Part shown: piece by piece, positions 1 through 64,000 of the stretch
How the letters are laid out: each line of letters opens with the position of its first letter
How positions within the stretch are numbered: position 1 is the first letter of the stretch
NCBI GenBank assembly: GCA_030390025.1
Contig: CM059431.1
Location: 150,786,001 to 150,850,000, forward strand
Reading direction: 5' to 3'
Origin: Squalus acanthias
Taxonomy: Eukaryota
DNA: 64,000 bases
The notes under the pieces: model-generated
Database searches by the model: none
Told to the model about the DNA's origin: nothing
What the model saw: the letters and a program-made list of their open reading frames with translations, nothing else
Position numbers and translations under genes: made by a program

Positions 1-18
1 TCTCCCTCTCTCTCTCAG

Positions 19-386
19 AATGCGTAGTTCAAAAATGCCACCAACAATAAAAGACAGGAAGAGGCCCCCTTTAAATAGCGCCCCCCCCAGCCCCACAGCG
101 ATTGATAGCGTTCCAGTCTTCTGGTCGTTGGAAGCGCCAGGCGGTAAGGCAGGGGGCGCCACTCAAATTCCGCTACGGGGCGCCCCAAGGGCGTTGCACC
201 ATGGAATGATGTCACAATCTGCGCGCGCAGGTGGTCGCAGCGGTAAGTTTTAGCGCCGCCGCACAATCTCAAGTTAAGTTCTCGAGCGGCGCAAACATCG
301 CTGCGCCCGGGCGTTAGCAGCTTTGCGCCCCATTAGCGCCCTCTTAAGGCGCTAACGGGTGGCGCAACCAAGTGAATTTTTACCCC
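19..386. mobile_element. GC-rich non-autonomous DNA transposon end (Harbinger/MITE-like)
   Basis: CpG-rich palindromic GCGCCC/GGGCG motifs ending in a TIR-like GTGAATTTTTACCCC; similar termini occur elsewhere in the window. Confidence 0.4.
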
Positions 387-399
387 TATGACTGTATGA

Positions 400-1540
400 C
401 ATAGACATAGAGAGGGACAGAGAGAAACAGAGGGGGAGAGAGAGTGAGACAGAGGGAGAGAGTGAAACAGAGGAAGAGAGAGAGTGAAACAGAGGGAGAG
501 AGAGACACACACACAGAAATAGACAGGGGCAGAGAGAAACAGAGGGAAAGATAAAAAAAAAAACAAAGGGAGAGAAACAGAGAGAGAGACAGACTCAGAG
601 AAAGTGACCACTCCTCTGAATTCTCAACACCCTCCTCTGACTTCCCAGCTCTTTATGTGACTCCGCTGAATTAACTCCAGCTCAACTTTGAACAAGGTTT
701 AAAAAATATCTGGACTGTGAAGCGACTGCAAAGTAATTGGAACCCTTTGTTTGTCATTTCACTTCAATTATGCAGTAATGAGTCTGATCTGATATCGAAC
801 ATGGTGTGGAAGAGCCGGCGTCCTGGATTATATATTGATAGTGAGTCGCTGGTGATCGCGGAGCAGGTCCCGGAGTGGTTTCACATTTTAGATAGTTTCA
901 AAAGTGCTCATTGGTATGAAAAAAAAGAAGCTGGGGGAGAGGGGGGGGGGGGGGAGAGAGAGAGAGAGGGGGGAGGGAGAGAGAGAGGGGGAGGGAGAGA
1001 GGGAGAGAGAGAGCGGGGTGCGAGAGAGACTGGGAGAGAGAGAGACCGGGAGAGAGAGACAGGGAGAGAGTGCTACATGGAGAGAGAGAGACAGGGAGAG
1101 AGAGAGGACGAGGGGAAGAGAGGGAGAGGGGAAGAGAGGGTGAGGGGATGAGAGGGAGAGTGGAAGAGGGGAAGAAAGGGAGAGGGGAAGTGAGAGGGGA
1201 GGGAGAGAGAGGGGATGGAGAGACAGTGGGGAGAGAGAGCGGGGAGACAGAGGCGAGAGAGAGGGTAGGGGGAGAGAGGGGAGAGAGAGAGGGGTGGGAG
1301 AAAGAAAGAGGGGAGGGGATGGAGAGAGAGTGGAGGGAGAGAGGGGCAGGGAGAGAGGGGAGATAGCAGGGGAGAGAGGGGAAGAGATAGAGGGGGAGAG
1401 GGGAGGGAGAGGGGAGAGAGAGAGAGCAACAGACAGGTAAGAGAGAGTGAGAGAGAGTGAGAGCGAGAGAGGGAGTGACAGAGAGCGAGAGTGAGAGCGA
1501 CAGACAGGGAGAGAGATCAACAGACAGAGAGAGCAAGTAA
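400..1540 (+). repeat. (GA)n / polypurine low-complexity tracts (about 400-605 and 930-1540)
   Basis: Degenerate GA/GGA repeats; source of the S/L/P- and R/E/G-rich spurious ORFs. Confidence 0.95.
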
Positions 1541-1553
1541 GAAAGAAAGCTTC

Positions 1554-2231
1554 ATCTTACTCTTTATCTCTTTCATCATCCAGGGAGCTCTGACTTTGGT
1601 TGCCCTACCTTTCCCCCTCGTGGGAATGTACCTCGACTGTACCCAAACCACCTCCTCTTTAAAGGCAGCCTATTATTCTATTACAGTTTTGCCTGCCAAT
1701 CTTTGATTCCAATTTACCCGGGCCAGATCCATTCTCAATCCACTGAAATTGGCCTTTCCTCCAATTAAGTATTTTTACTCTAGTTTGCTCCTTGTCCTTT
1801 TCCAAAGCTAATCTAAACCGTAGGATATTATGATCACTGTTTCCTAAATGTTCCCCGACTGACACTTGCTCCACTTGACCCACCTCATTCCCCAGAACCA
1901 GATCCAGCAATGCCTCCTTCCTCGTTGGGCCGGAAATGTACTGATTAAACTTCAGAAATTCTTCCCCCTCTCTGCCCTTTACACTATTACTATCCCAATC
2001 TATAGTAGGATAGTTGAAGGCCCCCTTTATCACTACTCTATAGTTCTTGAACCTCTCTGTAATTTCCCTGCAAATTTGCTCCTCTATATACTCCCCACTA
2101 GTTGGTGGCCGAAAGAATACACCTAGTAATGTAATGGCACCTCTATTGTTTCTTAACTCTAAGCAAATACATTCTGTCATTGACCCCTTCAGGACATCTT
2201 CTCCAGCACTGTAATATTCTCCGTAATCAAT
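1554..2231 (-). mobile_element. CR1 LINE ORF2 apurinic endonuclease fragment
   Basis: ORF 1659-2180: LGVFFRPP, FNYPTIDW, PTRKEALLDLVL, LGNSDHN. Confidence 0.9.
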
Positions 2232-2232
2232 A

Positions 2233-2891
2233 CTTTGTTTTTATTCATTCATGGGATGTGGGCGTTGCTGGCAAGGCCAGCATTTATTGCCCATCCCTAA
2301 TTACCCTAGAGAAGGTGGTGGTGTGCTGCCTTCTTGAACCGCTGCAGTCCATGTTGTGAAGGTACTCCCACAGTGCTGTTAGGGAGGGCGCTCCAGGATT
2401 TTGACCCAGCGATGATGAAGATCGGCGATATACTTCCAAGTCAGGATGGTGTGTGAGTTGGAGGGGAACTTGATGGTGGTGGAGTTCCAATGCGCCTGTT
2501 GCCCTTGTCCTTCTAGGTGCAAGAGGTCACGGGTTTGGGAGGTGCTGCCGAAGAAGCCTTGGCGAGTTGCTGCAGTGCATCTTGTAGATGTTACAGACTG
2601 CAGCCACGGTACGCTGGTGGTGGAGGGAGTGAATGTTTAAGGTGGTGAATGGGGTGCCAATTAAGTGGGCTGCCAATTAAGTGGGCTGCTTTGTCCTGGA
2701 TGGTGTCGAGCTTCTTGAGTGTTGTTGGAGCTGCACTCATCCAAGCAAGTGGAGAGTATTCCATCACACTACTTATTTGTGCCTTGTAGATGGTAGAGAG
2801 GCTTTAGGGAGTCAGGAGGTGAGACACTCGCCGCAGAATACCCAGCCTCTGACCTGCTCTTGTTGCCACAGTATTTATGTGGCTGGTCCAG
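2233..2891 (-). mobile_element. LINE 3' end (CR1-group, a family distinct from the main CR1s); runs into the gap
   Basis: Closely similar to 10420-11030; 3' tail ...CCCACATCCCATGAATGAATAAAAA. Confidence 0.85.
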
Positions 2892-3391
2892 NNNNNNNNN
2901 NNNNNNNNNNNNNNNNNNNNNNNNNNNNNNNNNNNNNNNNNNNNNNNNNNNNNNNNNNNNNNNNNNNNNNNNNNNNNNNNNNNNNNNNNNNNNNNNNNNN
3001 NNNNNNNNNNNNNNNNNNNNNNNNNNNNNNNNNNNNNNNNNNNNNNNNNNNNNNNNNNNNNNNNNNNNNNNNNNNNNNNNNNNNNNNNNNNNNNNNNNNN
3101 NNNNNNNNNNNNNNNNNNNNNNNNNNNNNNNNNNNNNNNNNNNNNNNNNNNNNNNNNNNNNNNNNNNNNNNNNNNNNNNNNNNNNNNNNNNNNNNNNNNN
3201 NNNNNNNNNNNNNNNNNNNNNNNNNNNNNNNNNNNNNNNNNNNNNNNNNNNNNNNNNNNNNNNNNNNNNNNNNNNNNNNNNNNNNNNNNNNNNNNNNNNN
3301 NNNNNNNNNNNNNNNNNNNNNNNNNNNNNNNNNNNNNNNNNNNNNNNNNNNNNNNNNNNNNNNNNNNNNNNNNNNNNNNNNNNNNNNNNNN
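2892..3391. other. Assembly gap (500 N)
   Basis: Run of N. Confidence 1.
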
Positions 3392-4927
3392 CTGGTCAGA
3401 GTGTGGGCTCTAAATAGTGATGAGAATATGGGCTATGATTTGTGATTAGAATGTTTGCTGTGATTTGTGATCAGAATGTTGATTGTGGTATGTGATCATA
3501 ATGTGGAGTTGATTTGTGATCAGAATGCGGGCTGTGATTTTTGATCAGAATTTTGGATGTGATTTGTAATCTCAGTGTAGTCTGATTTGTGGTCCGAATT
3601 TGGGATGTCATTTGAGGTCAGAATGTTGGCTATGATTTGAGATCAGAATGTAGACTGTGATTTGTGTTTAGTATGTGAACTGTAATTTGAGATCAGAATG
3701 TGGGCTGTGATTTGCGATCAGGATGTGCACTGTGACTTGTGATCAGAATGTGGACTGTGATTTGTTATCAGAATATGTGCTGTGATTTGTGTTCAGAATG
3801 TGTGCTGTGATTTGTGTTCAGAATGTGGACTGTGATTTGTGTTCAGAACGTGTGCTGTGATTTGTGTTTCAGAATGTGGACTGTGATCTGTGGTCAAGAT
3901 GTGGGCTAAGGTTTGTGTCCAGTTTGTGGGCTGTGATTTGTGATCAGAATGTGAACTGTCGTTTGTGATCAGAGTGTGGACTGTAATTTGTGTTCAGAAT
4001 GCGGATTGTGATTTGTAATGAGAAAGTGGACTATGATTTGTGATCAGAATTTGGGATGCGATTTGTGATCAGAATGTGGACTGTGATCTGTGATAAAAAT
4101 GTTGGCTGTGATTTGAGTCCAGAATGTGGGCTGTGATTTGTGATCAGAATGTGGACTATGATCTGTGATCACAATGCGGGCTGTTATTTGTGATCACAAT
4201 GTGGGTTATGATTTTTGATTAGAATGTGGACTGTGGTTAGTAATCTGAATGCGATCTGTGATTTGTGATCACAATATGTGCTGTGATTTGTGATCAGAAT
4301 GTGCTCTGTGATTTGTGATCACAATATGTGCTGTGATCTATGATTAAAACGTGGGCTGTGATTTATGACCAGAATGTGGACTGTCCTTGGTGATCAGATT
4401 GTTAACTGTGATTTGTGATCCGAATGTTGACATTGATATGTGATTACAATTTTGGATGTGATTTGCGATCAGAATGTGGGATATGATTTGTGATCAGAAC
4501 GTAGATTGTGATTCGCGATGAAAATGTGAGCTCTGATATGTGATCAGATTATATGCTTTGATTTGTGATTAGAATGTGTACAGTGATTGGGATCAGAATG
4601 TAGAATCTTATTTCTGGTCAGGGTGCGGGCTCTTATAAGTGATGAGAATATGGGCTATGATTTGTGTTCAGAATGTTTGCTGTGATTTGTTATCAGAATG
4701 AGGGCAATGATTGTGATCAGAATGTGAACTGTGATCTTTGTTCAGAATGTAAACTTTTATCTGTGATCAGAATGTGGGCTGTGATTTGTGATCAGAATTT
4801 GGGTTAAGATTTGAGATCTGAATGTGGGCTGTGATCTGTGATCAAATGTGGACTGTGATTTGTGATCAGAATTTGGACTGTGATTGGCGATTAGAATATT
4901 TACTCTGACTTGTGTTCAGAATGTGGG
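3392..4927 (+). repeat. 25-bp minisatellite/satellite, consensus about TGTGATTTGTGATCAGAATGTGGAC, roughly 60 diverged copies
   Basis: 25-bp periodicity visible, e.g. 3781-3855; degenerate units resume at about 5466-5517. Confidence 0.95.
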
Positions 4928-5467
4928 GCCCTCCTTTTTGATAAAAGAAGGTTATTGTTGCCATAGAGGGAGTGCAGCAAATTTCACCAGACTGGTTCCT
5001 GGGTTTGGGGCATTGTCCTATGATGAGAGTTTGAGTAGACTAGGCCTATATTCTCCGGAGTTTGGAAGAATGCGAGGTGATCTCATCGAAACAAACCAAA
5101 TTCTTACAGGGCTTGAGCCGGTACATGCAAGGAGGATGTTTCCCCTGGCCGAGGAGTCTAGAACCAGGGGTCACAGACTCAGAATAAGGGGTCGGCCATT
5201 TAGGACTGAGATGAGGAGAAATGTCTTCATTCAGAGGGTGGTGAATCTTTGGAATTCTGTACCCCAGCGTGCTGTGGAGGCTCAGTCGTTGGGTATATTA
5301 AAGACAGAGATCGACAGATTTTTGAATATTAAGGGAATCAATGAATATGGAGATAGTGCACGAAAGTGGAGATGACGTAGAAGATCAGCCATGATCTTAT
5401 TGAATGTCGGAGCAGGCTCGAAGGGCCGAATGGCCTACTCCTGCTCCTATTTCTTAGGTACTTATGT
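4928..5467 (+). mobile_element. CR1 LINE 3' fragment
   Basis: RMRGDLIE, RTRGH, RVVNLWNS and the typical 3' UTR and tail. Confidence 0.9.
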
Positions 5468-5978
5468 GATCTCTAATTTGATATCAGATATATGGGGGCT
5501 GTTTTGTGATCATAATGCTTTTTTTGATTGCAGTATGAGCACTCACTTGTGTCAAGGATTCAGTTAGTACTTCATTTTTTCTCGACAGTTTATCCCATCT
5601 TTTCCATTACGAATCAACATGCTCGGCTATAGATTGATTCGCTGCAATTTTCATGTACTGTATCTTCGTGTTTATGGTGCAAAGTAATATTGTAAACATT
5701 TTAATTAGTGCTACTGTAAATCTGTGAACATCCATGGAGTCAGTGATTATATGAAAATATATTAGTTCATATTTAAGAATCAGACCGCTGACTATTTTTA
5801 ATTCCTACTTTTGATTCACATCAGTTTAGGGGGCAATATTGAACAGTACAATCATTACACAAACGTGCATTTAGTGGAAATATAATTACAACAGAGCACT
5901 GAGATTGGATTAATGTACAGATTTACATAAAACATTTACATATATTACAGTTAGTTTACAGAAACGGTTATCAATACT

Positions 5979-5984
5979 TTTATT
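5979..5984 (-). terminator. Polyadenylation signal of the NLR gene
   Basis: AATAAA on the minus strand, about 40 nt after the stop codon. Confidence 0.55.
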
Positions 5985-6021
5985 GTCCCTGCGGATACTG
6001 TACTTGCAGTTTGTACCAAAG

Positions 6022-6109
6022 TCACACCCACACTTCCAGTCCAGCTCTGGATACTTGCAATGACCTCAGTTGTTTTTTTCCAAATACGGTGAAGTTGTTG
6101 CCAACCAAC
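6022..6109 (-). CDS. NLR gene terminal exon (LVGNNFTVFGKKQLRSLQVSRAGLEVWV*)
   Basis: Acceptor TGCTCTTTCAG|G; LRR-cap-like sequence; TGA at 6022-6024. Confidence 0.85.
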
Positions 6110-9100
6110 CTGAAAGAGCATTCAGCAATTAATATAAATAATATCAAAACAGTGAAATCGTGTTATAAACGGTACAATAATGCATTAATAGCACGGACTT
6201 ATTAATAAACCTACGCGTGGGACGCCCTTCAATTAATTGTCTGTGAGTATTGTAAAGCACAGTTATAGCATTGCGGGATGGATATTTCGTCAGTATGATA
6301 CCAGTTTACAAATAAACAAGGCGCGGAAAAATGAAGGGAAACTAGTGGCTCACTCACCTGATCCACTTCAGTCCTGAGCAGGTTTTTATGAGGCGCGTGA
6401 AGGTGGCAATGGATTTATCCCTGAAACAATTTCTGTCCAAGTCCAACCCCATCAAGGACCAATTTGCACCGACAGAAGAGGCAAGGTCTTCTGCGCATGC
6501 GTCTGTGAGGCCATTGTAATCCAATCTATACATGTGAGAGAGTCAAAGTTTAACTTCAGGGATTACTATTCTGTGCACATAAATTATGTGATAGTGCTCT
6601 TTATAATAATTTCAAATGTATTAACTCTATGTCATTATACAATCATTATCAACCGATACTTTGACGGATTCAGTGTGTTTCTCCTGCCTCAATATTGTGA
6701 TTTTGCAGTCGGGATCCCTCAGTGCGGCACACAGTCGTTTGGCTCCAGAATCGCCCAGACTGTTGTGGCTCAAGACCAATACTTCGAGTGTCCGGTTTAT
6801 ACTTAGAGCAGAGGCGAGGTGTTCAGCGCAAACATCGGTAAGTTGGTTATCCCACAACCTGCATCGGTCACAGAGATACAACTTTTTGTTCCAAGACACA
6901 CCTCAAAACATACAATGGTAACTTGTAAAAAATAAACAAACGTGCATTGATAGAGCCAGTTTCACATCCTCCGACCTCCACGAACGATCAGCCTTGGCTC
7001 AGTTAGTAGCTCTCTCGCCTCTAGCTCAGAAATTTGTGGGTTCATAGTACCACTCCCGAGAATTGCGCACGAAAATTTAGGCTGACACTCCAGTGCAGAA
7101 CTGAGGGAGTGCTGCACTGTCGGAGGTGCCGTTTTGCAGGTGAGACGTTAAACCGAGGCCTCGTCTGCCCTCTCAGATCGACGTAAAATATCCCATGACA
7201 CTATTTGGAAGAGGAGCCAAGGGAGCTGTCCCCGATGTCCGAGCCAATATACAGCCCTCAATCAACATCACTAAACACAGATTATCTGGTTATTATCACA
7301 TTGCTGTTTGTGTGAGATTGGCTGCCGCGTTTCCTACATTACAAGTGACTACACTTCAAAACAAGTACTTCATTGGCTGTAAAGCGCTTTTGGATGTCCG
7401 GATCTCGTGAAATCCTCTGCATAGATGCAAGTCTTTCTTTTTTTCTCCAAGTCAAAATGTTGTGGATTCAAGTCCCACTCCCGAGACTTGAGACCATAAT
7501 CTCGGCTGACACTGCAGTGCAGTATTGAGGGAGTGCTGCAGCTTCGGACTATTCCAGTGTCTTTTGGATGAGAGGCGAGAGAGTTGCCATGTGACGCAAA
7601 CCAATTAAGCAAACTGATAAATGCTCGGGAAAAAAGCTCTTTTAAGCAAGTTACAAAGTGTTCTCCTTACTCCAGCGTCTGTATTTTGCAGTCTGGTCTA
7701 CTCAATGCAGCGAAAAATCCTTCAGATGCCGAATCGCTCAATTTGTTCTCGTTTAGCCTAGAAAGAGACTGTTAATTAATTAAATCCCACCGTAAAACAT
7801 TAACGATTTGTTTCTTCCTTAATAAACAAAAGAAAATCCAACTTCAGAATAAGTACTCAGTAGATGACTAGAACATTGTGATTTGGGTTTTAATCTCAAC
7901 CCTGGCCACATAGAGATCCAAAGCAGGATTATTTACGATTGCCTTTGCTAAACGTGATTTCGGAGAAATTTTGCAAATCATAACCTGATTAGTTGTAGAC
8001 TGCCCTACATTGTACAAAACTGCCTGTAACCTGGCGATAATCGAACTCTATCATTCAAATAGCAATCGATGCAGTTATTACTCCAATTTGAAGAAAAAAA
8101 TGCAATTTCCTGTATGAGTGTTTTGTGTAGAAGAGGAGTCGATCATTTTGACTTGGTGTGGATTATTTGCAGTACACCAGGAAAATGAACAAATCGACGA
8201 AAGTGACATCAGCAAATTATTCACTCTGGCGAAAGCCTGAAGCAGAATGCAGCACCTTTGAAGCAGGAGGAAGTTTGGAGTTAGAACGAATGTTGAGTAT
8301 AACATTTTTTCAAACAGAACGCACTACAGCTCTGACAACATTCTAATGGAATATCTTTGAAGCAGACCATATAAATGAGTTAAATTATGCACCTACTTTG
8401 TTTCTGGTAATTAACAGTTTCTCGGGCCACCGTGAGAAGGAAGGCAAGTGTGGCTGGAGACCAATGAAGTGCCGACTTACTTCTTTGCCTAGTGAACTTT
8501 TCTTGCTTATAAAAATCAGCATTCCTATGACTACCACTGGCATATCTTAATTGATCCCTTCGGAAATTAGAACGTGCTTGTTCTATTCAGATTGCAGTTC
8601 AGGAGCATCTTGCACTTTGAAAATGTTTTGCACAGAACATGGACTCGTAGAGATTTCCACCCCAGAGTAACGCTATTTGTCCCATCTTGTTTGTGTCAGC
8701 TCGTTGGTTAAATAATCTAAAGCTAAATCCATTGCCTCGTTCTCTCTCCTATTAATCCCTCAACCAACATTACAAAAAAACAGATTATCTGGTAATTATC
8801 TCATTCCTGTTTGTGGGAGCTTGCTGTGCGCAAATTGGCTGCCCCGTTTCCTACATTACAACAGTGACTATACTCTAAAAGTACTTATTTGGCTGTAAAG
8901 TGATTTGAGACGCCCGGTGATCGTAAAAGGCGCTATATAAATGCAAGTCTTTATTTTTCTTTCTATAGCCCCGTGTCTTCATCTGCTTCTAGTGTTGAGC
9001 CAGATTCGCTTAACAGGCCCAATGGTCTCTGTCCCAACAACTCCCCATCTCAAAACATTTCTTGCAGGAATAACTCTCTTGGTAAAATCTGTAACAAGGA

Positions 9101-12100
9101 GTGACGCCTACCATATTAAATATATAGCTATATATATTACTTAACAACAGGTGACCATACCTCAGAACTTTACACTTATGCAGCACAGCTGTTAAGAGAC
9201 GCAATCCTCCATCTTCAATATAACACCTGTTGAGATTGAGCTCCAGAACCGTGCCGCATAATTCTAAACCCACCGCGACCGCAGCACAATCCATGGGGCT
9301 CAATTTTAGAGGGCTCCATCCTCCGAATGCAAGTCGGTTTACAGAGCCGACCGCGATCCGGGCTGGTTCTTCATTCTGATATTCATACAGGTGGTATGAA
9401 GTGTTCAGGAGGTCTGTTTTGCTCAGTTCACTGTTCATATTTTGAAGATCTAATTTGACCCGCGATTCGAGGAACCAAATTAATCGGCGAGTGGTCTCGC
9501 CCGGAAACGGACCCGAGAATTCCTCAAGCAAATGAGCTGAAATCGGTGAGCAAAGACCGAACAGAAAGCGTAGAAATGTCACGGACTGGCGTTCTGCCTT
9601 CCTGTAATGTTTTTCTAGGACTCTGATGAGATCTTCGGGGTCTGTGGTCAGAAACTGTCCAGCCACGGCTATGAAATGTTGAACTGGCGGATGGAGGAAT
9701 TTGTGTGTAACTCGGGCAGCAGAATCATCCTGCTCCAGGATTTCCGCCAGAAACGAGGACCGCAATTCTGATTTCCGGAATTTCTGGCGACAGACGCAGT
9801 CATCGAACACGGAGCTCTCATTACAGATTCCCTCGTAGGCCAGTTCACCCATTTTCAGCAGTAACTGACGTGGGTCTTTGATTTGCCCGGAATGAGTTTT
9901 TAACGCGTTGCCAAGGTAATTTGAAAGCAGGTGGGTGATGGTCACCGGAAGTTTTGCCACACGTCCAGGTTGGTGCGTAAAGAATGGTGCCAAAGATGCG
10001 CAGACGATTGCGCAGTTGGAGGGATTTGCACACAGGCTGTACAAGATAGCATTCTGCTCCACGTGCCGAAACGCTTCGGCCGCATTTTTTTCATTTCCAA
10101 AATAATTGCTGAAATATTCTTTTTTCTCCAGGCCAGAAAGTCCCCCTATTCTGTTGTCATTCTCAAAAGTGGAATGAATTTCCGGCCGCTCATTCTGAAA
10201 GCGAGGCGGTTTTTTATGCCGCTGTTCCAAGTCTAAATGTAAAACTTAAAAGAAAACGTTTAGATCATTGTTGTAATCGTTTCTCTCTCCCTGCATTAAT
10301 TTTTAGCTTTGATTTTACATCTTTGAGAAGTTTAAAATTGTAGAAATTGGAATTTAAAATGAATATTGAACAATATCTAAATGAGCGCCTCGCCAGACGC
10401 TTAAAATTAAAAAAACAAATTATTCGTTTGTTTATGGGATGTGGGCGTCGCTGGCCCATCCCTAATTGCCATTGAGAAGGTGCTGGTGGGCCGCCTTCTT
10501 GAGCCGCTGCAGTCTGTGTGGTGAAGGTACTCCCACAATGCTGTTAGGGAGGGAGTTCCAGGATTTTGACCCAGCGACGATGAAGGATCTGCGATATACT
10601 TCTAAGTCAGGATGGTGTGTGATTTGGAGGTGAACTTGGAGGTGGTGGTGTTCCCATGCGCCTGCTGCCCTTGTCCTTCTAGGTGGAAGAGGTCGCGGGT
10701 TTGGGAGGTGCTGCCGAAGAAGCCTTGGCGAGTTGCTGCAGTGCATCTTGTAGCTGGTACACACTGCAGCCAAGGTACGCTGGTGGTGGAGGGAGTGAAT
10801 GGTTAATGTGGTGGATGGGGTGCCAATTAAGCGGGCTGCTTTGTCCTGGATGGTGTCGAGCTTCTTGAGTGCTGTTGGAGTTGCACTCATCAAGACAAGT
10901 GGAGAGTATTCCATCACACTCCTTATTTGTGCCTTGTAGATGTTGGAAAGGTTTTGGGGAGTCAGGAGGTGAGATACTCGCCTCAGAATACCTTAGCTCT
11001 GACCTGCTCTTGTTGCCACAGTATTTATGCCTCTATTGCAATTGCTGCTGATTTTTATATGATGTTTGCAATCTTTCTTTCAGCCTACAGAATTGAATCG
11101 ACTTAGATGCTATAATTTCTCTCGTTTGTTAATTTTACAGACACTTTTAAAATTCTTACATTGGAACAGTTTTCTTTTTAAACATTGCGAATTGGGTAAC
11201 TGTTACGCTATTGCTGGGAAATCCTACTTACCCTTTAGATGATCCGGTTCTTCACCGGCCAGAGTAATCTGGACTGATGGCAATGGGTGGTTGGCATCTA
11301 AAGGAAATGATATCTGATCTTTAATTAAATGTTTCACAATGATGGAGTTTATTAAACAAATATGTCAGTCATATTTATTTCAAAAGTGATATCTTGGCAA
11401 GTCAAACGTTCACTTGCAATTACTAGCATGGTTATCAAACATTTTGTTAAACAATCATAGCTTAAAAATAAGCCCCAAATTATGAATTGTAAAATAGCCT
11501 TCACTTTCATTTGTGTGTATTTCTTTCATTCAGATGTATACAATGAGTGTGCAAGTTTAAATATTGGTTGGCATCACTGGAGGCGGCGATGACTGGTTAA
11601 ATATTGAAGTACATATCCTCAAATAATATAAACTATGTATTGTTGTTTCTTTACTTTCTTTACTGTAGGGAGCATGATTAAGAAGTTTGCAGATGATGCA
11701 AAAATTGGCCGTGTGTTTCATAGTGAGGAGGAAAGCGGGAGACTGCAGGAAGATATCAATGGACTGGTCAGGTGGGCAGAAAGTTGCAAATGGAATTCAG
11801 TCCGGAGAAGTGTGAGCTAATGCATTTGGGGAGGGCTAACTATGCAAGGGAATACACATAAAAGGTAGGATACTGAGAAATGTAGAGGAACTGAAGAACC
11901 TTGGAGTGCATATCCACAGCTCCCTAAAGGTACCTGGACAGGTAGATAAGGCGGTTAAGAAGGCATACCGGATACTTTACTTTATTAGCCGAGGCAAAGA
12001 ATATAAGAGCAGAGAGGTTATTCTTGAACTGTATGAAACACTGGTTACACCACAGCTAGAATACTGCGTGCATTTCTGGTCACCACATTACAGGAAAGAT

Positions 12101-14354
12101 GTGAGTTCACTGGAGAGGGTGCAGAGATAATTTACGAGGATATTGCCAGGAGTGGAGAATGTTAGCTATGAGGAAAGACTGGATAGGCGGGTTTGTTTTC
12201 TTTAGAACAGAGGCGGCAGATGGGAGACTAAATTGAAGTGTATTAAATTATGAGGGGCCTAGATAGATTCGATAAGAAGGACCTATTTCCCATAGCAGAG
12301 CGGTCAATAACGAGGGGGCATAGATTTGAAGTAATTGGCAGAAGGATTAGAGGGAATTGAGGAGAACTTTTTTCAGCCAGAGGGTGGCGGGGGTCTGGAA
12401 GTCACTGCCTGATAGGGTGGCGGGGGTCTGGAACTCACTGCCTGAAAGGGTGGCGGGGGTCTGGAACTCACTGCCTGATAGGGTGGCGGGGGTCTGGAAC
12501 TCACTGCATGAAAGGGTGGCGGGGGTCTGGAACTCACTGCCTGATAGGGTGGCGGGGGTGTGGAACTCACTGCCTGAAAGGGTGGCGGGGGTCTGGAACT
12601 CACTGCCTGATAGGGTGGCGGGGGTCTGGAAGTCACTGCCTGAAAGGTTGGCGGGGGTCTGGAACTCACTGCCTGAAAGGGTGGCGGGGGTCTGGGCGTT
12701 AGGAGAGAAAGACTCGGGGGAAATGGAACGTTCTTGTTTGGCGGGATGTGACAAGTGGAGTTCACCAGGGATCTTTAATGGGACGTCAGCTTTTCACCAC
12801 ATATATTAATGACATGGATAAAGGATTATGGGGGCTGAATTGTTCGTGGGTGGTAGTACAAAACGTGCGATTGCGAATCGGCAGCCTGTTGGCTCTCAAT
12901 TATCTTTGCCATTGAAGTCAACAGTAAACAAAATCCGGCAGCCTGAAAAGTGGGCTGCCGATTAGGTATCGCCCGTTTTGCGTTGCAGCCCAAGACCAAT
13001 TTCAGCCTCAGAGAGTTGCAAATCAAAGTTGCTGGAGGAAATAATTAGCTCCAGAAGAATTCTGACACCAAAGTCCATAAAATGATGATTGACATAACGC
13101 GTTTCCTTGTAGGGAGGCATATTCATTAGATAAATGGTTGGGAAGGACCAAACCTTCTATTATAAAGTATAATGGACCTAAAATTGCGGTCGGAGGCTTC
13201 ACGCGGGCGAATACCTCCGATCCGCAAGAAAAGTACGCACCTACCTGGTCCTTCCATATCTTCCAACTCTTGCAGTCCTGGGCCTGCAGGCCTACGCCTG
13301 CGTAAAGGCCCATGCATCCCAGGAGCGCACGCGGTTCGCAAGCGTCCCTGGGATCACGTGGGCCAGTCCAACCAATCACAAAAAAGATTCCCATTATGCT
13401 CTGGGGTTTCCATTTACGCACGGAATCCGCATAAGCATATTAGGAATTAAATAAAAACACACTTTCGCACAACCTAAATAAAAATAAAAAAACACTTGCT
13501 TCAATTTAATAAAGATACAATTCAATTAAACATTTAAAACAGCAATGTAATTTTTTGAAAAATAAACTTAAACATTTTTAAAGGGGCCAAAAATAACCTC
13601 ACTTAATTTTAAAGATTTTTGAAGGTTTAAATGATTTTAAAAATAATATTTTAATATTTATTTTCACCCTTACGCTTGTAAAGTTAGGGCCTTCGCCTAC
13701 TTTTACCAGGCATAAGTGTTTCGTGGACATTCGCTGGGCAGTAGTCGGGCAAATAGCCCAACTCGCTGCCAGCAAAAGACCACTTCCTGCGCATGTGGAT
13801 GATCTGTCCAGCTGAAACTTGACAGGTTGCAAGGTTTGGGTTTGCTTGCATGCATAGCGCACGCGGAAACCCGGAACTTACGGGGCACCTACGACCGCGT
13901 ACGCTCTGCGTTCGTAGTCATAGGCCCCATTAGATCCGGGCCATAAAGTGTCACAACATGTACCTGTGTTTCTCTTTACTTCCGGAGTTGGCTTGGTTTG
14001 ATCCTGATCGGCATGCTCAGCTCTGGAGCACTTCAAACTTAATACATCCGGGCTATCTGCTGAGGCTGCCCCTGGGATCAACGTTGCTCCGAGATGATGA
14101 GAGATTGCATCGTTTGATAGAGCAGCTCCAGGATTTGTGAGTGAGAACAGGCCTGTGACGGATTCCACTGCTACAAGTGTCTGGTTTTCTTTTAAGGTCA
14201 TATGCTGATATTTACAACATATGTAATTTAACACTGTTCTTAAGCAACTGCAGTTTCCATCACTTCTGGTGACAGCTTGCTCCGGTTGTCTATTGCTGAC
14301 TTCAGCGGTGTAGATTGTAGAGTCCATGTTTTTGGCTGTTTCCATACTCGTCAT
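6022..14354 (-). CDS. NLR-family (NLRC3/NLRP-like) protein lacking the NACHT nucleotide-binding subdomain; join(complement 13964-14354, 11232-11297, 9161-10232, 7671-7757, 6688-6858, 6358-6525, 6022-6109), 2043 nt, 680 aa
   Basis: Seven exons join in frame with consistent phases (1,1,2,2,2,2). All acceptors are AG; donors are GT except one GC. HD1/WHD/HD2 motifs and RI-type LRRs are present; TGA at 6022-6024; AATAAA at 5979-5984. The start codon and first exon are the least certain part. Confidence 0.8.
6358..6525 (-). CDS. NLR gene 168-nt LRR exon (LDYNGLTDACAEDLASSV...CSGLKWI)
   Basis: Acceptor TATAG|A, donor CAG|GTGAGT; phase 2-2; open frame. Confidence 0.9.
6688..6858 (-). CDS. NLR gene 171-nt LRR exon (LWDNQLTDVCAEHLASAL...DPDCKITIL)
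   Basis: ORF 6627-6899; 171 nt is the usual two-LRR exon size; acceptor GATGCAG|G; donor reads AG|GCAGGA (GC). Confidence 0.88.
6990..7442 (+). mobile_element. tRNA-derived Deu-domain SINE (SacSINE1-like), followed by an inverted partial copy at about 7445-7590
   Basis: TGTCGGAGGTGCCG...GAGACGTTAAACCGAGG core and ...GCAAGTCTTTCTTT tail. Confidence 0.75.
7671..7757 (-). CDS. NLR gene 87-nt LRR exon (LNENKLSDSASEGFFAALSRPDCKIQTL)
   Basis: Acceptor TCTCTTTCTAG|G, donor GA|GTAAGG; phase 2-2; RI-type LRR. Confidence 0.9.
8748..8962 (+). mobile_element. Deu-domain SINE 3' part
   Basis: Matches 7255-7440; tail GGCGCTATATAAATGCAAGTCTTT. Confidence 0.7.
9161..10232 (-). CDS. NLR gene large exon: NACHT-associated HD1, WHD, HD2 and first LRR
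   Basis: ORF 9010-10230 contains EKKEYF, LCANPSNCAIVC (HD1), LLKMGELAYEG, FLHPPVQHFIA (WHD), FLRFLFGL, HLYEYQN and LSPMDCAAV. Acceptor CATTTAG|AC; donor CTGAG|GTATGG. Confidence 0.92.
10420..11030 (-). mobile_element. LINE ORF2 C-terminus and 3' UTR (CR1-group), intronic
   Basis: ORF 10462-10917: MEYSPL...LDTIQDKAARLI...SFIVAGSKSWNSLP. Confidence 0.85.
11232..11297 (-). CDS. NLR gene 66-nt linker exon (DANHPLPSVQITLAGEEPDHLK)
   Basis: Acceptor TTTCCTTTAG|AT, donor AAGG|GTAAGT; symmetric phase 1-1; open frame. Confidence 0.7.
11665..12695 (+). mobile_element. CR1 LINE RT/C-terminal fragment, intronic
   Basis: KFADDAK, PQLEYCVHFWSP, LERVQR. Confidence 0.9.
12381..12695 (+). repeat. 33-bp tandem repeat AGGGTGGCGGGGGTCTGGAACTCACTGCCTGA(T/A), about 9.5 copies
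   Basis: Units start at 12381+33n; translates as RVAGVWNSLP(D/E). Confidence 0.97.
12830..13008. mobile_element. Short MITE-like element
   Basis: Termini GGGGCTGAATTG ... CAATTTCAGCC; internal inverted AATCGGCAGCC/GGCTGCCGATT. Confidence 0.45.
13174..13928 (-). mobile_element. Hairpin-rich non-autonomous DNA transposon (Harbinger/MITE-like family), copy 1
   Basis: GC-rich palindromic ends and AT-rich centre; homologous to 31395-31983 and 38784-40203. Confidence 0.6.
13964..14354 (-). CDS. NLR gene putative first coding exon (MTSMETAK...EVKRNT), low-complexity N-terminus
   Basis: ORF 13878-14354; donor CAG|GTACAT at 13964/13963 (phase 1); strong upstream acceptor TTTTTTTCTCTTACCAG|G at 14651; in-frame stop near 14490. 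Confidence 0.55.
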
Positions 14355-14698
14355 CGTTTTGCACCCTACTGATCTTTGATTTGATGTATATTCGCCGTTC
14401 CTTGTTAAGATGGAATTGATGCGGCTGGAAGCACAGTCTGGATATTGTTTGATCTTATCATTCCTCCCTCTCCCTGTGGATTCAGTCCATCACATGAGGG
14501 GATCACTGCGTTCCCATTACAAAATTAAGCTGTGCCTCATGATACCACCTTCAAAACCTCAGAATTGAATTTTTAATTGTCCTGTTCATAGGTAAATCAT
14601 TTTCTCTTCCTGCAGGAGCTGTAGGCGAATGTTTCGAATCAAGTTAATTTCCTGGTAAGAGAAAAAAACAAGGATATACAGTCTTCCAAACATTCTTA

Positions 14699-15275
14699 AG
14701 GTGTTGCTATGGGAACCTGCATGGGTCATCGACCTGAAACGTTAACTCTCTTTCTCTCTCCACAGATGCTGCCTGGCCTGCTGAGTTTTTCCAGCGTTTT
14801 CTGTTGTTATTTGGGTCCTATCTATGTCTGCCTTTTCGTGGGATATGTGGAACATTGTTTGTTCCAGTCCTACTCATGTCCCCTCCCTCAGCTCTTTTTG
14901 CGGTACATTGATGACTGTATCGGTGCTGTTTCCTGCTCTCGCCCTGAACTAGAAAATGTAATTCACTTTGCTTCCAATTTCCACCCGTCCCTCACATTCA
15001 CATGGTCCATCTCCCACTCTTCCCTTCCCTTCCTCGACTTATCTCTCTCCATTTATGGGGATACGCTATCGACAAACATCCATTATAAGCCCACTGACTC
15101 CCACAGCTACCTGGACAACACTTCCTTCCATCCCGCTTCCTGTAAGAAAAAGGTAATCGATCTGAAAAGTAAACTCTGTTTCTCTCTCCACAGATGCTGC
15201 CTGACCTGAGTATTTCCAGCATTTTCTGTTTTTTGTTCAGATTTCCAACATCCACAGTACATTGCTGTTGTATTC
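14699..15275 (+). mobile_element. Penelope-like element: RT fragment plus pseudo-LTR pieces
   Basis: GVAMGTCMG...LFVGYVE...FLRYIDDC...LPFLDL...HYKPTDSHSYL...HP; pLTR-like GAAACGTTAACTCT...CCACAGATGCTGCC at 14727-14811 and 15146-15275. Confidence 0.85.
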
Positions 15276-15469
15276 TTATTTCCCCGGCTCATTATGGAAT
15301 AATTTCAGAAAAAGTTCCAATCAGCATAATTTGAGAGAAGTCAATCCCTCACAATAACCAAATAACTTTTTGCTGTGGTAGATTCAAAATAATAACAAAA
15401 ACAACAATAATAAAATCATGAATATTATTTATTATCAGCATTTTTGTTTAACGTTATCAGGTTGCATAC

Positions 15470-16870
15470 ATAGAGAGAAAGTGGGGAATTACAGACCGGT
15501 AAGCCTGACATCGGTAGTGGGGAAAATGCTAGAGTCCATTATAAAGATTGTAATAGCTGAGCTCTTGAAATACAGTGACAGGATCGGACAAAGTCAACAT
15601 GGATATACAAAAGGTAAATCGTGCTTGACTAATCTACTGGAATTTTTTGAGGATGTACCAGGGAAAATAGATAAAGGAGAACCAGTAGATGTGGTGTATT
15701 TGGACTTTCAAAAGGCTTTCGATAAGGTCACGCATAAGAGATTAGCGTGTAAAGTTAAGGCACATGGGATTAGGGGCAAGGTATTGACTTGGATAGAGAA
15801 CTGGTTGGCGGACAGAAAGCAAAGAGTAGGAATTAATGGCTCTTTTTTCCGAGTGGCAAGCAGGGATCGGTCCATGGACCCCAGCTATTCACAATATACA
15901 TTAATGATCTAGATCAGGGAACTAAATGTAATATATCCAAGTTTGCAGATGACACAAAGCTGGGTGGCAGTGTGTGCTGCGAGGAGGATACTGAGAAACT
16001 CCAGGATGATTTGGACAGGTTGGGTGAGTGGGTAGAAGCGTGGCAGATGCAATATAACGTGGATAAATGCGAGGTTATCCACTTTGGTGTCAAAAACAGA
16101 AAGGCACACTATTATCTGAATGGCAATAGATTGGGAGAAGGGAAAGTGCAACGAGACCTGGGTGTCCTTGTGCACCAGTCGCTGAAGGTAAGCATGCAGG
16201 TGCAGCAGGCGGTGAAGAAGGCATTGGTTTGTTGGCCTTCATAGCGAAAGGTTTTGAGTATAGGAACAGGGATGTCATGCTGCAGTTGTACAGGGCCTTT
16301 TTGAGACCACACCTTGAGTACTGTGTGCAGTTTTGGTCGCCTTATCTGAGGATGGATGTTCTTGCCATGGAAGGAGTTCAGCGAAGATTCACAAGGCTCA
16401 TACCTGGGATGGCAGTAATGACATATGAGGAGAGATTGGGTCGATTGGGCTTATACTCGCTGGAGTATAGAAGAATGAGAGGGGATCTCATCGAAACATA
16501 TAAAATTCTGACAAGTCTGGACAGACTGGATGCAGGAAGAATGTTCCCGATGGTCGGAGCGTCCAGAACCAGGGGTCATAATCTAAGGATAAGGGATAAG
16601 CCATTTAGGACAGAAATGAGGAAGAATTTCTTCACCCAGAGAGTGGTGAACCTGTGGAATTCTCTACCACAGAAGGTAGTTGAGGCCAAGTCATTAAATA
16701 TATTCAAGAATGAGTTAGATATATTTCTTAAATCTAAAGGTATCAAGGGATATGGGGAGAAGACAGGTACAGGTTACTGAGTTTGGATGATCAGCCATGA
16801 TCTCATCGAATGGCGGAGCAGGCTCGAGGGGCCGAATGGCCTACTCCTGCTCCTATCTTCTATGTTTCTA
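15470..16870 (+). mobile_element. CR1 LINE RT and 3' end
   Basis: NYRPVSLTS, YLDFQKAFD, FADD, PHLEYC; 3' tail. Confidence 0.93.
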
Positions 16871-17254
16871 TATTACAGTGTCTTTTTAAATTTAAAATGT
16901 CAATTTTATTTTGCTTTATTAAACAAAGAAACATGGTGCCGTATTATAAGTGTATTTTACTCGGTACCAATCGTAGGTAGCCAGACGAGAATCCATGTTA
17001 AAACATAGGGTGTAAAATTGGTCTTTGGCGCTAGCGATATGGTATATATAGTGATATGTTGCAAGCACTGATACGGTGCAATTCATGCTCATAATTCCTG
17101 CCTTACGTTATCTGTCAGCACAAAATATAGGGCAACATTCAGAATGTTGCCCTATGTCTTTGCAGTAGATCAGTTCTATGGCGTATGACTTATGAGAAGT
17201 AAAATAATGAAGCGTACAAGAATACTCTCACCTTAAAATATCATAAACACTTGG

Positions 17255-17680
17255 CGAATTAGGGTTACGGTAGAATAGTGATTATGTTACTGGACTAATA
17301 ATCCGGAGGCCTGGTCCAATTAATCGAGAGACATGAGTTCATAATCCCACACGCCAATTGTGTCATTCAATTGACGAAATAAATCTGGAAAATAAAAGTA
17401 GTATCAGTAATGATGTCCATGAAACTACCGGATTGTCGTAAAAACCCATCTGGTTCACTAATGTCCTTTAGGGAAGGAAATCTGCTGTCCTTACCTGGTC
17501 TGGCTTATATGTGATTCCAGACCTACAGCAACGTGGCTGTCTCTTAACTGCCCTCTGAAATGGCCTAGCAAGAAGCTCAGTTGTATTCATCCCCACCCTC
17601 TCAATGGCAATTAGGGATGCGTAATAAATGCTTGCCTTGACATCGATTTCCACATCCCACGAATGAATAAAAATAAAGTA
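17255..17680 (+). mobile_element. tRNA-headed SINE whose tail matches the LINEs at 2233 and 10420
   Basis: Degenerate A/B-box head; tail CTCAATGGCAATTAGGGATG...CACATCCCACGAATGAATAAAAA. Confidence 0.65.
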
Positions 17681-18097
17681 CATTTCTATAATTCCGCTCC
17701 TTGTTTTTCAGTCCACCAATTAGGTGTTGCCCAGTTCTTCAGGACAAGAAATATATTTCATTGTGCACTCGCTACATAAACATTCAATATTCGGGAGATA
17801 AATAAATCAGAGCAACAGTGTATAATCAATGTAAATATACCGAAGATTGCAGATCAGCAGTATGATTAATCTTATGAACCATCCCCTGGGCGGAGTGCAG
17901 AGAGGACAATTTGGTGGGCAGGATCATACGGCGGTAACCGAGTCCGACTGAACTCCCTTTCACTTAAATTTAATGGAAGGAAATTCAGGCTTGTTCTGGA
18001 AGGGGCGCCAGAATCTTCCCCCAGATATTTTCGCTAAGCATTCCATCGAATTGATGTTTAAGTCGCAAGCGGTAAAGGCGAACTCCTACTCCATTAT

Positions 18098-20110
18098 TCA
18101 TAAGAACAAAAGAATTAGGAGCAGGAGTTGTCCATACGGCCCCTCGAGCTTGCTCCCCCATTCGATAAGACCATGGCTGATCATCGACTTCAACTCCACT
18201 TTCCCGCCCGAGCTCCATATCCTTTGATTCCCCTAGAGTCCAAATATCTATCTATATCTGCATTGATTGTAAGATTCAACATCCAACTCCCTCTGGGGCA
18301 GAGAATTCAAAAGATTCTGAACACACCGTGTGAAGAAATTACTTCTGATCTCAGTCTTAAATGTCCGAACCATTAGTCTGTGAATATGCCCCCTAGTTCT
18401 AGAGTCTCCATCCAGGTGAAACAAGCTCTCAGCATCTACCCTTTCAATCCCCCTCAGAATCCAATATGTTTTAGTGAGATCCCCTCATTCTTCTAAACTC
18501 CAGAGAATATAGGCCCAATCTACTCAATCTCGCCTCATAGGGCATACCTCTCATCCCAAGATTCAATCTACTGAACCTTCGTTGTACCGTCTCTACGGCA
18601 AGTATATCCTTCCTCAGATAAGGAGATCCAAACTGTGCACAGTACTCCAGGTGTGGTCTCATGAAAGCCTTGTACAATTGCAGCAAAACTTCCTTACTCT
18701 TATACTCCAACCCCCTTGCATTAAAGGCCAACATCCCATTTGACTTCCTAAATCCTTGCTGTATCTGCCTGCTAACTCTCTGTGTTTCCTGTACGGGGTC
18801 ACCTAACTTTCTCTGTATGTGAAGGCACTTGGGGAGGTGCAGATGGGACTTACAAGAATGGTTCTGGGGATGGGGGTTTGTAGCTATAAGTACAGGTTGG
18901 AGAAGCAGGATTTATTTTCATTAGAGCAAAGGAAATTGAGGGGTGATTTGATAGAAGTGTACAAGATTATTACGGCTTTGAAAAGGCTAGACAGCGAAAG
19001 TCTGTTCCCACTCGTTGATGGTACAAGCACTAGGGGACACCGATTTAAGGTTTTGGGCAAGAGATACAGGGGGTTTGTGAGTAAAAACTTTTTTACGTCG
19101 CGAGTGGTGAGGACCTGGAACTCGCTGCTGACGGACATGGTGGAAGCGGAGGCATTCAATATTTTCAAGAGGGGACTGGATAGGCACTTGAGGGAAATAA
19201 ACTTGCAGGGCTACGGGGATAGAGCGGGGGAATGGGACTGACTGGATTACTCTACAGAGATCCGGCACGGTCTCGATGTGCCGAATGGCCTCCTTCTGTG
19301 CCGTTATGACTCTTTGACTCTGTGCCATTGAATAGTTTCTCACCATCCAAAAATGTTCTGTTTTTCTATTCTTCCTAACAATGTGAATAACCTCACATTT
19401 CCCCACATTATACTATTCTGACACCTTATTGTCCGCTCACTTGACCTGTCTATATCCGGCTATTAAAAACCCGTATGGGAACCTTGGCTTTATTAATAGA
19501 GGAGTAGAGTACAATTGCACGAAAGTTATGCTACAGAGTTAGAAAACGCTGCTTAGGCCTCAGATGCATTATTGTGTTCAATTCAGGACACCATATTTTA
19601 GGAAGAATCGCAAGGCCTTGGAGAAGTTGCAGAAGAGATTTGCTAAAATGTTATCAGGATGAGGGACTTTAGTTATGTGGAGAGACTGGAGGAGCTGGGT
19701 TTGTTCTCCTTGGAGCAAAGAAGGTTAAGAGGTTTGATGGAGGTGTTTAAAATCATGAATGCTTTTGATAGAGTTAATATGGAGAAACTGTTTCCAGTGG
19801 CAGAAGAGTCAGCAACCAGAGGACACAGATTTCTGGTAAATAGCAAAAGATCCAGGGGCGACAGGAGGAAACATATTTTTACAGAGCGCGCTGTGATCTG
19901 GAATGCGCTGCCTGAACTGGTGTTGGAAGCAGATTCAATAGTAACATTCAAAAAAGAATTGGATACATATTTGCAGAGAGAAAAAATCATAGGGCTATGG
20001 GGAAAGAGCAGGGCAGTCAAATTAATTGGATAATTCTACCAGAGAGCAGGCACGGGCACGATGGGCCGAATCGCCTCCTTCTGTGCTGTATTATTCTATG
20101 ATTCTACGAT
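18098..20110. mobile_element. Cluster of CR1 fragments: minus 18098-18815 and 19325-19460, plus 18816-19324, plus 19460-20110
   Basis: ORFs 18471-18734(-), 18819-19241(+) and 19659-20033(+) carry CR1 C-terminal motifs and tails. Confidence 0.88.
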
Positions 20111-22584
20111 ATCAACTCCTTAATCATCTTAAAAATCTCAATTAGATCACCTCTTTAATCTTCCATAAGAGAGGGTATACAAACCTAGTCTGTGCATACT
20201 TTTCTCAAAATGTAACCCTCTTCGCCCCGGAATCGTTCAGCTGAATCTGTGCTGCACTGCATTTCGAGTCTACCTTGTTTTGAAAAATTTCAACATCTAC
20301 TTCTAAAGCTCAGTGAACGTTATAACATCTGAGTTAATTTGATACTTCGGCCTTGAAACTTTTCCCTGTGAAAATTTCCATGGAAATTGTAAGGTTCAAC
20401 CAGAGCGGACTCTGCTGCAATGCCCCCTTCCCCCCACCGTCCAATTGCCTTTTTACTCTGGTTGCCTACCTTCACATTTAAAAGCTAACCACTTGAGGAA
20501 GATATCTTTGCTAAGATATCAAATACCACACTCGGCAAGTGTCAGGAGATTAACTAAAGGGACTACAAATGAAGGAAAGAGGCGCCGTTCAATTTGCGTT
20601 ACTGTGGACTCAGCGGTCACCAGAGGTGGATAATTGAAAAATGCGTCATTTCACCCCGATTGCGGGAGCACAGAAATGATTTATATTACCTCATGTGTGT
20701 ACCTTAAAGAGTCGTTCACTAGATATTATGCCTACTCGACTTGCTTAACTATTCTCTAAAACTCTGGGCCGAGCAGCGACATATGCCTCAACACGACTGA
20801 CAGCTGCAGCTTAGTCCTGTTCCAATCCGATGATGTCATGTTAAAACCAGCGACCGACTCAAATGGCCTATTGATTCTATAAATACCGCTCGTCCCTGGT
20901 TCAGCCCATTCCAAAGGTTGAACAGCGGGGCACAACTCGGATACAAAATCTCTGGAGACTACAGCTGCACAAAGAATATATCCTTACCGATCAGGCAGCG
21001 AGCATTGCGAGACTTTCTGTATCTCACTGCTACCAAGCAAAGAAACTAGAAGCCAGAATCACCGTCATTCATTTTCACGTAAATCATTTTCGAGTTTGAC
21101 TGGCTTCAAACCTGTCAGTTTTAATCATTTTCCTATTTGTCTTTGTTATCCCTTACCATACTCTGCCTTCCTGATTGTGTTTCCACTGTTTCAAGTTCGC
21201 ACTTTACCGTGTCTAAGATTAGATACAGACACACCTTGATCAAAGGTCGCCTGCATGTGACTGGAAAAGACGTTAGATAATGGAAATCAATTATTAGCCC
21301 ATGAATGCCTTGCTATGACAATGGACGCGTTTGTTCATTTCCCCATACAGATGAACAATACTTCCAGAACGGGTGGTGGAAGCAGATTCAATAGTAACAT
21401 TCAAAAGAGAATTGGCTATGTATTAGAAGTGAGCAAATTGCAGGGCTATGTGGAAAGAGCAGGGGATTGGGACTAATTGGATAGCTCTATCAAAGATCTG
21501 AATAGGCAGAATGACCGCATTCTCTGCTGTAAGATTCTATGATGAATCATATATGCCACGATATGATGTTACTTATTATTGGCACTGAATTATGTTTCAG
21601 AAATTGCATTCCATTCCTTTACCGTGTATGCAATAAGCTTTTCACACATTTCCGAGGTGCTTATAATGCTGTAATGGTGTTTTTAACATTATCAAAAGCG
21701 GATCCTTCAGCAGCTCTGGATTAAAATCAACTGAGCATTGGTCACCTTACGTTCAGTGTCATGATCTTGTCTAACAGTTTGCATTAAGATAAATGAAACA
21801 TTCTGCTGAGGTATCGAAAAGTTATTATTTTCTCAGTCGCTCCAGTGTGCGCCCCTTTAGATAGCACAAATCCACACCATGTCACCACGATGGACGCTGT
21901 TGCCTTGTGAGTCCAGTTCTGTTAACATCTGCGGGCATTCGACCGTGGTGGGCATCAGAGTTGAGCCCAGCATTCATAGAGGTGCATTTTCCAGCAAGGG
22001 GACTGGATCAGCATTTATTGAAGGGATATTGAGGGGGAATTGTCTTTTTGTACGAGAGGGTAAGACGGGTATTAGCGAGTCGACGACCCGCTTTACATCT
22101 CTCCGGATTTTTTTGTTTACATTTAAGTCTTCGGAAGAGATGTATAGCAGGCTGCTATTTCGCTACCGCTCATCATACGCTATCGCACAGTCAAAATTAC
22201 ACCCACTAAGTATTTCCCTTCCAAAGGTCAATACGAGATAGCCCAATTGTAGCTTTCAAAACTTTGGATTCGGATCAGTGTTGTAATTAAGTAACAACCA
22301 TCTTTTTTGGCGATGTTCCATTTCTAGGTCATGCCTTATCATTACATAAACCAAATCAGACTGCCTGACTGCTCACCCAGACACACAGCTAGACGTTCGA
22401 GTTAATTCCGGACCTCGGCCAATAAAACCAATTCGAGCTTTTCCAGAACGCACATCCGCTTTGTCTTCGGTTAATGTATATGGAAATCGAGGAGGGTAGT
22501 GCTGCGAGTGTGCAATCCTATTGGCCAGATTTTACTCACTGCGCCCTGAGCAGGCAATTCCTAGCGGCCAAGCGGTAAATAATA

Positions 22585-25372
22585 AGATCATAGAATCACA
22601 GAATCATGGAATGGTTACAGCACAGAAGGAGGCAATTCGGCCCGTCGAGCCCGTGCTGGATCTCTGCAAGAGCACTTCAGCTAGTCCCACTCCCCCGACC
22701 TTTCCCTGCAGCCCTATTTTTTTTATCCTTCAGGTACTTATCAACTTCCCTTTTGAATGCCACGATTAAGTCTGCCTCCACCACCCTGTCAGGCAATGCA
22801 TTCCAGATCATTAACTGCGGAAAAAAAAGTTTTTCCTCCTGTCGCCTTTGGTTCATTTGCCAATCACCTTAAATCTGTGTCCTCTGGTTCTGGATCCTTC
22901 CGCCAATGGGAATAATTTCTCTCTATCTGCTCTGTCTATACCCGTCATGATTTTGAACAATTCTATCAAGTCTCCTCTCAACATTCTCTGCTCTAACGAG
23001 AACAACCCCTGCTTCTCCAGTCTGCCCAAGTAACTGAAGTCCCTCATCCCTGGAACCATTCTTGTAAATCTCTTCTGCACACTGTCTCAAGCCTTCACAT
23101 CCTTCCTAAATTGTGGCGCCCAGAGTTGGACACAATACTCCAGTTGAGGCCGAATCAGTGTTTTATAAGGGTTCATCATAACATGTAATTCCCCTATTCA
23201 AGAAAGGAGGGAAACAGAAAGCAACAAACTATAGGCCGCTTAACCTAACATCTGTCATTGGAAAAATGCTGGAATCCATTAATAAGGGAGTAGTAGCAGG
23301 GCGTTTAGAAAATCATAATACAATCAAGCAGAGTCAACATTGTTTTATGAAAGGCAGATCGTGTTTGATAACTTTATTAATTTCTTTGAGGATGTAACGA
23401 GCAGGGTGGGTCAAAGGAAAGCAGTAGATGTAGTGTATTTGAATTTCCAAAAGGTATGGATAAGGTGGCATATAAAAGTTTACTGCACAAGATAAGAGCT
23501 CACGGTGTTGGGGAAATATATTAGCATGGATAGAGGATTGGCTAACTAACAGATAACAGAGAGTTGGGTAATTGAGTCATTTTCAGGTTGGCAAACTGTA
23601 ACTAGTGGGGTGTCACAGAGATTAGTGCTGAGGCCTCAACTATTTATAATCTATATTAATGACTTGGATGAACGGACCGAGTGTACTGTAGCCAAATTTG
23701 CTAATGATACAAAGATAGATGGGAAAGCAAGTTGTGAGGAGGACACAAACAGTCTGCAAAGCGATATAGATAGTTTAAGTGAGTGGGCAACAATTTGGCA
23801 GATGGAGTAAAATGTGGGAAAATGTGAGGTTAACCACTTTGGTAGGAAGAATGGAAAATCAAAATATTATTTAAATGGAGCGAGACTTCATAATGCTGCA
23901 GTACAGAACATAAAAACATTAGAACATAAGAAATAAGAGCAGGACTAGGCCATACAGCCCCTCGAGCCTGCTCCACCATTCAATAATATCATGACTGATC
24001 ATCGACCTCAACTCCACTTTCCCGCCCGATCTCCATATCGCTTGATCCCCTAGAGTCCAAAAATGTATCTATCTCAGCCTTGAATATTCTCAAAGATTCA
24101 GCATTCACAGCCCTCTGGGACAAATAATTCCAAAGATTCACAACCCTCTGAGTAAAGAAATTCCTCCTCATCTCGTTCTTAAATGGCCTACCCGTTGTCC
24201 TGAGACTATGCGCTCTAGCACTAGACAATCCTAACAGGGGAAACAACCTCTCAGCATCTACCCTGTCAATCCCCTTCAGAATCTTGTATTTTTCAATGAG
24301 ATCACCTCTAATCCTTCTACTCCAGAGAGTATAGGCCCATTCTGGACAATTTCTCATCATAGGACAGCCCTCTCATCCCAGGAATCAATCTAGTGACCCT
24401 TCGTTGCACCGCCTCCAAGGCAAGTATACGTCAACGATCTTGCTGTCCTCGTACATGAAACACAAAAGGATACCCTGCAGGTACAGCAAACAATTAAGAA
24501 GGCAAATGGAATTTAGGCCTTTATTGCTAGGGGGAATGAGTATAAAATTCAGGAAGTCTAGCTACAACTGTGCAGGGCGTTGGTGAGGCAAAACCTGGAG
24601 TACTGCCTATAGTTTTGGATACCTTATTTATGGAGGGATTTACTTCCATTGGAGGCTGTTCAGAGAAGATTCACTAGGCTGCTTCCGGAAATGAAAGGTT
24701 TGTCTTATGAGGAAAGGTTGAGCAGATGGGCCTATACTCATTAGTATATAGAAGAATGAGAGGGGATCTTATTGAAACATGTAAGATGCTGAGGGGTCTG
24801 GACAGGGTAGATGCTGAGAGGATTTTCCCCCTTGTGGTGGAATCTAGAACTAGGGGGCATAGTTTCAGGATAAGGGGTCGCCCATTTAAGATGGAGATAA
24901 GGAGGAATTTCTTCTCTCAGGGGTCGTGAATCTTTGGAATTCTCTACCCCAAAGAGCTGTGGAGGCTGAGTCAGTGTTTATATTCAAAGTGAAGATAGAT
25001 GGATATTTGAGCTACAGGCGAGTCAAGAGTTATGGGGAAAAGGCAGGAAAGTGGAATTGTGGAAAAAGATCAGATTAGCCATTATCTTATTGAATGGTGG
25101 AGTAGACTCGAAGGCTCGAATGGTCTATTCCTGCTCCTATTTCTTATGTTCTTATGTTCTTATGATCCTTGCTTTTGTACTCTGTGCCTCTATTTATGAA
25201 GCCCAGGATTCTGTATGATTTTTTTTAACCCCTTTCTCAACCGGCCCTGTCACCTTCAACAATTTGTGTACATAGACCCCCAGGTCAATCTATTCATGCA
25301 CCCGCCTTTAGGATTGTACCCGTTAGTTTATATTGCCTCTCCTCGTTCTTTGTACCAAAATGGATCACCAAG
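22585..25372. mobile_element. Nested CR1 fragments: minus 22585-23183 and 25166-25372 > plus 23184-23905 and 24433-25165 > minus 23906-24432
   Basis: CR1 motifs in ORFs 22853-23080, 23610-23810, 23989-24360 and 24726-24929; host sequences resume across each insert. Confidence 0.82.
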
Positions 25373-25807
25373 ATATATTGATCGGTGGTCTGATGCCGTT
25401 CCTGTTAGTAAACGGGCAGTCTCTTGTTCAGCATATGTTGCAGCGCACATTCGACAGGCCGAATGGCCTCCTTCTGTGCTGTACTATTGTACGATTCTAT
25501 GATCTGGTTATTATCAAATTGCTGCTAGTGTTTGCTGTGTGCAAATTGGCTGCCGCGTTCCCCCTGATTACAACAGTGACTACACTTCCTTGGCTGTACC
25601 GCACCAGTCGGCCAGATGTGGTGCAAGGCGCTACGTAAATGCAAGTTTTTCTTGCTCTTTCGCGTTATTTTTTCGGCTTTCATTGTCTCTTTCAATCAGC
25701 ATCGCTGCTCATTCAAGTAAGCAAAGTATTTTTTAGGGGGAATGGGAAATTTTCTTTCCCGAGAGCCCAGTTTCAGCACTAGATATTTTAAGCGAGATAT
25801 ATTACAT

Positions 25808-26422
25808 GACAAATGAAAACAGAAAATGCTGGAAACACTCAGCAGGCGAGGCAGCATCTGTGGAGAGAGAAACAAAGTTAACGTTACACGTCAATGAACT
25901 TTCATTAGAGTTAGATGTTTAATAATTTCTAAGCATGTACAGAGCCTGGGAAAACATGGGTGGGGGCTGCGGGAAGAAAGCACAAACGGGAAGATCTGTG
26001 TTAGGATGGAAGGCAGATGAGATTAAATCACAAAAGGGATGGTGATGCAATGAAAAAGGAGGTGGTGATGAGACATTAAAGAAACACAACATGGGTCCAG
26101 AGGAGCTGTAAATGGCAACAACAGAAACATCACCAGCATCAACTCTCCGAGTAAATGGCAGCAGTGGTTATGATCTGAAGTTGTTGATCTCAGTGTTGAG
26201 GCCGGAAGATTAACACTGCTGGATCGAAAGGATGAGGTGAAAGGGCAGGTGTTGCATTTCCTCCGCTAGCTAGGAAGGAGCCAGGGAAGGAGAGCGGATA
26301 TTGGGGCTGATGGAACGTTAACTCTGATTCTCTCTCCACAGATGCTTCAAGACCTGCTGAGTGTTTCCAGCATTTTCTGCTTTTCTTTCTGATTTCCAGC
26401 TCCCGCAGTACTTCGCTTTTCT
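25808..26422. mobile_element. Degenerate Penelope-like element with inverted pseudo-LTRs
   Basis: AGAAAATGCTGGAAACACTCAGCAGG...GTTAACGTT (about 25815-25885) is inverted at about 26314-26385; same pLTR as at 15146. Confidence 0.7.
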
Positions 26423-26439
26423 ATTATGGCTGAGTCAGT

Positions 26440-28148
26440 GACAGCTGTGGCAAAGTTGGCAGCACCCGTTCAGGAAGATGTGCGTTTAAATCCCACTCCA
26501 GAGACTGTAGGGGGTGGGATTGGGGTCAGCCTTCACCTCGAACTCAGTGAGCGGTTCCAATCGCTCCCACGCCCCTGGTTCCTGGACTTTGGACTTACTT
26601 AGGGGTTGTGAACACAGATGCAGAAGACAACAGGTTCTGATGAAATAATGTTGACTTTATTAAAAGAAAAAGGTAACAAACTTAAAACACACTTAATACT
26701 TAAACACAGGTTGGGGAAACACACGGTACTGGCGAGGGTGATTGACATTATACAAAAAACCTTATCCCTCCTAAAAATCCCACTATCTAGCTAGGTTTTG
26801 GTTTCAGGAGATCAGGAATAATGCTCACCAAACGAATACTTGACAGTTGAGAGTTAGGGTTTAGAGTCTTTTGAGTAAAAGGTTTCGTAAGGCCCTTGTT
26901 GCCGCGAGGTGTCCGATGGTCACTGAGGCAGTCGCTCTGGTTCCTTCTTGTGTGTTGGTCTGTTTGTGATGTTGTTGGCCTTCTTTCCTCCTCCTCCTCC
27001 TGGCTTGTGGTGTCTTTGCTGGAGCAGAGCAGAGAGAGAGAGAGAGCTGTGCGAGCGTTGAGAGCGTTGTCAGCGAGTCCAGAGAGAGAGAGTCCTGGGA
27101 CATTATGCCCCAATTATACTGTCCTTTTCGCGCCCAAAACCCCTTACTAAAACGGTTCCCTTTAGATTTCAAATGAGCCCTGTGTATATTCCATTGTCTT
27201 AGTTTTGGCGGGCTTGTCACTTTCGATGGCTTTAACTTGGTGTTAAACATGTCCTGCTAGCTTCCGATTTAGGCAAGGCCTTTATCTACGCGCCAAACCT
27301 TGTCCCTATTGTCCTAGGTTTTTGGCGGGCTGTCCTGTGGATACCTGGTTGATTGGTTTTTGATGAAATAAATCGGGTTACTAAATGTTTTATTGATTTC
27401 AGGCTTCTGTTATCCTGTGTGGGCCTGGGAATTTCAAAAGAGGTCTTGGATTATTCATATTTCGATGTGTGTGTGAGGCTTTTGGGTTTGTCTCTTCCTC
27501 CTTGGCAGGAAGGCAGTGTAACACATTCCCAGACAGCTTGACTGAGCCCCAATACCCAAAGCTGTCCACTGCCTGGCCACGCCCCTCTGCAGACTGTTGG
27601 TGTCTGCGAAAGGTGTCTTTCCCAACAGTAAGAATCAGAAAGTAATTTTCCTCAGGGTTTTTCTTCCCTGATCTTTAAAAGTGTCCAAAACTGAGGGTTT
27701 TACCTCAAATCACTTCACTTAGGGTTCTGTTCCAGTTTCTGGGGGATTTTGCGAAGCCTACAAGACTTCAGCACAAACATCTAGGCTGACACTCCAGTGC
27801 AGTACTGAGGGGACGCTGCCCTGTCAGAGGTGCCGACTTACAGATGAGACCTTAAACCGAGGCCCCTTCTGCTGTCTCAGGTGGACGTAAAAGATCCGAT
27901 GGCCACTATTTCGAAGAAGAGCAGGGGAGTTCTCCCCGCTGTCAGGCCAATATTTAACCCTCAATCAACATCATTTAAGCATATTATCTGGTCATTATCA
28001 CATTGCTGTATGTGGGAGCTTGCTGTGCACTCATTGGCGGCCACATTACAAAAGTGACTACCCTTCAAAAAAAGCACTTCATTCACTGTAAAGCGCTTTG
28101 GAATGTCAGCTGGTCGTGGAAGGCGCTATATCAATGCAAGTCTGTCTT
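26440..28148 (+). mobile_element. Deu-domain SINE split by a solo LTR (26440-26505 and 27763-28148)
   Basis: TCCCACTCCAGAGAC | TTCAGCAC...CTAGGCTGACACTCCAGTGCAG rejoins when the insert is removed; compare 7050-7100. Confidence 0.8.
26506..27762 (-). mobile_element. Solo LTR (1257 bp), ERV- or Gypsy-type
   Basis: Termini TGTAGG...CCTACA; 4-bp TSD AGAC (26502-26505 and 27763-27766); minus-strand TATAAT at 27113-27118 and AATAAA at 26656-26661. Confidence 0.85.
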
Positions 28149-28854
28149 TACTGTCACCTGTAATCTGCTGCCATCATGTGGTTCCCGGCACTGCTGCCGT
28201 TCTGCCAAATCTGAAGTATTCTGTTCCAGGACAGTCACTGTGTATTCCCACATTATTGCAACCGATGCTAGGGCAGAACATACTGTTAACACAGTAACAT
28301 AGGAAGGTAGAACAACTTTGTATGGCATTCATCTGTGAAGTTTTATTCAATAAATATAGCGATATCTGGACTGGCAGCAGCAAGAAAACATCAACGTGTA
28401 ATCATACAAGCTTTAGGATTGCAATACAACCTCGACTGGTTCACTAATTTCCTGCATGAAGTGGAAGCGGAGTTGTATGGATTTGGCCAGCAATTATACA
28501 TTTTCATGATTAGCATTGGGGGAACCGGGTAGTCATGGATTGGGCACCCGTTTGCCGCACCCCCATTTTTATTTACAATGCCTTTACACACCAAGAACAA
28601 AACAGTTAGTGAGGAAGTTAGAGCTGCAAAAGATACAAATAACAGTGAAGCTAATTTATATGAGAACTGAATATTTTCTAAAAGCATTCGCTGGTGAGGG
28701 GGATGCTGTATGAGATGTCGTTCATTCCAGTTGCTAGAGGGTTTAGAATTCAGTGCAGAGGCAGTTCTCTATAACTTCAAGGGGAAAGTCCCGAGCATCA
28801 ACAAATCCGGTGAGCTGGATCAACGCTCATACAGACCGTTCAGAGACATGGTAG

Positions 28855-29884
28855 TGTAACATTTGCAATATTTACAAGATCCGAAATGTATATCTAAATT
28901 GTCCGTGACTATAACAGACAACTCCTGGGACAGGGATAGTGTGTATAAGTAAAACAGATTTATTAAGCACTTTACATCCAGTACAAGCAAGTAATACTGA
29001 ACAAGATGGTAGTAGCAATCCGTTCCTTGGAACCCCAGTGTGCCAACCGGGTGACTGCGGCGCCATCTCTTTTCTCAGTCTTGCTGTGTTCTGTTGAGTG
29101 ACGTTTTCACTTCTTCTGGTTTCGTGCTGCCTCCACTGTTTAATAGCTGTTCATTTATACCTTTTTGCCCTTCAAAATACATGGCAACTTGCAGCTGCTT
29201 GGCTATCTCACCATCCTGAGCTTCAATTGTACGGTCTATGATTTCCTCACTTTTCCCTGAATGAGCTCTTCTATGAGAACTTTTACACAAGCAAAGTTCC
29301 CACGAATTACGACAGATGTCTTTTGCCTTTCGCATAGCCCATTATCTAGACTGGTCTGAAACTTCAGCGATAAGGGATGTTAGGTATTGAAAACCCTCTA
29401 TCTTATTTTGAGACTTAATTAATATTTTGTCCTTCACTGGCTTCTTGTTTTTAACATAACAGAGCTTCTATCTACTTTAGCACTATTCTCGCAGTTAACA
29501 CAATGTTGGCTTAATTTTACCATCATGCTTTGCTTCTCAGCCTTGTGTCTTTTTAACTATGTTATACATATTGTAACAGAGGTTTTATGCTTCTAACATA
29601 CCTTATTATATATCATATTATTCTTTTAAAAAGCATTACATTTAAAACATTATCAAAGGGCTCTGGAGGCTCAGTCATTGGGTATATTCAAAACAGAAGT
29701 CGATAGATTTCTGACTAGTAAGGGCATCAAGGGATATGGTGATAGGGCCGGTGAATGGAGTTGAGGCTGAAGATCAGCCAAGATCTCATTGAATGGCGGA
29801 GCAGGCTCGAAGGGCCGAATGGCCTACTCCTGTTCCTATTTTTTATGTTCTTATGTAAATCCTACATATAAGCTCTATTCTACA
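28855..29884 (-). mobile_element. Possible older solo LTR containing a CR1 3' end (29657-29855, plus strand)
   Basis: TGTA...TACA termini; flanks GTAG/ATAG (1 mismatch); minus-strand TATAAA at 29154-29159 and AATAAA at 28959-28964. Confidence 0.35.
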
Positions 29885-30244
29885 ATAGAGTAGCGGCTAC
29901 CATTACAGCAACATAATATAATGGACTTGCCTGAAACAGCAAGGCCGGTCCCACACAAACACAAACTGTACTTGTATTTAAAGCAAGTGATAAAATAACC
30001 TCATCGCTCAGGTCCATTTGTCCATTATCGATGACATATAAAATAATGGAAACTAGCTCATGGTACAAGATAGAGAATCGTCTTTGTAACAAGAATGCAA
30101 TGCGAAACTCTCAGGGACAGCTCCTCCTTCTAAGATCCTCTCTATAGGCCTTCATATAAAACCAGGAAGTGTGGAAATTATGTAGGCGTTAAAGTTATGT
30201 CGGGCACATGGATTAAGCTCTTGTTTTACAGAATATTTTGTACA

Positions 30245-30682
30245 GTGGCTTAGAAAGTCCAGGAGTGGTAACATTCTCGTCTCTGAGTCAATAGGTTGTG
30301 GCTTCAGGTCCCTCGTCAGAGACTTGAGCACGAATTATCGTCTGACACTCCAGTGCAGTAATGAGGGAGGGCTGCACTGTCTTTTGGACGTGAAGTTGGA
30401 CCGAGGCCCCGTCTGCTCTCTCAGGTGGGTGTAAAATATCCCCATGGCACTGTTTCGAAAAAGAGCTGGGAAGGTCGTCCCGGTGTCCTGCCCAACATTT
30501 ATCCCTCAACATCATCATTAAAACAAATGATCTGGTTATTATCTCACTGCTGCTCGTCAGAGCTTGCTGTGTGCAAAATTACCTGCACATTTTCTAAACT
30601 TACAACAGTGACTACAGTTCGAAGTAGGAGTTGTGTGGAACGTCCTGAAGTCATGCATAACGCTGTCTAAACGCAAGTTCTT
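30245..30682 (+). mobile_element. Deu-domain SINE, degenerate
   Basis: GACACTCCAGTGCAG...ACCGAGGCCCCGTCTG...CCCATGGCACT. Confidence 0.7.
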
Positions 30683-30727
30683 AATTTCTATATTTATTTC
30701 ATATAAGCATATGTGATCTTGGGATTC

Positions 30728-31335
30728 ACAATAGAGGTATCGAGTACAAAAGTAAAGAAGTTATGCTGAAACTTTGTAAAGAGCTGGTTAGGCCACAACT
30801 TGAGTATTGCGTCCAGTTCTGGTCACCACACTTCAGGAAGGATGCGAGGGCCCTTGAGAGGGTGCAGAGGGGATGTACATGAATTAGATACAAGGACAGG
30901 TTGGAGAAGATGGATCTGTTTTAATTAGAGCAAATTAGGTTGAGGGGTGATTTCTTAGAGGTGTGCACGATTACGACGGGTTTGGATAGGCTAGACGGGA
31001 AACGGCTGTTCCCACTAGTTGATGGTACAGGGACTAGGGGACACCGATTTAAGGTTTTGGGCAAGAGATACAGGGGGGGGGGGCGTGAGGAAAAACTTTT
31101 TTACACAGTGAGTGGTGATGACCTGGAATTCGCTGCCGATGGAAGTGTTGGAAGCGGAGACACTCAATGTTTTCAAGGGGAGACAGGACAGGCACTTGAG
31201 GGAAATAAACTTGCAGGGCTACGGGGATAGAGCGGAGGAATGGGTCTGACTGGATTGCTCTACAGAGCGCCGGCACGGACTCGATGGGCCGAATGGTCTC
31301 CTTCTGTGCCATTATGACTCTATGACTCTATGACA
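30728..31335 (+). mobile_element. CR1 LINE 3' fragment
   Basis: GTRGHRFKV; (ATGACTCT)n tail. Confidence 0.88.
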
Positions 31336-31394
31336 AGGGGGGAAAGTGTACTTCGTACAAAATAGTTTACAGATATTTAAAAAATGAGAAATAT

Positions 31395-31983
31395 GGGGCC
31401 GAATTTTAAAACCCCTATGGTTGCATGTGTACGCAACCATAGGGGGCGAGCAAGTGCCGGGTTTAGGCACGCGCTGCGCATGCGCTAAAATCCGGCACTT
31501 GCGATCTGTCAAGAATCCTCTTGACAGATCCTTCGCATCCCCGGGATATGGGAATCCGCGGGTGGAGATTTGCGCTTTTTGCACAACTACCACCTGCTGA
31601 AAGCTTGTCAAATTCTTACGCCTTGTAAAAGCAGGTGTAAGGCCTGCTTTTACCAGCATAAGAGTTTTACAAAATAGAAAAATAAAATTTAATCACTAAT
31701 TTATTAGTTAAAATTACTCTTAAAAAAGGTAAGTTTATTTTTAGCCCCGATAAAACATTTAGTTATTTTTTTCAGAAAAATTAAATTTTTGTTTAATGTT
31801 ATTTTAATGAATTTTAAATATGTAATTTCAAAAAAAAATATTTAATGTTTTAGTGTGTTTTTAAATGTGATCCCCATTCATACATTTGACAGTTCTTTGC
31901 CGATGGAACTGTTAAAAGTATGAAGTAGATTCCCTTCTTTCATTAGTTTGCTTGGCCACGTGATCCCAGGGGCGCTTGCAAGG
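31395..31983 (+). mobile_element. Hairpin-rich MITE-like family, copy 2 (truncated by CR1)
   Basis: GGGGCCGAATTTT terminus followed by tandem hairpins; homologous to 38784 onward. Confidence 0.6.
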
Positions 31984-31984
31984 A

Positions 31985-34425
31985 ACATAAAAGAGGATTG
32001 TCAAAGCTTCTTCAAGTACGTAAAAAGAAAAAGATTAGTGAAGACAAATGTAGGTCAATTGCAGTCAGAAACGGGAGAATTTATATTGGGAAACAAGGAA
32101 ATGGATATGCAATGAAACAAATACTTTGGTTCTGTCTTCACGGAAGAGGACACAAATAACTTCCCACAAATGTTAGGGAACTAAGGGTCTAGGGAGAAGG
32201 AAGAATTAAAGGAAAATAGTATTAGTAAAGAAACAGTGCTGGAGAAATTAATGGAACTGAAAGCCGATAAACCCCCAGGGCCTGATAATCTGCATCCCAG
32301 GGTACTAAAAGAGGTAGCCGTGGATGCATTGGTTGTCATCTTCCAAAATTCTACAGCTTATGGAACAGTTCTTGCAGATTGGAGGGTGGCAAATGTAACC
32401 CCACTATTTAAAAAAGGAGGGAGGGAGAATACAGGGAACTACAGACCGGTTAGCCTAACATCAGTAGTAGGGAAAATGCTAAAGTCTATTATAAATGATG
32501 TGATAACAGGACACTTAGAAAATATAAACGGGATTAGACAAAGTCAACATGATTTTATGAAAGGGAAATCGTTTTTGACAATCTACTGGAGTTTTTTGAG
32601 GATGTAACTGGTAGAATAGATAAGGGAGAACCAGTGGATGTGGTGTATTTGGATTTTCAGATGGCCTTTGATAAAGTCCCACACAAGAGGTTAGTGTGCA
32701 ATATTAAAGTACATGACATTGAGGGTAATATATTGGCATGGATTGAAAATTGGTTAACAGACAGAAAACAGAGAGTAGGAATAAATGCGTCATTTTCGGG
32801 GTGGCAGGCGGTACGGTGGTGCACCGCAGGGATCAGTGCTTGGGCCCCAGTTATTCACAATATATATCAATGATTTTGATGAGGGAACCAAATGTAATAT
32901 TTCCAAGTTTGCTGACGACACGAAACTAGGTGGGATTGTGAGTTGTGAGGAGGCTGCAAAGAGTCTTCAAGCCGCTTTAGACAAGTTGAGTGAATGGGCA
33001 AATACATGGCAGATGCAGTATAACGTGGATAAATGTGGAAAAACAGAAAGGTAGAGTATTATTTAAATGGTGATAGATTGGGAAATGTTGATGTACAAAG
33101 GGACCTGGGTGTCCTTGTACACCAGTCACTGAAAGCAAACATGCAGCCGCAGTAAGCAGTTAGGAAGGCAAATGGTATGTTGGCCTTCATTGCAAGAGGA
33201 TTTGAGTACAGGAGCAAGGATATCTTACAACAGTTTTACAGGGCCTTGGTGAGACCACACTGGAGTACTGTGTGCAGTATTGGACTCCTTACCTAAGAAA
33301 GGATGTACTTGCCAAAGAGGGAGTGCAGCGAATGCTCACCAGCCTGGTTCCTGGTATTTCAGGACTGTCGTATGAGGAGAGATTGGGTCGACTAGGCCTG
33401 TATTCACTAGAGTTCAGAAGAACGAGAGGTTATCTCATTGAAACGTATAAAATTCTGACAGGGCTAGACAGACTGAATGCAGGGTGGTTGTTTCCCCTGG
33501 CTGGAGGGACTAGAACGAGGGGTCACAGTCTCAGGATACGCGGTAGGACATTTAGGACTGAGATGAGGAGAAATTTCTTCTCTCAGAGGGTGATGAACCT
33601 GTGGAATTCACTACCACAGAAGGCTGTGGAGGCCAAGTCACTGAATATATTGACGAAGGAGATAGATAGTTGTCTAGACACAAAAGGATTCAAGGGGTAT
33701 GGGGAGAGAGCGGGAATATGGTATTGAGATGGAAGATCAGTCATGATCATTTTAAATGGCGAAGCAGGTTTGAAGGGCCGAATGGTCTACTCCTCCTATT
33801 TTTCTATGTTTCTGTTTCTACAAAAGCAGGGAGGTTATGCTTGAACTGTATCAAACACTAGTTAGGCCACAGCTAAAGTACTGCGTGCAGTTCTGGTCAC
33901 CACATTACAGGAAATATTTGATTGCACTACAGAGGGTAGAGAGGTGATTTACGAGGATGTTGCCTGGACTGGTGAACTTTAGCTACGAGGAAAGATTGGA
34001 TCGGCTGGGTTTGTTTGATTTGGAACAGAGGAGGCTGAGGGGAGACCTTATTGAGGTGTATAAAATTATGAGGGGCCTAGATAGAATGGATAGACAGGAC
34101 CTATTTCCTTGAGCAGAGGGGTCAAAAACCAGGGGGCATAGATTTAAAGTAATTGGTAGGAGGTTCAGAGGAGATTTGAGGGGAAATTTCTTCATCCAGA
34201 GGATGGTGGGGGTCTGGAACTCACTGCTTGAAATGGTGGTAGAGGCAGAAACCCTCACTACATTTAAAAAGTGCTTGGATGTACACTTGATGCGCCTTAA
34301 CCTACAGTGCTGCGGACCAAGTGCTGGAAAGTGAAATAAGGCTGGGTAGCGCTTTGTCTGCGGCGTGGTCACGATGGGCCGAAATGTTCTCCTGCAGTGC
34401 TGTAAATTTCTATGATTCTATGATT
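31985..34425 (+). mobile_element. Two adjacent CR1 fragments (31985-33820 RT plus 3' end; 33821-34425 3' end)
   Basis: PGPD, NYRPVSLTS, YLDF, PQGSVLGP, FADD; two 3' tails. Confidence 0.92.
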
Positions 34426-36289
34426 GTATAATATTCTGGCCAGCTTTGCACACTACGACCCATAGTCTTCTATGCTTTGATCAAACCGGGCAGCAGAAGT
34501 GCCACTGCGTAGCAATGTTAAGGCAACGCCTTCATTCATTAGCTGTTGATGTTTTAGGGCACTAGGACCCTGGGTATATGTGTGCTCCAATTACAGGGGA
34601 CACTGCGACAGTATAGCCAGAACTGGGGCGGAGCAGGAGGTATCTGCTCGGTTGCGTTCTGATTGAGCCAGCATTGATTAGCGGTCATAACTCGGGAGGG
34701 CAATGTTGGTAAGAGTATTGCAGAGCTGCACAAAAACCACGGCTGAATATGGGTCAGGCGGTAAGTTTACTGAGCTTTGCGCCTCAGCACCGTTGTTTTT
34801 TAAACTTTAAAAGATCATTGTGATAACATGAGATCAGTAGGAAGCCGATACTTATAATCATGACTACTGGGTAGATGAAACAACTGAGGAAACATTGTAA
34901 CATGGGTTGTCTTTTGGGAACTGTGCATTATCAAAGTAAAGTGCGTCTCGCTCAAGCATTGCAGCATCACTGTGTTCAGCTCCAGACATGTAAAACTGGC
35001 ATCGCTGCTGTTGGAAAATAGAAGGAATGTGAGTTCATCAAATCTGAGCTCCCTTATGTGTTATGACTCGATGCATTTCCTCCATCGCCGGCATGCAGGT
35101 TTCGAACGACCTATTGACGACCTCAGCTGCATAGATCAAGTGATAGTTGTCGAATCAGTGCACAGGACTAATGATCATTAAAAAGCCGGGCACCCTTCCG
35201 GGCGCTATCCAGACCTAGTCAGTGCTGTGATATTTCTATCAGTAGTAAGCGGATGAAGTCACTCAGGTACAGAAGGTAAATCTGACATCGAGGAACCTAA
35301 GGAGCAGTAATGCGATAGAGTGACAATCTATTGGCGAAAACGCTCTTCAGTGTTATTATTAGACCACAGTAGGGAGCGGTAGTGACTTCGCAATTTAGAA
35401 ATGCTGAAGGTTCTGTGATATCGCCGCTATTGCTTTGGGACATGAGTTCGAGCTTGTACCTCGATCCCGCAATATCACATAACCAAGTATAACTGGAAAT
35501 TAATGCGACATTATTTGGTCGCACTAGCAGTGAGCGGATGCAATGACTGTGTTCGATCGCTGTGTTTGGCGACGTTTCGAACTCGACTGCTAAATTCCTT
35601 TACGATCTTGCAACTATAATCTGCCTTCAGATTCCGCGTTGCAATCACATTGAGGAATTGAATTCTTTATGCAGCAATACAACTGAGCTGGCAGCTTTGT
35701 AAAACATTTGCCGTCGTGGCCTTTATTCAAGGAGATGAGAGTGTAGCAGGTTCCCCATGTGCTGGTCCCGCTGGGAAGGTGGTGGGTCCCGGGTAGGATT
35801 GGTCTCGGCTGTGGCACTTCACCATCAGGGTTCATGTAGAAGTATTGCGCACTGGGCAGTACGTCAGAGCTTTGAAAGATGTCCGTGAGGGTCTCTTTCT
35901 CCTGCCTTTCTGGTACGCTTGCTCGAAGGACATTCAGCGAGCGTCAATTACAGTTCTGACACCAGGCGAGTTTTCCTGAATTCCAATTGCATCTAACTCC
36001 CTAAAGGACGATCATGTTCTGTGAGAGAATTTGTTTTCTGTTTGTTTTGGTACATTTATGTCGCTTCGAGCCTGCCGATTCCTACCATAAACTTGAAGCA
36101 GAATATTGTACTGCAGTGTGTGTATGTCTGGCACACGATGCGTCCTGTGCGCACTTAGCGTTTTTCTGAAGCACTGAGTGCAGGTTTATGTGTCGACCCG
36201 CAGAACGTTACCCAGTCATGTCTTTGCAGGACACTTTGAAGTGAGGGTGACTTTCCAGTGCCGAGTGACTTTAGAATTACAGGTAGATT

Positions 36290-37250
36290 ACGAATCATAG
36301 AAGCTTACAGCACAGAAGGGATCATTCCTGTGCTGACTCTTTGAAATAGTTGTCCAATTGAGTCCCAGACCACAGCATTTTCCACATAACACTACAAATT
36401 ACTTCTCTTCAAATACATGTCCAATTGCCTTTTGAAAGTTCCTCTGGAATCCGATTCCTATTTCCTTTCAGGTAGCACGTTCCAGCCCATAACAAAATTC
36501 TGTGTGAGATAATTTCTCCTCATTTCCCTCTAGTGCTTTAGCCAATTTTTTTAAATATCTGGTTACCGACCCACTTACCAGACGAAACAGTTTCTCCCTT
36601 CTAAATCCATCAAAACCCCTTAGATTTTTGAATACCTCTATTAGGTCTCCCGTTAACCATCTCTGCTCTAAGGAGAACAATACCAGCTTCTCCAATCTCT
36701 CCACATAGCTGAAGTCCTTCATCCCTGGTATCACCCTGGTAAATATCCTCTGTACCCTCTCCAGGGACTTGACATTCTTTCTAAAGTGTGTGCCCAGAAT
36801 TGTACTCCAACTGAGGCCTCACCAGTGATTTGTAAAGGTTTACCATGAATTCCTTGCATTTCTAATCAATGCCCCCTATTTGCAAAGCCGATTATCCCAC
36901 ACGCGTTCGTAACTATGGTATGAATTTGCACACATTCAAAGATTTGTGAATATGCAGCCCCAGATCCCTCTGCTGATGCACCTTCTTAAAAATTGGACCA
37001 TTTAGATTATACTGCCTCTCTATTTTGTTTCTCCCAAATTGCACCACTTCACACTTATCCACATTAAATGACATCTGTCATGTGTCTGCCAATTTCACCA
37101 GTCTGTCTATATCCTCCTGAAGTCTGGCACGATCAGTTCACTACTATTATTTGCCTGACCAGCCCTGAGCCAATTACGTAGCCAAGTGACCACCGTCCCT
37201 TTACCACCATGCGCTTCTATTTTCCGAGTAAGACTTTTGAGAAAAAAGTA
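36290..37250 (-). mobile_element. Degenerate CR1 LINE 3' fragment
   Basis: ORF 36468-36734: SYVERLEKL...GDLIEVFK. Confidence 0.8.
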
Positions 37251-37516
37251 AGTAATTAACACAGATGGATTGTGAAGTACACAGTGACATTCTAGTAAAA
37301 GGTAAGTCTCTAACAAAGATTGATTTCCAAGTACAGGGCAACTTTCCCTCACGACTGTGTCCTCTGCCCGGTTCCGTTAGAAATATTTTATTACCAGGTT
37401 AGACGATTCGCCAGCAAGATATGGACGTTATGATCAAATTCAGCGAAAGTCGTCGATAATTTGTATAATCTGTTCCCAGTCCGGAAACAGGCACAGCCAC
37501 ATTAGCTGACGTAATA

Positions 37517-37804
37517 ACAAAAATGAGAAGTCGCACAACACCAGGTTATAGTCCAACAGTTTTATTTAAAGTTTTGAGCTTTCGCAGCGCTGCTCCTTCT
37601 TCAGGTAAAAGTACAGTGAGGGAATACAAATCGGCAGTATATATACACAGAGAGCAATTTGTATTCCCTCACTGTACTTGTACCTGAAGAAGGAGCAGCG
37701 CTCCGAAAGCTCGTAATTTTAAATATAACTGTTGGACTATAACCTGGTGTTGTGCGACTTCTCATTTTTGTCCACCCCAGTACAACACCGGCATCTCCGC
37801 ATCA
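37517..37804. mobile_element. Fold-back Penelope-like pseudo-LTR element
   Basis: Inverted arms of about 115 bp (37517-37631 and 37657-37771); flanking 13-bp direct repeat TGACGTAATAACA (37507-37519 and 37805-37817). Confidence 0.8.
37684..37712 (+). ncRNA. Minimal hammerhead ribozyme core (Penelope-associated type)
   Basis: CTGAAGA-A-GGAGC-AGC-GCTCC-GAAAGCTC = CUGANGA, stem II, GAAA, palindromic AGCU and NUH site; stem I not verified. Confidence 0.55.
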
Positions 37805-38783
37805 TGACGTAATAACAGTTTGAGGATTTGATATGTTGGATTGCCAAATGGAGTATGTATGGCCACTTTTCCAACGGGTTACCATAGCGATGCACAAAAT
37901 TGTATTGTCACCACTGAATTACTTGGCCGTTGCTTTGCTAACTGAATTCTTTGCCTCCAAATCGTCCCTATAATTTATTGTTACTTTTTAAAAAGTATAT
38001 ATTAAGAAGAATTAAGCCAGCATTGATCAAGGATCTTGTTCCGCTGCAGTTCTCTTTGTTTTGAGTTAAAATGTTTAATAATACCAAAAATCCGGCTCCA
38101 GTTCCGTGAGAAAGTTTGTTTCTGTTGATTGTTTTGGTGAAATAACTCGTCTGGTGCAGATGTTGTTAGAAGCAGTTTAATTCTGGCTCGTCACCAGGGG
38201 CGCGTATTTCTCAATGGAATGTGTGTGTGCGCGCGCACTTCCTGGCACAAAATAAGAAGACTCGGCAACAGCTCAACACAAAGTCAGGTGACGACTTATT
38301 CTCTGAGAGTTGCTATGGTCACAGCGAGACAAAATATTGTTTTTCATTTTGATTGTATTATTTTTAAAAATGACGACACGCTGGGGTAATTTTACCTTTG
38401 AACGAAAGTGTAAAATGGGGATATCGAATTGGCCGCATATTCAATTTTCAATGTTATTAAAACAACGTTTATCTCAAACCAACGCTTACTTTGAAACTTC
38501 TGACACTCGCTCCCCCGCCCCGCCCCCCCCCCCCCCATTAATCTAGTGAACCTCTCATTTTTCTTTACATTAGTTTCGCTATTTGATATGAAGTTTGATA
38601 TTTCTGATATATTTGGCCGATCCCTGCTGGTGAATTTTAAGTGTGCTATTGTTACAGAATCTCCGACTAAAGATAGATTCCTCGTTATCTAGCTTCCTTT
38701 CAATCCGTTCTACGTGTGTCATATTTGGTTGGACATTATTTCACTTTTTAATCAAGAGGTGTGAGCTTCAGATTCTTTATAAT

Positions 38784-40203
38784 GGCCCGTAATTTGCAAC
38801 CCCGACGGGCGCGTACGAGGCCTCGCAAGTACCGGGTTTTCGCGCGCGAAGCGCATGCGTGAATACCCGGAACTTGCGATCTTTCAAGAATCATCTTGAC
38901 AGATCGCAGCCATCCCCGGGAAAATGGCATTCATGGGTGGAGAGTTGCTCCATTGGCCCAACTTCTGATCAGCGAATGCCCGTGAAATACTTGCCAGCGT
39001 AAGAGTTTACAATTAAAAAAAAAATTGCATCATAAATACATTAAAAAACCTGTACAATAAGGTAAGGTTATTTTTAGCCCCTTTAAAACATGTACATTTA
39101 TTTTTCAAAAAATTGAATTTTTGTTTTAAATATTTAACTAAATGACACTTAAATTAATTTTAGATATGTAACTTTTTTTATTTATTTGACGTGTAGTTGT
39201 ATTTTTGGGGGTATTCCCACTCATGCTTAAGGGGTTTCTCTACGCCACTTTCCATACCTCGGAACCTATTGTCAACAAGTGAAGACGTCGATGACGAAGT
39301 CCAACACCACCTTCAGTGTGCCAATGCAGCCTTCGGTCGCCAGAGGAAGAGAGTGTTTGAAGACCAGGACCTCAAACCCGGCACCAAGCTCATGGTCCAC
39401 AAAGCAGTAGTGATACCCCCCCTCCTGTATGCCTCAGAGACATGGACCATGTACAGCAGGCACCTCAAAGCACTGGAGAGGTACCACCAACGCTGCCTCC
39501 ACAAGATCTTGCAAATCCATTGGCAGGAGAGGCGCACCAACGTCAGTGTTCTTGCTTAGGCCAATATCCCTAGCATCGAAGCTTTGACCACGCTCGATCA
39601 GCTCCGATGGACGGGTCACATCGTCCGCATGCCCGATTCGAGACTCCCAAAACAAGCGCTCTACTCTGAGCTCCCAGGTGGGCAAAGGAAACGCTTCAAG
39701 GGCACCCTCAAAGCCTCCTTGAAAAAGTGCAACATCCCCACCGACACCTGGGAATCCATGGCCCACGATCGCACAAAGTGAAGGAGAAGCATTCGGGAAG
39801 GCGCCCAACACCTCGAGTCTCTTCGCCGGGAGCAAGCAGAAGCCAAGCGCAAGCAGCACAAGGAGCACACGTCAACCCAAGCACCCGCACCCACCCGCCC
39901 CTTCAACTACCGACTGTCGCACCTGTGACAGAGTCTGCAGGTCCAGGATTGGACACATCAGTAACCAAAGAACGCAGTTTTAAAGTGGATGCAAGCCATC
40001 CTCGGTTCCGAGGGACATCCTAAGAAGAAGACAAAAGGCATCCCCATAAGCATGAATGGGGAATCCCTTCTTGTATTGGTTGGGCTGGCCCTCGTGATCC
40101 CAGCGGCGCTTGCGAACAGCGTACGCCCCTGCGATATGTGGGCCTCTAACCGCATGTACTCAGAGAGGCCCAGGACCGTGATCTGCGTACCTCCCGGACC
40201 ACA
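38784..40203 (+). mobile_element. Hairpin-rich MITE-like family, copy 3, interrupted by an RTE LINE
   Basis: Same hairpins as 31395; CGTGATCCCAG...GCGCTTGC motif resumes at about 40093. Confidence 0.6.
39244..40032 (+). mobile_element. RTE (BovB-like) LINE 3' fragment
   Basis: ANAAFGR, LLYASETWT, LERYHQRCL, QLRWTGHIVRMPDSRLPKQALYSEL, GGQRKRFK; (AAG)n tail. Confidence 0.9.
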
Positions 40204-41572
40204 CTATCTAATTCCCTCTATCTCCCTCCTTTCTTGAATAGGGGCGTTACATTTGCGGTTTTCCTGTCCAGGGAGTTTTGGTAGATTACAACCAACGCAT
40301 CCACTTTCTCTGCAGCCACTTCTTTTAAGACCCTAGGATGCAGGCCATCAGGTCCAGGGTACTTGTCAACCTTTAGTCCCATTGGTTTGCCCAGTACATT
40401 TTCTCTAGTGATAGTGATTCTTTTAAGTTACTCTCTCCCTATAGCCCCTTGATTATTAATTATTATTGGGATGCTTTTAGGCTCTTCTACTGTGAAGACC
40501 GATACAGAATATTTCTTCAAAGTCTCTGCCATTTCCAAGTTTCCCATTATTAATTATCCAGTCTCATCCTCTGCGGGGCCAACGTTTACTTTAGCTACTC
40601 TCTTCCTTTTTAATACCTGTCGAAGCGCTTAATGACTGGTTTTATATGTTTTGCTTGATTACAATAATAATCTATCTTCTTGCTTTTTGTTTTTTCTTTG
40701 TCATCCTTTGTTGCTTTCTAAAAATTTCCCAATCCTCTGGCCTACCACTAAGCTTCGCAACATTGTATGCCTTTTCTTTCAATTTGATACCATTCATAAC
40801 TTCCTTAGTTAGCCACGGATGGTTCATCCTACTCGTAGAATCTGTCTTTCTCACTGGAATAAACATTTGCTGAGAGCTATGAAATATGTTGTTAAATGTC
40901 TGCCACTGATTATCTACCATCTTACCCTTTAATCTATTTTCCCAGTAAAATTTAGCCAACTCTGTCTTCAAATCATTTTAATTGGCTTTATTTCAGTTTA
41001 GGACACTAGTTTCAGACCCAAGTTTCTCACCCTCAAACTGAGTTTTAAATTCTATCATACTATGATCACTCTTCCCTAGAGGATCCTTTACTATTAGATC
41101 ATTAATTAATCCTGTCTCATTTCGCATTACCCGATGTAAAATATTCTGCTCCCTGGTTGGTTCCACAACGTATTGTTCTAAAAAACCATTCCGAATACAT
41201 TCTATGAACTCGCCCTCAAGGCTACACTTGCCAATTTGATTTGTCCAATCTACATGAAGATTAAAATCGCCCAGGATTATTGCAGTACCTTTCTTACGAG
41301 CCGCAATTATTTCTTGATTTATACACTGTCCTACTGTTAGGGGGCCTATAGACAACTCCAACCACTGACTTATTTCCCTTACTATTGCTTATCTCCAGCC
41401 AAAATGATTCTACATCTTGATCTTCTGAGCCAATATCATTTCTCACAACTGCACTGATTTCAGATGTGGTCTAACCAGAGGTTTGTACAGCTGCAGCATA
41501 ACTTCTACCCCCTTGTACTCTAGTCCTCTAGATATAAAGGCCAGCATCCCATTAGCCTTTTTTGATTATTTA
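40204..41572 (-). mobile_element. CR1 LINE endonuclease/tether fragment
   Basis: ORFs 40672-40971 and 40993-41361: GDFN, PTRE, LGKSDH. Confidence 0.88.
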
Positions 41573-41954
41573 CTGGAATCCGGCGGCCAGATTGATGACA
41601 GCTGCTGATAATGTTATGCTAATTTTGTTGAACAACTTCACCTTTGTCTTTGATTGTGGAATTCAAATGTTGTCTCTTTAATTCCTTCAGATGAATCAAT
41701 GTCTTTCTGTGTACTTCATGTAAAATCGACAGCCACTACTTTATCCAACGATTTGCCCAACCTTCGACAATTTTTGTCGGCTTTGTCTGGACTAATTCCC
41801 TTTTCAGCTCAAATGGAGAGTCCAAGTTATGTCCATTGTGGATTCTCTGATTTTTTCCTTTGTGCATAGCACCTATTTCCCCGTCAGTTTTCCGGTCCCT
41901 TCGAACGCACAAAATCATAGCCTTATATGTGCACTCCTCCCATATCTCTATAGT

Positions 41955-42585
41955 TGGTATTCTGGCTTTATAAATAGAGGAATAGAGTTCAAAATCCAGG
42001 AAGTTATCCTAAACCTATATCAAACACTAGTTCGGCGCCAGCTGGAGTATTATGCCCAATTTCGGGCACCACACTTTAGGAAGGATCTGAATGCTTTGGA
42101 GAGGGTACAGAGAGATTTATTAGACTAGTTCCTAGGGAGGAAGGATTTCAGCTAATTGGATAGACTGGAGAAGCAGGGGTAGTTCGCCTCAGAGCAGACA
42201 AGGCTAAGAGGAGATTTCATAGAGGTGTTTGTGATCATGAAGGATTTAGAAAGAGTAAATGACGATAAGTGCTTCCAATGGATGAAATATCGATAACCAG
42301 AGGAAACAGATTTAAGGTGTTTGGCAAAAGAACCAGAGGCGACATGAGGAAAAAGTATTTCACGCAACGAATGGTTAGGATTTGGAATGCACTGCCTGAT
42401 AGGGCAGTGGAAGCAGATTCAATAGTAGCCTTCAAAAGGGAATGGGATAAAAACTTGATGGAGAATTTTTTCAGGGAAATGGGGAAAGTGTTGGGGAGTG
42501 GGACTAACTGGATTACTCTTTGAAAGAGCCGGCGCATACTCCGTGGGCCGAATGGCCTCTTTCTGTGTGGTACTCTTCTATGATT
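41955..42585 (+). mobile_element. CR1 LINE 3' fragment
   Basis: QLEYYAQF, LERVQR, RMVRIWNALP. Confidence 0.88.
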
Positions 42586-43644
42586 CCATCGGCCGTATAA
42601 TGCTTCTGTCTAAACACTGATTTCGAAATAAGAAAAGATTCTAGTTTGACCGATACCTCTCGCTGATCTTTAGCATCCTCCTGTAAATTTTCGTTGCCTG
42701 CCCTTCGTTGACCAATACCGCTATTGTCTGAACTTCCCTCCACTTATAGCACCAGTGTACGCTTTCCTATATATCGTTTGTCATTCACCATCCTTCCTGT
42801 GTTAAAATCAACTTTCAGCGTCCATTCTCCCTCTCCAACTCTTTCCTTTCCATACCATTGGAACATTTGATCTCTCTTGAACAAATCTTTTTAAAACTTC
42901 AGATCTTTAAAATGCAAACATAGAATCATAGGATCATAGAAAGTTACAGCACGGAAGGAGTCCATTTCAGCCCATCGTGTCCGTGCCGGCCAACCAAGAG
43001 CTATCCAGCCTAATCCCACTTCCCAGCTCTTGGTCCGTAGCCCTGCAGGTTACAGCATGCCAAGTGCACATTCAAGTACTTTTTAAATGTGGTTAGGGTT
43101 CCTGCCTCTACCATCACTTCAGGCAGTGAGTTCCGGGACCCCACAACCATATGGGTAAAGACATTTCCCCTCAAATCCCCTCTAAAGCTTCCACCAATTA
43201 CTTTCAATCTGTGCCCCCTGGTTTTTGACCCCTCTGCTAAGGGAATTAGGTGCTTTCTATCCACTTTATCCAGGCCCCACATAATTATAAACACCTCAAT
43301 ATGGTCTCCTCTCAGCCTCCTCCGTTCCATGGAAAACAGACTCAGCCTATCCAGTCTTTCCTCATAGCTAAGATTCTTTACTCCCGGCAACATCCTTGTA
43401 AATCTCCTCTGTTCCCTCTCTAGTGCAATCACATCTTTCCTGTAATGTGGTGACCAGAACTGCATGCAGTACTCTAGCTGAGGCCTAACTACTGTTTTAT
43501 ACAGTTGAAGCATAACTCCCCTGCTCTTGTATTCTATGCCACGGCTAATAAAGGCAAGCATTCCGTATGCCTTCTTAACCACCTTATCTACCTGGCCTGT
43601 TACCTTCAGGGATCTGTGGACATGCACTCCAAGGTCCCTTTGTT

Positions 43645-46600
43645 ATAGAGTCATAGAGTTCTACAGCACAGAAAGTGGCCCTTCGGCCCATCGTGTCCGC
43701 GCCGGAAATCAAGCCCTGACTATTCTAACCCCATTATCCAGCAATTGGTCCGTAGCCTTGTATGCTATGGCGTTTCAACTGCTCATCTAAATGCTTCTTG
43801 AATTTTGTGAGGGTTCCTGCCTCTACCACTCTTTCAGGCAGTGAGTTCCAGATTCCAAATACCCTCTAGGTGAAAAAGTTTTTCCTGAAATCCCCTCTAA
43901 ACGTCCTGCCCCTTACTTTGAAACTATGCTCCCTGGTTATTGACCCCTCTACTAAGGGGAAATGTTCCTTTCTATCTACCCTATCTATGCCCCTCATAAT
44001 TTTGTACACCTCAATCAGGTCCCCTCTCAGCCTTCGCTACTCTCAGGAAAACAAAACCAACCTGTTCAGTCTCTTTTCATTGCTGAAGCGCTCCAGCCCA
44101 GGTAACATCCTGGTGAATCTCCTCTGCACCCTCTCCAATGCAATCACATCCCTCCTATAGTGTGGTGACCAAAACTGCACACAGTATTCCAGCTGTGGCC
44201 TAACTAGCGTTGTGTACAGCTTCATCATAACCTCCCTGCTCTTATTTTCTATGCCTCGGCTAATGAAGGCAAGTATTCCATATGCATGTTTAACTACCTT
44301 ATCTACCTGTCCTGCTGCCTTCAGGGATCTATGTACATGCACAGCAAGGACCCCCTGATCCTCTGTCCTTCCTATGGTCCTACCATTCATTGTGTATTCC
44401 CTTGCCTTGTCTGTCTCACCAAAATGCATCACCTCACACTTTTCAGGGTTAACTTCCATTTGCCACTGTTCTGCCCATCTAAACATTCCGTCTATATTCG
44501 TCCTGTAGCCTGAGGCTTCCCTCCTCGCTATTTAACACCCCACCAATTTTCGTTTCATCTGCGAACTTGCTGATCATACCTCCTAAATTCATATCTAAAT
44601 CATTAATGTACACTACAAACAGCAAAGGACCCAGCACCGATCCCTGCGGTACACCACTGGACACAGGCTTCCAGTCACAAAAAAAACCTTCGAACATCAC
44701 CCTCTGCCTCCTGCCGCTAAGCCAATTTTGGATCCAATGTGCCAAATTGCGCTGGATCCCAGGGGCTCTTACATTCATAAACAGTCTCCCATGTGGGACA
44801 TTGTCAAATGCCTTATTGAAGTCCATGTAGACTACATCAACTACACTACCCTCATCCACACACCTAGTCACCCCCTCGAAATATTCAATCAAATTGATCA
44901 GATATGATCTCCCCCTAACAAAGCCATGCTGACTATCCCTGATTAATCCCTGCCTCTCCAAGTGGAGACTAATTCTGTCCCTCAGAATGTTTTCCAATAA
45001 TTTCCCTACCACTGATGTTAGGCTCACTGGCCTGTAATTCCCTGGTTTATCCCTACTACCCTTCTTGAACAATGGTACTACGTTAGCTGTTCTCCAGTCC
45101 TCTGGCACATCCGCTGTGGCCAGAGGGTTTCTGAAAATATGTGTCAGAGCCCCTGCAATCTCCTCCCTTGCCTCACACAGCAGCATGTGATACATCCCGT
45201 CAGGGCCGGGTAATTATCCACTTTTCAGACCGCTAAAACCGCTAGTACCTCCTCCCTCTCAATATTAATTTGTTCAAGTATATCACAATCCCCCTGCCCG
45301 ATTTATATGCCTACATCACCCTTCTCCATAGTGAACACTCATGCAAAATATTCAATCAAAACATCAGCTACATCTTCCGGCTCAACACAAAGATTGCCAC
45401 TTTGGACCCTAATGGGCCCTACTCTTTCCCTGGTTATCCTCTTGCCCTTAATATACTTATAAAACACCTTGGGATTTTCCTTTATTTTGCCCGCCAGTGT
45501 TTTTTCATGCACCCTCTTCGCTCTCCTAATTTCTTTTTTAAGTACCCCCCAGCACATTTTATACTCTTCTATGGCTTCCACTGTTTCTAGTCTTTTGTAT
45601 CTGCCAAAAGCCTCCTTTATTTTTCTCTAATCCCTTCTTGTATATCCCTTGACATCCAGGGTTCCCTGGGCTTGTTTTTCCGACCCTTGACCTTTACGGG
45701 AACATGTTGGCGTTGTCCTCTCTCCATTTCCTTTCTGAACGACTCCCATTGCTCTGATGTGGATTTTCCTACAAGTAGCTGATCACAGTCCATTTTGGAC
45801 AGATCCTGCCTTATCATATTAACATCGGCCTTCCCCCTATTTAGAACCTTTATTTCCGGTCCATCTTTGTCCTTTTCCATGACTACCATAAATCTCACCG
45901 AATTATGGTCAATGTCACCAAAATGCTCTCCTACTGACACATCTACCACTTGCCTGGCTACATTCCCTAGAATTAGGTCCAGTACCGCAACCTCTCTTGT
46001 AGGACTTTCTACATGCTGGCTCAAAAAGCTTTCCTGGATGCACTTTAAGAATTCCGCACCCTCTAAGCCGTTCACACTCTGACTATCCCAGTTAATTTTG
46101 GGAAAGTTGAAATCCCCTACTATTATCACCCTATTACATAGATACATAGAACATAGAACAGTACAGCACAGTGCAGGCCCTTCGGCCCTTGATGTTGTGC
46201 CGAGCATTGTCCGAGACCAAGATCAAGCTATCACACTCCCTATCACTCTGGTGTGCTCCATGTGCTTATCCAATAACCGCTTGAAAGTTCCTAAAGTGTC
46301 CGACTCCACTATCACAGCAGGCAGTCCATTCCACACCCCAACCACTCTCTGAGTAAAGAATCTACCTCGGACATCCCTTCTATATCTCCCCCCATGCACT
46401 TTATAGTTATGCCCCCTTGTAACAGCTGCCTCTACCCGAGGAAATAGTCTCTGAACATCCACTCTATCTATCCCCCTCATCATCTTATAAACCTCTATTA
46501 AGTCGCCTCTCATCCTCCTCCGCTCTAAAGAGAAAAGCCCCAACTCCCTCAATCTTTCCTCATAAGACCTCCCCCGCAAACCAGGCAGCATCCTGGTAAA

Positions 46601-49600
46601 TCTCCTTTGCACTCTTTCCAATGCTTCCACGTCCTTCCTATAGTGAGGTGACCAGAACTGCACACAATATTCCAAATGTGGTCTCACCAAGGTCCTGTAC
46701 AGTTGCAGCATAACCTCACGGTTCTTAAACTCAAACCCTCTGTTAATAAACGCCAACACACCATATGCCTTCTTTACTGCTCTAATCTCTTGAGTGGCAA
46801 CCTTCAGAGATCTGTGGATATGAACCCCCAGATCCCTCTGCTCCTCCACGTTCCTCAGAACCCTGCCGTTGACCCTGTAATCCTTATTCAAATTTGCCCT
46901 ACCAAAATGAATCACCTCGCACTTATCAGGGTTAAATTCCATCTGCCATTTTTCGGCCCAGCTCTGCATCCTATCAATGTCTCTTTGCAGCCTACAACTG
47001 CCCTCCACCTCATCCACTACTCCACCAATCTTGGTGTCATCAGCAAATTTACTGACCCACCCTTCAGTCCCCTCCTCCAAGTCATTGATAAAAATCACAA
47101 ACAGCAGAGGACCCAGCACCGACCCCTGTGGCACACCGCTGGTAACTGGTCTCCAGTCCGCAAATGTTCCATCCACCACCACCCTCTGCCTTCTATGAGA
47201 TAGCCAGTTACTTATCCAATCGGCCAAATTTCCCTCTATCCCACAACTCCTTACTTTCTTCATGAGCCGACCATGGGGAACCTTATCAAACGCCTTACTA
47301 AAATCCATGTATACGACATCAACTGCTCTACCTTCATCTACACACTTAGTTACCTCCTCAAAGAATTCAATCAAATTTGTTAGGCAAGACTTACCCTTCA
47401 CGAATCCGTGTTGACTATCCCTGATTAAGTTGCCCCTTTCCAAATGATCATAAATCCTATCCCTCAGGACCTTTTCCATTATCTTACCAACCACCGAAGT
47501 AAGACTAACCGGCCTATAATTACCAGGGTCATTCCTATTTCCTTTCTTGAAGAGAGGAACAACATTCGCCACTCTCCAGTCCTCTGGCACCATCCCCGTG
47601 GACAGTGAGGACCCAAAGATCAAAGCCAGAGGCACTGCAATCTCCTCCCTTGCCTCCCAAAGTATCCTAGGATATATCCCATCTGGCCCAGGGGACTTAT
47701 CGACCCTCAGGTTCTTCAAAATTGCTAAAACATCTTCCCTCAGAACATCTACCACCTCCAGCCTATCCACCTTTATCACACTCTCATCCTCAAGAACATG
47801 GCCCCTCTTCTCGGTGAACACTGACGAAAAGTATTCATTCATCACCTCTCATATCTCTTCTGACTCCATGCACAAGTTCCCACTACTGTCCTTGACCGGC
47901 CCTACCCTCACCCTGGTCATTCTTTTATTTCTCACATAAGAGTAAAAAGCCTTGGGGTTTTTCTTGATCCGACCCGACAAGGACTTCTCATGCCCCCTCC
48001 TAGCTCTCCTAAGCTCTTTTTTTAGCTCATTCCTTGCTACCTTGTACCCCTCAATCGACCCAACTGAACCTTGTTTTCTCATCCTTACATACGCTTCCTT
48101 TTTCCTCTTGGCTGGACATTCAACCTCTTTTGTGAACCATGGTTCTCTCACTCGGCCATTTCCTCCCTGCCTGACAGGGACATACCTATCAAGGACACGC
48201 AGTAATTGCTCCATGAAAAAGCTCCACTTTTCGTTTGTGCCTTTCCCTGATAGTTTCTGTTCCCATCTTATACTCCCTAATTCTTGCCTAATCGCATCAT
48301 AATTACCCCTCCCTCAATTATAAACCCTGCCCTGCCGTATGGCCCTATCCCTCTCCATTGCAATAGTGAAAGTTACCGAATTGTGGTCACTATCTCCAAA
48401 GTGCTCTCCCACATACAAATCAAACACTTGGCCCGGTTCATTACCCAGTACCAAATCCAACGTGGCCCCACCTCTTGTCGGCCTATCCACATATTGTTTC
48501 TACAATTCTCTGAGATTTTACTGCATATCTGTTCCTCTATCTCCCCCTGACTGTTTGGGGGCCTATAGTACACTCCCAGCAAAGTGCTTGGCCCCTTTTT
48601 GTTTTTACGTTCTACCCATATGGCCTCATTAGAGGAACCTTCTTAGTTATCAGCCCTCCTTACAGCAGTAATTGACTCCTTGATTAATATTGCAACAACA
48701 CTCCTATTTTTCACCCCGCTTGTCTCGCCTGAAGATTCTATACCCCGGAATATTGAGTTGCCAGTCATGTCCCTCCCTCAAAAATGTCTCCCTGATAGCA
48801 ACAATATTAACTGCCATATGTTCATCAACACCTTCAATTCATCTGCCTTACTCGCAAGACTTCTTGCATTAAAATAAATGCCTTCCAGCCTTGCCATACT
48901 GCCTTGTGCCGTTACATATATGCTCTGCCTTCCAGGCTGACTTGTTTTTTCCTCTATATTTGGCTGTGCATCACCCCCTTCTATAGCTCCACTCCGTATC
49001 CCATCCCCCTCCCAAGTAAGTTTAACACCCCCCCGCCCCCGCTCACTCGAAACAGTACTAGCAAACCTCGCCGCAAAGATGTTGTTCCCGTTCCGGTTCA
49101 GGTGTAACCCGTCCGACTTGTACAGGACCCACCTTCCCCAGAAGCAGACCCAGTGATCCAGGAAACTAAATCCCTCCCTCCTGCACCAACTCTTTAGCCA
49201 CGCATTCATCTGCTCTATCCTTCTATTCCTATACTCACTAGAAGGTGGCACCGGGATTAATCCAGAGATTACAATCTTTGAGGTCCTGTTTTTTAAGCTG
49301 CTACCTAGCTCCCTAAATTATTGTTGCAGGACCTCATCCCTCTTTCTACCCATGTCGTTGGTACCAATGTGAACCACGACCTCTGACTGTTCGCCCTCCC
49401 CGTTCAGAATGCCCTGCAGCCGTTCAATGACATCCTTGATCCGGCACCAGGGAGGCAAAATACTATCCTGGAGTCACGTCTGCGGCCACAGTAACGTCTA
49501 TCTCTTCCCCTTGCGATAGAATCCACTATCACTATTGCTCTCCCACACTTTTTCCTCTTCTCTGAGCCAGTCGTAGTGTCATGGATTTGGCTCTTGCTGC

Positions 49601-50506
49601 ATTCCCCTGGGAAACCATCTCTCCCAGCAGTAGCCAAAACGGAAAATCTGTTGGAGAGGGAGATGGACCCAGGGGACTCCTGCACTACCTTCCTAGTTCT
49701 TTTACTCTGTCTGGCGGTCACCCATTTCCTGACTGCCTGTGCACTCTTTACCTGCGGTGTGACCACCTCGTTAAACGTACTATCCACGAAGATCTCAGCT
49801 TCGCGGATGCTCCACAGTGACTCCAGCCGCAGCTCCAGCTCCGAAACGCGGATTTCGAGTAGCTTCAGCTGGAGAAACTTCCTCCACATGTGTTCGCCGT
49901 GGACAGCTAAAGTGGCCCTGACTTCCCACATAGCACAGGAGGATCACTCCACGCAGCCGAGCTGCCCTGCCATGTCCTACCCTTAATTTACACCATTTAC
50001 TTCCTTTAAATTAAAGAATATTGAATACACTAGGGACCTTACTTCCCTTTAAACACTACTTACTCTAAACTACACACCTTACTTTGACTTTAAGGACTGG
50101 ACTGTAGCAATACTCACCAGGTCCTACTTACCAATCAGCTCCTTCACTGGTTGTGACGTCTCTTTAGCGGTTTCGCAGTTGTTGCTGTTTGACTGCTCCC
50201 GCTCTCAGACTCGTTCCTTGATGTACAGTAAGAACCAATTCCTACAGGGTCAAAAGTTAGGAAAAATAAAGGCGAAGCAAGGGAGCTCCTCCTTCCACTC
50301 CTCATCTAACTCCCTGACTCACCCAACTCGCAGCACTCTGTTTAAACCGCACTCATTCTCTGCGCTCGGTCTCCACCCAGGGCCGCTCTCGCTGCCTCTG
50401 CTGCCGGTGAGTCTGAGCCGCTCTTTCTCTCTCCCCGCTCTTTAAATCCTCGGTCTCTGCGCTCGGTCTCCACCCAGGGCCGCTCTCGCTGCTGCCGCCG
50501 GTGAGA
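43645..50506 (-). mobile_element. Middle full-length CR1 LINE (43645-46135 and 48496-50506)
   Basis: ORF1 with SGNH esterase-like DGLHLN (48778-49931), endonuclease (45617-46135), RT (44043-45195); 20-bp TSD. Confidence 0.88.
46136..48495 (-). mobile_element. Inner, youngest 5'-truncated CR1 LINE with an uninterrupted 540-aa RT/C-terminal ORF (46223-47845)
   Basis: PGPDG, YRPVSLTS, YMDFSKAFD, PQGSVLGP, FADD; only two in-frame nonsense codons (about 47850 and 48315) and no frameshift seen; (TTCTATG)-type tail. Confidence 0.95.
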
Positions 50507-53500
50507 CACTCCAAGGTTCCTTTGTTCCTCTACACTACTCAGTGTCCTACCATTTAATCTGTATTCCCTTTCCTTGTTAGCCCTCCCCAAATGCATTACC
50601 TCACAGTTCTCCGGATTGAATTCCATTTGCCACTGTTCTGCCAACCTGAACAATTTATTGATATTTTCCTGCAGTCTACAGCTTCCTTCTTCAGTATCAA
50701 CCACCCAGCCGATTGTAGTATCAACTGCAAACCTCTTAATCATACCCCCTATATTCAAGTCTAGATCATTTATATATACCACAGAAAGCAAGTGACCTAG
50801 TTCTGAGCCCTGCGGAACACCATTGGAAACAGCCTTCCAGTTACAAAAACACCCATCAACCATTACTCTCTGCTTCTTGCCTCCGAGCCAGTTTTGAATC
50901 CAACGTGACAATTTGCCCTGCATCACATTGGCTTTTAACTTCGTGACCAGTCTGCCATGTGGAACCATATCAAAAGCCTTGCTAAAGTCCATATACACGA
51001 CATCAAACGCACTAACCTCATCTACCCTCCTTGTTACATCCTCAAAAAAATCAATCAAATTTGTCAGATACGACCTTCCCTTCACAAATCCGTGCTGACT
51101 CTCCTTGATTTATCTGTGTCTTTCTAAATGAAGATTTATCCTGTTCTTCAGTATTCTTTCCAATAATTTTCCCACCACCGAGGAAAGGCTGACTGGTTTG
51201 TAATTACTCGGTCTATGCTTTTCTCCCTTTTTAAACAAGGGTACCACATTAGCAGTCCTCCAGTCATCCAGCACCACACCTAAAGCCAGAGAGGATCGGA
51301 AAATGGTGGTCAGGGCATCTGTTATGTCCTCTTTTGCTTCGCTTAACAGCCTGGGATACATTTCATCCGGGCCTGGGGATTTAGCCACTTTTAAAGCTGC
51401 TAAACCCCTCAATAATTCCTCTCTCACTATGTTTATTTCATTTAATATTTCACACTCCTCGTCCCTGATAGCAATGTCTGCTTCGCCACTCTCCTTTGTA
51501 AAGTAGATGCAAAGTATTCATTAAGAACCCTGCCGACGTCTCCCGCCTCCACACACAGATTACCCTCATGATCTCTAATAGGCCCTACTCTTTCTTTAGT
51601 TATCCTCTTATTCTTAATATATTTATGAAACATCTTTGGGTTATCCTGAATTTTACTGGTCAAGAATTTTTCATGCTCTCTCTTTGCTTTCCAAATATCC
51701 TTTTTAATTGCACCTCTGCACTTTCTGTACTCCTCTAAAGATTCTGCAGTACTTAGCTCTCGGTATCTGTCATATGCTTCCCTTTTTTTCATAATCCTAC
51801 CCTGTATGTCCCTAGACATCCAGGGGGCTCTAGATTTGTTAGTCCCACCTTTTTTCTTTAAGGGCACATATTTGGTCTGAACACTCCGGATCTCCTCCTT
51901 GAATGCCTCCCAATGCTCTGACACTTATTTACCTTCAAATAGATATTTCCAGCCCACTATGGCTAAATCCCCTCTGAGCTTAGCAAAATTTGCTTTTCCC
52001 CAATTTAGAATTTTTATTCCTGGTCTATACTTGTCCTTTTCCATAATTACCTTAAATCTAACTGAATTATGGTCACTAGCATCAAAATGCTCCCCCACTG
52101 ATACGCCTTCTACCTGCCCAGCTGCATTCCCTAAAACTAATTCCAGCACCACCCCCTCCCTTGTTGGGCTTGCTACATACTGGCTAAAAAATTCTCCTGG
52201 ATGTATTTTAGTAATTCCGCTATACCCTTCACACTAATTTTATCCCAATTAATATTGGGGTAGTTGAAATCCCCTACTATTACTACCCTATAGTTATTGC
52301 ACTTCTCGGAAATTTATCTTCATATTTGTTCTTCTATCTCCCTCTCACTGTTTGGGGATCGAAAGTACAGTCCCATCAGTGTGATCGCCCATTTTTTTGT
52401 TTTTCAATTCGACCTATATGGCCTCGTTTGATGAGCCCTCCAAAATGTCATTCCTCCTCACAGCTGTAATAGTTTATTTAAACAATACCGCGACCCCACC
52501 CCCCTCCCATTTTACCTCCCACTCCATCCCGTCTGAAAATCCTGTAACCAAGAATGTTGAGCTGCCATACCTGCCCGTCTTTCAGCCACGTCTTTGTAAT
52601 AGCTATAATATCATAGTCCCAAATATCTACCTGTGCCCTCAGCTCATCTGCCTTGTTCGCTATACTCCTTGCATTGTAGTATATACCATTTAGTACAGGC
52701 AAACCTCTTTGTTGAATACTTCTCGCCCTTGATTCCTCTGTCCTTCCAATTTACTTTCTACGTTTTTGTTTTCGAATTCCAGTTTTTCTTCCCTCCCTAC
52801 TGACTCTATTCTTAGGTTCCCATCCCCCTGCCAAACTAGTTTAAACCCTCCCCAACAGCACTAGCAACCGCACCCGCGAGGATATTGATCCCAGCTCTGT
52901 TGAGGTGCAACCCATCCGGCTTGTACTGGTCCCACCTCCCCCAGAAACGGTCCCAATACCCAGGAATCTAAAACCCTCCCTCCTGCACCATCCTTCCAAC
53001 CACGCATTCATCTGCTTTATCCTTCTATTACGGACTCACTAGCACGTGGCACCGGGAGTAATACGGAGATTACTACTTTTGAGGTCCTGTTTTTTAATCT
53101 GACTCCTAACTCCCTAAACTCTGCCTGCAGGACCTCTTCCCTCTTTGCACCTATGCACCAGGGAGGCAACATACCATCCTGGAGTCACGTCTGCGGCCGG
53201 AGAAACGCCTGTCTTCTCCCCTCACTTTGAATCCCCTACCACTATTGCTCTTTCACAATTTTTCCTCCCCCCCTGTGCAGCGGAGACACCCGTGGTGCCG
53301 AGTACTTGGATCTGACTGCACTCATTCAGAATAGAATACCTGTTGGAGAGCGAGATGCCCTCCGGGGCCTCCTGCACTTCCTGCCTGAACTTCTTCTGTC
53401 TGGTGGTCACCCACTTGTTCTCTGTCCGCTTTCTCTTAGGCTGCGGTGTAACCACCTCACTAAACGTGTTATCCACGTAGTTCTCAGCCTCGCGGATGCA

Positions 53501-54239
53501 CCACAATGACTTCAGTCGCCACTCAAGCTCGGTAAACCGTCGCTCGAGTCGTTGTAGCTGGTGACACTTACTGCACACGTACTCATCCATGCAACGCGAA
53601 TCGTCCATGACTTTCCACATGACACAGGATGTGCACTCCGGTAGACTGAGCTGCCCTGCCATTCCTGTCATCCCTTTACCTAACAGACTATTTAAAAGAC
53701 TGAGTACTAACCTTTATGTAAACGACTAGGAACCACCCTTTATTTAAAGACTAAGAAATAACTTAACAGAATAGGCTTTAAACTTGAATAAAAACTATCA
53801 CCCACTACTCTCCAATCAGTTGCTTCCCTTGTGCCGACGTCACTTTTAATCTGTGACGTCACTTTCGAATGTTGCCTGTTGAGGGCCGCTCTCGCTGCTG
53901 CCGCTGCCGTTGAGTCTGGGCTCGCTCTCTCTCCCGCTCCTTATACACCCCGCTGTCGCTCAGGCTCCTCCCAGGGCCGCTCTCGCTGCTGCCGCTGCCG
54001 CTATCAAGATTTCATTAGTATGCCCTCACGGCGATGTCTCGACAATTTAGACAGTGGATTAATTCCGGCAAATACGGCTTGGTCCTTTTTGCGTTGGATA
54101 ATTAGTAAATGAGCTTATTAATTTACCACTTCTTCATTCCAAATTAACAGTATTGGGAGATCCTGTTCAGTTGGACTTGTTTCTTTTTAAAGCTTCTTTT
54201 TATCGTTAAAAATCCTAAAATTGAACTTTGAATTTAGCG

Positions 54240-54620
54240 CTACAACAACAAGTTGCATTTCTCCAGCGCCTGTATTGTAGTTAACCTTTCCAATGAGCTT
54301 CACAGGAGCGTTATCAAATACAATTTGATAACGAGTTGCAAAAGGAGATATTTGGAGAGGAAGAGATAGGTTTTAAGGAGCCTCTGAAGGGAAGAGAGAG
54401 AGGCCGAGAGCCTGCGAGGTTTAGGGAGGCAATTACAGAGCTTAGGGCCTCGGCAGCTGAAGGCACGGCCGCCAATTGTGGATTGATAAAACTTGCGGAT
54501 GCGCAAGAGGTCAGAATTGGAGGACTGCAGAGGCCTTGGAGGGTTTTAGGCTGGAGACGTTACATAGATATGGAGGGTCGAGGCCATGGAGGGATTTCAA
54601 CTCAAGGATGAGAATTAATT
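54240..54620 (-). mobile_element. L2 LINE 3' fragment
   Basis: STIGGRAFS...PKLCNCLP...LLKTYLF; (TTG)n tail. Confidence 0.75.
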
Positions 54621-54920
54621 GTATCGTATCTTTTGATAAGTCATTTGTAATTAAATAATTTTTCCATTGTAGATATTTTCGTTTTGGTGAAAGGGCTAAC
54701 CGATTGGAATTGTTTTCGGTGACAAGGCATCTAAGCTATGGTTCACCACATCCTCGCTGTTAGCTGTCCAACAAAGTCCCAGACGACATTGATTTGAAGA
54801 CAAAGTTCAGAGTTGCTGAAGAAGAGAACCGGAACGTGGGCTACACAAGCAAAGAAAGACACAACCTAGCTCCGGCTGAACACAGAATACTGAAAGTATA
54901 AAAGACTGAACGAAAACAAA

Positions 54921-55703
54921 ATGAGGAACGTCATACAGTTGCGTGTCCCGAAAAGGAACATATTGCTTCTCATTGTTGTGTTTGTAGTGTGTTATTTTGT
55001 ATCACTGCACATGGACGGACAGGCGGATATGTTCCCCACAACTTTGCAAAAATCTTCACGGAAACCGAGACAGACGTGCAGAGAGAAGCTTCATGATGTT
55101 CTTGATATCACCGAAAAAGATTCAAATTGCTTTGAAATAATCAGTAGCAACGAGGAAACCTTTCGAAGTTTGACCAATTTAACTGGAATCGGAAACAAAG
55201 ACCCGCACTTAACGGAAATCGATTATGTAAATGTTTGCACAGATTGCGCTTCTTTCATCAAATCCCACAAATACATAACTTTCCCCATAACCAGCGAGGA
55301 ACGCGATTTCCCCATTGCCTATATCATTCTGATCCATCATAAAATTGAAATGTTTGAGAGACTTTTAAGGACCATTTATGCGCCGCAGAATGTGTACTGT
55401 GTCCACGTGGACAGGAAGTCTCCACAACCATTTCATTCGGCAGTCGCAGCCGTCGTCTCCTGTTTTGAAAATGTCTTTATCACCAGTAGATTGGAAAGCG
55501 TGGTATACGGATCATTTTCCAGGCTCCAGGCCGATATCAACTGCATGAGAGATCTGGAAAGAAGCACGAGCCCATGGAGATATCTCATCAATCTATGCGG
55601 ACAGGATTTACCGATCAAAACTAATGCAGAAATTATCAAAGAACTCCTTTCTGTCAATGGTAGAAACATAATAGCATCTCATCCACCAACAGCATTGAAA
55701 AAG
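54921..55703 (+). CDS. GCNT3: GCNT3-like beta-1,6-N-acetylglucosaminyltransferase (GT14), coding exon 1 (261 codons)
   Basis: Type II TM segment (ILLLIVVFVVCYFVSL), then EERDFPIAY, ERLLRTIYAPQNVYCVHVD, SRLQADINCM, YLINLCGQDLPIKTN; donor AAG|GTATAT (phase 0); likely upstream acceptor TTTCCATTGTAG| at 54672. GCNT3 rather than GCNT1 is judged by eye. Confidence 0.88.
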
Positions 55704-55832
55704 GTATATTGTTACATCGGATGACAATTTATCTGTCTGTCTTCCTCTGTTGCGCTATTCAACAGTTTATCTCTCTCTCTGTCTAATTTACACAGCCAAA
55801 CACTCTTCCATTTACTCATCAATCTACCAATC

Positions 55833-58225
55833 TATTCATTCATTCTTCCATTCATTCATGTATTCATTCATTCATTCATTTATTCACTCATTCATTCATT
55901 GATCCATTCACTCATTCATTCATTCATTCATTCATTCGTTCATTCATTCATCCATCCATCCACTCATTCATCCATTCAAACATTATTTCATTCATTCAAT
56001 CATTCATTCATCCATCCATCCATTCATTCATCCAATCATTAATTAAATAATTAATTAATTCATTCATTCATTCATTCATCCATTCGATCATTCATCCATC
56101 CATTATGAAATTCATTCATCCATCCATTATGTCATTCATTCATTCATCCATCCATTCAATCATTCATTTATTCATTCATTCATTCATTCATTCATTCATT
56201 CATCCATCCATCCATTCATTCATTCATTCATTCATTCATTCATTCATTCATTCATCCATTCATTCATTCATCCATCCATCCATCCATTCATTCATTCATT
56301 GATTGATTGATTCATTCATTCATCCATCCACCCATCCAATCATTCATTCATTCATTCATTCATTCATTCATTCATTCATTCATTCATTCATTCATTCATT
56401 CATTCATTCATCCAACTATTCATCCATCCATTCATCCATCCAGCCGTCCATCCATTCGTTGTTCCATTCATACATACATTCATCCACGAATAGGAAATAG
56501 GAGCAGGAGCAGGCCATTTGACCCTTCGAGCCTGCTGCGCCATTCAATAAGATTATATATGATCTTCTGCCTCATCTCCACTTTCCTCAACTATCCCCAT
56601 TTGCCTTGATTTCCTTAATATTCAAAAAGCTATTGATGTCTGTCTTGAATATATTCAACGACTGAGCCTCCACAGACCTCTGGGAGTAGAGAATGACAAA
56701 GATTCACCACACTCTGAGTGAAGAAATTTCTACTCATCTCAGTCCTAAAAGCCCGATCCCTTATTCTGAGACTTTGACCCCCGATTCTAGAATCCCCAGT
56801 CAGGCGAAACATCCTCCCAGCATCTACCCTGTCAAGCCCTGTAAGAATGCTGTATGTTTCAATGAGATCACCTCTCATTCTTCTAAACTCTATAGAATAC
56901 AGGCCTAGTCTACTCAATCTCTCCTCATAGGACAGTCCCCCCATACCAGGAACCAGTCTTGTGAACCTTCGTTGCACTCCCTCTATGGCAAGTATATCCT
57001 TCCTTAGGTAAGGAGACCAAAACTGTACACAATACTCCAGGTGTGGTCTCAACAGGGCCCTATATAATTGCAGTCAAATGTCTTTACTCATATTCTCAAA
57101 TTCTCATAATAAAGGCCAACATACCATTTGCTTTCCTAATTGGTTACTTTACCTGCATATGTTAACTTTCAGTGATTTGAGTGCAAGGACACCAAATCCC
57201 TCTGAACACCAACATTTCCTAATCACTCACCATTTAAAAAATACTCTGCTTTTCCATTTTTCCTACCGAAGTGTAGAATTTCACATTTCTCCACATTATA
57301 TTGCATTTTCCATGCTCTTGCCCAATCACCTAGCCTGTCTATATCCCATTGGAGCCTCCTTGCATCCTCCTCACAACTTACAATCCCACCCAGCTTTGTA
57401 TCCTCAGCAAACTAGGATATATTACATCTGGTCCTCTCATCCAAATCGTTGATGTAGATTACGAATAGCTGAGGCCCAAGCACTGATCCTTGCTGTACCC
57501 CACTAGTTACAGCCTGCCAACCCGAAAATGACCCGTATTTCCTACTCTCTGTTTTCTTTCCGGAAAACAAATTCTGAATCCATGCTCGTATAGACATGCA
57601 TCCATCTATTAATTCATCCATCCATCAACCAATCCATTCATTCATTCATTCATTCATTCATTCATTCATTCATTCTTCCATTTGTCCAATGATTCTTTCA
57701 TTCATTCATCCATTCATTCATTCATTCATCATTCGTTCATTCATTCATTCATTCATTCGTTCGTTCCTTCATTCATTCATTCATACAATAATTCATCTAT
57801 CCATCAATCCATTCTTTCATTCATTTATTCATTCATGCATTCTTTCATTCATCCATTCATTCATTCATTCTGTCATTCATTCATTCATTCATTTATTCAT
57901 TCTTCCAGGCATTCATTCATTCTTTCTTTCTTTCATTCATTCATTCGTTCATTCAGTCATTCATTCATTGATTGATTCATCCATCCATCCATTAATTTAT
58001 TGATTCATCCATCCATCCAATCATTCATTCATCCATTCATTCATGTATTCAACCATCCAGTCCTCCATTCATCTATTCATTCATCCATCCATTCATCCAT
58101 CAGTTCATTTATTGATTGAGTCATTCATTCATTCACTCATTCATCCTTACATCCAATCATTTATTCATTCATTCTTCCATCTTTTCATTCATTCATTTAT
58201 TAATTCTTTTTTCCATCCATCCATC
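55833..58225 (+). repeat. (TTCA)n/(TCCA)n microsatellite field in the GCNT intron (55833-56487 and 57596-58225), split by a CR1
   Basis: Direct observation; source of the HSFI-repeat ORFs. Confidence 0.97.
56488..57595 (-). mobile_element. CR1 LINE 3' fragment, intronic
   Basis: ORFs 56630-57052 and 57412-57621. Confidence 0.92.
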
Positions 58226-58249
58226 CTCCCACTCAAAGTTGGTATGCCT

Positions 58250-58508
<259 letters not shown>

Positions 58509-58798
58509 ACCCACATATAATAATTAATATAATTATGCGTTAATGGCGAGTGGAGTTTCACAACATAAACCGATTTATTTTCCCACATAATAAGCAATGG
58601 TTCCTGGTTGGGCTCGTTTGTCCTTACTTCTTACTCCGAAGTATTCATTCAAATCAGCATAAATAGACGTTTCCCGTTCGCCCTGCGTGGAGACAAGATG
58701 CGAATTCATTGAAACGGTTCTGTTGCAGGCACATTTACTGTGAGTTTTAACAGCGAATGATTGGTGCTCATAATCCTTCCTCTTTGTGTCACTTTCAG

Positions 58799-59393
58799 AG
58801 ACGGTGGCAGTACCGATATCGGGTTGGCAGCGTTGTCTGGAGGACTGGTCAGTTGAAAGAGCAGCTAACAAATATCACGGTTTTCGCGGGAAACGCGTAT
58901 TATGCGGTTACTAGGGAATTTGTTAACCACGTGTTGAGGAGCCCCGAAATCCAACAGTTCTTAAAGTGGTCTGAAGACACCTACAGTCCCGATGAACACT
59001 TTTGGGCCACTATACACAGAATGCCTGGCGTTCCCGGCTCTGAGCCACTTTAGTGGTCCATCCCGTCCCCCAAATGTCCCTGTCGTCCCGCGGTTGATAA
59101 AATGGCAGGTCCTGGAACGTGTGGGGAAGGAGGGAGGCAGCTACTCGCCCTGCGCAGGTATTCACCGCCACGGTATCTGTGTCTACGGCGCTGGAGACTT
59201 GCACTGGATCCTGCAGCATCAGCACCACCTGTTTGCCAACAAGTTCGACGCTGCAGTGGACAGCACAGCAGTGAAATGCATTGAGGAATATCTCAGAGAA
59301 AAAGTCATTAACGGAAACAGTTTTCTGCCCTGTGAAGAAGAGGAAACGCGGCTGGATGATTCCACCAGTTGTTTTGAGTCAGCAACGGGATGA
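58799..59393 (+). CDS. GCNT3: GCNT3-like coding exon 2, interrupted by a +1 frameshift at about 59049-59051 (pseudogene allele or assembly error)
   Basis: Acceptor TGTCACTTTCAG|AGA. Frame 1 reads RRWQY...GNAYY...DTYSPDEHFWAT...PGVPGSEPL* (TAG 59051-59053). The next frame reads RLIKWQ...CAGIHRHGICVYGAGDL...LFANKFD...CIEEYLR to TGA at 59393. Confidence 0.85.
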
Positions 59394-59624
59394 AACAAGC
59401 CGGCACGCTTCCCCACGTTCGCTGCCTCAAGCGAAATGCTAACAGCTCTCTGAATGAACGATTGCCTGTTTTGAGAGAAATGGGCGTTGGAGTAATTATC
59501 GCTTTGTTTACGAAATCGCTGAAACAAGGGGACTAGAGAACAAACTTCTGGATTTTTTTGCGAAAGCTTTTCGTTTCTTCGTATGTACAATGATACAGTA
59601 ATCACAGTCTAAAATAATTAATAT

Positions 59625-62600
59625 GAACAGCTCTCGGCCATTCCGCCTATGGAGCCTGCTCCGCCATTGAATTAGATCGTGGCAGATCTGTACCTTTGCT
59701 CCATTTATCCACTTCAGCTCCAAAGCTCTTGAAAGCATTACCTAACAAAAATCTATCTCAGTCTTCAAAGCTCCATTTCGCCGAGCAGCCACAGCATTTT
59801 GGAGTAGAGAATTCGAGGTTTCTACTGACATTGTTTGTCAAAAGCTTTCTTCCTAATTTCCTTCTTAAATGGCCTACCTCTTGGGCCAGAATTTACTGTA
59901 GCCGGCGGAGGAAGGAGACTTGCCCATGCCCATTTAATTTCCATGAGCTTTTGCACTGCTAGTTGCTGTAAGTGTGAGTTGCACATGATGTGGAGCCCAC
60001 TACAAGGCATCTGTGGCCTGTGTTAACAGGGCAAGCAACTGTGTATCACCTTAACCAATCAGATTGACGTATGGTTAATGAACAGCGCAGTCCGAACCAG
60101 GATGTATACGTCAGAGTAATAAATTCAATGTCAAATCAGGTACAGAGAGCGAAAAAAAGGGAGGGAAATAAAGACTGGCTGAAGAGAAAGAGAACAATAG
60201 ATGGAAAGAAAACGTAAAAGTAGAACTCCAACAATTAAAATCTGAAGGAATGAGACTCCACAATTGTAAAAGTTAATTTTCAGAGCTAGAGAGATTATTT
60301 GGCAGTAATTAAGACTTACCACGCCGTTAAAACGCGTACTTAGACGAAATTGAGTAGATTGGGCCTATACTCTCTGGAGTTTAGAAGAATGAGAGGTGAT
60401 CTCATTGAAACATATAAGATTCTTAGGGGGTTTGATAGGGTAGATGCTGAGAGGCTGTTCCCCTTGGCTGAAGACTCTAGAACGAGGAAGCATAGTCTCT
60501 GAATAAGGGGTCGTCCATTTAAGACTGAGAAGAAGAGGAATTTCTTCACTCAGAGGGTTTTAAATCTTCTGATTTCTCTACCTCAAAGTGCTGTGCATGC
60601 TGAGTCATTGAGTATATTCAAGGCTGAGATCGTTAGATTTTTGGGTTATAGAGGAATCAAGGGATAGGGATTGGGTGAGAAAGTGGAGGTCCAAGATCAG
60701 CCATGAATGTATTGAATGGCAGAGCAGGGTCGAGGGGCCGTATGGCCTACTCCTGCTCCTATTTCTTATGTTCTTATGTTCTAAAATGGAAAAGCCCTAA
60801 ATTTCTGCTGCGAATTTATTTCATATCTACCATGCAAGTAGAGGAACTTCACACAGTTCAATACATTGGAATAGTGAATCAGAAAGCGAGGTGCCGTTTT
60901 CACGAAGCTAACGACAGGGGCTCGCATTTCAGACAGCAACTTCCGGATTTTCGCGTTAACCACGCATCTGCCCTCGCCTGAAGTTGCTGTAGGACTTGCG
61001 CACAAATAATGGCAAACGCCTTTATCCTCGCCGTTATGTTGACAGTGAAATCTGTCCTTTTATGTCCCCTCGTTCTTGATTTGTCAACAGAAGGAATAGT
61101 TTCTCTGCATCTACCCTATCTTATCCTCTTGACATTTTATGCACCTCGAACATCTCACTCCTCAATCGCCTATACTCAAGGGAGCGTTTACACAACGTGT
61201 TATGAGAACTTACCCATCGAAGCAGCGGCATCATTTTGGTGAATCTGCACTGCATCCCCTCCAAAGCCAATATATCCTGCCTGAGATCTGGTGCCCAAAA
61301 CTGAACGCAGTACTCGAGAAGGAGTTCAATCAAGGCTTATACAACTGATGCATAACTTCCAACCATTTGTATTACAGACACCTAGAGATAAAGGCCAACC
61401 CTACAATAGCCTTTTAAATTATTTTTGCACCACTCCACTAGCTTTAGTGATTTCTGCACTTTGATCCATAAATCTCTCTCCTCCTCCACAGACCATAGTT
61501 TCTCATCATTTATAAAGTAGTCTGGTCTATCTTTCTTAGCCACAAAGTAGATGACGACACACTTCCGCACATTGATCTCCATCTGCCACAGTATTACCCA
61601 CTCACTTAATCTATCAATGCCTCTTCGCAACTTTCTGCTTCCATCTACATTACTTACTGCGCCAGCTAACTTGGTGTTGTCAACAAACTTGGACACATGG
61701 ATGTCTAGTTCTTCAGCTAAGTCATTTATAAATATAGTGAACATCTGAGACCAAAGTACAGGAACCTGAGGGACATCTCTACTCACTTGCTGCCAATTGG
61801 AGTATTTACCAATAATCCCTACGTTTTCTATTTCCCAAACGATTCCCTATCCATTTCAATAGCTTCTATCCAATTTCATTGTGTCTAATTTTTGTTTACA
61901 GTCTCTTATGTGGAACCTTATCGAATGCCTTCTGGAAATCCATATAAATAAATTCCACAGACACTCCCGTATCTACCACGTTAATTGCCTCCTCCAAAAA
62001 ATCAACCAGTTTATTTGGACATGACTAAAGCTTTACAAATCCATGCTGGCTCTCTCTGATCAGTTCACGCTAGTCCAAGTGCTCAGTCACTCTGTCCCTA
62101 ATAATAGATTCTAGTAACTTCCCCACAACAAACGTTAGACTAATATGGCTAAAATTTCCCAGTTTATCTCTATTACCCATCTTAAATAGTGGGCTGACAT
62201 CGGCAATTTTCCAATGCAAGGGGACAATTCCTGAATCCAGAGAGTTTGAAAAGATCATGACTAGAGCATCTACAATTTCATCACCTGTTCCTTTTAATAC
62301 CCGGGACTGGAAACCATCAGCTCCTGGAGACTTGTCCATCTTTATGCTCATTATTGTCTCCATTATCATTTACAAAACTTATATTAAATTTAGAAAGTTG
62401 CTCTCCTTGATTTAGTTTTCCTTTTCCTTGTATCTCTGGTACTTTATCCTCATCCACTGCTGTGAAGATCGATAAAAGGTGAGTAATTAACAAATCTGCT
62501 ATTTCTGCTTTTCAATTACAATATCATATGTATCTGTTTTAAGAGTCTCACATTAATCTTGGCCACCCTTTTACTCTTAATTCACTTGTAAAAAAAACTT

Positions 62601-63150
62601 TAGTTTTGTCCTTGCTTCACCTCGCAAGTTTATCCTTTTATTCCCTATTAGAAGCTCGGATGACTTTCTTTGCATCCCTTTGCTGTTCTTTATATCTCCC
62701 CTAGCCCTCGAGATATTCACTGTTCTTTGCGTTAATATAAGCCCTTTTGTTTTATTTCAGACTATCCATCACGTCTCTTGTTGACCAAGGTTCTTTATGT
62801 AAACAAGTAGCGCTCTTGCCCTATAAAGGTATGCACAGGTGTAGTGTTCTATCAAATATGTAGTTGAAAACCTCTCACCATTCATCTGTAGTTTTAGCCA
62901 TGACATGTTCAGAGATGTTTATTTTGGTCAATTTTTGCCTCACCCCTCTAACGTTCATTTGACCTAAATTTAGAACCTTGATTCGTGACTCATCTTTCTG
63001 CCTCTCATGACTAATAATGTTATGGTCACAGTTAGCTAGGTGTTCCTTACCGTTATCTTATTGGAAGATTCGGGGCCCATTACTCATCACTAAATCTAGT
63101 AAGACCTGATTTCTTGTTGGGTCAAATACATAATGTTACAAAAAGATTGA
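59625..63150 (-). mobile_element. Old CR1 (59625-59880 and 61058-63150) interrupted by a MITE-like element (about 59883-61057) that itself holds a plus-strand CR1 3' end (60345-60782)
   Basis: ORFs 61121-61333, 61382-61786 and 62070-62369; imperfect TIR GGGCCAGAATTTAC/GTGAAATCTGTCC. Confidence 0.75.
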
Positions 63151-63277
63151 GGTACAGAGTAGCCATTGAATGGCGAAGTAGGCGCCAGAGGGTGTATCCC
63201 TGTTCTTAATGTTCCTGTTTTCCTGTGAAATTGGATATTGAAGCTTAATATAATGGGTGTGTTACAAGAACGAGGCA

Positions 63278-64000
63278 CCTTGGGGAGGAGCGATCATAAT
63301 ATGATAGAATTCTTCATTAAGATGGAGAGTGAATCAGTTGACTCAGAAACTAGGGTCCTGAATTTAAATTAAAAAAACTACGATGGTGTGAGGCGCGAAT
63401 TGGCTAGGATGGATTAGGGAACGTTACTTAAAGGGTTGATGGTGGATAGGCAATGGCAAACATTTAAAGATCGCATGAATGAACTACAGAATTTGTTCAT
63501 CCCAGATCGGCATTAAAAAAAAGGTGACTCAAGCGTGGCTAACAAGGGAAATTAGGGATAGCATAAGAGCCAAGGAGAGGACATATAAATTGGCCAGAAA
63601 AAGCAGCAAACCTGAGGATTGGGAGCAGTTTAGGATTCAGCAAAGGAGAACAAAGGGATTAATTAAGAGGGGGAGAATAGAGTATGAGAGTAAGCTTGCT
63701 GGGAACATAAAAACTGACTGTAAAAGCTTCTATAGATATGTAAAGCTAAAAAGATTAGTGAAGTCAAGCGTAGGTCCCTTGCAGTCAGAATCAGGGGAAT
63801 TTATAATGGGGAACAAAGAAATGGCGGACCAATTAAATACATACTTTGGTTCTGTCTTCACAAAGGAGGACACAAATAACCTCCCAGAGATGTCAGGGGA
63901 TATAGGGTCTAATGAGAGGGAACAACTGAATTAAATCAGTATTTGGAGGGAAATGGTGTTCGGGAAATTGACAAGATTGAAGGCCGATAAATCACCAGGG
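63278..64000 (+). mobile_element. CR1 LINE endonuclease-end/tether fragment, runs off the window
   Basis: LGRSDHNMIEF, KSFYRYVK, YFGSVFT, DKSPG. Confidence 0.9.

Follow-up and report, generated by a model that had tools for sequence, protein, structure and literature searches.

Can an NLR gene shed the entire nucleotide-binding domain (NBD), which is usually held to be essential to these proteins, both as their switch and as the engine of their oligomerisation, and still persist as a gene? The question is raised by a locus in a 64-kb stretch of shark DNA (the window, by which we mean the whole stretch that was analysed), where a gene of six exons, at 14354-6022 on the minus strand, has an intact coding sequence of 1977 nt, that is, 658 codons. 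Exon 1 (13964..14354, 391 nt; all exons on the minus strand) contains the ATG, encodes a 130-residue N-terminal region and ends at a phase 1 donor, ACAG/gtacat. Downstream of exon 2, to which we turn below, there are three LRR exons and a terminal exon, namely, exon 3 (LRRa, 7671..7757, 87 nt, encoding (R)LNENKLSD...IQTL(E), with the acceptor ctag/G and the donor GA/gtaagg), exon 4 (LRRb, 6688..6858, 171 nt), exon 5 (LRRc, 6358..6525, 168 nt, with the acceptor tatag/A and the donor AG/gtgagt) and exon 6 (6022..6109, 88 nt including the TGA stop, encoding ..FGKKQLRSLQ...LEVWV). Exon 4 ends in a non-canonical donor, AG/gcaggag, of a GC-AG intron; this GC donor is present in all three copies of the gene discussed below, and its sequence context is mediocre. 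The C-terminal repeats are of the ribonuclease inhibitor type, with four open LRR and terminal exons. An earlier, sequence-only reading of the window had described HD1, WHD, HD2, the three LRR exons and the terminal exon as free of stops and frameshifts; all of these are open, and so is the upstream exon at 14354-13964. A search of sequencing runs listed no RNA run containing the exon, and three small runs under the same species label, whose type was guessed, gave zero depth in the exon-containing bins of 5900-14500, with coverage on intronic repeats only, a pattern that is uninformative as to expression.

The peculiarity of the gene resides in exon 2 (9161..10232, 1072 nt), which is bounded by the acceptor tttag/AC at 10233/10232 and the donor AG/gtatgg at 9161/9160 and encodes 27 residues consisting of a remnant of the FISNA start and a linker, followed by HD1, WHD, HD2 and the first LRR. 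Its stop-free translation (P0001, 356 residues) opens with LEQRHKKPPRFQNERPEIHSTFENDN (D-LEQRHKK...STFENDN), and STFENDN is joined directly to RIGGLSGLEKKEYF, with nothing in between, just as the sequence-only reading had it. The deletion scar lies at 10147..10155, where, with codon positions read from the exon sequence, ..STFENDN meets RIGGLSG in the codons N-R-I. The IGGL at the scar is a remnant of the EILGF strand that closes the NBD; in the alignment, the E-I-x-G-F columns are mostly lost within the clade of NBD-less proteins to which the window protein belongs.

What exactly is missing becomes apparent from comparison with the full-length paralogues in the same genome, which contains at least 547 first-look candidates for an exon of this type. 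The window exon starts tttag/AC TTG GAA CAG CGG CAT AAA AAA (D-LEQRHKK), the paralogue L010 starts gaag/AT GTT CAA CAG AAA CAC AAG GAA (D-VQQKHKE), and L005 starts aaag/GC ATC CAA AAG CAG CAC AAG; from the exon start to ILGF, there are 250-252 residues in paralogues of the L010/L005 type versus 28 in the window. In the alignment that the earlier reading had proposed as a check, the paralogues carry 222-224 extra residues before EILGF, so that the gap in exon 2, of about 222-224 codons, spans the rest of FISNA, Walker A, Walker B and sensor 1, and the alignments with paralogues from the same genome begin only at query residue 27-33 (111 of the 114 scored matches). Exon 2 still has the ancestral acceptor and phase, as well as the opening residues of FISNA, and picks up again at the last strand of the NBD, from which we infer an internal in-frame deletion. 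The first MAFFT placement, in which residues 1-27 were taken for the end of the NBD (..IQHKLLPGCSVLVTSRP..), was rejected: its 'RP' is not common to the orthologues, and the exon start, the phase and the D-[LV]-x-Q-x-HK-E motif match the start of the paralogue exon. In its exon architecture, acceptor, phase and type of LRR exons, the window gene is the same as the elasmobranch FISNA-NACHT-LRR ('NLRP3-like') expansion; it is 42-45% identical to these paralogues over HD1-WHD-HD2 and the first LRR and nests among them in the tree, which, together with the common exon start and phase, indicates descent from NLR genes. Unlike these paralogues, it has about 222 codons fewer and an N-terminal exon of its own that replaces the CARD-like N-terminus.

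Could the NBD have escaped detection? The expectation of the earlier reading was that a HMMER search would miss NACHT and recover the flanking modules, and this is what was obtained: there was no match to NACHT (PF05729) at E<=1 in the Pfam profile search of exon 2, and NLRC4_HD2 (PF17776, 3e-9) and NOD2_WH (PF17779, 6e-5) both scored above their curated cut-offs. The same search detects NACHT in 5/5 full-length representatives; in the paralogue controls, its E values range from 1e-34 to 1e-37, and FISNA, beginning at the exon start, is weak (E 0.008). The absence of GxxGxGK[ST], hhhhDGxDE and TTRP motifs from the exon and from upstream sequence, also claimed previously, is borne out by a pattern scan and tblastn, neither of which finds any within the gene. 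NLR-type Walker B and sensor-1 patterns do not occur in any of the six frames of the whole 64-kb window, and the only 4 six-frame matches to G-x4-GK[ST], one of which contains a stop, are chance occurrences outside the gene. The FISNA and NBD of two full-length paralogues gave a best tblastn E of 2.1 against the window, and the full paralogue exon gave a sole match, at 10149-9160 (3.9e-83). A Pfam search of the N-terminal exon, where an effector domain (PYD, CARD or BIR) would be expected, returned no family at E<=1. The protein is without an NBD and without any recognisable PYD or CARD.

The modules that are present appear to fold as in other NLRs. The AlphaFold2 model of the exon 2 protein has a pLDDT of 89.1 and a pTM of 0.87, with residues 1-27 below 50, and its top Foldseek matches are NLRP3 (E 1.2e-12), NOD2 and NLRP7/2/9/14/1, with a probability of 1.00 for NLRP3, NOD2 and NLRP7. 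The structures of these three (8swk, 5irm and 9lq2) share with the model the HD1-WHD-HD2-LRR fold (E 1e-12 to 5e-11, query-normalised TM 0.62-0.67) and differ from it in containing an NBD that is packed on these domains and binds ADP/ATP. Thus, the HD1-WHD-HD2 modules of an NLR are recognised in the window protein by Pfam, AlphaFold2 and Foldseek alike, and the NACHT with Walker A, Walker B and sensor 1 (TxRP) is missing. In the predicted model of the orthologue P0160, about 8 beta-alpha LRR repeats follow.

Is the deletion a peculiarity of this genome? The sequence-only reading had envisaged that the orthologues might all retain the NBD; the orthologue models carry the same junction and no NACHT. 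These models, computational ones compared as protein, are from Rhincodon (XP_048476761), C. plagiosum (XP_043539114), C. punctatum (XP_072420835), Mustelus (XP_078087638), S. torazame (XP_072354230) and S. canicula (XP_038656853), and all six are already publicly annotated, as 'NLRP1/3/5/6-like'. They are 47-56% identical to the window protein and share with it the junction, the N-terminal CC motif, the LRR exons and the C-terminal EVWV; the window protein differs from them in a 6-residue linker insert, KPPRFQ, and in the triplication of its gene. The junction is conserved in 5/5 aligned orthologue models and is gapless, at 52% identity, between the window and whale shark P0002. In a Pfam search of orthologous models, NACHT was absent from 8/8 (P0002, P0004-7, P0158, P0160 and P0162), and LRR_6 or LRR_1 matches were found. 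The isoform X2 model of S. canicula (P0007) is without the exon 5 residues. In the tree, the 7 NBD-less rows, including the window, form a single clade (SH-aLRT 100) whose stem branch is long (0.5 substitutions per site) and in which the other five species group to the exclusion of the window (SH-aLRT 93). The features of the NBD-less orthogroup, that is, the junction (..ET.STF.ND.. fused to ..GLS.LE..EYF), the CC-containing N-terminal exon and monophyly, are all present in the window gene. Two other NACHT-free models fall outside this orthogroup: in Mustelus P0015, a broken paralogue is joined to retroelement-like sequence, and P0074, a model truncated at its N-terminus, still has the sensor-1 strand at its start. 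Taken at the level of the gene models, the deletion is old, being common to Orectolobiformes, Carcharhiniformes and the window species within one clade; the earlier proposal of an old in-frame loss of the NBD is thereby upheld, given also that the acceptor, phase and opening are those of the full-length paralogues. A search of the openly accessible literature turned up no account of an NBD-less NLR that is conserved among sharks. In the whale shark genome paper, an expansion of the NLRP-related family is reported, a NACHT-less 'NLRP' (XP_020376766.1) is listed in supplementary file 11, and sequences lacking NACHT are treated as possible false negatives (PMC8455134); a date for the divergence of the shark orders was found neither there nor in PMC3692497.

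So what is this gene? The explanation that we consider likely is that it descends from a FISNA-NACHT-LRR gene, lost the NBD, has been kept in at least seven shark species and would act as a regulator built on an ATP-independent binding module, with the window harbouring one of three copies. Which of these copies matters is a separate issue. The three share the junction and are 98.8% and 94.9% identical over 7-9 kb, introns included. Copy 3 is a pseudogene, with a TGA at codon 176 and the ATG changed to AAG; the comparison of the window copy with it yields an omega of 0.80 (p 0.26), or about 1.2 in the HD part, from few changes and with one of the two copies being a pseudogene. Copies 1 (the window copy) and 2 (at C7:150.62 Mb) are told apart by 11 exonic differences: since their split, the window copy has accumulated 7 non-synonymous and 2 synonymous derived changes and copy 2 has accumulated 0 and 2, in spite of similar numbers of non-coding changes (26 and 21), a difference that rests on small numbers (Fisher ~0.11). 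Exon substitutions in the window copy (9/1977) match its non-coding rate (26/5224), whereas in copy 2 exons have changed 4 times less (2/1977 vs 21/5224). Three of the changes in the window copy, A320V, V321A and L409S, hit sites that are invariant in five orthologues, including the conserved F-x-A-A-V-G motif, and its Pfam HD2 match (3e-9) is weaker than that of copy 2 (1.7e-11). Since the window copy has evolved at the neutral rate after the last duplication, copy 2 may be the main functional gene, and the window copy may be a redundant duplicate. That it is a young duplicate drifting towards the fate of copy 3, while the lineage remains functional through copy 2, is a real possibility, even if not the one that we favour: the ORF and all splice sites of the window copy are intact, identical to those of copy 2, and diversifying selection on an immune gene would also produce rapid amino-acid change.

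Could the lineage be functional in a capacity other than immunity? The window protein might be an ATP-independent structural scaffold, similar to the mammalian reproductive NLRPs of the subcortical maternal complex (SCMC) and the cytoplasmic lattices. Foldseek does match NLRP2, NLRP5-type, NLRP7 and NLRP14 chains of SCMC and cytoplasmic-lattice structures (E 1e-10 to 1e-8), and the absence of an effector domain and the strongest conservation in the LRR are in line with such a role. However, the mammalian reproductive NLRPs retain NACHT, and the nearest relatives of the window gene come from an immune-type family that has expanded massively and evolves fast, so we hold the scaffold to be improbable.

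Even less credence, in our view, is due to the idea that the entire NBD-less lineage is a non-functional relic, a processed or decaying fragment that is repeatedly called by gene predictors, despite the within-genome omega near 1 and the fact that broken or truncated NLR models, such as Mustelus P0015, are common. Stops are absent although the proteins have diverged by about 50%, and across 6 species not one gap is found in 331 columns of HD2 (0/99) and LRR (0/232). Conservation is graded by domain, with the mean pairwise identity increasing from 0.32 in the N-terminal region to 0.41 in HD1, 0.52 in WHD, 0.58 in HD2 and 0.70 in the LRR, and, over 317 columns, the degree to which a site is conserved in the NBD-less clade is correlated with its conservation among 59 full-length NLRs (Spearman 0.26, p 4e-6). 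The genes have also kept their intron-exon structure and their specific N-terminal exon, and the slow change of copy 2 exons also runs counter to decay. The nucleotide-contacting HD1 proline, an invariant residue of full-length NLRs, survives in only 2/6 NBD-less species, whereas the WHD motif F-x-H-x3-Q-x-F-x-A is kept in 6/6, a pattern that fits the loss of nucleotide binding. Finally, that the missing NBD is an artefact of assembly collapse at about 10155, or is supplied by a separate exon or, with hundreds of NACHT-bearing paralogues in the genome, in trans by an NBD-only gene, has next to no probability, the versions with a collapse or a hidden exon being already contradicted: the junction recurs in two further copies in the same genome as well as in the models of six other species and lies inside a continuous exon, there is no NBD-like sequence in the 64-kb window, and the nucleotide-contacting proline is lost in 4/6 species.

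Returning to the NBD-less regulator, the proposed course of events is as follows. About 222 codons, encoding most of FISNA and the whole NBD, would have been deleted in frame in an ancestral shark, the original acceptor and the first residues would have become fused to HD1-WHD-HD2-LRR, and at least seven shark species would have retained the resulting form, with its reading frame open and its product foldable. Going by the STAND/NLR mechanism, a protein without an NBD and without a PYD or CARD should be unable to bind or hydrolyse ATP, to switch between ADP and ATP states, to build an NBD-driven oligomer or to recruit an adaptor. With the motor lost and the sensor half kept open and foldable across sharks, it probably, judging by its sequence, works without ATP: the LRR/HD2 half, the best conserved one, would serve as an ATP-independent module that binds a ligand or a full-length paralogue, and the protein, by analogy, would be a putative non-signalling regulator, that is, a decoy, a chain terminator or a sequestering partner, in keeping with the decoy or dominant-negative role that the earlier reading had put forward as a possibility.

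The N-terminal region might add a further element. Exon 1 was located by tblastn with residues 30-163 of whale shark P0002; it is lineage-specific, with only 3 matches across the genome, which fall on the three copies of the gene, and had no usable match in the ESM Atlas. The N-terminus is predicted to be disordered (pLDDT <50 over residues 1-173 of the orthologue P0160), and a CC motif (..NYICCKY..) is present in 5/6 species rows, with CW in P0162. An alternative N-terminus of Mustelus starts with MCCR. An acylated cysteine cluster beside a hydrophobic or basic stretch is a mark of S-palmitoylated, membrane-anchored proteins, and the di-cysteine, which follows a short helix, may by analogy be a palmitoylation anchor. 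The fullest version of the scenario, which we put forward tentatively and consider rather unlikely to hold in all its parts, is that sharks keep a motor-less and effector-less class of NLRs, tethered to the membrane through the palmitoylated di-cysteine and binding the same ligands as, or the LRR/HD surfaces of, hundreds of paralogues, so as to set the threshold of NLR activation, and that the conservation of this class predates the separation of orectolobiforms from carcharhiniforms.

The PYD-only and CARD-only proteins (POPs and COPs) and CARD8 derive from inflammasome genes through the loss of domains, and they regulate the parent or replace it. In concept, the window protein is like them, a retained duplicate of an immune gene with domains lost; however, these proteins keep the death-fold effector and lose the sensor, whereas the window protein, as predicted from its sequence, keeps the sensor half, motor and effector alike having been lost. 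If the fullest version of the scenario is true, the NBD-less NLR would be the sensor-side counterpart of the mammalian PYD-only and CARD-only inhibitors. A lineage that did away with NBD and effector while its sensor half stayed open, foldable and free of indels in different orders of sharks would amount to a natural experiment on what HD1-WHD-HD2-LRR can do alone. In annotation, shark NLR sequences without a detectable NACHT need not be false negatives, and cartilaginous fish, with their very large expansions of NLRs, would have in this protein a candidate endogenous regulator of them.

The splice borders of exon 2 lie exactly where the sequence-only reading had placed them, at 9161..10232: a minus-strand stop-to-stop frame of 411 aa (9010-10245) encloses the exon, with the acceptor tttag/AC at 10233/10232 and the donor AG/gtatgg at 9161/9160. 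The exon 2 product (P0001) comprises 356 full codons and opens with LEQRHKKPPRFQNERPEIHSTFENDN, which passes unbroken into RIGGLSGLEKKEYF; at the junction, codons N-R-I occupy 10155-10147 (-). The claim that this otherwise open exon is devoid of the nucleotide-binding domain (NBD) was borne out by Pfam, a six-frame motif scan and tblastn alike. The sole families reported by Pfam on exon 2 were NLRC4_HD2 (3e-9) and NOD2_WH (6e-5), and NACHT gave no match even at E<=1, so that the predicted profile, with the HD2 and WHD families present and NACHT absent, was indeed obtained. No NLR-type Walker B or sensor-1 pattern occurs in the six frames of the whole window, and the 4 chance matches of a loose Walker A pattern in the window all fall outside the gene. 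When the part of two full-length paralogues from exon start to ILGF was compared with the 64 kb by tblastn, the best match had E=2.1; a full paralogue exon matched the window solely at 10149-9160 (3.9e-83).

A search with the whale shark orthologue P0002 (tblastn), combined with splice-site inspection, yields a set of six minus-strand exons: exon 1 at 14354-13964 (391 nt, with the ATG), exon 2 at 10232-9161 (1072 nt), exon 3 at 7757-7671 (87 nt), exon 4 at 6858-6688 (171 nt), exon 5 at 6525-6358 (168 nt) and exon 6 at 6109-6022 (88 nt, with the TGA). The exon phases are all compatible and the CDS of 1977 nt (658 codons) is intact; the G/gt end of exon 1 and the AC opening of exon 2 form a GAC (D) codon, an arrangement found also at the exon join of the Mustelus model (..EVKQDT-DLD..). 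The irregular splice site is a GC donor (AG/gcaggag) after exon 4 (6688), present in 3/3 genomic copies of the gene. Isoform X2 of S. canicula (P0007) is without precisely LRRc, the exon downstream of the GC donor, and, judging from these models, alternative splicing of LRRc may be a conserved feature. Intron 1-2 contains a tandem array of 33-bp units (12347-12809), open in more than one frame, which is seen also in genomic copies 2 and 3. Many LINE-type fragments (RVT_1, endonuclease-RT) are scattered over the window at 1659-2240 (-), 10462-10992 (-), 14700-16780 (+), 18471-20035 and 43010-51924 (-), among them a 541-aa RT frame (46223-47848); a frame at 48778-49317 in the same retroelement cluster has a GDSL-lipase-like match (E 3.6e-7) below the curated cut-off. 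The GC skew, +0.26 to +0.30 at 1-6000 and -0.3 to -0.5 at 44000-58000, probably reflects oriented repeats.

How did the NBD disappear? The 3.71 Gb genome of the dogfish harbors related exons in very large number (547 first-look candidates). Among the 114 candidate exons that were scored, 3 match the query from residue 1 and 111 only from residue 27-33 on, the latter typically in open frames of ~590-650 aa. Nearly all of the scored exons are 42-45% identical; many lie at 137-158 Mb of the chromosome-scale contig C7, others are spread over numerous small contigs, and a minority carry a single in-frame stop. Two full-length, NBD-bearing paralogue exons share the start point and phase of the window exon: L010 starts gaag/AT GTT CAA CAG AAA CAC AAG GAA (D-VQQKHKE), L005 starts aaag/GC ATC CAA AAG CAG CAC AAG (G-IQKQHKE) and the window exon starts tttag/AC TTG GAA CAG CGG CAT AAA AAA (D-LEQRHKK). 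The paralogue exons show NACHT at E 1e-34 to 1e-37 and a weak FISNA match from the exon start in Pfam, and span 250-252 residues (with GIGKT, DGLDE and TSRP) from exon start to ILGF, compared to 28 in the window. The shared start and phase, taken together with this difference in length, show an internal in-frame loss: ~222-224 codons disappeared, the frame resumes at the last NBD strand, and the window exon retains the ancestral acceptor along with the opening residues of FISNA. A preliminary MAFFT alignment that set residues 1-27 opposite the NBD end was rejected, given that its 'RP' is not common to the orthologues and that start, phase and motif fit the paralogue exon start.

Models of the same architecture, gathered by database searches and cluster look-ups, were found in 6 species (Rhincodon typus, Chiloscyllium punctatum, C. 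plagiosum, Mustelus asterias, Scyliorhinus torazame and S. canicula). NACHT was detected in 0/8 NBD-less models scanned and in 5/5 full-length elasmobranch representatives; the junction, ..ET.STF.ND.. followed by ..GLS.LE..EYF, is kept in all orthologue models, and the window and whale shark sequences align over 345 residues without a gap at 52% identity. A maximum-likelihood tree of 326 shared columns groups the 7 NBD-less rows into a single clade (SH-aLRT 100) with a long stem (0.5), nested within the full-length NLRs of sharks and rays; inside the clade, the window gene falls outside a group made up of the other five species (SH-aLRT 93). Orectolobiform and carcharhiniform sharks diverged roughly 150-250 million years ago.

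The AlphaFold2 model of window exon 2, built on a 65-row alignment (pLDDT 89.1, pTM 0.87), is folded over residues 28-356, residues 1-27 scoring <50, and Foldseek against the PDB retrieved NLRP3 (8swk, E 1.2e-12), NOD2 (5irm) and chains of NLRP7, NLRP2, NLRP9, NLRP14 and NLRP1. In the full-length S. torazame orthologue (P0160), residues 1-173 are predicted to be disordered except for a short low-confidence helix, and the remainder of the model consists of HD1-WHD-HD2 followed by ~8 LRR units. The sole conserved N-terminal feature is ..C-L-R-x2-[FL]-x-[CY]-[LI]-C-C.. with basic residues after it and, further on, ..C-L-S-N..; Mustelus has an alternative N-terminus that starts MCCR. The di-cysteine is a putative S-palmitoylation site. 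The N-terminal exon matches no Pfam family, its 3 matches in the dogfish genome are all the three gene copies, and the ESM Atlas gave no lead, so that the protein is without a death-fold effector domain. Devoid of both NBD and effector domain, it keeps an intact HD1-WHD-HD2-LRR fold, of which the LRR part is the best conserved. On established NLR/STAND principles, such a protein, lacking the NBD, would have neither a nucleotide switch nor an NBD-mediated oligomer and, lacking a PYD or CARD, would recruit no adaptor. A rival reading, less probable than action by binding, is that the protein is an ATP-independent scaffold.

Could the NBD-less gene simply be a relic? Mean pairwise identity across the six species rises from 0.32 in the N-terminus (58/135 gap columns) through 0.41 in HD1 (3/88), 0.52 in WHD (1/81) and 0.58 in HD2 (0/99) to 0.70 in the LRR part (0/232). 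Site-wise entropy is correlated between the NBD-less clade and 59 full-length NLRs (Spearman 0.26, p 4e-6), and columns that do not vary in the clade are better conserved than the others among full-length NLRs (Mann-Whitney p 4e-5). The HD1 proline, a nucleotide-contacting residue in NLR structures, is present in 100% of full-length NLRs and in 2/6 members of the NBD-less clade; the E-I-x-G-F strand is mostly lost in the clade, and the WHD motif F-x-H-x3-Q-x-F-x-A is kept in 6/6 sequences, an informative pattern of loss. For the lineage, a relic is unlikely, the lack of any stop or indel in 331 columns at ~50% protein divergence being, we infer, unlike neutral decay.

For the window copy (copy 1), a relic is plausible. 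Copy 2 (C7:150.62 Mb, 173 kb away) is intact and 98.8% identical to the window over 9.2 kb including introns; copy 3 (C7:152.63 Mb, 94.9% identity) carries a TGA at codon 176 and ATG replaced by AAG. By the Nei-Gojobori method, omega is 0.52 for the window and copy 2 (4 synonymous, 7 non-synonymous changes) and 0.80 for the window and copy 3 (18 and 49), the latter value being indistinguishable from neutrality (p 0.26). Broken down by region, omega is ~0.29 over the LRR part and ~1.2 over the HD part. When the changes between copies 1 and 2 are polarised with copy 3, all 7 non-synonymous and 2/4 synonymous changes fall to the window copy, and 0 non-synonymous and 2 synonymous changes to copy 2; the non-coding changes are balanced (26 and 21, respectively, of 5224 sites). 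The window-copy changes A320V, V321A and L409S hit residues invariant in 5/5 orthologues, and the HD2 Pfam match is weaker in the window copy than in copy 2. Given that the exons of copy 2 have changed ~4x less than its non-coding DNA (2/1977 vs 21/5224, by our arithmetic) whereas the exon rate of the window copy (9/1977) equals its own non-coding rate, the window copy may be, on these small numbers, a redundant duplicate on which selection is relaxed or diversifying. The ORF at 54894-55724 (+) encodes a Core-2/I-branching enzyme (GCNT-like) domain (Pfam Branch, 1.1e-33), and this 2-kb GCNT stretch is repeated at C7:150662936 and C7:152683819, at a distance of ~40-50 kb from copies 2 and 3 of the NLR gene, so that an NLR+GCNT block is present three times. 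Identity among the block copies is only 91% for the GCNT part, compared to 98.8% and 94.9% for the NLR part, suggesting that the block diverged unevenly or underwent gene conversion.

Public annotation already contains the orthologues, named NLRP1/3/5/6-like. The whale shark genome paper (PMC8455134) mentions one 'NLRP' and several other NLR-like sequences without detectable NACHT, and allows that domain detection may have missed the NACHT in such cases; our full-text literature search retrieved no account of an NBD-deleted NLR conserved in sharks. The public Mustelus asterias model P0015, in which a piece of a full-length-type NLR without NACHT is joined to C-terminal retroelement-like sequence, illustrates the entry of broken NLR copies into annotation.

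As for the biology of the conserved lineage, the NBD-less protein would act by binding, possibly at a membrane. It would bind either a ligand or full-length paralogues in the neighbouring expansion, the latter at their LRR/HD surfaces, and the protein would thus be a non-signalling regulator, that is, a decoy, a cap or a sequestering partner.
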